Shown here: positions 1 through 64,000 of the stretch, piece by piece
Numbering within the stretch: position 1 is the first letter of the stretch
Layout: each line of letters begins with the position of its first letter
From: Candidatus Thorarchaeota archaeon
GTDB lineage: Archaea > Asgardarchaeota > Thorarchaeia > Thorarchaeales > Thorarchaeaceae
NCBI GenBank assembly: GCA_048884965.1
Contig: JBHLQH010000001.1
Coordinates: forward strand, 192,001 to 256,000
DNA length: 64,000 nt
Direction: 5' to 3'
Program-made: the position numbers and the translations under genes
Notes under the pieces: model-generated
What the model saw: the letters and a program-made list of their open reading frames with translations, nothing else
The model's database searches: none
Told to the model about the DNA's origin: nothing

Positions 1-281
1 GCAAGTGTCTTCATAGAACATGGTGCGATGATCATGGAATCCAAATGAAAACTACCACTAGCAGGTCCTGCTGTTAGATCATCCTCTTCGTACGATATAT
101 CAACATCTCTAGCGATTTGGTCAATACTCAATCCTGTTTCATGTTGTAGGGTCTTCTCTCCCCATCTACTGACAATCAGATGGATCTCATGTCCTAATTC
201 CTTCAGGGCACGAATCACTTTCACACCATAGATGGCACCACTTGCACCTGTGAGAGCAACAAGTATTCGTTTTCTTTCCAT
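1..281 (-). CDS. ubiX: Flavin prenyltransferase UbiX (partial; runs off window start)
   Basis: Manual translation from ATG at 281: MERKRILVALTGASGAIYG...AGPASGSF...IIAPCSMKTL, typical UbiX motifs; not in ORF track. Confidence 0.9.
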   Translation of the reverse strand, partial: MERKRILVALTGASGAIYGVKVIRALKELGHEIHLIVSRWGEKTLQHETGLSIDQIARDVDISYEEDDLTAGPASGSFHLDSMIIAPCSMKTL

Positions 282-357
282 TTGGTTCCACTCTATCTGT
301 ATCCTTTCTTCTCGTGTCCTTTAGTTATTTTCTTTCCGGAATATCTCTAATTATCCA

Positions 358-2205
358 TCAAGCGAGAAAACTCAGGATGAGTGACAGTAGAAACGCCATT
401 CCACCAGAAGCAATCCCAATCCGTTTAGCTATTTTTGCTGCTTCTGCTACATCTTGAGTCAGTGTGTCAAATCCCTTTGTTCCGAAGGTTCTGATTCCTT
501 TTGCCTCTCCGAAGACAAGACCTACATCCACTTGACTCATCTTTCCCATAGCCAAAGCTGCCGCCTCAAGTATCGCCTCTAATACCTCATCAGGCTTATT
601 TTGACCAACAGGTGGATATCCTTTGCTTGAAAGGGAGATTGCGTTAACCAAATGAGTGTCAGTCGTGGTTACTTCAGCGGCATCAAACCCTTTCTTCAGG
701 AGCGCCTCTTGAACACGTTCTCTATATCCTGGTTCAACATTATTGCCATCGACAGAGACGATGACACTGGTTCTTCCTGCAACTTGCAGAACAACGGCAG
801 TGACTCCTCCGGGCCCCATACCTTCTTTTGAAGAGATAAAAGTAGGCACTATTTGATGGATTCCGATTGAGAGCCTTCCTCTTGCAGCCGTTTGATTCTC
901 AAGAATGGCATCTCTTACTGCCTCGATATATTCCCTCTCTTCTGTGTCCCCTGGCATAACGGAGACTGCATCATGATCTATGCAGTTGTGGGCATCTGAA
1001 AGCGCAACATACCGAATTCCGGATGCACTCTGTCTGGCAGCATCAGCCGCTGATTCACCTATCTCCAGAGCAATATCATCTGTGAACTCAGGTGCACTCG
1101 TTGTAATTGCCAATGCGTCATCTCCAGTGTAGAAAGTCCAGACTTTGAATTTGCCATGATCCGTCCAGTGAAGTCCCGATGCTGTTGAATGCACTTCCGC
1201 ACTCTCTATCAATCTATCAAGCTCGTCAAAGACTATTTGGTAATCTATCTTGTTCGTTAGGTTTTGGTGATGGGTACAAGTTCCGTGCAGTACAAAGGCT
1301 TGAACACCATGTCTTTCCTTGATATGTTGGATCACTCTCGATGGTAGTCCACTGCTTCCGATATCTCTGAATGGGCCAGGATGCACATAGAGAATCACGC
1401 CAACTGAAACAAGCTGCTTTCCTGATTTGAATACTAGAAGCTCCATTGGAACATCTTGGATAACGCTAATTTGGGTTAGTAGGGTTTCCAGTGGCTCCGG
1501 ATTCTCTGCAAGATAGTCGTATCCAAATGCACGAAGGAGCTCGGGTCCATTGATTCCTAAATCACGTTCAAATGGCACACTAACGGATCGGAAGATATAG
1601 TGGACCGCAATTGAACCTATCAATAAAATGAGTGTTACCGCGATATACCAAAATTGTGGGAGAATAGGGAGCATGGAGGTGAATGACGAAAGACCATATA
1701 GCAACATGATCCAAGTAATTGCAGGCATCATTGCCGCAATGAAATTCCTGATGGGATGATGGTCACTCAATCCTGTAACGAGGAATGAGAATGCTAGATA
1801 TCCCAGGCCCATTCCCCAAATCCACATATTGATTTCTATCTGTGTTTGAGCGATCAAATCAATTAAGCCGCCCAAGGTACCAATAAAGTACCAGAATATT
1901 ATCCCAAATTGAGCTGCCCCTAAGGCTCTTCTAGCATCTAGCGGCGAGCCCTGCTTTCGCACAAATAAGTAGAGTAGACTTGAGCCCACGAATGCTGCTG
2001 AGAAGAGCAGGACTCCATAATAGAAGAATGCTTCAAGTCCGGATACCAGACTAATTTGCACTGCCCGAAAGAGAGCGAACAATCCTGAAGATACAAGAGC
2101 CATTGCGATGGTTCTGACTATGATTCCCCTATAGGTAGGTAGTTGCCAGACTTTCGAGTAGAGTCGGACTGTTTCTTTTACCTTCGCTTGTTCACCCATT
2201 GCCAA
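358..2205 (-). CDS. DUF2070-family archaeal membrane protein
   Basis: About 6 N-terminal TMs, then HPGPF, HGTCTH, DAHN, DGNN, TTDTH motifs and a C-terminal TM. Confidence 0.75.
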   Translation of the reverse strand: MAMGEQAKVKETVRLYSKVWQLPTYRGIIVRTIAMALVSSGLFALFRAVQISLVSGLEAFFYYGVLLFSAAFVGSSLLYLFVRKQGSPLDARRALGAAQFGIIFWYFIGTLGGLIDLIAQTQIEINMWIWGMGLGYLAFSFLVTGLSDHHPIRNFIAAMMPAITWIMLLYGLSSFTSMLPILPQFWYIAVTLILLIGSIAVHYIFRSVSVPFERDLGINGPELLRAFGYDYLAENPEPLETLLTQISVIQDVPMELLVFKSGKQLVSVGVILYVHPGPFRDIGSSGLPSRVIQHIKERHGVQAFVLHGTCTHHQNLTNKIDYQIVFDELDRLIESAEVHSTASGLHWTDHGKFKVWTFYTGDDALAITTSAPEFTDDIALEIGESAADAARQSASGIRYVALSDAHNCIDHDAVSVMPGDTEEREYIEAVRDAILENQTAARGRLSIGIHQIVPTFISSKEGMGPGGVTAVVLQVAGRTSVIVSVDGNNVEPGYRERVQEALLKKGFDAAEVTTTDTHLVNAISLSSKGYPPVGQNKPDEVLEAILEAAALAMGKMSQVDVGLVFGEAKGIRTFGTKGFDTLTQDVAEAAKIAKRIGIASGGMAFLLSLILSFLA

Positions 2206-2293
2206 CCCTCTTAGAATGACTCAGTGCCAGAACTCATTCTTATCAAACTTACCATAGGTTAACATCAGGTCCAAAAAGGCACAAAACATTATC

Positions 2294-2324
2294 TTTATAT
2301 CGCATTCGATAATCGCATTCGATA
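2294..2324 (+). promoter_or_regulatory. TATA box overlapped by tandem palindromic operator (probable PadR site)
   Basis: TTTATAT at 2294 overlapping a perfect tandem ATCGCATTCGATA x2 (2299-2311, 2312-2324); each unit is ATCG-N4-CGAT. Confidence 0.65.
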
Positions 2325-2342
2325 ATAACTCTGTGAGTTGAT

Positions 2343-2891
2343 TTGATGCCAAAGGATAGTTCCAGCACACAGGAAAGCTGTGAGAGCGTTAGAATGCCTC
2401 ACTCGATGCCTCGTGGATTCCTTCGTTTAGTGATTCTACGACTATTGAAGAATCGGGAGATGTCTGGAACTGATATCATGAATATACTTGACGAGAGGAC
2501 TGAAGGTCGCTGGCAACCAAGTCCGGGTTCGATGTACCCAATGCTTTCCTCATTGGAGGCGACAGGTTCTATCGAAGTCGTTCGGACTGAGGGACGAAGC
2601 AAGATCTACAAAATATCTGAGGCTGGACTTGAACAGCTTAGAGCTACGTTCAAGAATAAGGGTGACCTCGGAGAGAAAGCAAGTATGGGCCCTCGGTTAT
2701 GGGAGAAACTCTTGGAACCTGTTGATAGAGCACGTTTCAATGCGACTGTAATCGGGCATCACTTTGAATCGTTGAGTGAGGTCATTGAGCAACTCACTGA
2801 TATCCAAAAGCAGAAACTACTGCAACATTTAGAATTACATAAGGAGCAACTTGGAAAGCTCATTGATTTATTGAAGAAGGATGTGCAATAA
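2343..2891 (+). CDS. PadR-family transcriptional regulator
   Basis: GFLRLVILRLL...WQPSPGSMYPML...KIYKISEAG, PadR winged helix. Confidence 0.9.
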   Translation: MMPKDSSSTQESCESVRMPHSMPRGFLRLVILRLLKNREMSGTDIMNILDERTEGRWQPSPGSMYPMLSSLEATGSIEVVRTEGRSKIYKISEAGLEQLRATFKNKGDLGEKASMGPRLWEKLLEPVDRARFNATVIGHHFESLSEVIEQLTDIQKQKLLQHLELHKEQLGKLIDLLKKDVQ

Positions 2892-4745
2892 ATGACTACG
2901 ACTGATGATTGCAAAGAGGAACGCAAGTGCAGTCCTACAAGCTACATGCTCGGAGGACTTCGAAAGCATCCGTTATCAATTTCATTCGCAACTTTTCTGA
3001 CAATCGTTTCAACACTTTTAGTGACAATTCCAACTCTGATAGTTGGTTGGGCTGTTGATGAACTCGAAATTGGTGGCATGAGTATGCAGTTCGTCATCTA
3101 TGTGTGGTGGATAATCGCTCTTGCTTTGGTCTACATGGGTCTCTACTTTGTAGTGGGATATGTCTGGGCGGTAGTAACATTGCAATGGGAAAGAGATGCC
3201 CGTCAAGACTTCTTTGAGGCATTGCAGGATTATAGTATGACCTTCCACGACGAAGTAGATAGCAAACGCCTCCTATCGGTAGCGATGCAGGATATCAATT
3301 GGGTTCGGATGTCAATTAACCCTGCTTTCAGGAATATTCTAGGCGCGTTTACCTCCATAGCGATTACAGTAATCTTTCTGGCAGCCATTGATCAGACTCC
3401 CGGACTTATAGTATTCTTCGTTATCCCGATATTTAATCTGAAAGTCGGGGTATTCACATTGATTCTTCTCATCGGAATCCCTCTCTATCTGGCATTTGCC
3501 TATCGATACGCAAATGCTGTTGAACCTGTCCGAAGACAACGTTCTGAAGATATCGAAACCCTCACATCCATATCTCAAGGAGTATTCAGAGGCATAGAGG
3601 TTGTCAGAGCATTCGGTGCGGAAAAGCGAGAAGAACAGAAGTTCACTGATGCAAGCAAGGAATATCAGAAGATGGTCGCTAAAGAAGGCAAACTCGCGGC
3701 ATTCTATATTCCCGCCTTAGTGCTTACAGCTATGACCACAGGAGCATTCTTTTACAGTGGATTTGCAACTTGGACATTGGTAATCTCTACAGGTACTATG
3801 ATTCAGATTCTAGGACTCTTGTCCGCTTTAGAAGGTATGAATTTCTTCCTTCCACGAATGCTATTAATGCTCAGAGGTGGATATGTCAATGCTGCTCGTA
3901 TAGTAGACATTCTAACTTGGAGGGATCCCATGGTTGAACCTGACACAGAGATTGGAGATGTCAACTGGTTGGGTGCCATATCATTTCAAGATGTTAGTTT
4001 CTCCTACACCAATAACGGAGAAACGAATCATTATGCTCTGAAAGATTTCAGTATTGACATCCCTGGTGGTTCCCGAGTTGCTTTGATAGGAGGTCCTGGT
4101 GGAGGGAAGTCCACTTTCTTGAAGTTGCTGCTTAGGTTATATGATCCGACTAGCGGATCCATCAGAGTTGGAAAGGTGAATCTACGAGACATTACTACCA
4201 AAACAGTTCGTGACAATGTTGGACTTGTAGAGCAAGATATCTTCCTATTCAGGATGAGTATTCATGATAATATTGCATTTGGCCGAACGGATGCGACTCG
4301 TGAAGAGGTCATCGAGGCGGCAAAACGAGCACAAGCTCATGAGTTTATAATCGAGCTTGAAGATGGCTATGATAGTATCATCGGGGAACGTGGTATGACT
4401 TTGAGTGGAGGCCAACGCCAAAGGTTAGCGATTGCGCGAGCACTCATCCAAGATCCCAAAATCCTGCTTCTCGATGACTCAGTTAGTGCAGTAGATGCAC
4501 AAACCGAATTCCTAATGCGAAAAGCGCTGGATGAAGTTATGGTGGGACGTACTAGCATAACGGTTACGCAGCGATTACGGACTCTTATTGAGTCTGATCT
4601 TGTTATCATCTTGGATAAGGGTCAGCTAGTTGCTGCAGGTTGTCATAAAGATCTACTACGCGACTCTGAGCACTATCGTCGTATCTTTGAGCGTCTTCCT
4701 GGGGCGCATGCACTACTTGCAAGTGTATCTGGAGGTGGCCAATAA
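2892..4745 (+). CDS. Heterodimeric ABC exporter subunit (TMD+NBD, degenerate site)
   Basis: 6 TMs; GGPGGGKST; LSGGQRQ; Walker B LLDD (E to D) and switch VTQR (H to Q) as in TM287/TmrB-type subunits. Confidence 0.92.
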   Translation: MTTTDDCKEERKCSPTSYMLGGLRKHPLSISFATFLTIVSTLLVTIPTLIVGWAVDELEIGGMSMQFVIYVWWIIALALVYMGLYFVVGYVWAVVTLQWERDARQDFFEALQDYSMTFHDEVDSKRLLSVAMQDINWVRMSINPAFRNILGAFTSIAITVIFLAAIDQTPGLIVFFVIPIFNLKVGVFTLILLIGIPLYLAFAYRYANAVEPVRRQRSEDIETLTSISQGVFRGIEVVRAFGAEKREEQKFTDASKEYQKMVAKEGKLAAFYIPALVLTAMTTGAFFYSGFATWTLVISTGTMIQILGLLSALEGMNFFLPRMLLMLRGGYVNAARIVDILTWRDPMVEPDTEIGDVNWLGAISFQDVSFSYTNNGETNHYALKDFSIDIPGGSRVALIGGPGGGKSTFLKLLLRLYDPTSGSIRVGKVNLRDITTKTVRDNVGLVEQDIFLFRMSIHDNIAFGRTDATREEVIEAAKRAQAHEFIIELEDGYDSIIGERGMTLSGGQRQRLAIARALIQDPKILLLDDSVSAVDAQTEFLMRKALDEVMVGRTSITVTQRLRTLIESDLVIILDKGQLVAAGCHKDLLRDSEHYRRIFERLPGAHALLASVSGGGQ

Positions 4746-6814
4746 TGGGAATGAGTGGTCATGGTGGCCCTAGAGGTCTTATGGGTGGAAAAGACACTCG
4801 TAGCAGACCGGTACGAGTTTTGTTAGGTCGGATGGTTACCTATCTAGGTAAGTTCCGACGTATCGTAGCCATTGGTGCACTTCTATCACTAATTGCTACT
4901 GTGCTATCAGTTGTCAATCCTCTGATATTACAAGTTGGGATTGACGCAGTGCTTGTTGAAGCAAGTACCTTGGATGTAATCCTCTTCCTTACAGGACTAT
5001 ATCTGGTGATCCGAATTCTATCCTGGGTATTAGGCAGTCTCAATGTTTGGATTCTAGCTGATGCACAAGCAGGATTTGTTCAGAATGTACAGGAAGATGT
5101 TTACAATCATCTGGTCGAAGCTGATCTATCCTACCATAAATCCCAACAGAGTGGAAACGTCACATCAAGGGTGACGACAGATGTGGTATCGCTCGGAACG
5201 GGAATCCAGGTCCTTATCGATTTTGCGTCCCAGATTTTAATGATTGTAGCAACATTCTTCCTATTATGGACTGCATCACCACTTATTGCATTAACTTCAC
5301 TAGTCGTAGTCCCTGGTGTTATATTCATCACCATTCTCTTTGGCTCTGTTGGTCAGAAGATCATGCTGGCGTCACAGAGGGCCTATGGCAAGGTTTCTGG
5401 TCAGATAGCTGAGAATCTCAGTGGAATACACATTGCTAAGGCATTCAATAGAGAAGAAGAGCTCGCTGAAGAGATGTCAGAATTGAATCAGCAGGCATAT
5501 CACCATGGTTTCAGATTCATGATCCTGATGAGTGCAATGCAGCCTCTTGTCCGAGGCATTGGACAACTCGGAATTGCCGCGGTGCTATTTGTTTCAGGTT
5601 CTCTTGCTGTTGGAACACTCGCTGTTCTTACACCCGGTCAGGTATTTCTGGGCGTTACACTTGTTGGTACATTTATGTGGCCTTTACTTGGTCTATCGAT
5701 GATGTTCTCTCAGGTACAAGCGTCACTTGCAGCAATGGACAGAATATCTGATGTACTTGAATCTGATAGGGCTATTATCGATAGTCCTGAAGCAATTCCT
5801 TTGAATCCTGAGAATGATGGGATCGTTTTCGATAGCGTGACATTCTCATATATCGAGGGAACAGAGGTATTGAAAGATGTGAGCTTTGAGATTCTACCTG
5901 GTGAACTTGTTGCCGTCGTAGGACATACAGGAGCTGGAAAGACAACATTAGCTGCTCTAGTAAATCGATTCTATGACCCTGCCTCAGGAAGGATAATGAT
6001 TGGGAACCAAGACCTCCGTGGAATCACACTTGAATCACTTCATGATACAGTTTCTTTGATCCCCCAAGAACCCTACCTCTTCGATGGAACAGTGATGGAG
6101 AACATACGGTACGGGAAGCCAGCCGCGACGGATGAAGATATCATCAATCTGTGTAAAATCATCGGAGCGAATGAGTTCATTGATGTCCTCGCTGAGGGTT
6201 ACGACACCATAATACTTGAGAGTGGGAAGAATCTAAGTGCAGGACAAAGGCAGATGATCACTATTGCCCGAACGATGCTTGCAGATCCAAAGATCCTGAT
6301 TCTAGACGAAGCTACAAGTCGACTCGACGCCTATAGCGAATCATTGGTACAGGATGCACAGGCTCAGTTGTTCGCAAACAGGACGACCATTGTTATTGCG
6401 CACAGACTCACCACAATTGCCAATGCCTCACGTGTCTTTGTGTTCGATCATGGAAAGCTAATAGAGCAAGGTACACACAAGCAATTGCTTGAGTTGGATG
6501 GAACCTTCAAAGCCCTCTATGAAACATACTATGCTCACCAAGGCATAGAAGAGATTACTGAGGAGGCCGCTGAACAGGCTAAATCCGAGGTATCAAAATA
6601 TGGTGAGCCTGAGATTCCAGCTGCTGGACCTGGAATGGGCGGTGGAATGATGGGCATGATGGGTGGTATGGGTCCGATGGCTGGAGGAATGGATCCAAAG
6701 CAGATGTTAGAGCGATTCAAAAAGATGCCTCCAGATCAACGGAAACACATCTTGGAAATGATGCCCCCTGAAATGAGAGAGCGTATTGAGAAAGCACTAG
6801 AAACGTCTGACTAG
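4745..6814 (+). CDS. Heterodimeric ABC exporter subunit (TMD+NBD, consensus site), Gly/Met-rich C-tail
   Basis: GHTGAGKTT, LSAGQRQ, ILDEATS, IAHRL; TAATG stop/start overlap with upstream gene. Confidence 0.92.
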   Translation: MGMSGHGGPRGLMGGKDTRSRPVRVLLGRMVTYLGKFRRIVAIGALLSLIATVLSVVNPLILQVGIDAVLVEASTLDVILFLTGLYLVIRILSWVLGSLNVWILADAQAGFVQNVQEDVYNHLVEADLSYHKSQQSGNVTSRVTTDVVSLGTGIQVLIDFASQILMIVATFFLLWTASPLIALTSLVVVPGVIFITILFGSVGQKIMLASQRAYGKVSGQIAENLSGIHIAKAFNREEELAEEMSELNQQAYHHGFRFMILMSAMQPLVRGIGQLGIAAVLFVSGSLAVGTLAVLTPGQVFLGVTLVGTFMWPLLGLSMMFSQVQASLAAMDRISDVLESDRAIIDSPEAIPLNPENDGIVFDSVTFSYIEGTEVLKDVSFEILPGELVAVVGHTGAGKTTLAALVNRFYDPASGRIMIGNQDLRGITLESLHDTVSLIPQEPYLFDGTVMENIRYGKPAATDEDIINLCKIIGANEFIDVLAEGYDTIILESGKNLSAGQRQMITIARTMLADPKILILDEATSRLDAYSESLVQDAQAQLFANRTTIVIAHRLTTIANASRVFVFDHGKLIEQGTHKQLLELDGTFKALYETYYAHQGIEEITEEAAEQAKSEVSKYGEPEIPAAGPGMGGGMMGMMGGMGPMAGGMDPKQMLERFKKMPPDQRKHILEMMPPEMRERIEKALETSD

Positions 6815-7590
6815 AGCGCCTCTATCAGACGTTCTCCCTTTCCTATTAGGAATATTGAGAATCCAATTAGCCAGTACGCGATTGCTGCCATAATCTGCAT
6901 AGCAGGAGTTGCGTAGCTCGGGAAGATTGAACTCCAGATGATGGTCCTTGCAAGCAGTGCCAAGGTGCCAATGATTGAGAGTAGCAGCGGAAGGCTGAAG
7001 AATCCCTTTCTGAAGTGATAAAGAATGATAAGATTGGAGATTACCACAATTGTTAGTCCTATCTCAAGAAGTATAGTAACAATCAGATGACTCCACAACA
7101 TAGCGCTACTCAAGAGAATGAATACCTGAACCACTATGTATGGAATTGCTGAGAGTATCAGGATTAGAGGCATGATGAGTTTCTTGTCTGAGAACTCTAG
7201 AACACTATTTGTTGCATAGAGATAGAATACGACCCCTTCTACCCAAAGCAGTACGCCTATTAATTGCACCAAACCTATTGCTATCTGGTAGCTTGCTGCA
7301 ATCCCCAAAACCTCAACGCTAATTCCTAGAATCTCAGCTATCGAAAAGAAGAGTACTGCAATGGCTAGATTTGTCTGAAGCATATGGAATTTATCATCAT
7401 TGAGGATTCCCTCTCTCGCAAAAAGAAGTAATCCAGTGAGTGACATAAGTATACCAATAGCTACGACGAGGCTGGAAGAAAGAATGAATGAGAGTGTTTC
7501 ATCAGCAAAGAATGAGATTGTAGATATCACAAGAATAAGCAAGCCTGCCATAATAAATGGAATGATTTGCTTCTTCAGATGCTGATACAA
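6811..7590 (-). CDS. Multi-pass (7-8 TM) membrane protein, unknown function
   Basis: Hydrophobic segments throughout; GAGGAGG SD before TTG start. Confidence 0.7.
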   Translation of the reverse strand: MYQHLKKQIIPFIMAGLLILVISTISFFADETLSFILSSSLVVAIGILMSLTGLLLFAREGILNDDKFHMLQTNLAIAVLFFSIAEILGISVEVLGIAASYQIAIGLVQLIGVLLWVEGVVFYLYATNSVLEFSDKKLIMPLILILSAIPYIVVQVFILLSSAMLWSHLIVTILLEIGLTIVVISNLIILYHFRKGFFSLPLLLSIIGTLALLARTIIWSSIFPSYATPAMQIMAAIAYWLIGFSIFLIGKGERLIEAL

Positions 7591-7659
7591 TCATTTTCCT
7601 CCTCAGACATACTATCGCGGAACTACCTTGGAATTATATATTGTGCTGATATCCATAGC

Positions 7660-8853
7660 CTATGCAGTCAACTGCTCCCACTGCACCTCGTTAGCAATTC
7701 TTGGATATATTTGCTCAAGTTCGTCACGGGTTCGAGCAACTACAACATTTATTGGATGTGCTCCGATTAGGAGACTCACTCTTTTCGTAACGAACTGCAT
7801 TAGAGCTCTTAATCCATCAATGAGGACATCTGGAAGTATCTTGCTTTTGATTGCCGCACTGGATAAGGAGCTTCGAATCTCAACATCAACACCATTCTCA
7901 AGATCGATAAAGGTGAGCCAAGTATAGTTCTCAGCTAATGCTTGTCGCGAATCAAAGAAAATCTGTCTTGTCATTTTCCTACCAAGAAGCACTGAACAAC
8001 TTCTCAAAATCTCCTGCAACACATTCGAATGCTGAACTAAGATAGCCTGTGCTTCAGAAACTCGTTCTACTGCATCGCGCTCAGCAAGAATGGCTATCTC
8101 TTCAAGAAACCTCCGTAGGTCAGTCGTCTTTACTCTCTCAGCCGCTATTGCTAATGGTGTTTCACCATCTAGTTGACTCAGTGCCGCAGTAGTTTCAGGA
8201 GAAACCCCATCAATATAGTCCCCTGTTCTCTCTAGAGATGTAGTCTGGTAGATATCATCTGGACGAACAGGAGTGGAAAGAACAACAGCTTTCTCCCAAA
8301 TGGCATTCGCGACGATATTGGCAACAACTTCCAATGGCATCTCAAGGAACTTGGCTGCATCTTTCACCGAAATGGTTTCAGGCAGAAGTTTGAGGAAGGA
8401 TACGACCTCTGGATCTCTGACATAGAGATCCCAATTCAACTTCTGACGAATGTGACTTTCTGGAGTAATCTGACAACGAAGAAGCTCTGAGATCACATGT
8501 TTCTCGAACCTACTATATACTGCCAAGTCCATCTCGACCCAACGAAGCAGATTGAATTGCTCCTCGAAGATTACGATGAGATTACGAAGTCGTTCACGGA
8601 TTATCTCGTCATCTTCAGATGCTGCAATCGCACCCAGTGTCCATTCTCCAAATTCGACGAGGATTTTGTAGTCAGTACCTTCGAACGCTCGAGCCCTGGA
8701 AGAAATCGATTGATTTGCTTCGTCGAAAAAAGATGTCATGGCACTGATGAATGAAGAAATGAGGTCTGGGTCGAAGATGGCCTCTACGAAGTCTTTGTGA
8801 TACATGCAAACGCCTGTTTCGCGTTTTATGATGTACATGCTCTTTATGTTCAT
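7660..8853 (-). CDS. Longin-domain protein with tandem winged helices (NPRL2/NPRL3-like)
   Basis: N-terminal IKSMYIIKRETGVCMYHKDF...DPDLISSFISAMTSFF is the Asgard longin pattern; two later HTH-like repeats. Confidence 0.65.
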   Translation of the reverse strand: MNIKSMYIIKRETGVCMYHKDFVEAIFDPDLISSFISAMTSFFDEANQSISSRARAFEGTDYKILVEFGEWTLGAIAASEDDEIIRERLRNLIVIFEEQFNLLRWVEMDLAVYSRFEKHVISELLRCQITPESHIRQKLNWDLYVRDPEVVSFLKLLPETISVKDAAKFLEMPLEVVANIVANAIWEKAVVLSTPVRPDDIYQTTSLERTGDYIDGVSPETTAALSQLDGETPLAIAAERVKTTDLRRFLEEIAILAERDAVERVSEAQAILVQHSNVLQEILRSCSVLLGRKMTRQIFFDSRQALAENYTWLTFIDLENGVDVEIRSSLSSAAIKSKILPDVLIDGLRALMQFVTKRVSLLIGAHPINVVVARTRDELEQIYPRIANEVQWEQLTA

Positions 8854-8999
8854 GAAGGAAATTCCTCACTCATTCACCTAATGTCTAGCAAGCCACATTC
8901 CAAAAATAGGAATGGAGGAGGAAGTATTAATCTTATTAGGGATGTATTAGTTTGTTCCCTTTCATTAGTCCTATAAGGGTTCAAATCTGACGTGAGATT

Positions 9000-9608
9000 A
9001 TGACTCCCGAAGAGCTAGCCCTCACATGCCCGATATGCGGTTCTGCCAAGTTTGCAGTGCAATCCATGCTCTACAGCGTTCCGTTCTTCCATGAGCTAGC
9101 GATGTTCACAATGAAGTGCAATGAATGCAATTTCGCACATAACGACGTATTTTCCGCAGAAGAACGACCTCCTATGAGATGGACGCTGAAAGTCAATGAA
9201 CCTGAGCTACTCAATACAAGAGTTGTACGTTCTGGGTCAGGTACTATTCGTTTTCCTGAATTCGGGATTACTATTGAGCCTGGTCCTACCGCTGATTCAT
9301 ACATCTCAAATGTTGAGGGTGTTCTCTACAGGACGCGTCCCGTTGTTGAGTCTGCTGTTAGATTTGCTGAGAAGGAATCAGAGAGGACTCGCGGTCTGGA
9401 GGTCCTCGAGATGATGATATCAGCAATTCGAGGAGAATTTGAGTTCACGATGATCATCGAGGATCCTATGGGCGTAAGTGGTATACTACCTGAGGATATG
9501 AGGTTGGTCAAGAGAGAGGAACTCAGCAGAGAGGAAGCATCCAAACTTCGAGGTGCTCCAGCATGGCTCGATACAGCTCGAGAACAGTATCACGAGCGTA
9601 AGGGTTAA
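9000..9608 (+). CDS. ZPR1-type zinc finger protein
   Basis: CPICG...VPFF...CNECNF, LNTRVVRS, IEPGP, ISNVEGVL, IEDPMG. Confidence 0.9.
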   Translation: MTPEELALTCPICGSAKFAVQSMLYSVPFFHELAMFTMKCNECNFAHNDVFSAEERPPMRWTLKVNEPELLNTRVVRSGSGTIRFPEFGITIEPGPTADSYISNVEGVLYRTRPVVESAVRFAEKESERTRGLEVLEMMISAIRGEFEFTMIIEDPMGVSGILPEDMRLVKREELSREEASKLRGAPAWLDTAREQYHERKG

Positions 9609-9639
9609 AACGGTGGCATTAAGTTTTCACGGTACACGT

Positions 9640-9716
9640 GGGCCGGTAGATTAGCCCGGCAGATCGCATGGTTTGCATCCATGAGGCCGCGAGTTCAAAT
9701 CTCGCCCGGTCCACCA
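9640..9716 (+). tRNA. tRNA-Ala(TGC), intronless, CCA encoded
   Basis: Acceptor GGGCCGG/CCGGTCC with G3-U70; anticodon arm CATGG-TTTGCAT-CCATG; T arm GCGAG-TTCAAAT-CTCGC; ends ACCA. Confidence 0.96.
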
Positions 9717-9844
9717 TCTCCTTCATTATTGTCCATTTTTCATTGATGAAATTACTTTTGGTTCTTAGCGGAGGTCATGTGCATTGCAAGTGATAGCGAA
9801 CAACATATCTGAAATCTTGCATAATTGTAGCATAGGAATCAGTA

Positions 9845-10408
9845 ATGGGATCATTCGAAAAGAAGTGGCATATGGGGAAGAAACATGCTGCTAGTATCAG
9901 TGTCATCATTACCTTGGCGGTAATTGCTCCACTACTTGCAATTCAAATAACTGGACTCGGTATGCCCCACACCGGAAAGATCGATTTGACAACATCTGTT
10001 CTCCATTGGTTTAATGGTACAATGATACTCGAATGTGATGATGGATACACCGAGAGGATATACATCCGATATCCAGATAATCTACCTCCTTTGGGTCCTG
10101 ATGAACTTGTACAAACTGGGTCATTGGTGAACCGTGATTTTACGAAGTCAACTCTTTGTACTCTCACATTCTCTATCCCTGTCCTGGGATTGACCTTGGG
10201 ACCTTTTCAATTCCAATCATATCAAAGCAAAATCCTCTACCAAGATGATGACGAGAATATGATTGAGTGGGTTGTTATGGAATCTCAGGCAAATGACATG
10301 TCAAATTCAAGGATGAGTTGTGGATTCATAACCTGCTTTTCAGATGAAATGAAAAGATTACCCTTGTTTGATGGGTATGAGAATCTCGCCAGTAGGCAGA
10401 TTAAGTAG
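9845..10408 (+). CDS. Hypothetical membrane-anchored protein
   Basis: N-terminal hydrophobic helix, beta-rich remainder. Confidence 0.55.
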   Translation: MGSFEKKWHMGKKHAASISVIITLAVIAPLLAIQITGLGMPHTGKIDLTTSVLHWFNGTMILECDDGYTERIYIRYPDNLPPLGPDELVQTGSLVNRDFTKSTLCTLTFSIPVLGLTLGPFQFQSYQSKILYQDDDENMIEWVVMESQANDMSNSRMSCGFITCFSDEMKRLPLFDGYENLASRQIK

Positions 10409-10652
10409 CTGAGAAGGTCATGCCATTTACTTCAACGGGATTCTCCTCATTTCCCAGAGGAGCGACTGCTGGGGGGAGTGGTGTGGGTTTTTCTTCACTC
10501 TTTGGCTCGAATATTATTAGAGGTACCAATACAACCAGAATTGTACAGATTCCTGCGACCAATAACAGCAATCTACGATCCATCTTCCCACCTCTTAATG
10601 CATTCTCTATTAGCGACATATAATCTCGCTTTTGCACGCGAATTCCCTGCAT
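10401..10652 (-). CDS. Small single-TM protein (true start probably MDRRLLLL)
   Basis: GAGGTG SD before MDRR; TM followed by a Pro-rich linker. Confidence 0.4.
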   Translation of the reverse strand: MQGIRVQKRDYMSLIENALRGGKMDRRLLLLVAGICTILVVLVPLIIFEPKSEEKPTPLPPAVAPLGNEENPVEVNGMTFSAT

Positions 10653-10739
10653 TTTCTGGAAATACTCTTCTTCAGCTATTGTGTTTGGTGAAAAGTATGT
10701 CTGTACGAAAGGAATAATATATACAAAACTGAGAAGAGC

Positions 10740-13619
10740 ATGCCCAGTGATTTTGGAGAGAGCGACACAGTGACCGAAGAATACGAATGGTTCCGGCGGA
10801 CACCAGAAGAAACTCTGGAGCGACTCAACTCATCTGAAAACGGTCTAAGTAGCGAAGAAGCCAATCAACGGCTTTTCGAATATGGTCCGAATGAACTTGA
10901 AGAAGCTGACCGAATAAGCCCATTCAGGATGTTCCTTGAGCAGTTCGCAAATCCCATGGTCATCATTCTTCTGTTTGCGATCATAATCTCTGTAGCAACT
11001 GTTATGTTACATGGCAGTCATGAGGAGGAGGGATTCATAGATGCATTCGTCATTTCAGCTATCGTTCTTATCAATGCTATTTTTGGATTCGTACAGGAGT
11101 ATCGATCTGAACAAGCATTGGAAGCATTGAAGGATCTCTCTGCTCCCATGGCCATAGTAAAACGAGATGGCGAATGGATCGAAATCGAAGCACGAAATCT
11201 TGTTCCAGGTGATATTGTGTCTCTTGAAGCAGGTGATATCGTTCCAGCTGATGCTCGTTTGCTCACCTCCTCAGGATTAGCAACCGACGAGGCTGCTCTT
11301 ACAGGGGAATCCCTAGCAGTACATAAGAGAGTGAAAGAAATCTCATCCGAGCGACCTGCATTGGGTGATATGCTCAATCTAGTATTTCAGGGATCAATAG
11401 TGAGTGCCGGCAAAGGTACTGCTGTTATTACATCAACGGGCATGAAGACCGAATTCGGGAAAATCGCTCAACTGGTACAACAGAGTGAACAGGAGTTGAC
11501 CCCTCTTCAGATTGACTTGGAAGACTTGGGCAAAAAGCTTGGAGGCATTGTCCTATTCTTATCCATTATTGTATTCGCGGCATTGGTGTTTGTCAACACC
11601 TCCTATGATTGGACTGAAGCTCTTTTCGTGGCGATAGCTGTCGCGGTTGCAGCAATCCCTGAGGGACTTCCAGCAGTAGTGACAGTCACTCTTGCAATTG
11701 GAGTCAGTCGGATGGTCAAGAAGAATGCCATTGTACGTAGGTTGCCTAGCGTTGAATCATTGGGATCAACGACTGTGATATGTTCAGACAAGACTGGTAC
11801 GATTACCAAGAATGAGATGACGGTTCGTCATGTCTACTTGCCTTCCGCAAGGGTCGCGATTTCTGGTATTGGATATTCTATGAACGGCCAAATGTTCTAT
11901 GCTTCCGAGTATGCCACATGTGTTGACCCTCCAGAAACCGTGAGCCCCTTCAATGTTGCTGAGAGTGAAGAGATGCTGATGCTACTCAAGGCTGGTCAGA
12001 TTTGCTCCACAACAAAGTTGGCACCAGATCCTGAGAATCCTTCTAATTGGAAGATACTAGGTGACCCGACTGAAGGAGCACTTTTGGTCCTTGCAGAGAA
12101 AGGCGGACTGAGATATGATGAAACAGCATCCGAATTCGAGGAACTTGCAGAGTTCTCATTTGATTCTACGCGAAAACGAATGACGACTATAGTGAGGGAT
12201 AGGTCAGACGGATTGTGGGCCTTCGTTAAGGGTGCCCCTGAGGTGATACTTGAGAAATCAAGTAAGGTCATTGTAGGTGCTGATGAGGTGGAATTGTCTG
12301 AGGATAGAAGTGATGACATCCGAAAGGCGAACATCACTATGGCTAGCTGTGCTATGAGAGTTCTTGGCTTGGCGTACAAGAGGCTGGAGCCTCAATCTGC
12401 TGATTGGGTCGAGGATGAGGTCGAAGTTGATTTGGTCTTCTTGGGGCTAACCGGTATGATAGACTCCCCACGAGAGGGAGTTGTTGATGCAATTGCTAAG
12501 TGCCGAAGAGCTGGCATTCGTCCAATCATGATAACTGGCGACCACGCGCTTACTGCGTTGTCTATTGCGAGAAGTGTGGGCTTGACAAAGACAACATTTG
12601 AAGCCGTGACTGGTGCAGAACTCAGTGAGATGACTGACGAGGAACTTGATGTCATTGTTAGGGAGAGGGATGTCTTCGCTCGCGTAGCACCAGAACACAA
12701 GCTTAGAATTGTACAAGCACTCAAACGGCAGAATCAAGTCGTTGCAATGACAGGTGATGGTGTTAATGATGCTCCCGCCATAAAGACCGCGGATGTAGGT
12801 ATCTCAATGGGTATTCGAGGCGCTGGAGTGACGAAGGAGGCGTCCGATCTCGTTCTCACCGATGATAACTTTTCTACCATCGTTTCTGCGATTGAAGTTG
12901 GTAGAGAAATATACGCGAACATTCGAAAGTTCGTAAGATTTCTCCTTTCTGCCAATGCAGGGGAGGTGCTTCTGGTCTTCCTTATGGCAATGATAGGTCT
13001 ACCAATTCCCCTGACACCAGTCGAGATTCTCTGGATCAATTTAGTGACAGACGGACCTCCAGCTCTTGCCCTTGGTTTTGATCCTCCTCCAAAGGGGATC
13101 ATGGACCGTTGTCCTAGGAAACCGGGAAGCAGAATGCTGGACAAAGGAATGGTTCGCATAATTCTTGTAGGTGGATTATTGGCTACGTTTGCGGCGAGCT
13201 TTGTCTATCTATTTACACTGTGGTTCAGTATTGGGTATATCCCTGGGATCACTGGCCCTCCTGCAAACTGGCTCCTACCACAATATGCAGATGCACTAAA
13301 GGTATCTCAAACTGCTACCTTCACAACAATGGTGGTTTTCCAGCTTCTATGGGTATGGAACTGCAGAGACGAGTGGAACCCCGTTTGGCGTACCAATATC
13401 CGAGAATCCCGTAGTCTCATAGTTGCTGTTGCTTTCTCATTTGTACTTACTTTAATGGTACTCTACACTCCACTATCTATCGCATTTGGCACCGTACCTC
13501 TTGGATTAGATCTATGGATTCTGATAGTTATTCTTAGCTTGGTTGGTCTATTAGCTCCAGTATACAAGCTGTTAGGCCATACTGAGGAGGAAACATGTAA
13601 AGAAGACGATACTGACTAA
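10740..13619 (+). CDS. P-type ATPase, type IIA (SERCA/PMR1-like Ca2+ pump)
   Basis: TGES, PEGL, DKTGT, KGAPE, TGD, GDGVND, TM5 SANAGE, TM6 LWINLVTDG. Confidence 0.93.
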   Translation: MPSDFGESDTVTEEYEWFRRTPEETLERLNSSENGLSSEEANQRLFEYGPNELEEADRISPFRMFLEQFANPMVIILLFAIIISVATVMLHGSHEEEGFIDAFVISAIVLINAIFGFVQEYRSEQALEALKDLSAPMAIVKRDGEWIEIEARNLVPGDIVSLEAGDIVPADARLLTSSGLATDEAALTGESLAVHKRVKEISSERPALGDMLNLVFQGSIVSAGKGTAVITSTGMKTEFGKIAQLVQQSEQELTPLQIDLEDLGKKLGGIVLFLSIIVFAALVFVNTSYDWTEALFVAIAVAVAAIPEGLPAVVTVTLAIGVSRMVKKNAIVRRLPSVESLGSTTVICSDKTGTITKNEMTVRHVYLPSARVAISGIGYSMNGQMFYASEYATCVDPPETVSPFNVAESEEMLMLLKAGQICSTTKLAPDPENPSNWKILGDPTEGALLVLAEKGGLRYDETASEFEELAEFSFDSTRKRMTTIVRDRSDGLWAFVKGAPEVILEKSSKVIVGADEVELSEDRSDDIRKANITMASCAMRVLGLAYKRLEPQSADWVEDEVEVDLVFLGLTGMIDSPREGVVDAIAKCRRAGIRPIMITGDHALTALSIARSVGLTKTTFEAVTGAELSEMTDEELDVIVRERDVFARVAPEHKLRIVQALKRQNQVVAMTGDGVNDAPAIKTADVGISMGIRGAGVTKEASDLVLTDDNFSTIVSAIEVGREIYANIRKFVRFLLSANAGEVLLVFLMAMIGLPIPLTPVEILWINLVTDGPPALALGFDPPPKGIMDRCPRKPGSRMLDKGMVRIILVGGLLATFAASFVYLFTLWFSIGYIPGITGPPANWLLPQYADALKVSQTATFTTMVVFQLLWVWNCRDEWNPVWRTNIRESRSLIVAVAFSFVLTLMVLYTPLSIAFGTVPLGLDLWILIVILSLVGLLAPVYKLLGHTEEETCKEDDTD

Positions 13620-13662
13620 AGAAAGTAGCAGCATTCTCTCCTGTTGACATCGACTCCTTTAA

Positions 13663-15090
13663 GTGAGAGCGCATACAAGGAGGTTTGCTATTACAATCCG
13701 TTATGAGGCTTCATTTGTGAGGGTTAAGGAAGTCGTGGCGCTTGCGCTGATACTTGCTTGTAGCTGTTGCATACCCCCATTGGAAACCATAGCGATGTCT
13801 CTCGAAGACTCTGTGAGTGAGTTTCCATATGTAGAGGAGTTTAGAGGCGGAAAGAAATTCGCATTCATGCTGTGCTGGGATGATGGTAATTATGACTTAG
13901 AATTCTCTCTCATGGAGGATGAGATTGGAATCAAGCATACGTCATTTGTGGTCACTTCTCGTGTATATGATAAAGTATTGTGGGGACTGGATATGCTCTT
14001 TCGTGGACATGATATTCAGTCTCACTCCCAAGTTCATTTGAATCACAAGAGTCTCGAGAATTCATATCAGGAATATCTGTTGGAACAGAGCAAACTAGAC
14101 ATAAAATCCCTCTTCGGATATTCGCCAATTCTTTTTGCATATCCATACGGAGCAAGTGATTCCTATTTGAGAAGTCATGTGCTTGATTACTACCGAGTAG
14201 CTCGAGGAATCGTTTTTGAGAAGGACAAGGAGATTGGACAATGGCCAATCCAAATCCTTGAGAATGCGAAGCACACATTTCCTGATGCCGATGGACTTAC
14301 TGGTGAGAATCTTCATGAGCTGTTGCCCTCCTTTGGTCAGATGATTGCCAACTATGAAAAGAAGTCTCTTGCGTACAAAGCATATGGTCACACCAAGAGT
14401 TTCACAGATGAGCAAATCACTGATCTACGAACTGCGTTATCCACGATTGCGAATCGAACAGACACATGGATCACCACATGGGGTGAAGCAGTGGCCTACC
14501 AGATTCAGAGGGATAGCTCGAATATCTATGACTATCGGATGGGTGAGGACTTCGTTTCCTTTAATATTCGTGTACCTGAGCAGGACAATTTCGGGATTCC
14601 TCTTACTTATCGCATTGAGATTCCTGAGCAATGGGAATACTTCACCGTTCTTGATGGTGGGAAGATATCAGATAGATTTTCCTTCCATAATGATGCAAAG
14701 GGCAGGTATATCCTTCTTGATGCCGTTCCAAATAATCAAAGGATTACTGTTGAAGCTTTCTCCTATCATGATACCCTCAAGCCAATAATCCGAAATCTTA
14801 GAACAATCGTCACTACCGAAGGAGTCGCGTTTCTCGCAGATGTCAGTGATGCTGGTAGCCTGATATCTAATGTGAATATCACTGTTAGTGGCAATGGATC
14901 TATCTATGAATTCACTAATGTTCGCAATCCTCTTTTTTGGTCCAATTCCACATATGGACGAGTGTTGTTTGGTATTATCAAGGGATGCTATCAGTTCAAA
15001 GTCACTGCTCGTGATGCTTCTGGGAATATCGTGGTTCTTGCCTATAACTTCAATCTTGAGCCCACGCACAGATTAGACATGCCCTCATGA
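13663..15090 (+). CDS. Secreted polysaccharide deacetylase (NodB/CE4) family protein with C-terminal beta domains; start probably GTG 13717
   Basis: WDDG, GHDIQSHSQVH, FAYPYG motifs; signal-like N-terminus. Confidence 0.8.
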   Translation: MRAHTRRFAITIRYEASFVRVKEVVALALILACSCCIPPLETIAMSLEDSVSEFPYVEEFRGGKKFAFMLCWDDGNYDLEFSLMEDEIGIKHTSFVVTSRVYDKVLWGLDMLFRGHDIQSHSQVHLNHKSLENSYQEYLLEQSKLDIKSLFGYSPILFAYPYGASDSYLRSHVLDYYRVARGIVFEKDKEIGQWPIQILENAKHTFPDADGLTGENLHELLPSFGQMIANYEKKSLAYKAYGHTKSFTDEQITDLRTALSTIANRTDTWITTWGEAVAYQIQRDSSNIYDYRMGEDFVSFNIRVPEQDNFGIPLTYRIEIPEQWEYFTVLDGGKISDRFSFHNDAKGRYILLDAVPNNQRITVEAFSYHDTLKPIIRNLRTIVTTEGVAFLADVSDAGSLISNVNITVSGNGSIYEFTNVRNPLFWSNSTYGRVLFGIIKGCYQFKVTARDASGNIVVLAYNFNLEPTHRLDMPS

Positions 15091-15224
15091 AAATCAGTTG
15101 TAAAGTAATCCTTAAGAGGAGCGGTTTTTGGGTTCGGTATCAATCACACCGGAAACTAGGTCATGCATTATGCAAATTCTATGACTGAACCTGACCTGGT
15201 AAAACTGGATGGTGAAAATACAAA

Positions 15225-17591
15225 ATGCAGTTACTCGAGACATTCATTGGCATGGAACTGATTGAGCAAGTGATGATGATTGTGGTCATCCTTGCAGCAA
15301 TTACAAGTCTCGTGTATGCCTGGTGGCTCAGAAAAGGGGTACTTCAATTACCCAAGGGTACTGAGCAGATGCAGAAAGTATGGAATGGAATTAGGGAAGG
15401 TGCTCTATCCTATCTGGATAGACAGCTAAAAACAATCCTACCAATTCTCGCAGTTCTTTCCATCCTTCTCTTCTTTACGGTTTACATCACACACCCTGAA
15501 CGAGGAACACTTGAACTGTTCGGCGACACTCCTGAGGGGATTGCCACAGCACAAGTTGTCGTTGGTATTGGACGTTCAATAGCATTCATCCTTGGCGCCA
15601 GCTTCTCTTTGATGGTTGGTCAACTGGGAATGAGAATTGCTGTCGAGTCTAATATTAGGGTGGCACAGGCTACACGTGAAGGCGAAAACAGGTACAATCG
15701 CGCACTTACAATCTCTTACCGTGGTGGTACCTTTACTGGGATGCTGACTGATGGATTAGGACTAATGGGCGGCACTGTCATCTTTATCATCTATGGAATT
15801 GCAGCACCTGACGCTCTGCTTGGCTTTGGTCTTGGTGGCACTCTTCTTGCTCTCTTCATGAGAGTTGGAGGAGGTATCTACACTAAGGCGGCAGATGTTG
15901 GTGCAGACCTAGTTGGGAAAGTTGAGCAGGGACTTCCAGAAGATGATCCAAGAAATGCTGCAGTGATAGCTGATCTAGTTGGTGACAATGTGGGTGACTG
16001 TGCCGGAATGGCTGCAGATATCTTCGAGTCATATGAGGTCACAATAGTATCTGCACTGATCTTGGCAATAGTTCTCTATTTGGACAATCCCACTTTGCTG
16101 GTATTCCCATTTGCTGTTGTCGTATTCCCACTATTCATCCGTGCGATCGGTGTAATTTCATCTATGGTTGGAACCTTCATGGTCCCCGTATGGCCAAGAC
16201 TGTTGAAGAAATCTGCAGTATATGCTGAAAAGGCAATGTTCCTCTCTTATGAGGCATCCAGCATTTTCACCATTATCCTGAGTATGTTGTTGTCATGGTT
16301 CTATGTTGGCGACCTACGATTCGGAATTCTCATCGCAGTTGGTGTCATGCTTGCGGTGTCATTCAATCCAATCACTAGTTACTTCACCTCTTTGAAGAAG
16401 CCCCCGGTTCGAGAGATTGTAGAATCTGCTGACACTGGGTATGCTACCTTCATTCTATCAGGCCTAGTTGCAGGGTATGAGTCTGCAGTTGCAGCAGTAG
16501 TTGTGATTGTCATTTCATTTGGCATTGCGGCTGTTTTGTTCATGGCTCCAATTGCGGCAGCTGTTACCTTCTTCATCACTGACATCCATGGAACTCTATG
16601 GACTCTCTATGGTATTGCATTGATCGGTATTGGTATGCTCTCACACACTGGCAACAACGTTGCTATGGACTCATATGGTCCAATTAGTGACAACGCTGCT
16701 GGAATTGGCGAGCTCTCACCTGGCGATTTTGATGCGACATCGATGAAGACGATGGCTGAGCTTGATGCTGTTGGTAACACCACAAAGGCAATCACTAAAG
16801 GTGTAGCAATTGCATCTGCAGTTATTGCTGCAGTAAGTCTCTTTGACAGCTATGTTGTTGTTGCTGGTCTTGATCACATCCTACTGGATGATCCCCTAGT
16901 CTTTGCTGGATTACTCTTGGGTGCCGCACTCCCATGGCTCTTCTCCGCCTTTAACATTAAGGCTGTCACGAGAGCAGCTGGTGAGATGGTCCAAGAAGTC
17001 CGAAGACAATTCAAGATTCCTGGAATTCTCGAAGGCACTAAGAAACCCGATTATGACCGCGCAGTTGATATTTCAACAACTGCAGCTCAGAAAGAGCTGA
17101 TTTCTCTGGCTGCATTGACTGTATCCGTACCAATTATCATCGGTATCCTATTCGGTGTTGGTGCACTGGGTGGATTCTTGGGTGGTATCATTGTATCTGG
17201 ACAGTTGCTTGCTGTGTTCATGTCGAACGCAGGAGGAGCTTGGGATAACGCTAAGAAGTCAATCGAAGACGAACCTTGTAGTATTGAGAATAACACCGGC
17301 AAAGGTTCTGAGCGCCATAAATGCGGCGTTGTAGGTGATACTATCGGTGATCCGCTGAAGGACACTGCAGGACCCGCACTCAATCCTATGATCAAGGTTG
17401 TCAACCTACTCAGCCTTATACTCGCTCCATTGCTTGTGCAATTCCAGATTGGTTCAACACCTGAAGTCACTGCTATTCTGTTAGTAGTTCTATTCATACT
17501 CTTCATGGTAACCATCTGGTCTATCCGCAAGAGCTCGAAACCTGCTGACTTTAGCGCTCCACCAGAGATTCTAGCTGAAGCAACTAACTAA
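15225..17591 (+). CDS. hppA: Membrane-bound H+-translocating pyrophosphatase, K+-independent type
   Basis: GGGIYTKAADVGADLVGKVE, DNVGDCAGMAAD, GNTTKA (Lys marks the K+-independent type), GDPLKDT. Confidence 0.95.
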   Translation: MQLLETFIGMELIEQVMMIVVILAAITSLVYAWWLRKGVLQLPKGTEQMQKVWNGIREGALSYLDRQLKTILPILAVLSILLFFTVYITHPERGTLELFGDTPEGIATAQVVVGIGRSIAFILGASFSLMVGQLGMRIAVESNIRVAQATREGENRYNRALTISYRGGTFTGMLTDGLGLMGGTVIFIIYGIAAPDALLGFGLGGTLLALFMRVGGGIYTKAADVGADLVGKVEQGLPEDDPRNAAVIADLVGDNVGDCAGMAADIFESYEVTIVSALILAIVLYLDNPTLLVFPFAVVVFPLFIRAIGVISSMVGTFMVPVWPRLLKKSAVYAEKAMFLSYEASSIFTIILSMLLSWFYVGDLRFGILIAVGVMLAVSFNPITSYFTSLKKPPVREIVESADTGYATFILSGLVAGYESAVAAVVVIVISFGIAAVLFMAPIAAAVTFFITDIHGTLWTLYGIALIGIGMLSHTGNNVAMDSYGPISDNAAGIGELSPGDFDATSMKTMAELDAVGNTTKAITKGVAIASAVIAAVSLFDSYVVVAGLDHILLDDPLVFAGLLLGAALPWLFSAFNIKAVTRAAGEMVQEVRRQFKIPGILEGTKKPDYDRAVDISTTAAQKELISLAALTVSVPIIIGILFGVGALGGFLGGIIVSGQLLAVFMSNAGGAWDNAKKSIEDEPCSIENNTGKGSERHKCGVVGDTIGDPLKDTAGPALNPMIKVVNLLSLILAPLLVQFQIGSTPEVTAILLVVLFILFMVTIWSIRKSSKPADFSAPPEILAEATN

Positions 17592-17594
17592 ACA

Positions 17595-17633
17595 AAGAAG
17601 GTGGCAATTTGCCACCCTCTTCTCTTCTTTTTC
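17595..17633 (+). terminator. Hairpin plus pyrimidine tract after hppA
   Basis: AAGAAGGTGGC-AATTT-GCCACCCTCTT followed by CTCTTCTTTTT. Confidence 0.7.
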
Positions 17634-17713
17634 ACAGATTCTTGTTGTCAAAGGATTAATTAGGTCATTTGTTCTATCGTTGCGAGAATCTCAAGCTTGC
17701 TTTGAGAAGGAGA

Positions 17714-17756
17714 TAGGTAGTGTCCGTTTTAGAGGAGACGGATGTGTGGTATTCGC
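17714..17756. repeat. Dispersed ~43-bp repeat, copy A
   Basis: TAGGTAGTGTCCGTTTTAGAGGAGACGGATGTGTGGTATTCGC aligns with copies at 24709, 25145, 25565. Confidence 0.65.
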
Positions 17757-17853
17757 ATTTTTTTCCTTTACTCACCTTAGTGATGACCTTATTTGCTGAT
17801 CATCCTATCAAGTAGTCCATGAAATCGAATAAGTCATATTCCTAAACTATCAA

Positions 17854-19008
17854 TCATGAGCTATCGATGTATCGTAATACTTCCTCAAGGAAATCAACTG
17901 TATTATCCAATATCTCTGGATCCAGTCTATCAATGGTATCAGCTGCAGTATGTACAACCTCACGTACTTCTTCCTTGTATCTCCAAATAGTGATGGCATC
18001 CAAACCATTCTTAGAGAAGACATAGCCATCAGTCGTTGTGCTTTGACGCATTGGCTCTACAACGCCTATGGTCTGCTTTGCAACATCTTTCAGAACCTTC
18101 GTAAGCATCTCAGAGGATTTTGCAGTCATTATTGACATCTCCTTTGTAGAGTATGTTATTGGTCCCTCTGTTCCTCCTCCTTCAAGGTTGAGAACCCAAG
18201 CTCCATCGAGTTGTGATTTATACTTCTTAACGAAGGCATGAGCTCCTTTCATAGCAATCTCCTCTCCATCCGTGAAAAGGAACCAAACCTCTGTTTTCCA
18301 AAGCGGATTGCTCTTGATAGCCTTGGCCAATTCCAATGACAGTCCTACTGCAGCAGCATTATCTTCTGCGCCTGGACTTGGTTCGACGAATCTGGTCAAA
18401 ATATTGAGGAATAGATAGAACGAGTGGTAAAGAACCATAATTAGAATTCCAATATATATCAGGTCTTCAAAAAATGCATACTCTGGGAGAACAAACAAAG
18501 TAATCAGATGAAGAAACGAACCTGCCATTAAATAGATCATAGAGATAAATAGGATTACGATCACAGTCCCTCTAAGTTTGATTGGAATTGCTTGTGTCTT
18601 ACTATCATGATGTGCACATATGATTACTCTATGTATTGGTGAGGCCACAGGCTCTTCTTTTCCAATCACATTCCTTCCGACAGCTGAGGGAAAGAGGCGC
18701 AGTGCGATCTCTCTTCCTTTATCTATTTCAAATATCACTAAGAGGGGGAATATTACTGATAGAAGGAATGAAGGCACCGGGTAGGCATAGTATGTAAGGT
18801 AGATCGCAAGTGCAAATAGAACACCCAAAAGTGCTGTTCCAGTCCAGAAGTAGGGGCGTAGCTTGAATTCCTGTAGTTCAGCATCTATCGCCAAATGCTC
18901 GAGCTGGTTCAGTATGTATTCTGCACCTATCCTACAGTTTTCAGATCCAGATGGACGAGGTCCTATATCTATGGATAGGACTCTTACATGACCATACGCT
19001 CCCATCAA
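17854..19008 (-). CDS. M28-family metallopeptidase with TM inserts
   Basis: GPRPSGS, CAHHDS, PGAEDNA, DGEE, LNLE, TDG, HTAADT. Confidence 0.88.
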   Translation of the reverse strand: MMGAYGHVRVLSIDIGPRPSGSENCRIGAEYILNQLEHLAIDAELQEFKLRPYFWTGTALLGVLFALAIYLTYYAYPVPSFLLSVIFPLLVIFEIDKGREIALRLFPSAVGRNVIGKEEPVASPIHRVIICAHHDSKTQAIPIKLRGTVIVILFISMIYLMAGSFLHLITLFVLPEYAFFEDLIYIGILIMVLYHSFYLFLNILTRFVEPSPGAEDNAAAVGLSLELAKAIKSNPLWKTEVWFLFTDGEEIAMKGAHAFVKKYKSQLDGAWVLNLEGGGTEGPITYSTKEMSIMTAKSSEMLTKVLKDVAKQTIGVVEPMRQSTTTDGYVFSKNGLDAITIWRYKEEVREVVHTAADTIDRLDPEILDNTVDFLEEVLRYIDSS

Positions 19009-19098
19009 GTCTACATCCTACTCAGGACTTACCTAGTATTTTTATCTTGGATATTTAACTGCTGTTGCCCCCTATAATGGTATTCCGAGGGAACAAGG

Positions 19099-20343
19099 AT
19101 GGAAGTTACGAGTGCAACTGACTTTGAATATCGACCCAAGTTATTCAAAGGTCTCTATGGGTTCTATTACGCTACAGAAGGTTTCGCTACGACAGGTATA
19201 CTGATGTTCCTACCTCTGTATTTGAGGGATATCATACTATTTGATGAGCTACTAGTCGGTTTGATTCTTGCACTTGGCGCCATACCCGGTTACCTGAAGG
19301 TTTTCTATGGATTCGCCTCTGATTCGATGCCAATAGGAAGATTCGGGCATCGTCGCTCCTATGTCCTAATCTCCATACCATTGATCATTGGCGGGTGGAT
19401 ACTTCTTCCTCTAGCTACTGAAGCTATCCTTTTCATAGCAATCATTTTCATCACGACACTTGGATTCTACCTTGGCGATGTTGCTGTCGATGGGTGGGCT
19501 GTTGATGTAACTCCTGAATCCGAACGAGGATCGATGATGGGGTTGGGCTGGGGCGCACAAGGAATTGCCTCTGTCATTGGTGTACTAGTAACAACTTTGA
19601 TGGCTCCAATATACGGATATGCTACGGCATTCATCACTCTTGGTATCATCGCTGGAATTGGCAACCTGGTATGGTTCCTAGTCGCAAAGGAAAAACCAGT
19701 TGCTGAACCGCGTCACTACTCAAAGACCTTCAATGAACTTGTCTCCGAGCTTCGGCATTCCTATCTTTGGCTTGCATTTCTAGCGTTCATTGGTGGAGGA
19801 TTCATCTTTGGAGTCGGAACGAATTTCATCACGCTTTTCTACGAAGATGTCGTTGGAGTAGATTCCACTGGCGCTGGAATTTTCGTTCTGGTATGGTCTG
19901 CTTTCTTCTTTGTAGGAGGAATTATTGGCGGATTCTCATACGATCGATTCAAAGACTATCGAACTGGAGTATATGTAATCGCTCCAATCTATGCGATCTC
20001 ACTTGTCTTGATGGGATTGAATTCAACTGGGAATATGGGACTCGCATATGCTACGACTATCTTGTTTGGACTAGGGAGTGGGATGACTACGGCCGCGATA
20101 ATGGGATTCGCCATGCATATCACACCTCCCGCTATTGCCGGTACTACCTTCGCGATTCTTACGTCTCTTGTGAATCTAGGTCAAAGTGGCATCGGAAATG
20201 TCTTCCTTGGATTTATGGTTCCTCAATTTGGCTATGTCATTCCATTCATCATAGGTGCCATTGTGGCAATTCCAGTGATTCTCTTAGCCAAGTTCATAAT
20301 ACCACCATGGAAGAAGGAGCAGCTCCAAGAACCTGTGAGCTAA
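19099..20343 (+). CDS. MFS transporter (AmpG/BT1-like)
   Basis: 12 TMs; GFASD..GRFGHRRSY; DVAVDGWAVD. Confidence 0.88.
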   Translation: MEVTSATDFEYRPKLFKGLYGFYYATEGFATTGILMFLPLYLRDIILFDELLVGLILALGAIPGYLKVFYGFASDSMPIGRFGHRRSYVLISIPLIIGGWILLPLATEAILFIAIIFITTLGFYLGDVAVDGWAVDVTPESERGSMMGLGWGAQGIASVIGVLVTTLMAPIYGYATAFITLGIIAGIGNLVWFLVAKEKPVAEPRHYSKTFNELVSELRHSYLWLAFLAFIGGGFIFGVGTNFITLFYEDVVGVDSTGAGIFVLVWSAFFFVGGIIGGFSYDRFKDYRTGVYVIAPIYAISLVLMGLNSTGNMGLAYATTILFGLGSGMTTAAIMGFAMHITPPAIAGTTFAILTSLVNLGQSGIGNVFLGFMVPQFGYVIPFIIGAIVAIPVILLAKFIIPPWKKEQLQEPVS

Positions 20344-20374
20344 TCTCTCTCCTTCTTCTTGGATTTGTCACCTA

Positions 20375-21445
20375 TTAAGAGAAGAATCGGTGGAATGATT
20401 TCGGTAGTTTGGTGTAATCACCATGCTGCCTCGCGATGGGTGATAGGTCAACTGAATTATAGGTATTCCAGAAGAGGATTGGTTCGTCTTCCAGAGATCC
20501 TGACTTCACATCATCGACCATACATGCGAAAGCCTTTGCTGTATAAGTAGTTTCCAGCTCTATTCCTTCAGTTACCTTTAAGACTCTAAGTCCATCCGTC
20601 CCTTTTTCTGTTACTGATCCATAGCAGGGTCCAGCATACTCATGATTGATGATTACGTCCTTAGGTGTCACAGAGATTATAGGGATTTCATCAGAGAAGG
20701 AAGCTAGATATCGAGCAGTCTGATTGATCATATTGGATGTCTTCTTCTCGTTGGTCATACCTATATCTGTGACTCGGACTCCAACAAGCTCAGTATCAAG
20801 ATTTGCAAACTTCAGACCCAGATACAATCCCGTGAAAGTTCCCATCGACCCTAATGCTACATATATCCGCCTGGGTGTTGGCGTTACTCCTTCCTCTATC
20901 TGCCTGGCGAGTTCCAATGCTGCATCAATGAATCCCAAATTACCGAGCTCTGAGGATCCCCCGGGACCAAGAAAATAGACTCCCCTCTTTGTCAGAAGTT
21001 GCCATAAACCCTTTACGACTGCTCCCAGTGTATTCTTCGCATATGTTATCTTGGCCTCGTAGTGATCGAATAACATGAGTTGGTTTTGAACGTGAGGTGT
21101 TACTGGCTGATCGATTAATGCGAGTACGGCCTTCAGTCCCTTCTCTCGACCATATATTGCTGTAGCAAGTCCATGGTTCGTTCCTAATCCTCCAAAGGTA
21201 AGAATCCATCTCTTTTTCCGCTTCAAAGCATCTCCAAGAACGAATTCAAGCTTCCTTACCTTATTGCCACCGTATAGCTCTCCTGAGAGATCATCCCTTT
21301 TGATCCAAAGACTTTGGTGTCCTAACGAAGATTCTAGTTCAGTCATCTCTTGGATTGGGGTCGGAAAAGTACCAAGTGACGTCCAAGGTATTGCATCCTC
21401 AAGTGAAGGATACCAATCAAAGAGGACAGGTTTTTTGCGAGTCAT
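20375..21445 (-). CDS. PLP-dependent D-cysteine desulfhydrase/ACC deaminase family enzyme
   Basis: PTPI, IKRDDL, GGNKVRKLE, TNHG, LETTYTAK. Confidence 0.88.
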   Translation of the reverse strand: MTRKKPVLFDWYPSLEDAIPWTSLGTFPTPIQEMTELESSLGHQSLWIKRDDLSGELYGGNKVRKLEFVLGDALKRKKRWILTFGGLGTNHGLATAIYGREKGLKAVLALIDQPVTPHVQNQLMLFDHYEAKITYAKNTLGAVVKGLWQLLTKRGVYFLGPGGSSELGNLGFIDAALELARQIEEGVTPTPRRIYVALGSMGTFTGLYLGLKFANLDTELVGVRVTDIGMTNEKKTSNMINQTARYLASFSDEIPIISVTPKDVIINHEYAGPCYGSVTEKGTDGLRVLKVTEGIELETTYTAKAFACMVDDVKSGSLEDEPILFWNTYNSVDLSPIARQHGDYTKLPKSFHRFFS

Positions 21446-21710
21446 AACGATGTACTCCGTCTAGTGCTGTGAGTTCGACATGACTCAAATATGTGATGGC
21501 AAATTTCCAATTTACCATATCAAAGCGGTAAAGTCCTGATAGGGCTAGGAATGAGCGATGCCTAATGATGAAATAGTTGTACTAAAGCGACTGCTAGAAC
21601 AATCAAATCAAAAAGTAATCCGGGGTGAGATTAAACTACTTCATCTTCTCGCTGTTTTATGTGATCGAATCACTCTACATTCTGTTTGAGATAGGATACA
21701 CCCCAGTTCC

Positions 21711-22106
21711 TCACTCATCCTTGAGATTGATTCGGTCCATAAAGACACTGAGAAGTTGCTGAACTTGGTATGGTTTGAGCTCCGCAAAAGAACGGTCAAA
21801 ATCCGTCCTATTCATTGAGTATTTTTCAAACATCCTTTTCATCTCTGGATTTCGAGGATTGGTTATCCTTCTCCAAGAGTTCTCAGGTGCTTTCAACTTC
21901 TTCCGACCAACTCTAAGATAGAAATCTCGTATCCCTCGAGCATGTTCTTGATACATTAACTCATCGAGGGTTATTCCTTGTAGATTGTTCTTCAATATGT
22001 ACTTGAGAGCTGCCATCATGAAGATTGGCTTTTCATACTCTGCTCTCATCTTTTCTGCTGAACCAACAAGGTATTCGTAGAATTCTCTTACTACATCATC
22101 TGACAA
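21711..22106 (-). CDS. Hypothetical protein
   Basis: 131-aa ORF with GGAGGTGA SD before TTG. Confidence 0.65.
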   Translation of the reverse strand: MSDDVVREFYEYLVGSAEKMRAEYEKPIFMMAALKYILKNNLQGITLDELMYQEHARGIRDFYLRVGRKKLKAPENSWRRITNPRNPEMKRMFEKYSMNRTDFDRSFAELKPYQVQQLLSVFMDRINLKDE

Positions 22107-22370
22107 TATTTCACCTCCATATCCGTTGAGAATAACTCAGAGAATCCGTTTTGGAATTGCATATTCTAGTTGACATGCCACCCTATGAACTATCGCATGT
22201 GGACACGTGAAATTCCGATGGTTCCATTCTGCTAGTTATTTCTTACAAGTATAATTATATAAAATATGATTTAAAACAATGGTTCTGTCTATGAACCTCA
22301 TATCTATCGTACTGATGTACAGCGAATAACAGATAAGCATGGAAATCGAGAAATCACTGGGGGGGAAATT

Positions 22371-22682
22371 ATGCAATCGGATATACTCATCGGACCCTTC
22401 TTCTTCAGCGCAATCATTGGATACTTACTATTGATTGTCCTATTTGTGATTATCCGCCCAAGAGAGAATGAAGTATATAGTGACTTCAGACTAGTATGTT
22501 GGTTGTTCATCGTATCCATCAGTTTGGTTCTAGGTGCCGCAATTGGGTTGTTTGTCGAGTTTATGAGATCCTTGCATATTTTCCATCTATCAGATCCTCT
22601 ACTATTGATTATTATCATAACTTCCTTCATACCACCAATTCTAATGCTATTGTATATCCCTTGGAAAACACGAAACAGCTGA
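22371..22682 (+). CDS. Small 3-TM protein, paralog 1
   Basis: Shares Y-x9/10-(R/C)PR and C-terminal P-x7-W-x-T pattern with ORFs at 24790 and 25236. Confidence 0.7.
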   Translation: MQSDILIGPFFFSAIIGYLLLIVLFVIIRPRENEVYSDFRLVCWLFIVSISLVLGAAIGLFVEFMRSLHIFHLSDPLLLIIIITSFIPPILMLLYIPWKTRNS

Positions 22683-22734
22683 TCTTCTAAATGGTTGAAT
22701 CTAAGGAAAGAGTTGTACTCGTGCTCTCTAGTTG

Positions 22735-24603
22735 TCATTTCTTTTGATGCAAATACCATCTGGACAGAACTAGAACGATTACTAGAACTGATATGGCTGT
22801 AACTGAGTACGAAACTGACAAGTCGTTGAGGAGGAGATCGAAGAAATTTGAAAAGACACTTTCATTTGTGTTGCTTGGCGTAGTTGTATCAGAACTCTGA
22901 GGTCTATAGAGATAATATGGATTGGCTGCCAAAGTGATGTACTCACCCAGAACATGCTCTTCAATTGTGTATGGTCCTGAGTAGACCAGTGTTCCATTGA
23001 AGACCGCCTCATCCCACAGATCCCAATCCTCCGTTCCTATCCCATGGAGCATTACTCGTGGGATTATTGGTTTGTATACAACAGAATGAAGATGCCAGTA
23101 GGATTCTGTATTGAATTCCACAACAAAAGTACTCGGAGTACGTGCATATACTGCGGTCATGTTTGCCAAATCATCCATGAATCCATATATTTCCAATTCT
23201 CGGTACTTGTTCAAGGCAAAAACAACATCATCAGTAGTTAGTTGTGAGCCATCTGACCATGTGAGGTCTTCCCGCATGTCAAACACAAATCGAGTATGAC
23301 CTTCAGGTATGTATTGGTTGTCTTCGTGGGTTTCAGTTATGAATGATTCCACAAGCCAAGGCACATCTTCTCCATCTGGTCCTATCTTGAAGAGAGAATC
23401 AAAAAGATTATCCAAGACATTTCTTGAGTATATTGAGTTTGTAACCAGTGGATTATATGTGTCAAGGTCCATTGCATTACTCCATTGCAATGTTCCACCA
23501 ATTGGACCTCCTCGATTTGGTAGGAGCTGAACTTTGAAGTTAGACCACCATCCAGGTATACCCCTTGAAACATCATTCACGAACCCTGTGAATCTGTCCG
23601 TTCTGTATGCTGAGAGTAGAAGATTCTCATAGCAGACAATAATAGGACACTCATAGACCAAGATCTCTTGCATATGTTTCGCTGCGTTTTGAACATCCTC
23701 GTAATCTATCGAATGAAGAAGAATATCCGCATAGAGGTCGTACGTTGCATTGCAAAAGTTGGGGAAATTGTAGAATGGGATAGTAGAATAATCAGAGTGA
23801 AATTCATACCCCAACCAATCGACATCAAAACTAGGGAATGATGTCCCTAAAAAGATTATATCATAGTCTCCATGGTTGTACAGACTATTCCAAATACCTG
23901 AACAATGCCAACATGTTGGATGATGAACATCAGTGTAAATACTCAATGATTCAATTGCTTCTATCAAGTTCTCAGTCACTTCTATTGCTATGCTGGAAGA
24001 GTCCGGCCACTCTATTGTAATGTTGAATGCTTCACCATTTGGTGCCTCTCTATATCCAGTAGTTTCATTGATGGCAAATCCTGCTGCATCAAGAAGTGCA
24101 TTCGCTCTTTCAGTGTCCGATTCGTAGTACGTATAATCAAGAGCGCCTTCTATTGATATGGGATTACATTGAGGAACCGGACTGTCTTGGGGGATTGATA
24201 GACCATCCCAAATTTCATCAGAGATATATTCCTTATCTAGAGCGAATGCAATAGCTCGTCGCAATGCGGTATAGTTGAAAGGAAACTTCTGAGTATTCAA
24301 TGTAAAATATCCATAGCCATTTCTCAGAGTATCATCAACAGCAATGTTCTGTGCTTCTTGAAGAATCTCAAAAAATGATGGATCCACTGTGTTCCCTATC
24401 AAATCAATCTCATTATCCTGCAACGCAAGAACCTGTTGATCGTCCTGTGTGATTATGTTGAAGGTGACCTTATCCAAGAATGGACCTGTCATGAGCTGGG
24501 AATCTACTTCTTGTACTGCCTTGGAAAAGAAAGGTCCAATAGAGATAGTCGATATGCTGATGATGAGAACGATTGTGATGCTCATCCTCGTCTCTCTCTT
24601 CAC
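22735..24603 (-). CDS. ABC peptide substrate-binding protein (family 5) with C-terminal TM anchor
   Basis: Signal peptide; ALRRAIAFALDK, TWSDG..TTDDVVF, YSGPY motifs; S/T linker plus TM. Confidence 0.88.
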   Translation of the reverse strand: MKRETRMSITIVLIISISTISIGPFFSKAVQEVDSQLMTGPFLDKVTFNIITQDDQQVLALQDNEIDLIGNTVDPSFFEILQEAQNIAVDDTLRNGYGYFTLNTQKFPFNYTALRRAIAFALDKEYISDEIWDGLSIPQDSPVPQCNPISIEGALDYTYYESDTERANALLDAAGFAINETTGYREAPNGEAFNITIEWPDSSSIAIEVTENLIEAIESLSIYTDVHHPTCWHCSGIWNSLYNHGDYDIIFLGTSFPSFDVDWLGYEFHSDYSTIPFYNFPNFCNATYDLYADILLHSIDYEDVQNAAKHMQEILVYECPIIVCYENLLLSAYRTDRFTGFVNDVSRGIPGWWSNFKVQLLPNRGGPIGGTLQWSNAMDLDTYNPLVTNSIYSRNVLDNLFDSLFKIGPDGEDVPWLVESFITETHEDNQYIPEGHTRFVFDMREDLTWSDGSQLTTDDVVFALNKYRELEIYGFMDDLANMTAVYARTPSTFVVEFNTESYWHLHSVVYKPIIPRVMLHGIGTEDWDLWDEAVFNGTLVYSGPYTIEEHVLGEYITLAANPYYLYRPQSSDTTTPSNTNESVFSNFFDLLLNDLSVSYSVTAISVLVIVLVLSRWYLHQKK

Positions 24604-24708
24604 CTAGAATGAACCCTCCTGAATGTATAATTATAGGAGCCTAGCGAGTTTAATGTTTCTTCTGATGTAATTAGATACACAAAGCTTTGAGTTCGTCAAT
24701 GGAACAAG

Positions 24709-24747
24709 TAGGTAGGGTCAGTTTCAGAAGAATGTTGTGTACTTTTC
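24709..24747. repeat. Dispersed repeat, copy B
   Basis: TAGGTAGGGTCAGTTTCAGAAGAATGTTGTG. Confidence 0.65.
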
Positions 24748-24789
24748 CAAACAAGAAGATTAACATGAATAACTAATTCATTGTTATTT

Positions 24790-25074
24790 ATGCAGTCATG
24801 GCTCAATATCCCTCCTCTCTTTGCTGGGGGCGCCGGTATCTATATTGTATCAATTTTCATCTACATAATCTTCCGTCCAAGAATGAATGAATCTACTTCA
24901 AATATGAAGCTTGCCGCTTGCTTGACTGCAATTTCTATGGAGATCATAGTTGCAGGACTTTATGCAGGGATATACTCTTCATGGTTTGCAATTTCCATCT
25001 ATGAACTCTTACTTCCGTGGTTGATTCTTCCAAGTTTACTTCTGATTCATCTTGTTTGGACAACATCAAAATAG
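24790..25074 (+). CDS. Small 3-TM protein, paralog 2
   Basis: MQSW...YIIFRPRMNE...LPSLLLIHLVWT, similar to 22371 (MQSD...VIIRPRENE). Confidence 0.7.
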   Translation: MQSWLNIPPLFAGGAGIYIVSIFIYIIFRPRMNESTSNMKLAACLTAISMEIIVAGLYAGIYSSWFAISIYELLLPWLILPSLLLIHLVWTTSK

Positions 25075-25144
25075 ATCACTCATTTTGATACACATCGGAT
25101 AAAAGAACGCTTTCCCTTACGCACCCCTACAACGTGATTCTAGA

Positions 25145-25185
25145 AGGTAGGGCCCGTGTCAGAGGAAAGATGTGTGGAGATTCTC
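25145..25185. repeat. Dispersed repeat, copy C
   Basis: AGGTAGGGCCCGTGTCAGAGGAAAGATGTGTGGAGATTCTC. Confidence 0.75.
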
Positions 25186-25235
25186 ACAACAAGGTATTAT
25201 TTGCTCTATATGCAGAAGAAAAGGAGGCTACAGAT

Positions 25236-25547
25236 TTGTATACTCCAACCAGTTCCACAGGACTTCTATTTGCCTATTTTCTTATCCTATTTCTCTATGT
25301 ATGGCTTTGTCCAAGAAGATCTGTGATTTATAATAACTCCCAGTTGGGTCAATGTCTATTATTAATTTCTGGATCCATCATTCTAGGTACTATGATTGGA
25401 TATAACATGACATCTTGGTGGTGGTCAATAACTCTGGATATTATGCATCTTCATACAACGGCTTTTCTATTCCCACCTGCTATCATGATGATTCATCTGA
25501 TTTGGGCGACTCAAAGCACACCTCAAAACCAATTGGATTCAGAATGA
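25236..25547 (+). CDS. Small 3-TM protein, paralog 3 (start revised to TTG 25236)
   Basis: AAGGAGG SD at 25221; LYVWLCPRRS...PPAIMMIHLIWAT. Confidence 0.7.
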   Translation: MYTPTSSTGLLFAYFLILFLYVWLCPRRSVIYNNSQLGQCLLLISGSIILGTMIGYNMTSWWWSITLDIMHLHTTAFLFPPAIMMIHLIWATQSTPQNQLDSE

Positions 25548-25564
25548 GTGAAAATCAGAAGTAG

Positions 25565-25652
25565 TAGGTAGGGCCCGTCTCAGAAGAAAGAGTTGTAGGT
25601 ATTCGCGTGGTTAGGAGGGGGAGATTTAGTTTTATTCCGAGCCGGAACCCTA
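25565..25652 (-). other. 80-bp element with imperfect terminal inverted repeats (MITE or small structured RNA); repeat copy D
   Basis: TA|GGGCCCGTCTCAGAAGAAA...TTTATTCCGAGCCGGAACCC|TA; minus-strand BRE/TATA at ~25672-25690. Confidence 0.55.
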
Positions 25653-25812
25653 TATGGAAGTCGATTCAAGGTATTATAATACTTATCTTTGATGCAGAAA
25701 TGAACTGATAGCTTCATATTTAATAGAATAGACATTTCACGAAGCAAAAATCGTCAGAATACTACCAAAACTGAAGTCCACTAATTCTGTGAGGCCGTGC
25801 CCCAATGGCACC

Positions 25813-26172
25813 CTAATAGCCCCATTCCTGTCCAAGGCGCTGACGATACCAGCGTTGTCCCTTCTTAGTAAGTGAATATACACCCATGATGTCCTGAAGG
25901 AGTCCCATGCTTATCATATTCTGAACCACATTGTACAGGGAAGCATCAGCTGCTCCAGTTGCCTGCTTGAGTTGCTCGAAATCCATCTTACCCTCACGCT
26001 TGAGAGTCTGAGCGATATCGAACTTGCCAGTGGATCGTGTTTCTTGTCTGGTGACGATATGACCACAGTTGGTACAGATCATGTCTCCTTTATGGTCGTC
26101 ACGGGCTACTTCCTTCGCTCCACAGATCGGACAGGATGTCTTTGAGAATCTTAGTGAACGTCGGTGTGACAT
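25813..26172 (-). CDS. TFIIB-type zinc ribbon plus winged-helix protein
   Basis: CPICG...GDMICTNCGHIV; C-terminal wHTH ending YSLTKKG. Confidence 0.75.
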   Translation of the reverse strand: MSHRRSLRFSKTSCPICGAKEVARDDHKGDMICTNCGHIVTRQETRSTGKFDIAQTLKREGKMDFEQLKQATGAADASLYNVVQNMISMGLLQDIMGVYSLTKKGQRWYRQRLGQEWGY

Positions 26173-26234
26173 GTATAACGACCAAAGTTGGCACGACGTG
26201 GAGCCTTGATAAAACTAACGACATGACAGTAAAA

Positions 26235-26750
26235 CTACTCGTCACCTGATTTGGTTTGGGCAAGCTTTCTGAAGAAGGCTTCGTAGTCTATCTCAAAGGC
26301 GACCCTACTCCCTGGACGTGCCTTACCACCTCTCCCATCAAGCTCGATATATCCCATATCGCTCAACTCACGAAGATCTGTTACTACGCTGCGTCTAGCT
26401 TTCCGCCGAAACTCACGAATCCTATCAATGCTGACCCAGTCCCCTTCCTGATATGCTAGGGTGATTACCACCAGCAAGGTTGCAGCCAATCGATCCGGTA
26501 AGGGTGAGTCCTCCAGCAAAATATCACTGCTAGTGTCAGTGTCTAAGTAGAACACATGACTTACTGGATTATGGCGAATAACAAGTCCAACAGGTTCGAC
26601 CTTGCGATGCAACTCCGCTAACCTCTGAAACAGGATATGCCTACCAGCTCCCTCTGGCAGTCCCAGTGCATCGAGCATATCATCTACACCAGCTCCAATG
26701 GGATCTCCTGTTCTTGTGAGTAGTTTCATGAGGATGGAGTACTCGTTCAT
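26235..26750 (-). CDS. KITE-like tandem winged-helix protein (ScpB/Nse1-3/JetB-like)
   Basis: Two wHTH: RLAELHRKVEPVGLVI...FYL and LAATLLVVITLAY...DLRELSDMGYIE. Confidence 0.6.
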   Translation of the reverse strand: MNEYSILMKLLTRTGDPIGAGVDDMLDALGLPEGAGRHILFQRLAELHRKVEPVGLVIRHNPVSHVFYLDTDTSSDILLEDSPLPDRLAATLLVVITLAYQEGDWVSIDRIREFRRKARRSVVTDLRELSDMGYIELDGRGGKARPGSRVAFEIDYEAFFRKLAQTKSGDE

Positions 26751-26821
26751 CGAATCTAAGAAAACTCAATAGCAATTAAACTTAGCACTTTAGGGTCTAT
26801 GAACTCGCCTTTCGTGCCTTC

Positions 26822-27210
26822 TTAGTTGATCTCAAAGGAGTCCTCATCTGAATCTCCATAGAGTTTCTTGTACACATTTGAGATCTTCCCTTCCTTCTGA
26901 AGATTGTCGATATACTCTCTCTCCTTTTGCAGGCGAATCCTACCGAGTTCAATCTTCTTGTTTATCCATTCTTCTCCATCTAAATTATACCACTTCCAAA
27001 ACAAGAGGGCTCCAATCAAGAAAAGAATCGCAGAAAACAATCCGTATCCCAATTGTATTCCGAAGATTGCTGATGCTGATTGAGTGTTCAGAGTATTATC
27101 AAAACCAAATCCACTGATAATCATCAAGAACAGTGCGTTGCCAATCGAGATTGCGGGTTTAGTGATCAGGGCATTCATACCTGCATAAGTTTCTGGTCGA
27201 ATCCTTCGTA
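26822..27210 (-). pseudogene. C-terminal fragment of a GPH/MelB-type MFS transporter
   Basis: Only IRPETYAGMNALITKPAISIG plus the last 2 TMs and tail remain; no N-terminal TMs upstream. Confidence 0.65.
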
Positions 27211-27295
27211 TGCTGATTTATACAGATAAGCAATCTACATACTCATCCCACTTGAAGTAAGTGGAGACATTTCTCCACTCAGAAAGGAATCTCAC

Positions 27296-27325
27296 AAAAA
27301 GGGAGGGATTGATTGCAATCCCTCC
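27296..27325 (-). terminator. Hairpin plus T tract after the 27336-27776 gene
   Basis: Perfect 10-bp stem GGAGGGATTG-ATTG-CAATCCCTCC; minus strand continues CTTTTT. Confidence 0.7.
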
Positions 27326-27335
27326 AAGAATCTGA

Positions 27336-27776
27336 TCAATTTATCTGTACAACTCCATAGCAAGTCCATATCGGAGTTATCATTGACTCTATGTGTATAT
27401 TTCGTCCGATGAGATAGGCCCAATCAGTAGATGCTGTTGTTACCTCACCATTCATGACTCCCTCTCCAGTGGACCAAACCACATGTCCAGTTATTGTTCC
27501 TTCAATTGATTCTCCATCATCCCAAACAATCATTATTTTTCCAGAGAATTTTTGAACATCTGGTAGATCTCTCCATTCAATGACATCAAAGTAGAGAGTC
27601 CCTTGACTGCCATCTTCTCTCGTTATATCACCTGTCCATTCGGGTTCGAATGTATACCAGGCATCGAAATTCCACAGTTGCGGAGGTTTAGCCTGAACAG
27701 GAGCGACTGACACCAACGCAAGTATGAGAAAGAGACTGAGTATGCCGATACTTCCTAGCCTTCGAATTCTTTTCAC
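27336..27776 (-). CDS. Secreted beta-rich protein
   Basis: Signal peptide ending VQA-K; GGAGGTGA SD before GTG. Confidence 0.75.
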   Translation of the reverse strand: MKRIRRLGSIGILSLFLILALVSVAPVQAKPPQLWNFDAWYTFEPEWTGDITREDGSQGTLYFDVIEWRDLPDVQKFSGKIMIVWDDGESIEGTITGHVVWSTGEGVMNGEVTTASTDWAYLIGRNIHIESMITPIWTCYGVVQIN

Positions 27777-27826
27777 TAGTTCACCTCCAAACTCGCTAAG
27801 GACATTTGTCCTCCCTTTGCTCTGAC

Positions 27827-27898
27827 ATTACTTTGTAATAAATATTACGTTATTACATTATTACATTAGAAGTTATATTTAATAGAACCCTTTGTAAT
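27827..27898. promoter_or_regulatory. ATTAC/GTAAT operator array in a divergent promoter
   Basis: ATTAC-TTT-GTAAT palindrome, TATTAC x3 at 8-bp period (27843, 27851, 27859), GTAAT at 27894. Confidence 0.55.
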
Positions 27899-27923
27899 AG
27901 AATAAGTAGAGAAGGCATTTCCA

Positions 27924-28232
27924 TTGACGAAGAAGAAAACCAATACATCACAGAGCTTAAAGTCTGCAATGATTGAAGAACTCTCCCTCAAAACATCCGA
28001 CTCAACTCGTGATATTGCGGTTATGACACGTCTAAATGGTGAAAGTGTAAATATGCTAGACATTCTCGTGAAAGTAGGGATCTTTAAGAGTAGATCTGAA
28101 GCAGTTGCTGCAATTATTGAGAAGACATTGCTAACACACAAAGACAAATTCGCACAACTAGAGGTTGAAATAGCTAAATTAGAAGAGATCCAGGAGAAGG
28201 CCAAAGAAATAGCATTCGATGTAATCAAGTGA
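27924..28232 (+). CDS. Ribbon-helix-helix (CopG/Arc-like) regulator with coiled-coil tail
   Basis: VMTRL...LDILVKVGIFKSRSEAV. Confidence 0.75.
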   Translation: MTKKKTNTSQSLKSAMIEELSLKTSDSTRDIAVMTRLNGESVNMLDILVKVGIFKSRSEAVAAIIEKTLLTHKDKFAQLEVEIAKLEEIQEKAKEIAFDVIK

Positions 28233-28237
28233 TTCAA

Positions 28238-29707
28238 CTATCTTGTTATCTCAGGTAAATGAAAGTCAACCATGTCATGTATGTACATCATACTCGAATC
28301 AGATATAGACCTGAGCTCACTAACCAGTTTCTTATATTCTCCATAGTTACCATGCTTCCAGTGATACTTGGCTTTCAGAATCTTAGCTTGGGCAATGAAA
28401 CCAGGAAATTGCTTTTCCTCTACGTATTTATCAAACCGATTCAACCAAGAATCTGAAGAAGATATGTCTACTATTCCGTTCGTTTCTACTTCAATATCTG
28501 CAAGGTGAAAGAAACACAGATTCTTGTAAAGATGATCTGCATCGCTAAACTGAGCCATCAACATTTCAAGTGTGTTAATAGCACTTTGAAAATCACCAGT
28601 GTCTTTCTCGAGTATTCCCTCAAGTAACAGATGAAGATTCATTGCCTTTTGGAGACCTGACTTAATGGCTAGTTGCTTTCCTTTATCGAGATAAGAAAGC
28701 GCTTTTACAGTATCTCCAAGTATGATACTAGCATAGGCGATGTTTAAGTAATAAAGAGGTAAAAGCCTCTTCCTTCCATCAAATTTTCCTTTCGAGTTCT
28801 CTAAATAATTAAGCGCATCTCTTCCTCTTCCTAGCAAAGTGTATACAAGTGGAAATGTCAGGTCTGCGAAAGCTTCAGGATGGTTAATTGATGTTGTAAG
28901 ATCATGATACTCTTGAGAATACTGCAGCGAGGCGTTATATTCACCTCGCAAATTCGTTAGCGATCTCAAGAATTCCAAATTTCTAGCAACACCCCATGAA
29001 TATCCAAGATCTCTGCCTATTCTCGTACTTTCCAACATCATGTCTATTGCATGTTGAGTATCATTAGATCGAATTATCGAGGCAATGTAGTATAATCCGT
29101 CTGATACAAGAGGTAGGTCATCAAACTTTCGTGCTATCATTAAACCTTGTTTAAAAAGCACTAACGCATCCGCGTGATATCCCTTAATGAGTAACTGGTA
29201 AGCTTCGAGACCGATCAGCAAAGATTTGAAGAACTTATAATCTGGATCAATCATAATGCGTTTATCCAGAATATCCATAATCCTGAGTTGAGTGTCACTC
29301 TCAGGATACCAAGATTCGGCCGCTTTACGCCATGCAAGATAGAGATGGCATCCAAGCCAGTCATTCGGAATGCACTCTAATGCTTTTGCGAGAGTTTCTC
29401 TCATTGCTTCCATCCGAATAGACTCACCATGAATGGTACGAACAGCCTGAAGAAGGGGTTCAACTATAAGGTATGCTGACTGGTTTCTGATGAAAGGCAT
29501 CAGGAGAGTGTACTCATCTATATTATACGAGTGAAACACAGCGAAGTATAACACTTCTTCTGAAACATTTTCTGATTGTGCTAACTCACATAATTTTTTA
29601 CAGAATTCACCATAATGTTCTGACTCTGCCATCACAGATTCAAGTACTACTTTGGTATCCTCACTTACATGTGGAAAACATATGGTAATGGTTCCAAGCG
29701 GTTTCAC
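28238..29707 (-). CDS. TPR-repeat protein (Thorarchaeota-type family by recollection)
   Basis: Helical repeats with A/G-spaced TPR pattern; N-terminus MKPLGTITICFP. Confidence 0.7.
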   Translation of the reverse strand: MKPLGTITICFPHVSEDTKVVLESVMAESEHYGEFCKKLCELAQSENVSEEVLYFAVFHSYNIDEYTLLMPFIRNQSAYLIVEPLLQAVRTIHGESIRMEAMRETLAKALECIPNDWLGCHLYLAWRKAAESWYPESDTQLRIMDILDKRIMIDPDYKFFKSLLIGLEAYQLLIKGYHADALVLFKQGLMIARKFDDLPLVSDGLYYIASIIRSNDTQHAIDMMLESTRIGRDLGYSWGVARNLEFLRSLTNLRGEYNASLQYSQEYHDLTTSINHPEAFADLTFPLVYTLLGRGRDALNYLENSKGKFDGRKRLLPLYYLNIAYASIILGDTVKALSYLDKGKQLAIKSGLQKAMNLHLLLEGILEKDTGDFQSAINTLEMLMAQFSDADHLYKNLCFFHLADIEVETNGIVDISSSDSWLNRFDKYVEEKQFPGFIAQAKILKAKYHWKHGNYGEYKKLVSELRSISDSSMMYIHDMVDFHLPEITR

Positions 29708-29836
29708 GATTACTCCTCAACGAGAGAAACCTATAGATATTAGCTGACCTTCTAAATCAGTTTTTTCCCAGATTGAAACGAATGACGTAAAAATCATGCA
29801 AACCAGAAATACAATTACTTTTCAAGACTGCTCAAG

Positions 29837-30517
29837 TCATGTGGAATTTATGTTTCTATTGTATGGGCATGCTTCAATACATCGAATACACCACAAAACA
29901 GCATTCTTCGTAATGTATTCAAGGTTGCTTTCACAATAGCTGCGACATTTCTTCTTGTCATACCCTTGAGTCAATGCGTCAGCTGGACATGCCTTGATAC
30001 ATAGGGTACATTCTTTGCAGAGATCATTTTCAAGCAGAGGATCCGAGTTGAATTGAGCGTCAGTCACCAATGCTCGAAGCCTGATGTTAGGACCAAAATC
30101 AGGATTCAGCAATAGGTTGTTATTTCCAAATACGCCAATTCCCGCATAGTAGCCTGCTTCTTTCAGAAATATCGATGGTTCATATGGAACAACTTCGGCT
30201 ATATGACCTGATCGTTCAATGAACAATGCAATTCGATATGCAATGCCTCTCAGAATCTCATCTTCAAAAGCTCTAGACGGTCTCCCTGTTTCTCTCCACT
30301 CTTCTGTATGCAACCAAAGGTCAAGTGATGGATCCACCATGTGAATGCCAATAACTATGACTGTCTTTGCAGATTCAAGCGTTGATTGAGGATGGTTGTC
30401 AGCGGCAAAATCTGTAAACCGATCTATAGAAGCAAAACCGATGAGATCAGCACCCCATTTTTTCGCTTTCTCTCTTACTTCCATCTTCAAAGCATCAATA
30501 GAGGTCAGGTGTATCAT
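29837..30517 (-). CDS. QueG/reductive-dehalogenase-like 4Fe-4S (putative corrinoid) protein
   Basis: GADLIGFA, KEAGYYAGIG.FG.NNLL.P.FGP.IRL, CxxCxxCxxxCP and CxxCxxxCP. Confidence 0.85.
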   Translation of the reverse strand: MIHLTSIDALKMEVREKAKKWGADLIGFASIDRFTDFAADNHPQSTLESAKTVIVIGIHMVDPSLDLWLHTEEWRETGRPSRAFEDEILRGIAYRIALFIERSGHIAEVVPYEPSIFLKEAGYYAGIGVFGNNNLLLNPDFGPNIRLRALVTDAQFNSDPLLENDLCKECTLCIKACPADALTQGYDKKKCRSYCESNLEYITKNAVLWCIRCIEACPYNRNINST

Positions 30518-30600
30518 CTCTAGTATTTATTCAGCAAATGCATGCCTGCTCCTTGAACTAAGAGAGGGAGGATATAGGGATTTCGTCTGATTCTTGCACC

Positions 30601-32406
30601 TTAGTATTCTTTGTATTTATTGAATACCAGACTCTTCACAGTGACTGGAAATACATGACCTTCATGTAATGGGGCCCCAATGTCAATCCAATCTCCTTCT
30701 TCGAGGACCAATTCGTCGAGACTAATCAGATTGTGTTGAATCGAGGTCTCTCTCTTTGTCATCAACCCAACCATCTTTCCAATATCCGTTTCAAAAAGGA
30801 GGATAACCATCATCTTATTGCCAATTGTTTTTGGAAGAGCATTTTCAATCGACTTGACGAATTCCTGCAGCCATGAATATGACCTGTAAAGAGCATCTTT
30901 GAAGTAGAGCGCAACAATTCCCTCGCTCTCGACCATATCGTGCTTTTTGAAGGATCGCTTTACTTCTTCTTCAACTATACCGGGCCGATAATTCTCTGTT
31001 GTCACATTGATTGGGAGAACCGGGATGTTGACAATTGGAAATTCTATTGTCCTATCAAAGTAACATGTTGATCCGGATATGGATAGAGTGAATGCACCTG
31101 CGCCTATGACAGTTGCTCTAATCTTCGTTTCAGGCTCGATGAACTCCATATCATGTTTGTTTGCTAAAGTCTTCAATTCTTGAGCAAGGTACAATCCAAT
31201 GTCATCATAGAACTTCTCTGAACCATAGAATAGCTCCGCAATTCCGCCAGAGAACGAATACTGATCAACCTTGATAGAGAGATCAATGTCTTTGGTCATC
31301 ATAAGTTCTTTAGCTATGGAGCTGCTAGCAGAACCTAGCATGACTTCTATCAAAGCTTCAGCATATGTATGAGCAATCAATCTCACGTCTTCCTCCGGGA
31401 TAATGTCGTCCAATTTGTAGTTCATCCCTAGCTCTTTCATGACGAATTTGGTTGGTTCATCGATTCTCCATATCTTGAACTCATCGTCAATTCCTAGCAA
31501 GCGACCTCCTACATTGATGCAACCTGTACTGTGAATATGACCTCTGGTTGTAATTGCGATATTACTGGTTCCGCCGCCGATATCTACATTCATTATTGTC
31601 TTATTTGTTTCTTTGGAAATCTCGACAACTCCACTTCCCATAGCACCAAGAACTGATTCGTAATTCGGACCAGCAACAGCACTAACAAATTTTCCTGATT
31701 CGGAGGATAGACGTTTCACAATCTCCTCTGCGTTCTGCTTCTTAGCGATTTCTCCAGTGACAATGACGGCACCAGTATCAACCATATCCGTTGTAATTCC
31801 AGCTTTTTGATACTCTTCCTTGCAGAACCCAATTATCGCCTCAATATCGATTGTGTATCTATCTAGGAGTGGTGTGAAGATAATTTCACTCTCATAGATA
31901 ATCTCTCTGTCTTCTAGCATGAATCGATTTGTGGGATTTACGAATGTCCTCTCTCTCTTTAATGCGAGTCGAGAAAAGACCAAGTGTGATGTGGAAGATC
32001 CAATATCTATTCCCACACTGAGGAGTTCCATCTGCTCTGCTTTATCATACATTGGAATAATCTGAGTTCTTGGCTCTGATGAGATTCTTGTGATTTCTTG
32101 CTCCTGTAAAGACGCCTTGATTCTCTGTTGTTCTGAGCTAGCAAGAGCTGCATTCAAGATAGGACTAACTTCTGCCACGAGCCTGTCAAAGTGTGGTCCT
32201 GGTTGAAGAACTGAAGTAAGAGCTGGCTTGAACTCCTTGATCAGCTGTAGATAGTCTAGCGATTCTGCATGATATTGATCTAAGAGGGTTTCATACTCCT
32301 TCGTGAATAACGCTTCAATTGTGGTAGCATTATCACCGAAATGCTCTCTGAAGTACTCACTCACAATCTCGATGATTTGCCATTTGAGTCGGTTGGCGTC
32401 TATTAT
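30601..32406 (-). CDS. eutA: EutA-like ASKHA ATPase, paralog 2 (start revised to ATA 32406 or CTG 32412)
   Basis: SVGIDIGSSTSHLVFS, TGAVIVTGE, DIGGGTSN, ATVIGAG, DWIDIG.P...PVTVKSLVF. Confidence 0.8.
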   Translation of the reverse strand: MIDANRLKWQIIEIVSEYFREHFGDNATTIEALFTKEYETLLDQYHAESLDYLQLIKEFKPALTSVLQPGPHFDRLVAEVSPILNAALASSEQQRIKASLQEQEITRISSEPRTQIIPMYDKAEQMELLSVGIDIGSSTSHLVFSRLALKRERTFVNPTNRFMLEDREIIYESEIIFTPLLDRYTIDIEAIIGFCKEEYQKAGITTDMVDTGAVIVTGEIAKKQNAEEIVKRLSSESGKFVSAVAGPNYESVLGAMGSGVVEISKETNKTIMNVDIGGGTSNIAITTRGHIHSTGCINVGGRLLGIDDEFKIWRIDEPTKFVMKELGMNYKLDDIIPEEDVRLIAHTYAEALIEVMLGSASSSIAKELMMTKDIDLSIKVDQYSFSGGIAELFYGSEKFYDDIGLYLAQELKTLANKHDMEFIEPETKIRATVIGAGAFTLSISGSTCYFDRTIEFPIVNIPVLPINVTTENYRPGIVEEEVKRSFKKHDMVESEGIVALYFKDALYRSYSWLQEFVKSIENALPKTIGNKMMVILLFETDIGKMVGLMTKRETSIQHNLISLDELVLEEGDWIDIGAPLHEGHVFPVTVKSLVFNKYKEY

Positions 32407-32408
32407 GT

Positions 32409-34457
32409 TCAGACCCCCAGCGAGTACTCTCTGTTCGCATTGAAGACCAAGCTTTTCACAGTAACTGGAAACGCTTCGGTTTCTTTCAATGGTGCTCCAA
32501 TGTCTATCCAATCACCAGCTTTAAGGTCAAGTTCATCGATGACCAGAATGTTCTGTTGAATCGAGGTTTCATCACGAATTGCAAGACCCAACCTCTTTGC
32601 AACATCATATCCGAAGATTAGGATAATCATCTTGCTATTCGATACAGAATTTGGTAGAGCTTTCTCTATAGTCTTAGCAAAAGGTGCCAGCCATTCATCG
32701 CCAGAGTAAAGCCGCGAAAAGATCATCTCTTTGAAGTACAGCGCAACTGTGTCCTGGCCCTCGATCATGTCGAATGTTGTGAATGCTCTCTTGATTTCTC
32801 CCTCGAGTATCTCAGGTGTGAATTCTCTCATACCAAGATTTACAGGCAGAACCGGAACGTTTCCTACTGGGAGTTCAATGTCATCGTCAAAGAATGTGGT
32901 AGATCCGGAAACGGAGAGTGAAAAGGAACCGGCTCCGATTACTGTTGCTCGTATCTTATTCTCTGGCTCAACAATTGTGAGTCCATGTGCTTCTACAAGG
33001 ACTTTGATTTCCTGTGCCAGTATAACTCCGATGTCGTCGAAGTCGCCCTCATTGCCGTAGTACAACTCAGCAATCCCTCCTGAGAAGGAATAGACGTCTA
33101 CTGGTATAGTGAAGTCTAAATTATCTGTCATCATCAGTTCTTTAGCAATGACACTCTTAGCGGGACCAAGCATTGTTTCAACTAGTGCTTTTGCATATTC
33201 TCGAGCAATAGCTCTTGCATCACCTTCAGGAATTATATCTCCAATCTTGTAGTTCATTCCTAGCTCTTTCATAACGAGCTGAGTAGGGCTGTCTATCCTC
33301 CAGATCTTGAAAGATCTGTCAATTCCTAAGAGACGCCCTCCAACGTTTATACAACTTGTACTGAGGACCTTACCGTTGGACACAATCGCCAAGTTACTTG
33401 TCCCTCCTCCAATATCGATATGAAGAATGGTTTTCCTATCGCGGAATGACTGATCAACAATTCCACTCCCCATTGCACTGAGAAGGGACTCCAGATTGGG
33501 GCCTGCTGCAGCACTTACAAATTTTCCCGATTCTGAGGATAGACGGTTTACTATTTCAGCTGCATTCTGTTTCTTTGCGGTTTCACCTGTCACAACCACT
33601 GCGCCAGTTTCAACCATCTCAGGAGTGATTCCAGCTTTCTTGTACTCTTCTTGGCAGAATAGGATCACAGCATCGATATCAATATTGAATCTATCAATCA
33701 GGGGTGTGAAAATGATGTCACTCTCATAGATGATCTCGCGATTAACGAGATTGAAGCGGTTTGTGATATTGAACAAGCTTGTTTCTCTCTTTAGCGTAAG
33801 TTTGGAGAAGATAAGATGCGATGTTGAAGAACCGATATCTATTCCAACACTCAGGAACTTCATATACTCGACATTCTCAGATGGAATATGCATCATCAGC
33901 AGCTCAATCGGTTCAAATGGCTCCTCATTCTCAGCCACTTCCACTTTGTCTTCATCTCTCTTAGAGATCCTGATCTTCATACTCGACCCACAGTGTGCTG
34001 GGACCTCTACCTCTTCTTCTGAATTGAGAATCTCCATCTTCTTCTCACGGGGAACATCTATCACCTGTTCACAGACCGCACAATAGAATTCAAGATCAAT
34101 CGATCTATCGCTCCCGGGCATGACGGGACCTTTCTTAGGAGCGGCTGGTTTTGATTTTCTACGGTGTGCTCCTTCCCACGATGCTTTGACCATGTACTGA
34201 ATCATTGTCATGAGAGTATCAAATTCCTCACAAGGTTGGAGGACCGAAGATAATGCAGGTCTAAATGAAATAATGAGATTTCGCATGCCTTCTACTTCAG
34301 ATTCATCATTCTTCTCTTGATTCTCTACGAGTCTAACATACTCCTTCTCGAAGGCTTCTCCTATTAGTTCTGCATCCTCCGGAAGGTGTTTCTCGAAAAA
34401 GCCTTTGACGACACTAACGATGTGGTTCTTCATATTTTCGACCATGTCTTCAATCAT
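32409..34457 (-). CDS. eutA: EutA-like ASKHA ATPase, paralog 1, with N-terminal helical domain and Zn-ribbon-like insert
   Basis: Same EutA motifs; CAVC...HCG insert. Confidence 0.85.
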   Translation of the reverse strand: MIEDMVENMKNHIVSVVKGFFEKHLPEDAELIGEAFEKEYVRLVENQEKNDESEVEGMRNLIISFRPALSSVLQPCEEFDTLMTMIQYMVKASWEGAHRRKSKPAAPKKGPVMPGSDRSIDLEFYCAVCEQVIDVPREKKMEILNSEEEVEVPAHCGSSMKIRISKRDEDKVEVAENEEPFEPIELLMMHIPSENVEYMKFLSVGIDIGSSTSHLIFSKLTLKRETSLFNITNRFNLVNREIIYESDIIFTPLIDRFNIDIDAVILFCQEEYKKAGITPEMVETGAVVVTGETAKKQNAAEIVNRLSSESGKFVSAAAGPNLESLLSAMGSGIVDQSFRDRKTILHIDIGGGTSNLAIVSNGKVLSTSCINVGGRLLGIDRSFKIWRIDSPTQLVMKELGMNYKIGDIIPEGDARAIAREYAKALVETMLGPAKSVIAKELMMTDNLDFTIPVDVYSFSGGIAELYYGNEGDFDDIGVILAQEIKVLVEAHGLTIVEPENKIRATVIGAGSFSLSVSGSTTFFDDDIELPVGNVPVLPVNLGMREFTPEILEGEIKRAFTTFDMIEGQDTVALYFKEMIFSRLYSGDEWLAPFAKTIEKALPNSVSNSKMIILIFGYDVAKRLGLAIRDETSIQQNILVIDELDLKAGDWIDIGAPLKETEAFPVTVKSLVFNANREYSLGV

Positions 34458-34532
34458 CGATGATCATCCTCTGTAGCTCTCTTGCAAGATGTATTCGTAT
34501 CGACTTATAAAAGATATGTTTATATATTATAA

Positions 34533-34548
34533 AATACAATAATGTATT
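34533..34548. promoter_or_regulatory. Palindromic operator abutting the ATG of the divergent regulator
   Basis: AATACA-ATAA-TGTATT in the AT-rich divergent promoter. Confidence 0.45.
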
Positions 34549-35169
34549 ATGACTCAAAAGGACAGGATTCCATTTCTTTCAGTGCCAGCTGAATCAGGGG
34601 AGCAGGTCCAGCAACGGCTCGTAGAACTGAATTTGCTAGACCCACTTAGAAAAATGGAGAGTCGAAGTGGGAAGATATTCTTTCCTTTGGGGAAGGAGAT
34701 AGTCATGAGTAGTGTATTTCCCGAGATGGACACTGGGGACTGGATTATTGGCTTTAAGAGATTTAGACCAGTGGTATCGGAATCTAAAGCGGTCAAGCGG
34801 AAAAAGATACAAGGAAAAAATAGGGGTAGGAGGACTTTGGCGGAACGTGTAGAATCAATCTTTGAGTTCATAGATATGCAACCCGAACCATTTCCAAAAT
34901 CCGAGTTCCAGAAAATTGGTCTCAATCCAACAACTGCTGAAAGCTGGGTTCGCCTTATCGAGTATATCCAGAATCAGCCAATGATCAAAGTCACACAAAT
35001 GGGATCCTCGACATATATCGAACGACTTGAGAATAGATATCTTAGCATGCTTAGAAAGAGAGTTCTTAATCCAAGTCTGTCAATGAAAGAAAGGACCCAA
35101 ACGATGGAAGATTATATCGGTGCACTCATTACTCTCGAGAAAATCGAAGACGGACGAATCAAGAAATAA
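34549..35169 (+). CDS. Hypothetical protein: Trm5-N-like domain plus winged-helix-like domain
   Basis: FLSVPAESGEQVQQRLVELNLLD...KIFFPL resembles the Trm5/Taw2 D1 domain; FPKSEFQKIGLNPTTAESWV is HTH-like. Confidence 0.5.
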   Translation: MTQKDRIPFLSVPAESGEQVQQRLVELNLLDPLRKMESRSGKIFFPLGKEIVMSSVFPEMDTGDWIIGFKRFRPVVSESKAVKRKKIQGKNRGRRTLAERVESIFEFIDMQPEPFPKSEFQKIGLNPTTAESWVRLIEYIQNQPMIKVTQMGSSTYIERLENRYLSMLRKRVLNPSLSMKERTQTMEDYIGALITLEKIEDGRIKK

Positions 35170-35192
35170 TATCAAAGCAATCAATTTGATAG

Positions 35193-35849
35193 TTACAGCC
35201 TCAGTAGACGGAAGTCACACTTACCATTACCTTCTGCTATGATTTCTGTTCGTTCGAATCTAATCCACTTGGAGATGGCTTCCATCATCAAGTAATCGTA
35301 TTCGCATAGGATAGGTCCCAATTCTGGATGCTCATTTGCCTTGAAGATATCAAAGTAGAAGCACTTCGTGATGTCGAACCCTAGCTCATTATCATTATCT
35401 GCAACATATTCTAGATCGAAGTATTGATTCTCATAGTTGTTTTGATTTCCTGTCTTTATATACTCAACAATGGTCTTCCAAGTATCTTCACTGGATTCCG
35501 CGTGAGCCCTGAAGCTGTCAATCGTTTGCTGTATCATATCCTGATAGATTGCAAGAACATGCTGTTTGAATTCCTCAAATGAAACTTTTTCCTGTTGAAG
35601 TACCTCATATAATGCAAGTACAAATGTAGGATTTACTCCATGACGTTTTGAAACAAAATCTGGCATCAAGTCTGCATTCTTCGAGAATACTCTATAGAAA
35701 GCATCTTCGAATCGATTTGCACAATTGCCAGCTTTCCAAACACCATAGGTTTTGGTCAGGTGAGAATAGGTTAAAGTTTTGAGATATCCTACCATTTGTT
35801 CTATGAACTCAGCTTCTGACATGATTTTCTGGGCTAGTTTTTTCATCAT
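35193..35849 (-). CDS. ATC-hydrolase-like (V4R/H-NOX-fold) protein
   Basis: FDITKCFY...ELGPILCEYD...RTEIIAEG...CDF. Confidence 0.8.
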   Translation of the reverse strand: MMKKLAQKIMSEAEFIEQMVGYLKTLTYSHLTKTYGVWKAGNCANRFEDAFYRVFSKNADLMPDFVSKRHGVNPTFVLALYEVLQQEKVSFEEFKQHVLAIYQDMIQQTIDSFRAHAESSEDTWKTIVEYIKTGNQNNYENQYFDLEYVADNDNELGFDITKCFYFDIFKANEHPELGPILCEYDYLMMEAISKWIRFERTEIIAEGNGKCDFRLLRL

Positions 35850-35951
35850 ATTAACTCATCTTGTAGTAACGTATTGTGACTCCTTTCTGTGACCCTTTTT
35901 TGTGGCTTCGGTATATATACTAAATCTGGTACCATATACTTGTGAAATATC

Positions 35952-36053
35952 ATGGCTCTAGCAACTAACTACCGAACTGATTTCGTAAAGAAGAACAAAC
36001 AGGTCGTTTCGACCAAGGCTGTAGGTTATGCCTATGCAACTGTTGTGAGGTAA
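35952..36053 (+). CDS. Small peptide 1 (33 aa) MALATNYRTDFVKKNKQVVSTKAVGYAYATVVR
   Basis: Manual translation; TATA-like GTATATATAC about 35 nt upstream; paralogous to peptide 2. Confidence 0.6.
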   Translation: MALATNYRTDFVKKNKQVVSTKAVGYAYATVVR

Positions 36054-36059
36054 TTGGAA

Positions 36060-36149
36060 ATGGCTCTTTCCAAGAACACCTATTCACGAAGCACTACTCG
36101 TCCCAAGATTGTCACTGACGCAATCGCTCATGCTTATCTTAGGAGGTAG
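36060..36149 (+). CDS. Small peptide 2 (29 aa) MALSKNTYSRSTTRPKIVTDAIAHAYLRR
   Basis: Manual translation; GAGGT SD inside the end of peptide 1. Confidence 0.6.
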   Translation: MALSKNTYSRSTTRPKIVTDAIAHAYLRR

Positions 36150-36154
36150 ACCCA

Positions 36155-37480
36155 CTGACCCTCATTACGGCGGAAGAAGCTGAGGTTAGCAAACCTGGCT
36201 TCTCAACTATTCTTCACCGTCCTGACTATCTTCGCCTTTGGCTGGGACAGGTCGTATCAAATGTCGGCACCGCAATAAGCTCACTTGCTCTTCTGTTCTT
36301 TGCCTATTATCTGACTGGTTCTGCCCTTGCAATGGCTATCCTGTCAATCGCACGTGTCGTTCCTGTAGTCCTTTTCTCCGGATTCATTGGCGTCTATGTT
36401 GACCGATGGGATCGAAAGAAGATAATGATAGGTTCTGATCTTCTCCGGACACTCCTCATTCTCCTTATTCCTCTCTCTATCTATTTCCCCCAGAATCTAC
36501 CAACTATCTATTGGGTCTACATTCTAACATTCCTCTACGCCTCTGCTGATGCGTGGTTCTATCCTGCCAGAAATGCCTCGATACCCAATCTTGTTGAAGG
36601 AAAAGAGCTTGTCACCGCGAACTCGTTGTCACAAATGACTTTCCAAGTTGTTCAATTGACGATCCCTCCCTTGGGTGGTGTACTAATTGCACTTCTTGCC
36701 CCCGATTACTTTCTGGCATTTGCGATAAACTCCATTGCCTTTGTCTTGTCAGCAATTTCACTATCTGGTATCAAGACAAATCTAAGACCCCAAAATAGCA
36801 CATCTGAGAAGGAAGCAATGCTCTCCCAGATCTCTGCAGGTGCAAAGGTTGTGATTCAGAATGCAGTTCTCAGTTTCATCTTTGTATTTGCTATTCTGCT
36901 CGCAGTTTCTTCGGGTATTCTCAATGCTCTACTAGTACCTCATTTACAAGGCTATCTTGGGCTTTCTGAAGGGGAGATTGGTCTTCTTATGAGTCTAGGC
37001 GCAGCTTCTGGAATAGTGATAGCTCTTTATCTTGGAAAGAAATCCGACCTGAAGCATCCTCTTGCCATGGTGAACATTGCTGGGATAATTGCTGGTATTG
37101 CTGTTCTTGGTTTCTCTCTTGCTGAAGGATTCGTAGCTGTTGCCCTTTCGTGGACCATCATTGCATCTGTTGATGTGATCCTTAACATCCCCCTAAGTGT
37201 CATAATGCAAAAGCTTGTAGCAGACAAGATGCGTGGAAGAGTATTCTCATTGTTATCAGTGGCTTTCACATCCTTCCAAGTAATCGGAATGGGCATTGGA
37301 GGCATCTGGGCTGAAACGATTGGATCAACCATTCTCCCACTCTTCATATCTGGACTTGCTTTCTTCTTGGTGTCGATAATAGCTGCTCTCTATCTCAAGC
37401 AGTCCCACCTTGGTAGTCGTCTATCAATTATGCTGAGTTCCTCGACCGAAGATCAGTTGGTAGTTGCTAGAACCGATTAG
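36155..37480 (+). CDS. MFS exporter (DHA3/MefA-like), CTG start
   Basis: TM1 YLRLWLGQVVSNVG lies upstream of ATG 36332; AGGAGGT SD 7 nt before CTG 36155; GVYVDRWDRKKIM motif A; MRGRVFS. Confidence 0.85.
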   Translation: MTLITAEEAEVSKPGFSTILHRPDYLRLWLGQVVSNVGTAISSLALLFFAYYLTGSALAMAILSIARVVPVVLFSGFIGVYVDRWDRKKIMIGSDLLRTLLILLIPLSIYFPQNLPTIYWVYILTFLYASADAWFYPARNASIPNLVEGKELVTANSLSQMTFQVVQLTIPPLGGVLIALLAPDYFLAFAINSIAFVLSAISLSGIKTNLRPQNSTSEKEAMLSQISAGAKVVIQNAVLSFIFVFAILLAVSSGILNALLVPHLQGYLGLSEGEIGLLMSLGAASGIVIALYLGKKSDLKHPLAMVNIAGIIAGIAVLGFSLAEGFVAVALSWTIIASVDVILNIPLSVIMQKLVADKMRGRVFSLLSVAFTSFQVIGMGIGGIWAETIGSTILPLFISGLAFFLVSIIAALYLKQSHLGSRLSIMLSSSTEDQLVVARTD

Positions 37481-37482
37481 GT

Positions 37483-37555
37483 CGAGACCTCAGAGGCCCT
37501 CCTCAAAATAGGATGGGTCTCGGGGAGAGTGATCAGTGAGCCCTGATCCCTCCCC
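37483..37555. terminator. GC-rich double hairpin between convergent genes
   Basis: CGAGACC...GGTCTCG and GGGGAG-GATCAG...CTGATC-CTCCCC stems. Confidence 0.45.
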
Positions 37556-37561
37556 ACCCTC

Positions 37562-38221
37562 TTACTTTCTCAGAATCTCTTTCGATTCTTCGAAATATTC
37601 AAGATCCCCTTTTGAAATCAAAACTACAATGTAGAGGAAATGCTTCAGGAAGATATCGAAATCGCTAGAATCAAGAAGATCGGTTAAGAGAATCCTCTTC
37701 TTTCTGGGTATCTTCTTCAAGTATTTTTGAAGGTCATCGAGAAAGACCGAGTCTTCTGATGAGAATTTGAAGTCATCTGGAACCCCTGTAATCTCAGGTA
37801 TTTGCTCCTTAGGTAATGGCCTAGATAGTGCATCAAGATGCTGTATTACTCTGTCGAGTGATCTATTCAATGCATCTGGAGATATACGAGTCATTTTTAG
37901 TGGCTGTTTATAGACAATCAGACTGCTAAGGTCTCTAGGTTTGAGTTCCTTCAATCTACTTACATAAAGCTCGGGTGCTGCAAGAATCCTCGCTAGCTCC
38001 TGTACGCGAATTATCTTTGAGCCCAACATCTCATTGAGCATCTCATCAATATCAAGTCGCGAATCTACATCAGCTGTGAGCTTTCTTAGGTCTTGATACG
38101 CCTCAGCAAGACCCACATCAAGAGGATCGAGTTTTCCCTTCTCAACAGAGTCTACTAATTTCTGTACCTTTGATAGTAGCTTCTCTGTCGTTGTCAACTT
38201 CTCACCTCTATTGCTCCTCAA
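37562..38221 (-). CDS. Kleisin (ScpA/Nse4-like)
   Basis: LVDSVEKGKLDPLDVGL (ScpA N-terminal DP-x-D-V/I); C-terminal FLYIVVLISKGDL winged helix; directly downstream of SMC. Confidence 0.7.
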   Translation of the reverse strand: MRSNRGEKLTTTEKLLSKVQKLVDSVEKGKLDPLDVGLAEAYQDLRKLTADVDSRLDIDEMLNEMLGSKIIRVQELARILAAPELYVSRLKELKPRDLSSLIVYKQPLKMTRISPDALNRSLDRVIQHLDALSRPLPKEQIPEITGVPDDFKFSSEDSVFLDDLQKYLKKIPRKKRILLTDLLDSSDFDIFLKHFLYIVVLISKGDLEYFEESKEILRK

Positions 38222-41200
38222 ATTGAGGGCTTTCTATTACAACGGATGGCTCTGTTCCACCTGGTGATACTACACCAATTCGCTTGTCAGCATGTCTCAT
38301 CAGATGCGTGCTCTTTGCTGGAGTGAGTAGGATGAATTGACTCCTGCGTGATGAATCATGAAGAAGTCGACTCACCATTTCAGTATTAGTAGCATCAAGA
38401 AAGGTATCAATCTCATCCATCGCATAGACTGGAGCTGGATTAGATCTCTGCAATGCTAGTATCAGACCAATCGCAATAAGAGACCTCTCACCACCAGAAC
38501 CGGCACTCAATGCTCCGAATTCTTCTCCCTTGATTCTAGTCTTGAATTCAACACCATACTCCTGACTGGATGTGCTAAGCTGAAATTTCACTTCTCCTGC
38601 GAATCTTACGGTTCCAAGAATTAGGTTCACTTCTGTTTCTACCTTGTTCAGAACGTCATTCATTCCATCATGATACTGCTTCTTGATGTCCTTGACTGTT
38701 TCCTCAGCCTCTTTCAATTCCTCTTGGATATCCCCGACCTTAGTTTTCAATTCTAAAAGCCTGTCCTTGAGCTGATTCTCTGTGTGTGCGATTGTTTCAG
38801 AGATATCTCGATATTCATCTAATTGATGCCTGACACGGAGTAATTCATCCCTGACGGTATCAATCTCTCTAACGTTCTTCGGTCTTTTGCTCCCTTTGAG
38901 ATCTTCCTCGATGTTGGTTTTTTGATGTTGATATGTATCATGCTGTCGTTTCGATTGAAGAACTTGATACCTGCTGTTCTTCACCTGTAGATTCAACTCG
39001 AGTATCCTACCGCTTATTTCGCGAATGTTCCCTCGTATTTCCGTCTGTTGAGCAATAAGGTCATTGTACTTGACTGAGGTCTGATCCAAGCTCTCTCTTA
39101 GATTCTCGATGCTCTCCACAATCACAGAACCTTCGGATTTGGTAGAGCTTATCTCTTCACGAAGTTCATCAGCTCTTTCTGAGAGCATTCTTGTACTCTC
39201 CTCAAGTCCGCGAAGTTCCTGTCTCTTCGTTGCCTCATCTCTCTCAGTTACTTGGAGCTTTCCCTCAATTTCTGATAGCTGACTTCTAAGCTTTCGATAT
39301 CTCATTCTAATTGCAGACTGCTCTCCAACCAATCTACTGCGTTCAGGTGGTTGAGTCGAGTCCAATTTCTTAAGGACCCTTTCAGCCTCTCCAATCTTAC
39401 TTTGTAAGTCTTTGATATCATCATCCAAGGCTACTATCCGTTCTTCCTGTTGAGGAATCATATCACGAAGTTTCTTTCTCCGCTCCCATGTTCCACTCCA
39501 TCTAGTGATTTGACTGATTAGATCCATTATCTCTTCTCGCTCTTGAGTAACCTTCTCAATTCCACTCATGACTTCTGTCACTCGATTCTGTGCGAATTTG
39601 AGTTCTGTTTCTGCATCTCCTAGCCTTGCCTGAAGGGGTGCTGTTGCGATCACACCAGTGGGTTCTTGTCTTGGATAACTCACAATTCTCGTTTCTGAGG
39701 GTTCCATTCTTTGTCCCTCTAGGGAAACTGATAGCAAACCTTCTTTCTCTGACACTCTTGTGGAATCTTGGAACTTCGATACAACAACATAATCACCAAA
39801 TGCTTGTCTCAACTTGACAACAGATTCATCGTCTAGCTTGAGAAGTTCCCAAAGCCATCCCTCAACGCCCTTCCTCTTTGGTAGTTCAGGCTTTTCTGCA
39901 AGGGATTTACTTGATCGAAGAAGAATGATGGGTGAGCTGGCTTCAATTTCATTTCGAAGTCGTGTAAGTAGAGTGTACTCGGCTTCGTCCTCAACTAGGA
40001 ACGAGAACGCCATTTGACTTGGAATGACTGCTTCAAGTGCGGACGCGTATTCATCACTACCTGTAAGGAATTCAATTATTGGTCCTGTAACGGTTTCCAA
40101 CTTGTGTTCATGAACAGCCTCTTTCAGCTTTAGGACATTATCAGGTATCCTCTTCGAGCTCTCTGTTAATCTAACCTTGATCTCGTCTATCTCCTTCTGA
40201 AGTTGAGCCACTTGGCTTACGAATCTGAATCTTGACTCATTTAGATTAGAGAGTTCTCGTTCAGCCTGTGCTTTCTTCTTTACTAGTTCCTTTTCGTCGG
40301 TTCCTTCAAGAACAGTCCAAACATGCCCCCATTTATTCTCGATCGCTTGTAATTCAGCTTCATCCACCTGAAGCTTCTCTTGGAGGCTCCTGAAAAGAAG
40401 GTCCTTTCCTTTCAGATCGACCTGAAGCGCCCTGAAAGTTCCCAATGCATCTGACCTTCTGGTATTCCAATCTGCAAATGCTGCCAGCTCGTTTTCTATT
40501 CTAGTTCGTTCCTCTTCAATTTCATCTAGACTTAGAGTGGTCTGTTTCTGATCTTCTAACATGTGCTCCTTCGCTGAGCTTACTCTTCGGAGGTCCTCCT
40601 TTGTCTTGTCCATCTTACGTTTATCTACAGTGATTCTTTTCTCCAGCTCTCTAATCTCATCAAGAGTAGACTTAGTTTCCGATTCTATCTTGGATAATCT
40701 CCTCTCCTCCTCTTCAATTCGGGCGGTGATACTTCCCATCTCCCGCTGAAGTAGAGAGGTCTCCTTCTCAATTACTGTAGCCTTTTGCTCTTCCTTTGTG
40801 ATGGTTTCCTCGAATTTGGAGGTTTCCTCTAGGATCTCTCCAAGACCAAGTTCTTTCTCTTCTATTTCCTGCTTGATATCATCAATCCTTTTCGTTAAAT
40901 CATCTAGAGTAGCCCATTTGACTTCTTTATCCAATTCTTTCTCTTGAGTGAGAAGCTCTCTCTTGCGTTGAAGTCGATCAACATCATGCTGGAGCAGCTC
41001 AATTTCTCGTTCTACAATCTTCGCCTCGCTAGTGGCTGCTTCCAATCTCTCACGACTAAACTGAACTTTCACTTCTTCCATCAGAATTCGGTCACGAAGA
41101 ACACTAAGTCCCGTTCCCTCTTCCACTAATTTCCTCACCTCTATTGGATCCATATCTCTGAGAGCATTGATTCTCTCCTGAGGCATGAAAACTAGCGGAT

Positions 41201-41579
41201 TATCCATATCAAAACCCAGACTATCGACAAGTGTTTGAAGCTCTGCAGCCTTTACCCTTTTGCCATCAACATACGCCCTTGGTATTCCGTCTCTGGTGAT
41301 CTTTCTAGTGAAGGTTCGAAACTGACCATTAACCCGTACCTTGACTTCGACCTCTGCTGAATTGGCACCATGGCGAATAAAATCACTCCATTTGGAGTAT
41401 CTATTCTCTCTCTGATTAGAGCCTAGAGCGAATTTGATTGCATGAAAGATGGATGTCTTTCCTGATCCATTTGGTCCGACGATCACAGTGAGACCTGAAT
41501 CAAACTGAACCAACCCCTCATAGAATGAGAGGAAATTCTTCAATTTGACCGATTCAATGTTTGCGTCGAACTTTCTCAA
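38208..41579 (-). CDS. smc: SMC protein, Smc5/6 (coalescin)-like
   Basis: GPNGSGKT, Q-loop NPLVFMPQERI, long coiled coils, central hinge, GSGGERS, MDEIDTFLD, QFILLTP. Confidence 0.9.
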   Translation of the reverse strand: MRKFDANIESVKLKNFLSFYEGLVQFDSGLTVIVGPNGSGKTSIFHAIKFALGSNQRENRYSKWSDFIRHGANSAEVEVKVRVNGQFRTFTRKITRDGIPRAYVDGKRVKAAELQTLVDSLGFDMDNPLVFMPQERINALRDMDPIEVRKLVEEGTGLSVLRDRILMEEVKVQFSRERLEAATSEAKIVEREIELLQHDVDRLQRKRELLTQEKELDKEVKWATLDDLTKRIDDIKQEIEEKELGLGEILEETSKFEETITKEEQKATVIEKETSLLQREMGSITARIEEEERRLSKIESETKSTLDEIRELEKRITVDKRKMDKTKEDLRRVSSAKEHMLEDQKQTTLSLDEIEEERTRIENELAAFADWNTRRSDALGTFRALQVDLKGKDLLFRSLQEKLQVDEAELQAIENKWGHVWTVLEGTDEKELVKKKAQAERELSNLNESRFRFVSQVAQLQKEIDEIKVRLTESSKRIPDNVLKLKEAVHEHKLETVTGPIIEFLTGSDEYASALEAVIPSQMAFSFLVEDEAEYTLLTRLRNEIEASSPIILLRSSKSLAEKPELPKRKGVEGWLWELLKLDDESVVKLRQAFGDYVVVSKFQDSTRVSEKEGLLSVSLEGQRMEPSETRIVSYPRQEPTGVIATAPLQARLGDAETELKFAQNRVTEVMSGIEKVTQEREEIMDLISQITRWSGTWERRKKLRDMIPQQEERIVALDDDIKDLQSKIGEAERVLKKLDSTQPPERSRLVGEQSAIRMRYRKLRSQLSEIEGKLQVTERDEATKRQELRGLEESTRMLSERADELREEISSTKSEGSVIVESIENLRESLDQTSVKYNDLIAQQTEIRGNIREISGRILELNLQVKNSRYQVLQSKRQHDTYQHQKTNIEEDLKGSKRPKNVREIDTVRDELLRVRHQLDEYRDISETIAHTENQLKDRLLELKTKVGDIQEELKEAEETVKDIKKQYHDGMNDVLNKVETEVNLILGTVRFAGEVKFQLSTSSQEYGVEFKTRIKGEEFGALSAGSGGERSLIAIGLILALQRSNPAPVYAMDEIDTFLDATNTEMVSRLLHDSSRRSQFILLTPAKSTHLMRHADKRIGVVSPGGTEPSVVIESPQFEEQ

Positions 41580-41583
41580 TGGT

Positions 41584-42654
41584 TTACCTTCCCATTATTC
41601 TGCTTAATCTATCACTGGTGCGCTTTGCTCGCATCAATCTGGTAAGTCTATCTTCTGCGTTCCCTGTTAGGAGGAATGGGTACCTGCTCAAGAACTCTGC
41701 ATCTGCTGGAGCTAATGGTAGGCTCGCATTCAAGGACTCGATGACACGTTGTGTTCCTTGGAAATCATCACCAACGGCCATTAGATACAGTTGGTCCAAG
41801 AAGTCATCAGGATAAGAGTGCTCGATTGACTCATAGGTAGGAACATGACTCCCCTGAGTTGTACGTGAAATTCTCTGACGTGTTTCACTTCGTGATATTC
41901 CAATTATTCCGCTCGAATCCAAAATCTGTTCGAGCTTGCCTCTGGGTATCGGGTTTGATTCCTCGGGCACATCTGTGTGAAGAGTTACTGAGAGATGCAC
42001 TAAATCAGAAAATCCCCAGCCTTCTGTGATTTCCGCCAGAGTTGTTGGATCCAAGTCTTTTCTTCCCTCTAAAAGCGATTCAAGCACTTTTACCCTCTCC
42101 TCCATTTGTATGGTTTCAAAGATAAAAACACGGTCAAAAGTCGTAAGTATCTCATCTTCTATCCGTTCGGGGAAGACAGTTGCCGCAACTACCGCGATCT
42201 CATGTTGATCCCATGTTGTTTCTCTAAGAGCACTAAGAAAGACAGAAGCATATTCCTTGCCTTTCTCTGCCAGGGCATCTAGCTTGTCGATATAGATGAC
42301 AGCTGGCGAATTTCGCTTGGCGAATTCAACTAATGTTCTTATGGCATCAGATACTTGGTGAGCTTCTCCGAATGCATGAGTCAGTCTTAAGCGAATGATC
42401 TTCAGTGGCGTTTCATATGCAATATGGTGAACAAAGGATTCAAAGTCGGTTCCTGCCGCTCCAAGGAGGAGTACTCTTCCACCAAAGATCAATCCCTTGC
42501 CATGCAGCTTCTCTCGGAAGCTACCATATTTGGCAAGCACACTCTGGAACTTCTTTGCCTTATCTAGAACCGAAGGCTGACTAAATCGGTCAGCGTCCAA
42601 ATCTTCTGGTTCTTCTAGGATTACAACCTCGGTAATGGCGTCTGGTCTACTCAC
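41584..42654 (-). CDS. Inactivated classical-clade AAA+ protein (CDC48/PAN/Vps4-like pseudo-ATPase)
   Basis: VLLLGAAGTDFE (no GKT), IYIDKLDAL (E to K), AATV, LTTFDR, LAEITEGW. Confidence 0.75.
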   Translation of the reverse strand: MSRPDAITEVVILEEPEDLDADRFSQPSVLDKAKKFQSVLAKYGSFREKLHGKGLIFGGRVLLLGAAGTDFESFVHHIAYETPLKIIRLRLTHAFGEAHQVSDAIRTLVEFAKRNSPAVIYIDKLDALAEKGKEYASVFLSALRETTWDQHEIAVVAATVFPERIEDEILTTFDRVFIFETIQMEERVKVLESLLEGRKDLDPTTLAEITEGWGFSDLVHLSVTLHTDVPEESNPIPRGKLEQILDSSGIIGISRSETRQRISRTTQGSHVPTYESIEHSYPDDFLDQLYLMAVGDDFQGTQRVIESLNASLPLAPADAEFLSRYPFLLTGNAEDRLTRLMRAKRTSDRLSRIMGR

Positions 42655-42812
42655 TGTGCACCCCTCGGCGTCATGCTAGTTTTGAAAATGAAGCCATATT
42701 ATCCCTTCGAAGCCTGCGTTTTTTTCGCGCCTTTCCATTTTTCGATTCGCGCCCTGACCGTATCAACCATAAGCCCTCAAGCTCCCGATATTTGTGCTCG
42801 AGATGAGGGAAA

Positions 42813-44528
42813 ATGACAAAGACAACTGAAAGCCTCAGGGAAAGCATATGGCAGGTGATCACTACAGTTGAGAGTAGAGGTCTCTTCGTCCACTCTGAGG
42901 AACTTCCCATCAAGTATAAGGCACAGGCGCGCTCAAGCTCCAAGATTAGCTCAGTACGACTACCACTTATTGCAGGAGCATGCGTTTTGAATTCACTGGT
43001 CCCTCGCTCAGCAATGCTCCTCGTAGGTGGACATGGCGGCGGAAAGACCACCCTTATCAAACTCTTGGGACGCATGTTAACTGGTAGGAGCCTCGATGAG
43101 ATTGATGAGGGTATGCTCAGAGGACATCCCCAGCTAACGGAGGAGAAGATGGTTGCAACTCTACGACCCGGTCCGCTCATGAAGGATGGAGTCGAAGTCG
43201 TTGTATGGCGTCAGTTCGTAACTAACTTCTGGAAGATTATCGATGAAGCCAATCGTTTGACACCACATGCTCAGAATATTCTTCTTTCCATGCTAGCTGA
43301 AGGTGAATTGAAGTATTACGATGAAGTCATGCACTGCGATGATTACTGTCTTTATGCAACGATGAATCCCACTGATAGTGGCACCTTTGACCTTGCACCG
43401 CCTTTCCTTGACCGTTTTGGTATGGCTGTCCCTATAACTATGCCAACCATCGATGATCTCGAACTCATACTTTCCTCGCGTGATGATCGCCTTTTTGGCT
43501 ATGATGAGATGTGGCAAGTACCGGCGATTACTACCGAGGAGGATTTGCTGACAATATGGAACCTTGCAGACAAGGTACCAGTATCACAGGAGGCATCAGA
43601 GTTCATGAGATCTCTTGTGCGTGAATTTGGGGCGTGTATCCGGGTTGATAAGAGTCAGACTCACTCCCTGACTGTTGAAACTGGTCTCTGCGATAGTTGT
43701 CACTATAACACAGCCAAGAGTGTGTGCAATAAGGTCATCATTCCTCTCAGCGTTCGCGCGGTCAAAGACCTCAATCGCTATAGTAAGGCTGCTGCATGGC
43801 TTATCGGAGCTCCTGAAGTAGGCATAGAACTAGTCAAATCCTTGGCACCACTAATATTCTGGCACCGTACTCGTTTTGTGACTGAAGGTATTGAGAAATC
43901 TCCCTTCTTTGGAAACTCCTTTGAATATACGAAGCATCTAGTAGAGCTTGCCTCTTCAAGATTCGCACAGCGCGAGCCTGCCATTCGACTAATGGACAAA
44001 CTGAAACAGGGTGAAGGTGATAAGACAATACTTGAGGAGCTATCAGAAATGGGCAAGAGCGACCTTCTTGTTCGACTCGATTATATCAAGTTCGCAAAGG
44101 AATTGCAGAAATCGACCTATGCGGCGATGGTGAAGAACATAGAGAAAGCAGTGAAGTCCTCAAGTGTGAAGGACCTAACAGAGCTACAGCAGCAGATATT
44201 GGAAACGACAGATTTTCCAAATCGTAGTATGCTCCTAAGCCGAATATCTGAAGCCCTACACAAGCTAACACTCTCCCAATTCTCACTCACGTTTGAGCAA
44301 TGGCAGGATCTCTGGACAACGATAAGCTTGAAGATTCCCAAGATGACAAGCATTCTCAAAGAGACCCTCAAGCCACCTAAGCGAAAGGTCGTTCGGACTG
44401 ATGGCGTTACGCTTGTTGTCTATGTAACCGGAAGTACGCCCGAATCACCTGTCTTCCTTGAAATCTCAGGCGGCACACAAGCATTGGATCTACGAAAGGA
44501 AATAGAGAAACACATTTCATCCGAGTGA
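42813..44528 (+). CDS. MoxR-like AAA+ ATPase with Cys-rich insert
   Basis: GGHGGGKTT, IIDEANRL, ATMNP, PFLDRF, C...CDSC...C, LSVR. Confidence 0.82.
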   Translation: MTKTTESLRESIWQVITTVESRGLFVHSEELPIKYKAQARSSSKISSVRLPLIAGACVLNSLVPRSAMLLVGGHGGGKTTLIKLLGRMLTGRSLDEIDEGMLRGHPQLTEEKMVATLRPGPLMKDGVEVVVWRQFVTNFWKIIDEANRLTPHAQNILLSMLAEGELKYYDEVMHCDDYCLYATMNPTDSGTFDLAPPFLDRFGMAVPITMPTIDDLELILSSRDDRLFGYDEMWQVPAITTEEDLLTIWNLADKVPVSQEASEFMRSLVREFGACIRVDKSQTHSLTVETGLCDSCHYNTAKSVCNKVIIPLSVRAVKDLNRYSKAAAWLIGAPEVGIELVKSLAPLIFWHRTRFVTEGIEKSPFFGNSFEYTKHLVELASSRFAQREPAIRLMDKLKQGEGDKTILEELSEMGKSDLLVRLDYIKFAKELQKSTYAAMVKNIEKAVKSSSVKDLTELQQQILETTDFPNRSMLLSRISEALHKLTLSQFSLTFEQWQDLWTTISLKIPKMTSILKETLKPPKRKVVRTDGVTLVVYVTGSTPESPVFLEISGGTQALDLRKEIEKHISSE

Positions 44529-44538
44529 AGGTGGTCCT

Positions 44539-46230
44539 ATGGAACGAGCTGAAGGTCTTGAAACTGCCGCACTCAAAGCATGGTTCCAAGCGATCTCAGA
44601 TTTCTACAACCCTCCCTTGCCAGATCCCGTCATAGAACACGATGAGGACGCATCCTCATTCTTTTACATCGATTCTAAGAGTTGGACTGTTCATTTGAAC
44701 ACCGCTGGTGTTCCCTTGAATCTTTCAGTCAACGAATCGGAATCATACCTTCGATCTGTCTGCCACCATGAGATCCAGCATTATCTGCTATGCCCATACG
44801 ATGGCGTGACGAATGGCATGTTGTTCGCAGGTGCAAGAAAGCATCTCTCAGATAACCTTGCGATGTTCGTTTGCAATATATTTGCAGACCTTGTTGTAGA
44901 CTCCAATCTTCTCAAAAGATACCAGATAGTGACTCACTCAAGAATTACGACATCCATTCACGACTCCTCGCTAAGGACACGAGATCACAGCCCACTTTGG
45001 AAGCTAGTCATTGCGATCTATCGCTGGATGTGGGGTTTTCCTATCCCCACAGGTGTTGATATTGATCAAGCGACCATCCAAACGGCGAACCTAATCACAG
45101 AGACTGCCAAGGAGTATCTTGAGAACGAGTCTCGATGGCCAAAGGCTACTGAGATGATTGCGAAGATTGTGTCAGAATGGCTTCCAGAACAAGAAGAGGA
45201 ATTTGGTGGGACCGGATTGCAAGAGGGACCTGAAGATGGGTCGATTCTGGTTCCTGCTGACCTTGATGGAGTAATGGGTAGTCCGACTGAGGATCGGAAT
45301 GGGGATCGCGCCAGAAAATGCATTTCACCTGAAGAAGTTTCAAATATCGATGAAGAGATGGAGCGATTAGCAGTTGAAGTGGAAGAGCGTGGGGGTAGCC
45401 TGAAAGACCTTGAAGCTGTCTATATCATAGCTGGTGCTGGCACGGGCAATAAGGATTGGATTCGTTTCTGGTACCGAGCGAAAGTTAGAGGGGTGCTCAG
45501 ATTTCAGGTTCGTCAAATGAGACCTCAAGGGGCAGTCCCTCTCAACCCGAGTCCTTGGCGACTTGGTGACCCTATTGAAGAATTGGATGTTGTGCAATCT
45601 CTACAGACATTTCCTGTATTGGTACCAAACATGTCGACACGCAGGTGGCTCAGAACGGTTTACTATGGTGAGGACCCTCGGAGCGAATTACCCGATCTTC
45701 TTGTGGTACTCGATTCCAGTGGCTCAATGACCTGGTCAATGGGCAAGAGTGACCTTAGGGGTGCCTATCATGTCGCATTGGTTTCTGCTTTAGCTGCAGT
45801 TGATACGGCACTTCGAAAGGGCAGTAGTATTTCTGCGATTAACTTCTCAGGAAATATCCTGAAGTGTGGGTGGACTCGTGACCGTTCCGAAATCGAACGG
45901 ACACTGCTCGCATATCAAGGTGGTGGAACCGTTATGCCAATCAATACCATCCAGGAGCTGTGTGATGAGTCCCTCTCTTCGGTGATGAGCGTCATTATCA
46001 CAGACGTAGGAATATCTAATTGGGGTCCATTTGTAAAAACAATTGAGAAACTCTCGAAGCAAGGACATAAGATGTTCATCTTCCATATCGGTGGTAAGAA
46101 AGAGAAGGTCTCGAAATCTGTCAATCAACTCATGCAGGCAGGAGCTTTTGTTATACCCGTTTCGAGTGTAAGAGACTTACCTGGACTCGTTGTGTCGGAA
46201 GTTCATCGAACATACATGCCCAGTACCTAA
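44539..46230 (+). CDS. HExxH (zincin-like) plus vWA domain protein
   Basis: HHEIQH, NIFADLVVD; MIDAS DSSGSM, GGGT, ITD. Confidence 0.82.
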   Translation: MERAEGLETAALKAWFQAISDFYNPPLPDPVIEHDEDASSFFYIDSKSWTVHLNTAGVPLNLSVNESESYLRSVCHHEIQHYLLCPYDGVTNGMLFAGARKHLSDNLAMFVCNIFADLVVDSNLLKRYQIVTHSRITTSIHDSSLRTRDHSPLWKLVIAIYRWMWGFPIPTGVDIDQATIQTANLITETAKEYLENESRWPKATEMIAKIVSEWLPEQEEEFGGTGLQEGPEDGSILVPADLDGVMGSPTEDRNGDRARKCISPEEVSNIDEEMERLAVEVEERGGSLKDLEAVYIIAGAGTGNKDWIRFWYRAKVRGVLRFQVRQMRPQGAVPLNPSPWRLGDPIEELDVVQSLQTFPVLVPNMSTRRWLRTVYYGEDPRSELPDLLVVLDSSGSMTWSMGKSDLRGAYHVALVSALAAVDTALRKGSSISAINFSGNILKCGWTRDRSEIERTLLAYQGGGTVMPINTIQELCDESLSSVMSVIITDVGISNWGPFVKTIEKLSKQGHKMFIFHIGGKKEKVSKSVNQLMQAGAFVIPVSSVRDLPGLVVSEVHRTYMPST

Positions 46231-46311
46231 ACCTTTATCAAAGCCCTCGCTGCGCGTCCGCGCGTGTCTCATATCCCACTAGTGGGCACCTCCGACACGA
46301 GGCAATGAAAA

Positions 46312-47172
46312 ATGTACGAAATCATGGTCAAGAAAGTATTGGCCGATGTCGCTGGGACTCGTACAACTATGATGGTTGTCAAGGCTCCAGATGTGGCACG
46401 TGTTTGCCAACCCGGTCAGTTTGTTATCATTCGTGTCAATGAAACAGGTGAACGTATTCCTCTCACTGTAGCTGATTTCAATCGTGAAAAGGGCGAAGTC
46501 ACAATTGTCTTTCAAGAAGTTGGCAAGAGCACGAAGTTGCTTGGAACACTTGACAAAGGTGAGTTCATAGAGGACTTTGTTGGACCTCTTGGAAAGGCGA
46601 CACCTACTGACAAGAACTATGGAACCGTGGTTGCTATTGGTGGAGGTTGTGGAAGCGCAATCGCATACCCTGTAGCCAGAGCTTTCAAAGAAGCAGGCAA
46701 CTACTTGATTACAATTAATGGGGCTCGAAGCATGGACCTTCTCATCTATAGAAATGAGATGGCTACAATAAGCGATGAGTCATACGAAACAACCGATGAT
46801 GGATCATGCGGAGTACATGGATTCGTCACAAATGTACTGGGCGACCTCATTGAAAAAGGACGAAAGATTGACCTTGTATTTGCTGTTGGTCCTGTCCCAA
46901 TGATGAAGTTCGTAGCAAAGACCACTGAAGCAAAAGGTATCCATACGATTGTGAGTCTGAACAGCATAATGGTCGATGGGACAGGGATGTGTGGAGCATG
47001 CAGAGTATCTGTTGGCGGCCAGATGAAATTCTCGTGTGTGGATGGACCTGAGTTTGATGGACACCAAGTGGACTTCAATGAACTCATGGGACGTTTGGAT
47101 GCCTATAAAGAAAAGGAACAGGTCTCCTTGAAGGAATGGGAGACAACAACAGGAGGGCGCCTAAATGTCTGA
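46312..47172 (+). CDS. nfnA: NfnA/SudB small subunit of electron-bifurcating transhydrogenase
   Basis: PGQFVI, GERIPLT, DGTGMCGACRV...CVDGPEFD. Confidence 0.92.
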   Translation: MYEIMVKKVLADVAGTRTTMMVVKAPDVARVCQPGQFVIIRVNETGERIPLTVADFNREKGEVTIVFQEVGKSTKLLGTLDKGEFIEDFVGPLGKATPTDKNYGTVVAIGGGCGSAIAYPVARAFKEAGNYLITINGARSMDLLIYRNEMATISDESYETTDDGSCGVHGFVTNVLGDLIEKGRKIDLVFAVGPVPMMKFVAKTTEAKGIHTIVSLNSIMVDGTGMCGACRVSVGGQMKFSCVDGPEFDGHQVDFNELMGRLDAYKEKEQVSLKEWETTTGGRLNV

Positions 47173-48583
47173 TTCAGAACCAAAGAAGGAGAGAAAGCCT
47201 CCGACAAAGAAGCTACCAATGCCTGAACAGGATCCCAATGTGAGGCGAAAGAACTTCAATGAAGTAGCATTAGGTTATTCTGCGGAACAGGCTGTAGAGG
47301 AAGCGAAGAAATGCATGCAGTGCAGAAATCCCAAATGTATCAGTGGGTGTCCTGTCGAGGTACCAATCAAGGAATTTGTAGCTCTTCTACAAGAAGGCAA
47401 ATTCATGGATGCGGCAATGAAGATCAAGGAAACGAATAGCTTACCTGCAGTATGCGGCCGTGTTTGTCCTCAAGAAACTCAATGTGAAGCTTCATGCATT
47501 TATGGCATACGAAATGAACCAATCGCCATAGGCCGGTTGGAGCGTTTTGTTGCAGATTATGCTCGAGAACATGGTGAATCCCTGCCTGATCTACCTCCGA
47601 AAATTGGCAAGAAAGTCGCAGTGATTGGCTGTGGACCTGCTGGCCTTACCTGTGCAGGGGACCTTATCCTATTGGGTTATGATGTAACAATCTTTGAGGC
47701 ATTTCACAAAGGTGGTGGAGTTCTACAATATGGAATTCCAGAATTCAGATTGCCAAAAGAAATCGTTGATGCTGAAATTGATTATCTCGAGAGACTGGGT
47801 GTTGAAGTCAAGTACAACTTCGTCGTTGGAAAAACCAGAACAATTCAGGAGCTAATGGAACTCGATGGTTATGAAGCCGCTTTCATTGGATCTGGTGCTG
47901 GTGCTCCGAATTTCATGAACATCGGTGGAATGAACCTAGTAGATGTATTCTCTGCAAATGAATTCCTGACTCGTGTAAATCTCATGAAAGGATATCTATT
48001 TCCAAAGTATGATACTCCAGTAAAGATTGGACGGCGTGTAGCGGTCATCGGAGGCGGCAACGTGGCGATGGATGCAGCTCGCACATCACTGCGACTGGGA
48101 GCAAAGGAAGTATACATTGTCTATCGTCGCTCTCGAGAAGAGATGCCTGCGAGAGCAGAGGAAGTTCACCATGCAGAGGAGGAAGGAGTACAGTTCAAGC
48201 TTCTCATCAATCCCACTGAAGTCCTCGGTGATGACAAGAATCGTGTGATAGGGATGCAATGTGTGAGAATGGAACTCGGAGAACCTGATGCTTCAGGTCG
48301 ACGAAGACCTGTCACTGTTCCGAACTCTGAGTTCGTTCTTGATGTTGACATGGTGATAGTCGCAATTGGGAACTCTCCAAATCCCATTATCCCTTCAACC
48401 ACTCCCGGTCTATCGGTTTCCAAATGGGGAACTATCGAGATAGATGAGGAATCTGGAATGACCACTGTACATGGTGTATTTGCTGGAGGCGATATTGTCA
48501 CTGGCGCTGCAACAGTCATCAGTGCAATGGGTGCTGGTAAGAGAGCCGCTCGAGGTATCCATCAGTATCTGTCTACTAAATAG
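47165..48583 (+). CDS. nfnB: NfnB/SudA large subunit (GltD-like)
   Basis: CMQC...C..GCP, CGRVCPQE.QCE, GCGPAG, GGGNVAMD, YRRS. Confidence 0.92.
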   Translation: MSDSEPKKERKPPTKKLPMPEQDPNVRRKNFNEVALGYSAEQAVEEAKKCMQCRNPKCISGCPVEVPIKEFVALLQEGKFMDAAMKIKETNSLPAVCGRVCPQETQCEASCIYGIRNEPIAIGRLERFVADYAREHGESLPDLPPKIGKKVAVIGCGPAGLTCAGDLILLGYDVTIFEAFHKGGGVLQYGIPEFRLPKEIVDAEIDYLERLGVEVKYNFVVGKTRTIQELMELDGYEAAFIGSGAGAPNFMNIGGMNLVDVFSANEFLTRVNLMKGYLFPKYDTPVKIGRRVAVIGGGNVAMDAARTSLRLGAKEVYIVYRRSREEMPARAEEVHHAEEEGVQFKLLINPTEVLGDDKNRVIGMQCVRMELGEPDASGRRRPVTVPNSEFVLDVDMVIVAIGNSPNPIIPSTTPGLSVSKWGTIEIDEESGMTTVHGVFAGGDIVTGAATVISAMGAGKRAARGIHQYLSTK

Positions 48584-48593
48584 AAAATGCTTT

Positions 48594-48639
48594 AGCTAGT
48601 AGGTGCAGAACATCCTACTAGCTTGCTCTCTTCTTTTTC
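48594..48639 (+). terminator. Hairpin plus pyrimidine tract after nfnB
   Basis: AGCTAGTAGG-N10-CCTACTAGCT then TGCTCTCTTCTTTTT. Confidence 0.7.
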
Positions 48640-48698
48640 ATCATTTCTTTTTGAAAGGTTCATTAGTCACGTATGTCTTTACAGGACTCGGTGATTCC

Positions 48699-50207
48699 GT
48701 GCAAGAAGCTCCACTATCAACTCAAGATATGCGTGTCTTAGAATTGAACGCAGAATATCTGGGAGTAAGTTTGGGTACCTTGATGGAGAACGCGGGTAGA
48801 GAGGTTTCAAGAACCATCATATCTCATCATGACATTCACAATAAGCGAATCGGGATAGTATGCGGTACCGGAGGTAATGGAGGAGATGGCTTTGTTGCAG
48901 CCCGACACCTACAGGAAGCTGGAGGGAGAATAGAGGTCTTTCTTGTTGGAGACGCTGAAAGGATATCCACCCCCCACACATTGAAGAATTGGACAATCTT
49001 GAATGATCTTCAAACCATACCTGTAACGATAATTGGAACTGAATCAGATGTGAAGAATGCAGGATTTACTTCATTTGACATCTTGATTGATGCTTTACTT
49101 GGATTCGGTCTGACATCCAATGTGCGTGAACCCATCGCGTCTGCAATAAAGGCTATCAACAAGGCAGGTGCACTCAAGTACTCCATTGATATTCCTAGTG
49201 GAATGGACAGTGACACGGGCAAGGTGCTAGGTACAGCTGTGAAAGCGGATCATACAATCACCATGCATGCCCCTAAACCTGGCCTTCTCCTCAATACTGA
49301 GTGTGTAGGCGCACTTCATGTTGTTGCTATCGGAATCCCAGATGAGGCCTATCACGTATGTGGCCAGGGCGACCTTTGGCTATTCAATAGACCTCGAAAA
49401 GTGGATTCACATAAGGGTGACTTTGGGAGAGTTCTAGTAATTGGTGGGAGCGATATTTATTCCGGTGCGCCTGCGCTTGCAGGTATGGCTGCTCTGAGGA
49501 CTGGGGCAGATCTTGTTTCTATCATCGCACCTGAATCTGTGGCACCAGCTATCCGTTGCTATAGTCCAAATCTAATGGTTCGTTCAACAGGGACAAAAGT
49601 ATTCGATGATAGTTGCATCGCCAGTGTCCTACAGGCAGCTGCTTTGAATGACGTGATTGCTATTGGTCCTGGTTTGGGCACCTCGGAGGATTCCAGAGTA
49701 TTCTTCAGAGAGGTCATTGAGCGCCTTGTTACCCTGAAAAAGCTCTTAGTAATTGATGCAGATGGACTGAGGGCTTTGTCTGAAACCGAACAAGTGTTTG
49801 ATCATGAACGGACGATACTAACACCTCATTGGGGTGAGATGCAAGTCCTCATCGGTAGGAAGCAAAGCAACACCATGGACCTTGATCACCGGCTTGCCGT
49901 TGCACGAGAAACTGCTAGTCGCTATGGTGCTACTATTCTGCTAAAAGGTCCCATTGATGTCATTACATCACCAGATGGAAGGCACAAATTCAATAGGACT
50001 GGCCATCCTGCAATGACTGTTGGCGGAACCGGAGATGTACTTACAGGGATCTCAGCTGCGTTATTAGCGAGGAATTTTGGAGCCTACTATGCAGCTTCTG
50101 CAGGTGCTTTTGTCTCAGGCATTGCTGGAGAACTTGCCGCAAAGGAACTGGGTGGACGTATTTTGGCCACTGACTGTATAAGTCAGATTCCCTATGCGAT
50201 GATGTAG
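48699..50207 (+). CDS. nnr: Bifunctional NAD(P)H-hydrate epimerase/dehydratase (start revised to GTG 48699)
   Basis: LMENAG, GNGGDG, DIPSG, SHKGDFG, DADG, TPH.GE, GGTGDVL; GGTGA SD. Confidence 0.93.
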   Translation: MQEAPLSTQDMRVLELNAEYLGVSLGTLMENAGREVSRTIISHHDIHNKRIGIVCGTGGNGGDGFVAARHLQEAGGRIEVFLVGDAERISTPHTLKNWTILNDLQTIPVTIIGTESDVKNAGFTSFDILIDALLGFGLTSNVREPIASAIKAINKAGALKYSIDIPSGMDSDTGKVLGTAVKADHTITMHAPKPGLLLNTECVGALHVVAIGIPDEAYHVCGQGDLWLFNRPRKVDSHKGDFGRVLVIGGSDIYSGAPALAGMAALRTGADLVSIIAPESVAPAIRCYSPNLMVRSTGTKVFDDSCIASVLQAAALNDVIAIGPGLGTSEDSRVFFREVIERLVTLKKLLVIDADGLRALSETEQVFDHERTILTPHWGEMQVLIGRKQSNTMDLDHRLAVARETASRYGATILLKGPIDVITSPDGRHKFNRTGHPAMTVGGTGDVLTGISAALLARNFGAYYAASAGAFVSGIAGELAAKELGGRILATDCISQIPYAMM

Positions 50208-50211
50208 AAAC

Positions 50212-51201
50212 TCAAAAGATCAAAGGCATTTGCTCAAGGAACTCTCTGGCAATCGCTTGATTCTCCGCGGTGATGGGCACCCACACAATCCCTACATTTG
50301 GCTGTCCATACAACATGACAGATCCCAACTCAGCGAGAAGTACAGCTGGGAATCCCATCAAGTCTTCTTCCCCTTCGACATAAATCAGTGATTTTCCTTC
50401 GTCCTCTAGAGCAGTAGCCATTGCTGACCACGCTTCTGGATAGATCGCTGCAGGAGGATTATAGATGGTATATTCCTTGTCTGCTGAGATATCTATTGGG
50501 TAAACGCCTCTTTTTGTTATACCATCAACAACACAGATGTCAGGGATGAATCCTTCTGAGATGACTGTTTCACTAGTCACATCTCCGACAGCAATCACAC
50601 ATTTTGGCTTCTCAACCAATAGTTTCTCTACCACCGCAATCTCAGGCTTTCCCTCATTTACCGAGAATACCTCTCCTTTTGGTGTCTGAAGACCAGCTCT
50701 GCTTACATCTGGAAGTCTTCTCGGATGTTCAGTGGTTCCTTTAAGGCGAGACCCATTGCGATCAATCTCTCCAAGTCTGATTCTAGCAGATGACAACTTA
50801 TCTCCATCAAGAGCTCGAACGGGCTTGAGAGTTGTTACTTCATCTTCTATCCCTAGTCTGTCTTTCCGGATATTCAAAGCATTCTCCTCAATCTCTGCAC
50901 AACAAGGTCCCTCAAAGAGAAGAAATTTACATGTTCCCTCTATTTGTAGCAAGTCAGTGTAGGATGAGATTATTTTGGTATCGATAAGATCAGATAGTTC
51001 CTCTTTCCTAAGGTAAATCTCAAGATTCTGCACGCGCACATCCACTGGCTGGATAATCTGAGATAATTCAAGAGAGCTAGATACCAATTCTCCATCTGTA
51101 ATCCCTGCGACAGGATTTGGCATATCTCTCAATCTTTCAATGAGAATTTGATGTCCTCTATGTAGTCTATCAAAAAGATTGAGTGCCAATGTCATTTTCA
51201 T
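50212..51201 (-). CDS. coaD: Phosphopantetheine adenylyltransferase fused to DUF359 GTP-dependent dephospho-CoA kinase
   Basis: FDRLHRGH, LSSARIR; VGDVT, VDG.TKR, NPP, GEEDL, YGQP. Confidence 0.85.
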   Translation of the reverse strand: MKMTLALNLFDRLHRGHQILIERLRDMPNPVAGITDGELVSSSLELSQIIQPVDVRVQNLEIYLRKEELSDLIDTKIISSYTDLLQIEGTCKFLLFEGPCCAEIEENALNIRKDRLGIEDEVTTLKPVRALDGDKLSSARIRLGEIDRNGSRLKGTTEHPRRLPDVSRAGLQTPKGEVFSVNEGKPEIAVVEKLLVEKPKCVIAVGDVTSETVISEGFIPDICVVDGITKRGVYPIDISADKEYTIYNPPAAIYPEAWSAMATALEDEGKSLIYVEGEEDLMGFPAVLLAELGSVMLYGQPNVGIVWVPITAENQAIAREFLEQMPLIF

Positions 51202-51364
51202 TATGTTCAGCTCAATGAGGATACACCCTTGATTAAAAGATATTCTTCTCCAAAACTACTACATCCATTCAGCTTGGTGAGTACAGCCTATTGTGACATG
51301 TGCGAGGCAAAAGGTTCAATATCTATCCCTCTATCGAGTATCTCAGACGAGTTGTGTAGATATC

Positions 51365-52078
51365 ATGAGACTCTATGGGGTTGCAGATGTTCACTATCCG
51401 AGATATGCGCGCGACTTCAATAAAGCGCTTGAGGGTCTACCCGCACCGGATATGTTCCTGTTCGCCGGTGACATGGTGAATCGAGGAAGTGCAGAAGAGT
51501 TCCCCAACGTCTTAGATATCATTAGAGAGAGCTTCGGAGATGGGTTTCCCATAATCTCTTGTTTTGGAAATGAGGAGTACTCAGAAGTCCGTGAAGACAT
51601 CAAGAAATTGGTGAAAGGTAGGATGATGCTACTTGATGAAAAGTCAGCTCTTGTTACAGTAAAGGACATTCGTGTTGGTATCGTTGGAACGCAGGGCTCG
51701 CTCGACAAACCTACCAGTTGGCAAAAGAAGAATATACCCGGGATTCGAGATGAGTTTGGAAGACGTGCTAGTAGGGCTGAGTCGCTCCTGAAACGAATTG
51801 GTGCACGATCTGACTATCAGATTCTCTTAATGCATTATAGTCCATGCATTGAAACTTGTCAAGGTGAGGATCAACGTGCATTTGCATGGCTAGGGAGTAG
51901 AAAATTCTACACAGTGATAAGCAATATTCAGCCGGACTTAGTGATCCATGGGCATGTTCACAATTCTGTAATTCATGAAGCAAAAGTAGGAGCGACGCTC
52001 ATAAGAAACGTCGCTCTTCCAGCTGTTGGAAAGCTCACTATTCTTGAGATTGAGCCAAAGCTCAACCGTGGCCAGTGA
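51365..52078 (+). CDS. Calcineurin-like metallophosphoesterase (start revised to ATG 51365)
   Basis: ADVH, AGDM, FGNEE, MHYSP, HGHVH. Confidence 0.88.
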   Translation: MRLYGVADVHYPRYARDFNKALEGLPAPDMFLFAGDMVNRGSAEEFPNVLDIIRESFGDGFPIISCFGNEEYSEVREDIKKLVKGRMMLLDEKSALVTVKDIRVGIVGTQGSLDKPTSWQKKNIPGIRDEFGRRASRAESLLKRIGARSDYQILLMHYSPCIETCQGEDQRAFAWLGSRKFYTVISNIQPDLVIHGHVHNSVIHEAKVGATLIRNVALPAVGKLTILEIEPKLNRGQ

Positions 52079-52484
52079 CTTCCATCGTTGGCTCGAATTT
52101 GTATCCATAGACAATGATACCTTCGTGACCCTGCTCAGTGATTTTTCTGAAGCAGGAGCGAACGCGCATGCCTATCTTGACATTCTCAGGTTCCACATTG
52201 ACTATTTGTGCGGTAAGTCTAGGTCCTTCATCAAGTTCAACCTGTGCGATGACATAAGGCATCTGCCTCTTGAATTCTTCAGGAGCTTGTCTGACAATTG
52301 CGAAGGAATAAATCCTCCCAAGACCTTTCATCTTGTGTGTTTCAAGCAGCCCTTTTCTTCTACATGTAGGACAAACCAACCTCGGAGGGAAATAGTTCGT
52401 TCCACAGGTCTTGCATTGATTTCCCTGAATATTATAGATAGCTCGTATTTTTCTCCAAACACCTGCTACGCCTTTCTCTGCCAA
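52062..52484 (-). CDS. DUF35 Zn-ribbon/OB-fold scaffold protein
   Basis: CKTCG...FPPRLVCPTC, YGYKF. Confidence 0.92.
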   Translation of the reverse strand: MAEKGVAGVWRKIRAIYNIQGNQCKTCGTNYFPPRLVCPTCRRKGLLETHKMKGLGRIYSFAIVRQAPEEFKRQMPYVIAQVELDEGPRLTAQIVNVEPENVKIGMRVRSCFRKITEQGHEGIIVYGYKFEPTMEVTGHG

Positions 52485-52485
52485 T

Positions 52486-53649
52486 CTAATCCCTCCCTAG
52501 GATGTGCACAATAGAGGTCGCTCCTGTACCTCCGGTGTTGACAGCCATTCCTCGTGTTGCGCCATCGACTTGTCTACCATTACATTCTCCTCTGAGCTGC
52601 AACGCGATTTCCACTATCTGAGCAACTCCCGTAGCTCCAATCGGATGACCTCTAGCTTTGAGACCCCCGCTTGTATTCACGGGATACTTTGCACCGATTT
52701 GCGTTATGCCTTCCTCTACAGCTTTACCTCCTTCTCCTTTCTTCGCAATCCCAACGTCTTCAGTTAGAATTATCTCACTGATAGTGAACGAATCATGGAG
52801 CTCAAAGACATTGATGTCATCGATTGTGAGTTTCGCTCGTTCTAAGGCTTGCTTTGCTGATTTCTGTACCGCTTGCATCTCCGTAATGCTTTCTCTATCA
52901 TGCAATGCCAGGGTATCGCTTGCTTGAGTTGACGCTTCAATGAAGATTGGAGTGTCTGTATATTTTCTGGCAATCTCCTCCTTACACATGACAACTGCTG
53001 CAGCACCATCTGTCACAGGTGATGAATGGAGTACTCGGATAGGATCTGCTAACATACCTGAACCCATGACAACTTTCAAGGGTACCGGACTCTGAAACTG
53101 CGCAAAGGGATTATGAGCTGCATTAGCATGGTTCTTCACGGTGACTAGGCTAAGTTGCTCCTCAGTGGTCCCGTATTCTAACATGTGTCTTCGCGCCATC
53201 ATCGCGAATAATGCAGGGAATGTTGCACCGAAGAGACCTTCCCACTCCCAGTCCCCTGCTACACTAATTGTATTCATTGCTTCAGTTTGGTTCACATCAC
53301 TCATCTTCTCGCATCCAAAGACAAGCATTGTATCGTGCTCACCCGATTTAATCGACATGTAGGCCTGCCTGACAGCGGCACCTCCACTAGCACATGCAGC
53401 TTCAACGCTGTATGCTGGAAGCTTACCTAACCCACCGACATCGGCTGCGAGGGCACCAAGATGCTCTTGACCAGTGAATCGACCTGCACTCTGGTTTCCA
53501 ACACAGATGGCGTCGATGTCACTACCAGATACCTGTGAATCAAATATGGCCATCATTCCTGCTTCCAGAGTTATCTCACGCAGGTTCTTTTCCCATAGTT
53601 CTCCGAACTTGCTCATTCCTACTCCGACTATCGCTACTCTATTACTCAT
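52486..53649 (-). CDS. acaB: Acetoacetyl-CoA thiolase (archaeal)
   Basis: EAACASG, ELHDSF, GHPIGATG. Confidence 0.92.
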   Translation of the reverse strand: MSNRVAIVGVGMSKFGELWEKNLREITLEAGMMAIFDSQVSGSDIDAICVGNQSAGRFTGQEHLGALAADVGGLGKLPAYSVEAACASGGAAVRQAYMSIKSGEHDTMLVFGCEKMSDVNQTEAMNTISVAGDWEWEGLFGATFPALFAMMARRHMLEYGTTEEQLSLVTVKNHANAAHNPFAQFQSPVPLKVVMGSGMLADPIRVLHSSPVTDGAAAVVMCKEEIARKYTDTPIFIEASTQASDTLALHDRESITEMQAVQKSAKQALERAKLTIDDINVFELHDSFTISEIILTEDVGIAKKGEGGKAVEEGITQIGAKYPVNTSGGLKARGHPIGATGVAQIVEIALQLRGECNGRQVDGATRGMAVNTGGTGATSIVHILGRD

Positions 53650-53661
53650 CTTGATACCTCC

Positions 53662-54705
53662 TTAGCCAAGTGCCTTAATCTTTCGGCGGTATTTAGCATA
53701 GGTCGCATATTCGACGTATGTCTTTCGCGCTACATAATCATCTACTGTTGGCACCTTTCCTCTGTGATCTTCGATATGGTCTTCGACCTTGATGGCGAAT
53801 GCATCACTACCCGCTCCTGAACCATAGGAAACCATGAAGATTTTATCACCCGGCTTCGCGATATCCAAAATCCTCGCGAGACCCATCATCGCTGAACCCG
53901 AATAGGTGTTGCCTATCTTCTCTACTACAAGGCTGTCTTGGAGCTTTTCTGGTGGAACTCCAAGTTGTTTACCCATCGCTATTGGGAATTTTCCATTTGG
54001 CATATGAAACACGAAATAATCCCAGTCTTCCACTGTTGTTTTCGTTTGCTTGAAGAGTAACTTTGCTCCTTCTCCAACATGTCTGAAGTATGCAGGTTCT
54101 CCAGTGAAACGAGCTCCATGGCTTGGGAAGTCCTCTCCTTCTCGACGCCAAAAGTCTGGAGTATCTGTTGTGAAGGAACAGGTTCTTTCAATTGTGGCAA
54201 CTGGATCCTTCTTGCCAATCAGTATGGCAACGCCTCCTGCTGCTGCAGAGTACTCAAGGGCGTCTCCTGGTCTTCCTTGTGCTGTATCAGAGCCTATAGC
54301 AAGACCTACCTTAATCATATCTGATTTTACAAGTCCCATACAAGTCTGGATAGCAGCGGTACCTGCTTTACATGCAAACTCGAAATCTGCACATGTCATC
54401 TCATATGTACATTCAATCGCTTCTGCTACAATTGTTCCTGTTGGTTTTACTGCGTAGGGGTGTGATTCAGAACCTACATAGACTGCACCAATATCCTTTG
54501 GGTCAATGCCTGCATACTTTACAGCATTACGAGCGGCCTCAACTGATATCGTCGCAACATCCTCATCTGGTCCTGGAACAGACTTCTCATAGACACCAAG
54601 ACCTCGAGCGAGTTTCTCGCCTTCCTCGCCCCAAACACGAGCGATCTCTTCTGTCTTGATTCTATAGCGAGGAATGTAGACTCCATATCCAATAATTCCG
54701 ACCAT
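53662..54705 (-). CDS. mvaS: Hydroxymethylglutaryl-CoA synthase
   Basis: [35 protein letters not shown]. Confidence 0.95.
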
Positions 54706-54984
54706 GGTATTCTCTCCTCATATAATACGTGAAATGTCGAATCGGTTTACGTCGTTTTTTCTAGTTCGTTGCCTTGCCCTTTATAGAGCTTGTTATTTGT
54801 TTCTCCTCCGTTCAACGACTTTCACCGAATCTTCATCATGAGATTGATTTTATGCCGACGAAAATAAGGATAGGATTGGTCATATTTATGATTGGCGTCG
54901 TGACGAACTTTTGAAATTGCCGAAATTGATTTACCTGCTATTTGAAGTAAGGCTATAAGGAAATACCTTGTAATAGAAAGTGAT

Positions 54985-55188
54985 GTGGAATCAATGACAA
55001 GTACCTTTGAGAAATCCAAGATTCGTGAATTGGTTATCAGTGAGACAAAGACTGTTGCGCAGTTATTGGATGAACTAAGGCTTTCGCATGATCATGTAGT
55101 TCTTGTGGATGGTGAGCGACAGGCGTTGGATTCCATTCTAAATGAGAACGATACCGTAGTTGTCCTTCCCGTTATTGCAGGCGGCTAA
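54985..55188 (+). CDS. Ubiquitin-like SAMP/ThiS/MoaD protein
   Basis: Beta-grasp pattern; C-terminal PVIAGG. Confidence 0.85.
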   Translation: MESMTSTFEKSKIRELVISETKTVAQLLDELRLSHDHVVLVDGERQALDSILNENDTVVVLPVIAGG

Positions 55189-56678
55189 GTATCAAACCTA
55201 TTCAGCAAATGCATTGTTGGCTCCATATCAATCCCCAATTCATCAATACTAACTAGTTCTATTGGTTGTCCCAGAGAGTGACCTATCCAATCTAGTATAT
55301 GTTGAATGGCTCCTTCAATCTCTGCTTTTGTCATGTTCATACATGTCTTGACATTCTCTCCTACGGCCTTTAGCAGACCCTTCGAAGATCCTGAACTGTA
55401 TTGCGTGGCTTTCTTCGGAGTTAAACAGAGGTCTGACTCAAGACCAAGATTGGCTGCAAGTAATCTGAATATCTCCTTCCTCTTCGCATCTGATGCTGGA
55501 TTTATTTTCCATTCTGCAGGTAGGGATAAAGCGAGATCAGTGAATCTTGTATCAAGATATGGGAAAGAAACTGGTAATCCTGCAAAGGCAATAGCTCTCT
55601 CGTCTCTAGAGATATTTGCTTCATGAGTGATTGACACATCAGCTCGCAACTGCTTCTCCAGAGCACTTGCTCCCTCTGTTTCTATTAGGGTGATATATCT
55701 AGCGTACCCCGCGAATTGCTCATCGGGACCCTGTCCAGAAACCATGAAGTCGAGATGCATTGTTGTGGCTTTCTTTGCGGCAAGATAGAAAGGAAGAGCT
55801 ATCTCCACATCCATGCGATTCGTCGTTTCGATGGCATGGATGACATCTGGTAAGGCTTTCCAAATCATCTCTGAGGTCATGTGAATCTCAGTTGCTTCTA
55901 GACCCAGAGACTCTGAAGCATGAATTGTATGTTGCCGGTCTCGAGATTTCTGATAGCTTGCACTAAAGAGTTGCACATCCACATTCTGCTTCTTCATAAG
56001 GTATGCCAACAGGGAGCTGTCCACACCTCCTGAGAATAGCACTCCACATCTTTTGCCACGAAGTCCTTTGATAGATTCAAGCAGATATTGTGATAGTCCC
56101 TTCAATGCTTGCTCCTTGCTACCTACCCATCTTTCGTTTGAATAAGTCACGAGAGATTTCAGATTAATCTCGCCATTCCACTTGATATGTAAGAGATTGC
56201 CTGGTTGAAGGACTTTAGATTCCTTGGAACCAGCTGCCCATAGAACTTTTCTCTCCGTACTTATCAGAAACCCGGACGGTACTTTGGAGTAGTAAATTGC
56301 CTTCTGTCCGTCCAATGATCTCCAGAGTCGAAGCTCTTTCCTATCCACACACAGTAGCACCAGACCCTGCACCGACTTCAGCAAAGACTCGTCCAGTGGA
56401 TTGATGGCTTGCTTTCTAAGAACAGATAGGATTTGATTGATAGTATCTGACTGTATGTAGTGGAGAGAATCCTTCAGTATTAGCATATCTTCTTGCTGAA
56501 CAATTGCGGTTTCCCCATCGTTATGATATACACTATAAGTGAATTGCCCCAATCCTGATAGCATATCTTTTGGGGAGTACTTTCCTGTCGACCGCATTGT
56601 TCCACGATGGTTAAGATATCGACTGATTTCCTCTATCTGTTCTCCTCTTGGATTGAAGGTGCAGATGATACCGACCAT
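55185..56678 (-). CDS. Asparagine synthetase B-like protein lacking the N-terminal Cys
   Basis: FSGGVDSS, SGQGPDE.FAGY, PYLD, KKATQYSSG; N-terminus MVGI rather than MCGI. Confidence 0.8.
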   Translation of the reverse strand: MVGIICTFNPRGEQIEEISRYLNHRGTMRSTGKYSPKDMLSGLGQFTYSVYHNDGETAIVQQEDMLILKDSLHYIQSDTINQILSVLRKQAINPLDESLLKSVQGLVLLCVDRKELRLWRSLDGQKAIYYSKVPSGFLISTERKVLWAAGSKESKVLQPGNLLHIKWNGEINLKSLVTYSNERWVGSKEQALKGLSQYLLESIKGLRGKRCGVLFSGGVDSSLLAYLMKKQNVDVQLFSASYQKSRDRQHTIHASESLGLEATEIHMTSEMIWKALPDVIHAIETTNRMDVEIALPFYLAAKKATTMHLDFMVSGQGPDEQFAGYARYITLIETEGASALEKQLRADVSITHEANISRDERAIAFAGLPVSFPYLDTRFTDLALSLPAEWKINPASDAKRKEIFRLLAANLGLESDLCLTPKKATQYSSGSSKGLLKAVGENVKTCMNMTKAEIEGAIQHILDWIGHSLGQPIELVSIDELGIDMEPTMHLLNRFDT

Positions 56679-56746
56679 GGTTCATCAATTTCTCTTGCTA
56701 TTCACGCAGTTCAGATGCCCGGAGGTCTGAGAATAGCTTTTGTTCC

Positions 56747-57160
56747 CTATGTTGGTACATTCACAAGTTTTACCGACTGTACTCCGGTCATTCCGTTTAG
56801 ACGTTTGTCCAGTTCGTCGATTGATAACTTCAGCTGCTCAGGAGTGAAGTAGCATTCGTAGAAACACTGGTTCGCAGCCTGACATATGCCGCTTGTGAAT
56901 AGGATATCTTCGAGTCCTGCCTGTTCGAAGATTGTTGTCAGCTCCTCTAAAAAGCTCTTACTAAGCTTCTCGATGCTTAGACGCAGATAGTACACCTTAT
57001 CAGAAGCAACAGGATAAATCTTCACGTTCTTGTCTTTTACAATCATGATTGCCAATCCAAATGATTCTGATATGCCATCTACAAAATCGCTAGGAAGAGT
57101 TATCGTGTTACCTTTCTCAATTTTCAGGACTCGTGCTTGAGTCATGTCACCTTTTGTCAA
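56747..57160 (-). CDS. AbrB-like plus ACT-like small regulator
   Basis: KIEKGNTITLP swapped-hairpin pattern; C-terminal ferredoxin-like pattern ending GVQSVKL. Confidence 0.55.
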   Translation of the reverse strand: MTKGDMTQARVLKIEKGNTITLPSDFVDGISESFGLAIMIVKDKNVKIYPVASDKVYYLRLSIEKLSKSFLEELTTIFEQAGLEDILFTSGICQAANQCFYECYFTPEQLKLSIDELDKRLNGMTGVQSVKLVNVPT

Positions 57161-57247
57161 TAGTATTCCTCCGGACTGATGATTTGTACCCTCGTTATTG
57201 GGATATATCTGTTACGGGAAGACCAGAATTGAAACCCTTTCAGAAAT

Positions 57248-58831
57248 TCATTCCTTCTTCCCAAACCATTCTCGAATCTTTCTAACAGCGCTTAGATCTG
57301 GCTTTTCAACTATTCGAAGGTTCCACTGTTGTTTCTTCTCTGGAGCATAATACTCAAGGAAAGCAACGTTACCCTCAGTACGTACACGATCCATTTCCTG
57401 TAGTCGTACTTGTAACCATGCCTTTTTAGAGATGGGCATCTTGGAGGTGGCAATATCGAATAATGTTGGATGCAGATCGAAGACTAGAGCTCGTTCGCTC
57501 ATATATTCGATGACTCCGTTTTGCAACGTATCGGTTATCTTGTCCTTATTGGTAAAGAATGAAGCTGCCACTGAAACGTTAGGATACTTATCTGGTATAC
57601 CAAGAGCGAACTTGAATGATCGTTGAAACTTTGACAGATGTGTTGCGGCATCAAGAAACAATACTGTTTCCGGCTTCCCTTCAAACTCATCATCTGAGAT
57701 TTCAATATTCTTGACCATCTCTTCTTGCTGCTTCTCGATGAAGTCCTGAATCAAGCTATCTGTAACTGGGGGTAATCCTACATCATGAGGCTCTTCAAAA
57801 GTTAAGGTGTTGTCATCGGTCTCTTCGACAGCCTCATCATCATGTTCGATTTCCTCGGATTTCTTTCTTCTCCTGTATTGAGGTGCAATGTAGCCAATAT
57901 CAGCCACCAAGTGCTGTAAGACTAAGGGGAGGAATAAATCATATAGAGTACCCCGCGTTTCAGTTATGAGAAGGATGGGTTTGAATTCATCCACCGCATC
58001 ACTCAGTCCTGAGTCATACTCTGGATCTTCATCGAAGAACTTCATTAGGTTCTCTATCGAATAACCATCAGTTACTCTTTCTTCCCATTCTCTATATACT
58101 TCTTTGACCTCTTGCTTTCTTCTATCCTTGACAAGACTGGCAAATTTTCCCAGATACTTCACTCCTCGTGACACCGCTGTGGCTGGACTAATGAACACCG
58201 TCATTAGACCTACCGCCTCGCCTGCATACTCACTTGCTTCAGTATTCTTGATTTTTCCAAGAACCTCTTCAGTTAGGGATGGAGGTCCCAGTTTCTCGAC
58301 AAGAACTTCATGCATTCCTTCAAAATTCTCAAATGCTGCCTCTCCAGGTCCTATGTCCTCTCCAACTGGTGATGCATCTGATAAGACCTCTGCAAATATA
58401 TTTGGTCTACCTACCAGCCATGCTAAAGGTATCTTTAGTGGAGTGAAATCATGTAGGAATGTTCTCTCAGAATCCCTTGGTCCAAAATAGTACTTAACAG
58501 CATCAGGAAAAAGACCATTGAAGATATCCATGAACTGGTCAAATCCCTGTTTTGAGCTTAAGCCCATCTCAGCTCTCTCCAGTGCATCAGCCACAAAGAC
58601 AAGAGCTGACTCTTTCTTCTTTGCATGTTTGGCCATAATCGCCATAACTTGTTTTGGAGATAGATACTGGAGATCGCTCTCTGCAAAGGGTGCATCATAG
58701 AATGAGAAGATACCTAATCGTTTCCAAGGGCGATTCGTCATCTTTGATTTTACCAGATGTGAGAACCATTCGAAGCCTCGTTGGTATCTGGGAACGTTCT
58801 CTTCATCGGTATATTCATGGAATTCAGACAT
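57248..58831 (-). CDS. Hypothetical protein (start revised to ATG 58831)
   Basis: Long ORF; the annotated upstream extension overlaps the next gene. Confidence 0.7.
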   Translation of the reverse strand: MSEFHEYTDEENVPRYQRGFEWFSHLVKSKMTNRPWKRLGIFSFYDAPFAESDLQYLSPKQVMAIMAKHAKKKESALVFVADALERAEMGLSSKQGFDQFMDIFNGLFPDAVKYYFGPRDSERTFLHDFTPLKIPLAWLVGRPNIFAEVLSDASPVGEDIGPGEAAFENFEGMHEVLVEKLGPPSLTEEVLGKIKNTEASEYAGEAVGLMTVFISPATAVSRGVKYLGKFASLVKDRRKQEVKEVYREWEERVTDGYSIENLMKFFDEDPEYDSGLSDAVDEFKPILLITETRGTLYDLFLPLVLQHLVADIGYIAPQYRRRKKSEEIEHDDEAVEETDDNTLTFEEPHDVGLPPVTDSLIQDFIEKQQEEMVKNIEISDDEFEGKPETVLFLDAATHLSKFQRSFKFALGIPDKYPNVSVAASFFTNKDKITDTLQNGVIEYMSERALVFDLHPTLFDIATSKMPISKKAWLQVRLQEMDRVRTEGNVAFLEYYAPEKKQQWNLRIVEKPDLSAVRKIREWFGKKE

Positions 58832-58908
58832 ACTTAAACACCCTATGACCGGAAGGGGACCGGATGAGGCTATCTCGCGGTCAAGCGAGATAAACCTATT
58901 CATCCATT

Positions 58909-60129
58909 TCAGTCCATTCTGAGTGCAACAACCGCTACTGCCATCGCTGCAATGATTAACACTGCGATGAATAGGATTCTCCAATCGATCAATGGAGGAG
59001 CTGGATTGTTAGGATCTGCCTCGTACATCAGATTTCGGTATGAATGATTGATTGGATCAAGGAGGTTCAGTGATTTCAATGCAAGTCCTGCATAGAATAA
59101 ACTTCCTTCCTCAATACCTGGTGTATTGCCCCAAGCACCATCGTGTGCTTGACAATCCACTATGAAGCGCGAAGCGAGATCGGCGTCAATTGAATCAATG
59201 CCACCAATCAAACTAAGTATTTCGAGAGCATGGAATGTTGATTCTAAGTTTGTATCATTCGTCAATATAGATTCAGTGAACCCACCGATGTCAAGTTGAT
59301 CGCCACTTGTAGTTACTTGTTTTTCGACAATCCAATTTCTCATCGCTTGCTGTTCAGTTGGGGAAAGAACATTTAGTTGGTTTAGCTCATTCAGTGCCAG
59401 AAGCCCTGCTGCTGTTGCTGACAAGCTTGGAATATGCGACTCAGGAGTAAGCTTGAATGCATCTCCATCTGTACAATTGAGAATATATTGCATGGTAGCT
59501 GTTGAGTTCCACAACCAATCATTAATGGAACCTTCAGTCATGTCCAGCATGGCATTCATTATATAGAGCGCATAGAAAGTTGAGATGAGATTCGCTGGAG
59601 CTCCATCGGCTGACCCGAATCCTCCGCTAGTTGTCTGTGTTTTGTTAACGTAGACTAGAGCTGCGGTGGCATTAATAGCCTCAACATCAGCCATGTCTGG
59701 AATATCACTCTGCTCCTCCATCAGCTGCCACATTTTGATTGCCCAGTATGAGTTCTCAATACTAACTGGTCCTGCAATGTATAACGAGAAGCCGCCCCAT
59801 CTTTCATAATCCTCTCCACCACTCTTCCACTGGAGTTTCCTGGTGAAGTTCTTGATTTTCACAAGATCCGTGACCGGAGGACGGAAACTAAGCATGTCCA
59901 TCTCTTCGTACACCATCATGGCTCCAACAGTGGGATACAATCTTGATGTTTCAGTGTCAGGGAAGGAATACCCACCCTCACCATTATCTATCGGATCATC
60001 GTAGTTCTCTTTCATGTAATTCTCTACAGACTGCCATCGAGTAGTCTCTGCTGAAATTGGCACTATCATAAATGACATTGCAACTAGTGTAAGTACGATT
60101 GCTATACTCGCAACTTGGACCTTATTCAT
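58909..60129 (-). CDS. Secreted/anchored prenyltransferase-beta (PFTB alpha-alpha barrel) repeat protein
   Basis: Repeats Q..SGGF...STFYAL, CQ..DGAWG, GGF...STFHAL; signal peptide and C-terminal TM. Confidence 0.75.
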   Translation of the reverse strand: MNKVQVASIAIVLTLVAMSFMIVPISAETTRWQSVENYMKENYDDPIDNGEGGYSFPDTETSRLYPTVGAMMVYEEMDMLSFRPPVTDLVKIKNFTRKLQWKSGGEDYERWGGFSLYIAGPVSIENSYWAIKMWQLMEEQSDIPDMADVEAINATAALVYVNKTQTTSGGFGSADGAPANLISTFYALYIMNAMLDMTEGSINDWLWNSTATMQYILNCTDGDAFKLTPESHIPSLSATAAGLLALNELNQLNVLSPTEQQAMRNWIVEKQVTTSGDQLDIGGFTESILTNDTNLESTFHALEILSLIGGIDSIDADLASRFIVDCQAHDGAWGNTPGIEEGSLFYAGLALKSLNLLDPINHSYRNLMYEADPNNPAPPLIDWRILFIAVLIIAAMAVAVVALRMD

Positions 60130-60333
60130 TTAATCATCCCGGTCAAATGTGATGTCGCCTAAAGCTATCGCTCAGCGCGAGAGCCCACCATTGCGGCTGT
60201 GTTATTAACGTTTCCCCAAGGAGGAGGATTGTACTGCTGAAAAATCCAATTCCCTAGAATATTGAATTTTGAATGAGATGGGGATATTTGAATGTATATC
60301 CAATCTCCCCTTAAATTAAACCAAAACACTCCT

Positions 60334-60951
60334 TCAGGATTTTCGTCTTTTTGGAAAGTACATGCCTACTTGCCTGCGATACTCGATATAGGACTCACCA
60401 TATCGTAGGATTAAATCCCTCTCCTCAACAATGGACATGTAAAAGAATATCGGGATCCATAAGAATGAGAACAGGAATAGAAATGTGCTATTCAGAACCA
60501 GAGCTATGATATGACCAGTCCACACCTCTCCTAGGGATTGGGGGTGTCGAATCCAATTGTAGATGCCACCGTACATCTCATGCTCTTTCTTTGGACGCAA
60601 GGTTTCTTCGCCAGCATCTCGCACTCCTAATCCCATGAGTAGGAATGAAGGTATTGCAATCAATACTGCTAGAATTAGAGAAACACTATACTCCCAAGGT
60701 AGGTTGATAGGTATTGGGAGGGGAAGTGGGAAGAAGTAATAGAGCAGATATGCCAGAAAGAAGAGGAAGAACGTTATCGAAGCATACTCTCGATATCTTT
60801 CACATTTCTCATATGCTATCTGCCCAATTTCTTTCTCAAGCCTTGCAGGCTGAACACTCTTGATGTAGAGGTATAGGGATGCCAATGTGCTTCCGATGAG
60901 AAAAATCAGGTTTAGCCATTCAATCATGATGTTCACTATTTCATAAAACAC
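60334..60951 (-). CDS. ICMT/Ste14/PEMT-family membrane methyltransferase
   Basis: GIYNWIRHPQ, EERDL..RYG.SY.EYRRQV. Confidence 0.85.
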   Translation of the reverse strand: MFYEIVNIMIEWLNLIFLIGSTLASLYLYIKSVQPARLEKEIGQIAYEKCERYREYASITFFLFFLAYLLYYFFPLPLPIPINLPWEYSVSLILAVLIAIPSFLLMGLGVRDAGEETLRPKKEHEMYGGIYNWIRHPQSLGEVWTGHIIALVLNSTFLFLFSFLWIPIFFYMSIVEERDLILRYGESYIEYRRQVGMYFPKRRKS

Positions 60952-61019
60952 ACTGATGTAATATAAGCAAGCGCGAGAAAATCGACGTATTATACGGTAT
61001 TCACCGTATGCGTCCCTGA

Positions 61020-62021
61020 CTATCCACCATATCCTCTTGGATCAGTTCTCTGCAATTCTCGTATATAGATATAGGCTGAATCTGCGGCAATTGCTCCTTG
61101 ACCAACTGCGACCGCGATTTGTTTCATAGACTCAACAACATCTCCTGCTGCGAAGAATCCTGGGATGTTGGTGGTCTGATTGGCCTGCACAAGGATTTCT
61201 CCATTCCTGTTCGTTTCTACTCCTAGATCAATTGCCAACTGACTATTCGGTGAAGAACCCAGCGCAACAAACGCTCCATCAACTTCTACGATTCTTTCTT
61301 CACCAGTCTTTAGGTCCTCAAGAACTACTTCACGAAGTAAGTCATCTCCTCTGAATTCCTTCACAACATGACTCCATTTGATCTCTACCTTTGCATCGAA
61401 CACCATGTCCTGCATAGCTTTCTCAGCACGTAATTCATCCCGTCGATGAACAAGGATAGTATTCTCTGTTAGTTCAGAGAGATAGACCGATTCAACAGCT
61501 GCAGTATTTCCCCCTCCAATAACTAGAACTCGTTTGTTTCTAAAGAGAGGTCCATCACAGGTCGCACAGAAGGAAACTCCTCGTCCAGTGAACTCAGCCT
61601 CGCCAGGGACGTCTAGGTGTCTATGACCTCCACCAGTCGCGAAGATAATTGCTCTTGATCGGTAATTGCCTCTTCGCGTTTCAAGAATGAAATCTCCCTT
61701 TTCACCTTCTTCGCGAGAGATTTTCTTCACTTCAGTAATCTCTCTGATCTTGGCTCCGGTTGCTTTTACCTGCTCTTTCATCTTAGATGCCAAATCGATT
61801 CCAGTTATGTAGGTAAATCCCGGATAGTTCTCGATTCCAGGACTAGTAGCTTGAGCACCTCCTAGGACTGCTGACTCTAGAAGCAAGGTCTTCAAGCCAT
61901 AACGTGCCGCATAGATTGCAGCCGTCATCCCTGCTGGACCTCCTCCAATGATGATGACTTCCCATTCAAGGTCCTCGTCTGTTGGTGTCTTGGACGTTCC
62001 TGTGATTTTCATATGCAACAA
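61020..62021 (-). CDS. trxB: Thioredoxin reductase
   Basis: GGGPAG, GVSFCATCDG, GGGNTA, HRR, FAAGD. Confidence 0.95.
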   Translation of the reverse strand: MLHMKITGTSKTPTDEDLEWEVIIIGGGPAGMTAAIYAARYGLKTLLLESAVLGGAQATSPGIENYPGFTYITGIDLASKMKEQVKATGAKIREITEVKKISREEGEKGDFILETRRGNYRSRAIIFATGGGHRHLDVPGEAEFTGRGVSFCATCDGPLFRNKRVLVIGGGNTAAVESVYLSELTENTILVHRRDELRAEKAMQDMVFDAKVEIKWSHVVKEFRGDDLLREVVLEDLKTGEERIVEVDGAFVALGSSPNSQLAIDLGVETNRNGEILVQANQTTNIPGFFAAGDVVESMKQIAVAVGQGAIAADSAYIYIRELQRTDPRGYGG

Positions 62022-62055
62022 CTCACATTCATCGTAAGGTCTTAATCATTCTTTC

Positions 62056-62907
62056 TCATACAATGCCCATTTTCTCAAGTTGCCATTCATCTATATCTTC
62101 GCCTGCAGAGATAAGAATTCTCTCAATAGGCTTGATTATTTCTGCGACTCTTGAGAATGGTACTTCTCGAATTGCCTGGCTTTTGAATTTCTTCAATATA
62201 GTAGCTTTCCTAAACCGTTCTGCATCATATACAAATATATGGCCTGGACCGGTCACGAGTACTGTATCTACATCATCGAGTCCTTCCCACGGCCATGCTG
62301 TATTGTTGAAGCTTTCAATAATGGTAATCTCAGCTGATCTTTCTATGTACTCTAAGTTTGAATCAAGCACTCCTTCCAGAACCTGTTCTGTATATGCTAG
62401 AACCTCTTCTAACGAATTAAAGGGTATAATCTCATTTTCATGAGTAAGAGTGTTTGCGTATTCAGGCGTCAGCATGAGACGCCCAGATACAATGAGATTC
62501 TTCGCCACTAGTGCAACAGATTTGATTCCATCAGTATCCGGCTTTGAGAATCTTCTCAAGGCAAAGATTGAATCCCACCCATTCATGGCGAGGGAGTGAG
62601 AAATAATCTCGTCAGGTCGCTCCAGAATCGCTGGCACAAACAAGGTGTGAATGGGGTTAATGATCTCTATTGGGAGAGTTGAGTCCAAAGCCATTCTTGC
62701 TCTGTGTGCATCCAAGGAATAGATCTTCTTGTCTTTGAAGCAAGTCTGGATATGGTCGTACCTGTACCAATAGTTGCTTCCACTCATGGGTTTGAAGTAC
62801 TCCACCAATTTTCCATTTGCTTTGAGGGACTTTGCCACCTTCAAGGACAGATTTGTCTTTCCTGAATCAAATGGATTCGCTCCGATAATCAATATCCTCT
62901 TGGACAT
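62056..62907 (-). CDS. Archaeal BioD-like P-loop NTPase (COG4028-like)
   Basis: FDSGKT, FKPMSGSNYW, INP, IESFN. Confidence 0.75.
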   Translation of the reverse strand: MSKRILIIGANPFDSGKTNLSLKVAKSLKANGKLVEYFKPMSGSNYWYRYDHIQTCFKDKKIYSLDAHRARMALDSTLPIEIINPIHTLFVPAILERPDEIISHSLAMNGWDSIFALRRFSKPDTDGIKSVALVAKNLIVSGRLMLTPEYANTLTHENEIIPFNSLEEVLAYTEQVLEGVLDSNLEYIERSAEITIIESFNNTAWPWEGLDDVDTVLVTGPGHIFVYDAERFRKATILKKFKSQAIREVPFSRVAEIIKPIERILISAGEDIDEWQLEKMGIV

Positions 62908-62920
62908 TCGAGTACACCTG

Positions 62921-62954
62921 AAAAAAGGAAAAGTAAGGAGCCCAATAGGCTCCT
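62921..62954 (-). terminator. Hairpin plus T tract after the thermosome gene
   Basis: AGGAGCC-N5-GGCTCCT followed on the minus strand by TACTTTTCCTTTTTT. Confidence 0.7.
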
Positions 62955-62970
62955 CGTATTGTGTCTGATA

Positions 62971-64000
62971 TTACATCATTCCGGGCATGCCGCCCATGCC
63001 GCCCATGCCACCCATACCAGCGCCACCCATATCAGGTGCTGCGCTAGCTTTGGCAGCGATTACGTCATCAATCCTAAGGATCATCTGAGCAGCTTCTGCA
63101 GCTGAACGAACTGCTTGATGCTTGACACGTACTGGCTCAATGACTCCTTCTTTCATCATATCAACAGTTTTACCCTTGATCACGTCAACGCCTATCCATA
63201 AGCCAGTTGCTTCAGCGTGCTCCTTGTTCAAGTCTGTGATGATGTCAATAGGATCATGTCCGCCATTCTCAGTAAGAGTTTTGGGAATGATTCTTAATGC
63301 CTCTGCAAATGCTTCTATTGCTAGTTGCTCTCTGCCTTTGACCTTACCCGCGTATATCTCAAGTCTCTTGGCGAGTTCAGCTTCAGTTGAACCTCCACCT
63401 GCAACATATATGCCATCTTCTACGACGTTTCTGACGACGCAAAGAGCATCATGTAGGGCTCTGTCAGCTTCATCAACAACATGCTCAGTACCACCACGGA
63501 TCACAATTGACACTGCTTTCGGGTCCTTGCAATCCCTAACGTAAACAAGCTTGTCATCACCGATTTTTGCCTCTTCGACAATTCCGGCATATCCAATTTG
63601 ATCGGCTGCAAGTTCATCAAGACTTGATGCTACCTGAGCACCTGTGGCCTTTGCGAGCTTATCAAGGGTACTTTTCTTTGCTCTGCGAATTGCCATGATT
63701 CCAGCTTTTGCTAGAAAATGCTGTGCTACATCATCAATTCCCTTCTGGCAAACAAGAACATTTGCTCCAGAATTGATGACCTTGTTAACCATGTTTACAA
63801 GCATCTGTTCCTCTTGGTCTAGGAATGCCTTAATTTGGTCGGGGCTGTCAATCTTGATCTCTGCATCAAACTCAGTCTTTTCGATTTCGATTGCAGCATT
63901 TACTAGAGCAATTTTGGCTCCCTCGATCTTTCTTGGCATTGAAGCATGAACGATCTCCTTGTCAATGACCATACCGTTGATTAGTTCGGTTTCTTCTAGG
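62971..64000 (-). CDS. Thermosome (group II chaperonin) subunit, 5' end beyond window
   Basis: QKGIDD, RGGTEHVVDE, AGGG, LRIDDVI, GGM-repeat tail. Confidence 0.97.
   Translation of the reverse strand, partial: LEETELINGMVIDKEIVHASMPRKIEGAKIALVNAAIEIEKTEFDAEIKIDSPDQIKAFLDQEEQMLVNMVNKVINSGANVLVCQKGIDDVAQHFLAKAGIMAIRRAKKSTLDKLAKATGAQVASSLDELAADQIGYAGIVEEAKIGDDKLVYVRDCKDPKAVSIVIRGGTEHVVDEADRALHDALCVVRNVVEDGIYVAGGGSTEAELAKRLEIYAGKVKGREQLAIEAFAEALRIIPKTLTENGGHDPIDIITDLNKEHAEATGLWIGVDVIKGKTVDMMKEGVIEPVRVKHQAVRSAAEAAQMILRIDDVIAAKASAAPDMGGAGMGGMGGMGGMPGMM

Follow-up and report, generated by a model that had tools for sequence, protein, structure and literature searches.

A tandem microprotein cassette, one copy of a multicopy family, precedes an MFS transporter gene with a probable CUG start in a Candidatus Thorarchaeota archaeon

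Among known prokaryotes, Asgard archaea are the nearest relatives of eukaryotes; of their small proteome and gene regulation almost nothing, to our knowledge, has been established. Small-protein modulators that are encoded with transporters include AcrZ-AcrB, KdpF, and SgrT-PtsG, and tandem genes for small peptides are found in the multi-peptide leaderless bacteriocins aureocin A70 and garvicin KS. We know of no archaeal precedent for leader-peptide control. A leader peptide does precede mef(E)/mel (PMC4335068), and +X+ motifs have been described for macrolide-dependent stalling (PMC12583479). Small proteins of Methanosarcina mazei include the 23-amino-acid sP26, which binds glutamine synthetase (bioRxiv 10.1101/2020.05.06.080432), and MtrR (PMC13370731), and a Ribo-seq catalogue has been published (PMC11456600). 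Finally, short intergenic gaps are a requirement of termination-reinitiation, and subunits of complexes are over-represented among tightly spaced gene pairs (PMC6728339, PMC10666635).

The locus described here lies in a 64,000-nucleotide stretch of a Candidatus Thorarchaeota genome, the whole of which is referred to as the window. A sequence-only reading had proposed an operon in the layout TATA, peptide, peptide, MFS transporter, and the elements were indeed located in that order:

35866..35906, + strand: operator-like repeat block of GTAAC (35866-70), TGTGAC (35875-80), TGTGACCC (35888-95), and TGTGGC (35901-06)
35912..35919, + strand: TATA box TATATATA, invariant in the orthologous-cassette alignment
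35940..35951, + strand: conserved block TTGTGAAATATC, which holds the predicted transcription start and is conserved in orthologues and own-genome paralogues
35952-36053, + strand: ORF A, which encodes a basic A-type microprotein of 33 aa and ends in TAA
36047..36051, + strand: GAGGT Shine-Dalgarno sequence for ORF B, overlapping the last codon and stop of A
36060-36149, + strand: ORF B, which encodes a basic B-type microprotein of 29 aa and ends in TAG
36141..36147, + strand: AGGAGGT Shine-Dalgarno sequence for the transporter, overlapping the last two codons and stop of B
36155..37480, + strand: MFS transporter (MFS_1/MFS_3, DHA3-like below the model cut-off), 441 aa if translated from CUG 36155

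The A and B microproteins and their family

ORF A and ORF B were found with the coordinates and translations given by the sequence-only reading, and they share a reading frame across a 6-nt gap. ORF A has the form MAL...STKAVGYAYATVVR, and ORF B has the form MAL...VTDAIAHAYLRR, in which Val takes the place of Ser in the C-terminal motif. Both belong to a family defined by alignment A1, with the motif MAL..ST.A[IVL]..AY..R* and an ORF length of 26 to 37 codons; each starts with M-A-[LI] and ends with S-T-x-A-[IVL]-x-x-[AS]-Y-x(1-4)-R-stop, apart from the Val of B. The family profile matched ORF A with a per-genome E-value of 1.4e-14 and ORF B with one of 4.4e-12. A and B had also been proposed to be paralogous, and a B-type profile run against the genome in six-frame translation matched A-type ORFs with E = 3e-5 to 2e-4. 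In the window, the two peptides are 28% identical, and their genes are 50% identical at codon positions 1 and 2 and 31% identical at position 3. This pattern is expected of old coding paralogues.

Codon usage across the family bore out the claim of real coding. Among 69 distinct family sequences, all four synonymous codons were used at the conserved Ser, Thr, Ala, and Ala positions (for example, TCA 23, TCT 15, TCG 14, and TCC 13; GCT 31, GCA 20, GCC 11, and GCG 6). The peptides have conserved ends and a variable middle, such that the N terminus is conserved in addition to the C-terminal motif, and the N-terminal M-A-L of B is preserved with differing Ala and Leu codons. Among orthologues, pS exceeded pN for ORF B (0.70 and 0.34, respectively), and its pS was as saturated as that of the MFS gene (pS 0.75, pN 0.26). 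Synonymous divergence was depressed in ORF A (pS 0.44), and thus part of its conservation acts at the nucleotide level. Moreover, at dozens of loci the stop-to-stop frames exceeded the peptides by just 2 to 3 codons, and at one locus, L003, the B frame was shifted relative to A and both peptides were still retained. We conclude, on codon-level evidence, that ORF A and ORF B are conserved in-frame coding genes.

The family profile matched 72 of the 76 genomes in the GTDB family to which the window belongs, the MAGs of which carry titles that read Candidatus Thorarchaeota, and none of 224 genomes across 29 other families of the phylum. Own-family genomes hold up to 15 copies. The genome from which the window derives holds at least nine copies of the cassette, five of them with near-identical promoters and several at contig ends. 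Only 42 family matches occurred in 1.84 billion representative proteins, and standard gene callers mostly overlook this multicopy family that spans the lineage. We conclude from these searches that the pair is one copy of a multicopy family confined, among the genomes searched, to one GTDB family, and that the match level of the two ORFs together with the family distribution is far beyond chance.

A and B were nearly always paired. The commonest layout among the examined loci was a stand-alone mini-operon in which A and B are followed by a third peptide, C, and the unit ends in a hairpin and U-run, with the stop codon of C inside the conserved hairpin. Stand-alone A-B units with the same kind of end were also seen, and in about half of all stand-alone A-B-C and A-B units no co-directional gene lay downstream. 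In the window, the transporter occupies the place of C. More generally, A-B lies directly before at least three kinds of transporter: the MFS_3-type protein of the window, a second MFS type, and an ECF-S-like protein. The notion that the pair is private to the exporter was therefore abandoned, as the family is multicopy and lineage-wide and the stand-alone A-B-C layout is the commonest. Three "fused" B-C proteins (P0013, P0014, and P0033) have Q at the stop position, and all GTDB genomes have TAG at the B-C junction; the fusions are thus probably gene calls made with TAG read as Q and not natural fusions. Pyrrolysine at the in-frame UAG was rejected, as no PylS was found and PylD scored under the cut-off.

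Median net charge is +5 for A and +6 for B, which are thus basic, and −2 for the acidic C (pI 4.8). The A and B peptides, of 3.3 to 3.8 kDa, are hydrophilic (GRAVY, −0.43 for A and −0.60 for B), are almost without Trp or Cys (Trp per peptide, ≤0.03), and have no hydrophobic stretch, which makes a role as a membrane subunit of the transporter, one of the functions first suggested, unlikely. The idea that the conserved motif forms an amphipathic helix or strand was dropped, as its periodicity and helical hydrophobic moment were no higher than those of shuffled sequences. Searches of Pfam, NCBIfam, PADLOC, and PHROGs placed the peptides in no family, a PDB sequence search with the family profile gave no match up to E = 10, two queries of the ESM Atlas gave no usable match, and a scan of viral contigs for the promoter-ORF junction gave 0 matches. 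The literature found on small proteins and microproteins of Thorarchaeota and other Asgard archaea held no description of an A/B family, and we regard the family as undescribed in that literature.

Neighbouring genes were considered as partners. The window cassette has as neighbours an ATC_hydrolase-like gene, a wHTH gene, an unassigned 219-aa ORF, and then a 1,123-aa ORF that is called SMC-like from sequence alone. The wHTH gene (34549-35169) was rejected as a dedicated regulator, as it adjoins the cassette in this genus only. A 40%-identical wHTH paralogue adjoins a variant cassette, twenty other wHTH orthologues have no cassette within 1.5 kb, and the wHTH family has a different phyletic pattern (28 of 76 own-family genomes, plus matches in other families); adjacency and phyletic pattern together led us to reject it as a general partner. 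An S9 peptidase was rejected as a maturase or core partner because orthologues occur in just 3 of 41 family genomes, and no RiPP-type maturation enzyme was found beside the window cassette.

Promoter, junctions, and start of the transporter gene

The shared promoter (TGTGAC repeats, TATATATAC, and TTGTGAAAnATC-ATG) was found at 35866-35951 and is near-identical in at least five own-genome copies and at seven orthologous loci. Within it, the last three boxes of the operator block are spaced 13 nt apart, and the block is almost invariant before orthologous cassettes (7 genomes, 4 genera) as well as among paralogous copies in the same genome. The 3′ end of the TATA box lies 32 nt before the ATG of ORF A. 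The usual archaeal distance from TATA box to start predicts transcription initiation near 35942, which would leave a 5′ untranslated region of about 7 to 10 nt and make ORF A near-leaderless. Exact matches to the pattern TTGTGAAANATCATGGCTCTAGC occurred in 33 stretches of Thorarchaeota-labelled MAGs. Similar operator boxes were also found in the same genome before non-cassette genes, namely an MFS paralogue, a bactofilin-domain protein, and an S9 prolyl-oligopeptidase-family gene, the last of which has such boxes in genome G005 as well. The shared promoter and operator appear to define a regulon, and one possible route into it is that genes dock behind a portable promoter-plus-microprotein cassette.

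The sequence-only reading had noted that Shine-Dalgarno sequences are embedded in the last codons of each preceding ORF, and both were present as described. The first junction of the window reads GAGGT-TAA, 6 nt, ATG, and the second reads AGGAGG-TAG, 5 nt, CTG, as expected of an A-then-B tandem of the family. A (G)GAGGT-type element was retained at 29 of 29 short A-to-B junctions examined, with a spacer of 4 to 8 nt. No promoter or terminator was found between the cistrons, from which cotranscription is likely.

The MFS frame is open from 36143 and contains no ATG, GTG, or TTG until ATG 36332. Matches to the MFS models of Pfam and TIGR begin at open-frame residues 29 to 32, and ATG 36332 is residue 64, such that a start there would delete the first transmembrane helix. 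CTG 36155 lies 5 nt past the stop of B. At 11 orthologous junctions, the window included, the MFS start falls 4 to 5 nt past the B stop; it is GTG in 5, TTG in 3, ATG in 1, and CTG in 2 (the window and G005), and so is non-AUG in 10. The weak CUG start that had been suggested for the transporter is thus its sole plausible start. A −1 frameshift that would join B to the MFS protein was rejected, as no slippery site is present and the orthologues carry canonical start codons where the sequences align. On comparative grounds, we regard the junction as a well-supported example of an archaeal CUG start codon that is conserved and would be served by translational coupling.

The encoded protein scored 127.9 bits against MFS_1 (cut-off, 33.4) and 74.6 bits against MFS_3 (PF05977; cut-off, 27), and it covered the whole of the DHA3 model TIGR00900 with 212.5 bits against a cut-off of 319.6. 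Its nearest named relatives are Mef-type macrolide pumps. The NCBIfam models for Mef(A/B/C/En2) gave 69 to 87 bits, below exception or equivalog cut-offs of 675 to 870, and the model for the enterobactin exporter EntS gave 71 bits, below a cut-off of 324, and thus both are distant relatives only. Judged by model scores, the transporter is of the MFS_3 type, with a likeness to the DHA3 subfamily that stays under the cut-off. The proposal could have failed had the small ORFs not been conserved in frame before MFS orthologues, and the cassette was present at 8 of 8 such loci in relatives.

Possible functions of A and B

We lean, with modest confidence, toward a three-cistron operon in which A and B are trans-acting microproteins co-produced with a weakly initiated pump. 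A strong archaeal promoter, with its TATA box, regulon-marking TGTGAC repeats, and near-leaderless start, would drive the operon. Ribosomes that finish A would restart at B, aided by the Shine-Dalgarno sequence inside A's last codon and the 6-nt gap, and those that finish B would restart 5 nt on at the weak CUG of the MFS gene, such that one transcript would give many peptides and few pumps. A and B may then act as a pair by binding an acidic or otherwise anionic partner. In stand-alone operons the partner is probably the acidic peptide C, and in the window it may be the acidic N-terminal tail of the pump or another cytoplasmic target. The transporter would accordingly be a co-regulated passenger of the regulon and not a peptide exporter. 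Consistent with action in trans, A and B form stand-alone units that end in a hairpin and U-run, they are basic whereas C is acidic, and their N terminus is conserved. Against it stand the missing amphipathic periodicity and the AlphaFold2 models of read-through chains, which were of low confidence (A-B, pLDDT 59 and pTM 0.29; A-B-C, pLDDT 65 and pTM 0.24) and showed no tertiary packing. Moreover, the placement of cassettes before at least three transporter kinds and at all of the MFS orthologues is explained equally well by regulation in cis.

Regulation in cis is possible but less probable. On this reading A and B are regulatory upstream ORFs, and their nascent chains or translation rate would sense a drug, a metabolite, or translation stress and so gate re-initiation at the CUG. 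Both are short ORFs directly upstream of a gene with which they are likely cotranscribed, and they hold that position in several independent architectures. Retention of the cassette at every orthologous MFS locus and the preponderance of non-AUG starts, which should depend on upstream translation, point the same way. The nearest named relatives of the transporter are pumps of the type for which a leader peptide is known, that of mef(E)/mel (PMC4335068). The peptides finish in basic residues beside the stop, and the C stop within its hairpin and U-run could couple translation to termination. The terminal Arg codons, however, double as Shine-Dalgarno sequences, so that their conservation is no evidence of an arrest motif. 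A and B are also not confined to positions before regulated genes, as the stand-alone units exist and many have no co-directional gene downstream. Neither near-constant pairing nor amino-acid-level conservation of the N terminus is needed by arrest peptides. RNA folding argued in the same direction: the minimum free energy of 35944-36200 was −58.9 kcal/mol against a shuffled mean of −61.9 kcal/mol (z = +0.63), and no alternative pairing that would mask the downstream Shine-Dalgarno sequence or start, or make a terminator, was found in that interval. The earlier suggestion of ligand-sensing leader peptides keeps a place among the candidates and is not favoured. Its specific form, in which the nascent A and B chains would respond on the ribosome to a small molecule or to translation stress and gate CUG re-initiation of an efflux pump, is rather unlikely; if true, it would be the first description from Archaea of a transporter controlled by an arrest or leader peptide, and one that extends across an Asgard regulon.

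Export of the peptides by the MFS protein, also raised in the sequence-only reading, is improbable. A and B would be leaderless secreted antimicrobial or signalling peptides, or precursors of processed peptides. As leaderless, cationic paralogues of about 30 aa encoded in tandem, A and B do resemble multi-peptide leaderless bacteriocins, conserved ends around a variable middle recall some RiPP precursors, the S9 peptidase gene carries similar operator boxes, and transporters recur as neighbours. A and B are nonetheless hydrophilic, with almost no Trp or Cys and no amphipathic pattern, and within their lineage they show no strain-variable pattern, being near-universal and multicopy. Beside most cassettes lies no transporter, immunity gene, or maturase, and the S9 gene is rare in the family. 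MFS carriers generally transport small molecules and not 3.5-kDa peptides.

It is very improbable that the small ORFs are not genes but a structured leader RNA at the 5′ end or a decayed N-terminal segment of the MFS gene, as the conserved synonymous sites of ORF A and the near-abutting B and MFS frames might suggest, given the codon-level signs of selection on amino acids, only chance-level matches in an Rfam scan of 35700-36500, the lack of excess folding energy, the identical peptide types far from any MFS gene, and the aligned canonical starts by which orthologous MFS genes begin after B.

Comparison with known systems

Like aureocin A70 and garvicin KS, A and B are encoded by tandem genes for related, cationic, leaderless peptides of about 30 aa. 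Unlike leaderless bacteriocins, which form hydrophobic or amphiphilic Trp-rich helices and are encoded at accessory, strain-variable loci, A and B are neither hydrophobic nor Trp-rich nor strain-variable; their loci lack immunity and ABC-export genes, and the family is near-universal in its lineage. Like AcrZ, KdpF, and SgrT, they are tiny proteins from the operon or regulon of a membrane transporter. AcrZ and KdpF, however, are single transmembrane helices of the kind packed against a transporter, whereas A and B are hydrophilic, have a net charge of +5 to +6 with no hydrophobic stretch, and are mostly encoded away from transporters.

The locus resembles the mef(E)/mel leader in having short ORFs directly before a Mef-related MFS pump, probably in one transcript, with a weak start that should depend on translation upstream. 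It differs from mef-type leaders in that there are two paralogous ORFs of about 30 codons, conserved in amino acid sequence over their whole length, in an archaeon; no switchable RNA structure was found, and the A/B ORFs also form stand-alone operons. As in archaeal termination-reinitiation pairs, the genes are co-directional, separated by gaps of a few bases, and preceded by Shine-Dalgarno sequences inside the end of the upstream gene (PMC6728339, PMC10666635). The gaps here are +6 and +5 nt, compared with the −4 or −1 overlaps typical of archaeal coupled pairs, and the last start is predicted to be CUG, a non-standard archaeal start.

The small proteins of M. mazei are single-copy and unpaired, whereas A and B are multicopy, nearly always tandem, and under a shared operator, and the two sets have no sequence similarity. 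Should A and B prove to be modulators or sensors, they would offer a handle on stress and transport control in an uncultured lineage. Like the M. mazei proteins, for which trans action on a larger partner is known or proposed, A and B are archaeal, soluble, unannotated, and shorter than 40 residues.

Coding character of the paired microprotein genes

The sequence-only reading had described two paralogous micro-peptides translationally coupled to an MFS exporter with a weak CUG start. Its observation of the pair was confirmed: ORF A and ORF B match the description exactly in position and peptide, and GAGGT and AGGAGGT lie in the ends of A and B, as it had claimed for the SD sequences.

Features of the cassette and an upstream gene
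34549-35169, + strand: wHTH gene, 206 aa, with a Trm5_N-like N-terminus and a winged-helix-like C-terminal domain
35912-35919, + strand: TATATATA box (TATA) ahead of ORF A
35952-36053, + strand: ORF A, 33 aa
36047-36051, + strand: GAGGT, overlapping the last codon and stop of A
36060-36149, + strand: ORF B, 29 aa
36141-36147, + strand: AGGAGGT, overlapping the last two codons and stop of B
36143-37480, + strand: MFS open frame, a major-facilitator transporter by Pfam models

ORF A and ORF B share a frame in the window with 6 nt between them, and 28% of their residues are identical, with codon identity of 50% at positions 1 and 2 versus 31% at position 3. A search of 40 relatives found MFS orthologues in 8 genomes (59-71% identity), and an A-type ORF was conserved upstream of the gene in all eight; absence of such conservation was what the sequence-only reading had named as refuting it. 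Both A and B were intact in six; B was missing in one, and the cassette of the last was frameshifted at a contig end. No cassette accompanied more distant MFS paralogues (11 loci). A single A-B read-through product was rejected, as locus L003 keeps both peptides with B in a different frame from A; these are thus separate ORFs. In one genus (L007, L041-L043 and L046), A and B are separated by 149-256 nt with a TGTGAAA-type start block of its own ahead of B, and the unit seems to have split into promoter-A and promoter-B-MFS.

Nei-Gojobori proportions among orthologues, a dN/dS-type check that the sequence-only reading had proposed, gave pN below pS for both microprotein genes (A, pN 0.25 and pS 0.44; B, 0.34 and 0.70; MFS, 0.26 and 0.75). 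Moreover, all four synonymous codons were used freely at the conserved Ser, Thr, Ala and Ala positions among 69 distinct family sequences. RNA of 35944-36200 did not fold better than shuffles (z = +0.63), and no Rfam family matched the region of A and B. We conclude that both A and B encode proteins and evolve under purifying selection. Synonymous divergence of A (pS 0.44) was far below that of B or MFS (0.70-0.75), which indicates extra nucleotide-level constraint or gene conversion, and its first 17 nt (ATGGCTCTAGCAACTAA) are near-invariant across genera. The constraint could stem from leaderless initiation or a bound protein, the alternative being conversion between gene copies.

The transporter and its non-AUG start

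The MFS protein scored 127.9 bits with Pfam MFS_1, 74.6 bits with MFS_3, and 212.5 bits with TIGR00900, the last under its cut-off; Mef and EntS models gave only 69-87 bits. Counting from the beginning of the open frame, the family models align from residue 29-32 onwards. The earliest ATG, GTG or TTG in frame is ATG 36332 (residue 64), a start at which would lose the first transmembrane helix, and the only NTG codon upstream of it is CTG 36155, 5 nt past the stop of B. Among 11 orthologous B-to-MFS junctions, the start lies 4-5 nt past the stop of B and is GTG in five, TTG in three, CTG in two and ATG in one. An assembly error was rejected for the CUG: the second CTG, at the same position, comes from another species (genome G005) with no more than 70% identity in the MFS protein, indicating a conserved start position. 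We conclude that the conserved non-AUG codon is the transporter start. With a non-ATG codon at 10 of 11 junctions, the weak start proposed earlier holds up, and the weakness is systematic.

Promoter boxes, cassette layouts and the microprotein family

Upstream of the TATA box, GTAAC-N5-GTGAC is followed by TGTGACCC and TGTGGC in 13-nt steps, and these operator-like boxes are near-invariant across genera and among paralogous copies. Similar boxes (GT[AC]AC-N5-GTGAC(C)) precede three non-cassette genes of the same genome (C2:49035, C63:9007 on the - strand and C88:227; loci L094, L095 and L093), which encode a 424-aa bactofilin-domain protein, a 485-aa MFS paralogous to a second MFS type, and a 693-aa S9 prolyl-oligopeptidase-family protein. 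The S9 boxes are conserved in G005, and S9 orthologues occur in only 3 of 41 family genomes. Judged by these boxes, the three genes are likely members of the cassette regulon. The wHTH gene occurs once in the genome. In genome G001 its orthologue directly precedes A-B-MFS, and a 40%-identical paralogue directly precedes a variant cassette (L060, L081 and L090); none of 20 other orthologues adjoins a cassette. Nearby, 32409-34457 (- strand) encodes an EutA-family protein (Pfam EutA, 438 bits) with an N-terminal extension of ~200 residues containing a Cys-x2-Cys stretch.

The commonest layout among the loci examined was a stand-alone mini-operon, promoter-A-B-C, in which C, an acidic 30-40 aa peptide, has the C-terminal sequence EEVL[AML][LW]EAT; about half of these units lack a co-directional downstream gene. 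Elsewhere the third slot holds an MFS_3-type transporter as in the window (at least four genera), the second MFS type after two further small ORFs, or an ECF-S-like membrane protein. Those two conserved ORFs (L021:240-490, L065 and L092) carry KWS[RH]RWSLSPT in one case and end in SLFYDYHWRL[ED]G in the other. The N-terminal part of C has pN/pS of 0.4-0.6. At the other end of C, the terminal codons and the stop fold into a conserved hairpin that shows compensatory changes and has a U-run behind it. This strong hairpin straddles the C stop at L022:660-730 and 19 other loci, with, for example, Ala/Thr codons switching along with Met/Ala. It is terminator-like, and a terminating ribosome would melt it. 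B and C of stand-alone cassettes nearly always share a frame, with one UAG and 6 nt of spacer between them (L022:576-701, L044, L049, L052, L059 and ~45 more), and 47 of 50 matches (43 genomes) read through B-C with one TAG; by contrast, A-to-B junctions have TAA or TGA, 4-8 nt spacers and mixed frames. PylS was not found in the window's own genome. Ribosomes may read through the UAG.

Copies of the promoter with ORF A lie in the same genome on C5 (end), C11 (start), C40 (both ends), C81 and C29 (end), several at contig ends as a repeat would be, with divergent copies on C9, C53 and C32. When 300 genomes of the phylum were screened with a family profile of 20 sequences, 72 of the 76 that belong to the window's GTDB family gave matches, in 16 genera and with as many as 15 in a single genome; the 224 genomes from 29 other families gave none. 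Exact promoter-ORF junction matches occurred in 33 MAG stretches, including SMTZ1-45, labelled Candidatus Thorarchaeota or Promethearchaeota. Representative proteins yielded 42 matches of 1.84 billion, nearly all 29-42 aa, and no relatives were found in Pfam, NCBIfam, PADLOC, PHROGs, PDB or Atlas, nor any publication in a literature search. We conclude that A and B belong to a genuine, apparently unpublished microprotein family. Both are basic (median net charge, A +5 and B +6) and hydrophilic (GRAVY, -0.43 and -0.60), and amphipathicity of the conserved motif was not significant. AlphaFold2 gave only moderate-confidence helices without packing for read-through A-B and A-B-C chains (pLDDT 59 and 65; pTM < 0.3). 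A variant first peptide (L060:6250-6360, L081 and L090) has 36 aa, a C-terminal YELLKLEALTYFRR, no ST.AI..AY motif, and C directly after it; a second variant pair (L068, L084 and L086) ends in YYEYMSRR and ASARAYMA.

Candidate mechanisms

One way to account for A and B is as cis-acting leader peptides of the transporter, which fits the transporter linkage and weak MFS start and for which a bacterial example involving a related pump is known (PMC4335068). We consider this possible but do not favor it; it leaves unexplained why operons that stand alone exist, why A and B are obligatorily paired, why their N-termini are conserved and why a switchable RNA is lacking. The earlier interpretation stands in part: the peptides are coding and kept upstream of MFS orthologues, but their export is unlikely. 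The codon evidence contradicts the view that the region is non-coding or a pseudogene.

We favor a model in which the A-B pair would work in trans on an anionic partner. The TATA-to-ATG distance suggests near-leaderless initiation of ORF A, after which ribosomes may relay from A to B to MFS by termination-reinitiation, yielding much peptide and little pump. At the junctions, the SD lies inside the end of the preceding cistron in every case, and the gaps are short and fixed. The relay is proposed from what is established about termination-reinitiation (PMC6728339, PMC10666635).

What the first reader, a model, noticed from the sequence alone, without database searches (positions are those of the whole stretch)
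37562..42654. Smc5/6-like SMC-kleisin operon led by a catalytically dead CDC48-type AAA+ protein
Seen: three tightly packed minus-strand genes (4-bp gap; 14-bp overlap). The SMC has Q-loop NPLVFMPQERI, signature GSGGERS, a C-terminal QFILLTP and a hinge without the GX6GX3GG motif. Knowledge: these features match eukaryotic Smc5/6 and crenarchaeal coalescin rather than canonical Smc. The first gene keeps the classical AAA fold but has lost the Walker A lysine, the Walker B glutamate (E to K), sensor 1 and the Arg finger. Inference: the pseudo-ATPase could be a structural or adaptor subunit of an archaeal Smc5/6-type complex, a partner I do not know from characterised SMC systems.
Basis: partly seen in the sequence, partly recalled or inferred. 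Interest (0 to 1): 0.8.

Follow-up and report, generated by a model that had tools for sequence, protein, structure and literature searches.

The report
Dead AAA+ partner of Asgard second SMC
In this Asgard archaeon the second, non-canonical SMC chromosome-organising complex always comes with an extra gene for a Cdc48-like AAA+ protein that has lost its ATPase motifs but kept a highly conserved tail domain, pointing to an undescribed subunit of the archaeal relatives of eukaryotic Smc5/6.

Summary
Window 37562-42654 (minus strand) encodes a 356-aa classical-clade AAA+ protein without Walker A, Walker B, sensor 1 or Arg fingers, then a divergent 1123-aa SMC, then a 211-aa kleisin-like protein. 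One detail is wrong: the kleisin most likely starts at 38197, so there is a 10-nt gap, not a 14-bp overlap.

The genome also has a canonical Smc-ScpA-ScpB operon elsewhere, so this is a second SMC system. It fits the published archaeal "SMC5/6-related" class, but I could not test grouping with eukaryotic Smc5/6.

The new part is the AAA gene. It sits directly upstream of SMC-kleisin-KITE in every sufficiently long locus of about 60 Asgard loci examined. It is almost always single-copy, and it occurs in the same families that carry this KITE. Its 77-aa C-terminal helical domain is its best-conserved part. One Odinarchaeota homologue keeps all ATPase motifs.

A MoxR-like ATPase and an HExxH-VWA protein are also linked, and in two lineages all six genes form one operon. 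The KITE gene lies 10.8 kb downstream here.

Physical binding is not shown. Neither SMC-evolution paper I read mentions an AAA partner.

The parts
41584..42654 (-). Pseudo-AAA+ protein (356 aa). It has a Cdc48-type alpha/beta core with degenerate Walker A/B, sensor 1 and Arg fingers, an AAA lid (about 181-270), and a highly conserved C-terminal helical domain (about 280-356).
   Evidence: Pfam PF00004 43.5 bits. AF2 model pLDDT 84.7; Foldseek best matches are p97, FtsH, PAN, Vps4 and Trip13, E about 4e-12. The C-terminal domain is 70% identical to Thor-type homologues, against 32-39% for the rest of the protein.
38208..41579 (-). Divergent SMC ATPase (1123 aa), the second SMC paralogue of the genome, of the 'SMC5/6-related' archaeal type.
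   Evidence: SMC_N 140 bits spanning residues 8-1105; SMC_hinge 29 bits. TIGR02169 scores 290 bits against a cut-off of 729. No hinge glycine motif. The canonical Smc-ScpAB operon is elsewhere.
37562..38197 (-). Kleisin-like protein (211 aa; the alternative upstream TTG at 38221 is probably not used).
   Evidence: No Pfam family. Conserved family of 211-222 aa that always follows the SMC gene. The only PDB hit of its profile is the P. furiosus ScpA C-terminal winged helix, 4i99_C, at a non-significant E of 0.89. Start codon and Shine-Dalgarno sequence.
26235..26750 (-). KITE-like tandem winged-helix protein (171 aa). It is the fourth operon gene in relatives. Here it is displaced 10.8 kb downstream on the same strand.
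   Evidence: 63% identical to the gene that directly follows the kleisin in a Hermodarchaeota locus. It is adjacent to the kleisin or 0.3-3 kb downstream in other loci. Weak wHTH hits; one family member hits SMC_ScpB at 1.2e-6 and one hits DUF4194.
42655..42812 (.). 158-bp divergent intergenic region shared by the AAA-SMC operon and the MoxR-VWA pair; presumably holds the promoters.
   Evidence: Sequence read. The same divergent arrangement is found in all Thor-, Hermod- and Hod-type loci.
42813..44528 (+). MoxR-like AAA_5 ATPase (571 aa) with an intact Walker A, linked to the operon.
   Evidence: PF07728 47.7 bits. Walker A GGHGGGKT at residue 72. It is 67-83% identical across Thor-, Hermod- and Hod-type loci, the most conserved gene of the cluster. 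It is co-directional and first in a six-gene operon in L098 and L101.
44539..46230 (+). HExxH / VWA (MIDAS) protein (563 aa), partner of the MoxR-like ATPase.
   Evidence: Weak VWA_2 hit. HExxH at 77 and DSSGS MIDAS at 392, both conserved at 90% or more in 40 orthologues. Its stop overlaps the AAA start by 4 nt in L098.
25813..26172 (-). TFIIB-type Zn-ribbon protein (119 aa) immediately downstream of the KITE gene; possibly associated.
   Evidence: PF08271 30.8 bits. A Zn_Ribbon_TF gene lies downstream of the KITE in L010, L013 and L019.

Best explanation
The three genes belong to a conserved Asgard module that encodes a second SMC complex. The complex is an SMC homodimer with a kleisin and a KITE, of the published 'SMC5/6-related' archaeal type. 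It carries a dedicated fourth component derived from a Cdc48-like AAA+ ATPase.

In this Thorarchaeota-type lineage the nucleotide site, the pore loop and the Arg fingers have decayed, so the protein cannot work as a translocase. What selection preserves is the lid and, above all, a 77-aa basic helical C-terminal domain.

The most likely role is a non-catalytic scaffold or regulator that docks on the SMC complex or on DNA through that domain. It might act as a loading or unloading factor or as an adaptor. In this lineage it may couple the complex to the neighbouring, catalytically intact MoxR-like ATPase and its HExxH-VWA partner.

Shown: fold, motif loss, conservation pattern, strict synteny, phyletic co-occurrence, and a separate canonical Smc-ScpAB. 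Inferred: physical association, the docking role of the C-terminal domain, any link to MoxR-VWA, and function in chromosome maintenance.
For: - AAA->SMC->kleisin adjacency holds in all Thor-, Hermod- and Hod-type loci long enough to show it.
- It also holds in Odin, Hel and other distant lineages at only 15-28% AAA identity.
- A profile of the C-terminal domain hits 213 of 400 Asgard genomes, with one match in all but two of them.
- The KITE profile hits strongly in the same families (f1, f2, f5, f15, f21, f22). Both profiles are absent from f3, f4, f6, f8, f10, f11, f13, f14 and others.
- The degenerate P-loop G-x-x-G-T-D-F is itself conserved in 59 homologues. The protein is intact, about 356 aa, in the more than 100 close homologues listed, so it is not a pseudogene.
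- The C-terminal domain is 70% identical across Thor-type homologues against 32-39% for the rest. It folds confidently on its own, pLDDT 84-92.
- An Odinarchaeota homologue has intact Walker A/B, pore loop, sensor 1 and RR, and scores 137 bits to Cdc48 D2. This shows descent from an active remodeller.
- In L098 and L101 the genes MoxR-VWA-AAA-SMC-kleisin-KITE lie head to tail on one strand, with 4-nt overlaps at the VWA/AAA and AAA/SMC junctions of L098.
- The canonical Smc-ScpA-ScpB operon is on contig C35.
Against: - No direct evidence of binding.
- The C-terminal domain has no recognisable structural relative, so its role is guessed.
- In Loki-type genomes the MoxR orthologue lies 0.5-1.25 Mb from the SMC operon, so the MoxR-VWA link is lineage-specific.
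- A few genomes have the KITE without a detected AAA, or the reverse (G323, G331, G364; family f16 has weak KITE hits and no AAA).
- The active form is known from only one Odinarchaeota MAG.
- Related genomes are not independent samples.
Confidence: 0.75

Rival explanations
1. The pseudo-AAA belongs functionally to the MoxR-like ATPase / HExxH-VWA pair. Together they would form a chaperone or protease-like module acting on some other substrate, and the gene merely shares a neighbourhood with the SMC operon.
For: MoxR and VWA are adjacent to the AAA gene in all Thor-, Hermod- and Hod-type loci. They come directly before it on the same strand in L098 and L101, and a VWA fragment does so in the Hel locus L018. 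The MoxR-like protein is the most conserved gene of the cluster.
Against: In Odin, f21, f22 and f23 genomes the AAA gene still directly precedes the SMC, while MoxR/VWA are absent from the flanks sampled on either side (4.5-8 kb upstream of the AAA gene). Their orthologues lie 0.5-1.25 Mb away. AAA/SMC adjacency is the invariant feature, not AAA/MoxR adjacency.
Confidence: 0.08
2. The module is an SMC-based anti-mobile-element defence system, like Wadjet or Lamassu, rather than a housekeeping chromosome-maintenance complex.
For: SMC, kleisin and KITE plus an extra subunit is the Wadjet layout. PADLOC gives partial matches of the SMC to mad3, LmuB and JetC, and of the AAA to IetA. NCBIfam's best hit for the Odin AAA is the anti-phage ATPase IteA, 204 bits against a cut-off of 510.
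Against: - All PADLOC hits are generic head or AAA matches. The kleisin, KITE, MoxR and VWA proteins have none.
- No nuclease or effector gene is present.
- The system is nearly always single-copy, found in nearly all members of several Asgard families, and sits in a stable genomic context. That pattern fits vertical housekeeping inheritance, not a patchy defence island.
Confidence: 0.05
3. The AAA protein still binds or hydrolyses nucleotide through a non-canonical site, or it joins mixed rings with an active AAA+ such as Cdc48. In that case it is an active remodeller subunit rather than a passive scaffold.
For: The degenerate P-loop G-x-x-G-T-D-F is strongly conserved rather than random. Inactive subunits inside active AAA rings are known; the FtsHi/Ycf2 motor is among the top Foldseek matches. 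The Odin relative looks fully active.
Against: The Walker A Lys/Thr, the Walker B Glu, both Arg fingers and the pore loop are all missing together. Two lineages (f15, f5) have even deleted part of the alpha/beta core while keeping the lid and the C-terminal domain.
Confidence: 0.1

Closest known systems
Archaeal 'SMC5/6-related' SMC-kleisin-kite operons (van Hooff et al., bioRxiv 10.1101/2024.01.07.573240; Yoshinaga & Inagaki 2021, PMC8665677)
   Same: A second SMC paralogue sits beside a canonical Smc-ScpAB in an Asgard genome. The gene order is SMC-kleisin-kite. The kleisin and kite are not ScpA- or ScpB-like at the sequence level.
   Different: Those studies describe three subunits. Neither the main text nor the supplements of the preprint mention an AAA, Cdc48 or MoxR partner. 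Here a fourth, AAA+-derived gene is a constant member. In several lineages a MoxR-VWA pair joins as well.
Eukaryotic Smc5/6 holo-complex (Smc5, Smc6, Nse4 kleisin, Nse1/Nse3 KITEs, Nse2, Nse5/6)
   Same: SMC + kleisin + KITE core with additional lineage-specific accessory subunits. The hinge lacks the canonical glycine motif. From memory, an SGGERS signature and a 'TP' in place of the H-loop also occur in Smc5/6.
   Different: This system is presumably homodimeric, with a single SMC gene. It has no Nse2, Nse5 or Nse6. No AAA+ subunit is known in eukaryotic Smc5/6. Similarity searches do not place this SMC closer to Smc5/6 than to Smc1-4.
Cdc48/p97/VAT and other classical-clade AAA+ unfoldases
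   Same: Same alpha/beta + lid fold. The Odin family member aligns to Cdc48 D2 with all catalytic motifs.
   Different: This protein has a single AAA module, no N-domain, and a unique C-terminal helical domain. The catalytic and pore-loop residues are lost in most lineages.
MoxR-VWA chaperone pairs (RavA-ViaA, CbbQ-CbbO, NorQ-NorD, BchI-BchD)
   Same: An AAA_5 ATPase is encoded next to a MIDAS-containing VWA protein.
   Different: The VWA protein carries a conserved N-terminal HExxH motif. The pair is genomically tied to an SMC operon, which to my knowledge is not described for MoxR systems.
Wadjet (JetABCD) / MksBEFG
   Same: An SMC-kleisin-KITE operon extended by a fourth dedicated gene.
   Different: The fourth Wadjet gene is a Toprim nuclease. 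Here it is an AAA+ pseudo-enzyme. The distribution looks vertical and housekeeping.

Membership tests
SMC protein superfamily architecture | Split ABC head (Walker A, Q-loop, signature, Walker B/D-loop) joined by a long coiled coil and a hinge | tested here: met
   PF02463 140 bits spanning residues 8-1105; PF06470 hinge 29 bits against a cut-off of 22.5. Motifs located.
Canonical prokaryotic Smc (TIGR02169/TIGR02168) | Score above the NCBIfam equivalog cut-off | tested here: not met
   290 bits against 729, and 248 against 567. The C35 paralogue scores 350-430 bits to Pyrococcus Smc heads, against 95-103 for this protein.
Canonical prokaryotic Smc (TIGR02169/TIGR02168) | Hinge G-x6-G-x3-GG motif | tested here: not met
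   A regex search finds none in the window SMC. The motif is present at residue 660 of the C35 Smc.
Canonical prokaryotic Smc (TIGR02169/TIGR02168) | ScpA (PF02616) and ScpB (PF04079) partners in the operon | tested here: not met
   The window kleisin and KITE do not hit PF02616 or PF04079. The C35 operon hits both, at 40 and 110 bits.
Archaeal SMC5/6-related complex (sensu van Hooff et al.; Yoshinaga & Inagaki) | Second SMC paralogue co-existing with the canonical Smc, in an SMC-kleisin-kite gene cluster | tested here: met
   (two SMC systems). (cluster order).
Archaeal SMC5/6-related complex (sensu van Hooff et al.; Yoshinaga & Inagaki) | SMC is the phylogenetic sister of eukaryotic Smc5+Smc6 | not testable with these tools
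   No eukaryotic SMC sequence could be obtained by reference for a tree. Similarity proxies are inconclusive. The family profile scores Smc2 258, Smc3 252, Smc6 175 and Smc5 173 bits. The N-terminal 400 aa and the C-terminal 74 aa are not closest to Smc5/6. Relative to the canonical paralogue, which does not list Smc5/6 among its top 60 hits, this protein is far less biased towards Smc1-4.
Archaeal SMC5/6-related complex (sensu van Hooff et al.; Yoshinaga & Inagaki) | Kleisin related to Nse4; kite of the Nse1/3 type | tested here: inconclusive
   The kleisin profile hits only the ScpA C-terminal winged helix at E 0.89. The KITE profile hits generic wHTH proteins; single members hit ScpB or DUF4194.
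Classical-clade AAA+ ATPase (PF00004) | AAA+ alpha/beta domain plus helical lid | tested here: met
   PF00004 43.5 bits against 21.2. Foldseek E 4e-12 to p97, FtsH and PAN. The lid matches Yta7, Pex1/6 and Rix7 at Z 7.2-7.8.
Classical-clade AAA+ ATPase (PF00004) | Walker A GxxGxGK[ST] and Walker B hhhhDE | tested here: not met
   GAAGTDFES and IYIDKLD in the window protein. The family consensus is G-P-x-G-T-D-F and x-E-K-L-D/E.
Classical-clade AAA+ ATPase (PF00004) | Sensor 1 polar residue, SRH arginine fingers, aromatic pore loop 1 | tested here: not met
   Sensor 1 is V. The positions aligned to p97 R359 and R362 are lost. The pore loop is not conserved in the family. All are present in the Odin homologue.
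Rad50 | Zn-hook apex instead of a hinge; full-length match to Rad50 models | tested here: not met
   An SMC hinge domain is detected. Rad50 models match only the first 90 or so residues.
Wadjet / Lamassu defence SMC systems | JetA/JetB/JetD or LmuA/LmuC partners next to the SMC | tested here: inconclusive
   PADLOC has no hit for the kleisin, KITE, MoxR or VWA proteins, and only partial generic hits for the SMC and the AAA. No nuclease was found in the neighbourhood.

The most novel reading that the evidence does not exclude
The AAA+-derived protein is an ancestral, Asgard-wide fourth subunit of the Smc5/6-related complex. It began as a Cdc48-like ATP-driven loader or unloader of the SMC-kleisin ring, a state still seen in Odinarchaeota. 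In most lineages it became a pseudo-enzyme adaptor, and in several of them it recruits a MoxR-like ATPase and an HExxH-VWA protein as the new motor. That would make this a previously unrecognised class of SMC regulator in the closest prokaryotic relatives of eukaryotes.
Probability: 0.25. Interest if true: 0.85.

Novelty: new variant of a known kind. Interest (0 to 1): 0.72.

Why it matters
Smc5/6 is the least understood eukaryotic SMC complex, and its archaeal relatives were recognised only recently as three-gene operons. A constant, operon-encoded, AAA+-derived fourth component in Loki-, Thor-, Odin-, Hel-, Hermod- and Hod-type Asgard genomes changes the presumed composition of that ancestral complex.

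It gives a concrete and easily testable candidate for how these rings are loaded, unloaded or regulated. Two of the genomes that carry the operon are complete single-contig assemblies (4.36 and 6.04 Mb). I could not tell whether they are cultured strains.

It is also a clear natural case of an enzyme turning into a pseudo-enzyme within one orthologous family. Finally, it links MoxR-VWA modules to chromosome-organising machinery for the first time, as far as the literature I could search shows.

Tried and rejected
- Complex prediction with the SMC head (residues 1-225 and 905-1123), the kleisin, and the AAA protein (25-356) as partner, all given as alignments. Score 0.00, verdict 'no answer'. 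This is no evidence either way.
- Fold search of the lid plus C-terminal-domain model. Foldseek against the PDB gave nothing at E <= 0.001. VIA-align wide matched only the lid to AAA lids. The C-terminal domain reached only Z 5.0-5.6 (PI3KC3-C2, V-nitrogenase), which is background level for helical segments.
- Sequence-similarity proxies for Smc5/6 affinity: the whole-family profile, the N-terminal 400 aa and the C-terminal 74 aa against the PDB. None ranks Smc5/6 first. The QFILLTP/GSGGERS motif argument is therefore not a test.
- The search for related loci with the most diverse AAA alignment failed because no stretch was conserved enough. I repeated it with the Thor-type alignment.
- One genome search was wasted by a mistyped E-value threshold.
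- Searching the 5.8-billion-protein set with the Odin C-terminal region found only itself. The spread of the active form is therefore unknown.
- I considered whether an inversion had split an MFS gene between the kleisin and the KITE, and rejected it. tblastn shows a complete MFS gene at 36173-37510, convergent with the kleisin, as in other Thorarchaeota loci.
- I could not test whether TACK-archaeal Smc5/6-related operons carry the AAA gene, because no handle to those genomes was available.

Full report
**What is in the window.**
Three minus-strand ORFs fill 37562-42654.
- 41584-42654 (356 aa, GTG start) scores 43.5 bits to Pfam AAA.
- 38208-41579 (1123 aa, TTG start) has SMC_N spanning both ends and a weak SMC hinge.
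- 37562-38221 has no family.

The 4-nt gap between the AAA and SMC genes is real. The 14-bp overlap of the SMC and the third gene is probably an ORF-calling artefact. All 27 aligned homologues begin eight codons later, and the TTG at 38197 is preceded by GAGGTGA. That gives a 211-aa product starting 10 nt after the SMC stop.

**The AAA protein.**
Alignments to NVL and Cdc48 give these readings:
- The P-loop reads GAAGTDFES, with Gly, Lys and Thr replaced.
- Walker B reads IDKLD, with Glu replaced by Lys.
- Sensor 1 is Val.
- Both SRH Arg-finger positions are lost.

An AlphaFold2 model built on 59 homologues has a mean pLDDT of 84.7. Its best Foldseek matches are p97, FtsH, PAN, Vps4 and Trip13, at E about 1e-11. 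The fold is therefore a classical-clade AAA+.

The gene is not decaying. Homologues of about 356 aa form a tight family, with 181 hits at 42-78% identity among those listed, named Thor-, Hermod-, Hod- and Promethearchaeota. The degenerate P-loop G-P-x-G-T-D-F is itself conserved.

The most conserved part is a C-terminal region outside the AAA module, residues about 280-356. Its motifs run YPDDFLDQLYLMAVG ... RYPFLL ... RLTRLLRAKK..DRL.RIMGR. It is 70% identical to Thor-type relatives, against 32-39% for the N-terminus, core and lid. For distant relatives the figures are 28% against 11-17%. Modelled with the lid alone it is confidently helical, pLDDT 84-92. It has no convincing structural relative.

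**Family history.**
A profile search of 1.84 billion representatives found only about a dozen clusters that match full length. After those come generic multi-domain Cdc48-like proteins.

The distant full-length members are informative.
- One Odinarchaeota protein (371 aa) keeps GPPGTGKT, LDEFD, a YLG pore loop, sensor-1 Asn and WRRFDE. It scores 137 bits to the Cdc48 D2 domain.
- A Helarchaeales member keeps only Walker A.
- Loki-type and other members are degenerate.
- Two lineages (f15, f5) have deleted part of the alpha/beta core yet keep the lid and the C-terminal domain.

The family thus descends from an active Cdc48-type ATPase and became a pseudo-enzyme in most lineages. The active form is known from a single MAG.

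**Synteny.**
I examined contigs found by exact look-up, 46 loci from GTDB species genomes and six further genomes from other Asgard families. The AAA gene is immediately followed by the SMC and then the kleisin-like gene wherever the contig is long enough.

A 145-190-aa tandem winged-helix protein comes next, either directly or 0.3-3 kb downstream on the same strand. It is KITE-like: weak wHTH hits, one member hitting SMC_ScpB at 1.2e-6 and one hitting DUF4194.

In this window the KITE orthologue is at 26235-26750, 63% identical to the Hermodarchaeota one. Between it and the kleisin lie a convergent MFS gene, as in other Thorarchaeota, and about 9 kb of extra genes.

**Phyletic pattern.**
A profile of the C-terminal domain matches 213 of 400 Asgard genomes, with one match in all but two of them. 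By family the counts are f1 65/85, f21 14/14, f22 122/135, f23 4/4 and f15 3/5. There are none in f8 (0/31), f10, f11, f13, f14 and others.

The KITE profile, run on genomes at least 90% complete, is strong in the same families: f1 34/39, f15 3/3, f21 5/5, f22 84/89. It is absent from the same set. The exceptions are few: f16 has weak KITE hits and no AAA, and three f1 genomes have one gene without the other. Related genomes are not independent samples, but the co-distribution agrees with the synteny.

**Which SMC is this?**
The genome has a second full-length SMC on contig C35. It is followed by proteins that hit ScpA (40 bits) and ScpB (110 bits). It has a strong hinge match and the hinge glycine motif. 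The window operon is therefore a separate, second SMC system.

Two papers describe this situation. TACK and Asgard archaea carry a canonical Smc complex plus an 'SMC5/6-related' SMC-kleisin-kite operon. By exclusion and gene order the window operon is that second type.

I could not test the defining phylogenetic feature, because no eukaryotic sequence was available by reference. Similarity proxies are inconclusive.
- The family profile scores Smc2 and Smc3 above Smc5 and Smc6.
- The N-terminal 400 aa and the C-terminal 74 aa are closest to archaeal Smc or Rad50 heads.
- The only positive signal is relative. The canonical paralogue scores 259 bits to Smc2 and does not list Smc5/6 among its 60 best hits. 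The window SMC scores 74-75 bits to Smc2/3 and 54-57 to Smc5/6.

**The MoxR-VWA neighbours.**
Two genes are transcribed divergently from the AAA gene. One is a 571-aa AAA_5 (MoxR-like) ATPase with an intact Walker A. The other is a 563-aa protein with a conserved HExxH and a MIDAS DSSGS motif.

This pair is present in the same arrangement in all Thor-, Hermod- and Hod-type loci, and the MoxR-like protein is the most conserved gene of the cluster, 67-83% identical. In two other families (L098, L101) the order MoxR-VWA-AAA-SMC-kleisin-KITE lies head to tail on one strand, with 4-nt overlaps at the VWA/AAA and AAA/SMC junctions of L098. A Helarchaeales contig has a VWA fragment directly upstream of the AAA gene.

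In Loki-type genomes the MoxR orthologue exists, at 44-46% identity, but lies 0.5-1.25 Mb away. The Odin locus has none nearby. The link is recurrent but not universal.

**Interpretation.**
The best reading is that the AAA-derived protein is a dedicated accessory component of the Asgard second SMC complex. In this lineage it would act without ATP hydrolysis, through its lid and C-terminal domain. A defence-system reading is unlikely: there is no nuclease, no specific PADLOC hit and a vertical, almost always single-copy distribution. A role only with MoxR-VWA is unlikely because AAA-SMC adjacency persists where MoxR-VWA is elsewhere.

Physical association remains untested. Neither SMC-evolution paper nor its supplements mention an AAA, Cdc48 or MoxR partner, and full-text searches found nothing else.

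Earlier notes of this scan had already flagged the five-gene locus, the displaced KITE and the shorter kleisin. I checked each of those points here and they hold.

Noticed in passing
window 42813-46230 (+): A MoxR-like AAA_5 ATPase and an HExxH/MIDAS-VWA protein are transcribed divergently from the AAA gene. The pair is syntenic in all Thor-, Hermod- and Hod-type loci and fused into a six-gene co-directional operon in two other Asgard families.
   Followed up: yes
window 25813-26172 (-): A TFIIB-type Zn-ribbon protein sits directly downstream of the KITE gene. A Zn_Ribbon_TF gene lies downstream of the KITE in loci L010, L013 and L019, so it may belong to the module or regulate it.
   Followed up: partly
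window 26822-36170: About 9 kb of genes lies between the MFS gene and the KITE gene and is not present at this position in other Thorarchaeota loci. It holds an MFS_2 C-terminal fragment (26822-27178), a TPR protein, a 4Fe-4S protein, two tandem EutA-like paralogues (30601-34457), a Trm5_N-domain protein and an ATC-hydrolase-like protein.
   Followed up: partly
window 36173-37510 (+): tblastn shows that the MFS transporter gene extends upstream of the first ATG/GTG/TTG of its ORF (36332). It probably uses a non-standard start codon. It is convergent with the kleisin gene, as in other Thorarchaeota.
   Followed up: partly
window 42671-43180 (-): A 169-aa ORF overlaps the start of the MoxR-like gene on the opposite strand. 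Its composition is low-complexity and rich in Ser, Pro and Arg. It is probably not a gene.
   Followed up: no
G000 contig C35:26041-30903 (locus L015): The canonical Smc (1196 aa), ScpA (238 aa) and ScpB (227 aa) operon of the same genome.
   Followed up: yes
L016:14859-15065 (-): In the Odinarchaeota contig a histone-fold gene (PF00125) lies about 1 kb downstream of the AAA-SMC-kleisin-KITE operon.
   Followed up: no
G357:C56:12322-12825; G115:C1:202027-202485; G005:C74:238-675: The KITE matches in three other Asgard genomes contain a single in-frame stop (TAA or TGA). This may be sequencing error, a start or stop boundary, or recoding.
   Followed up: no
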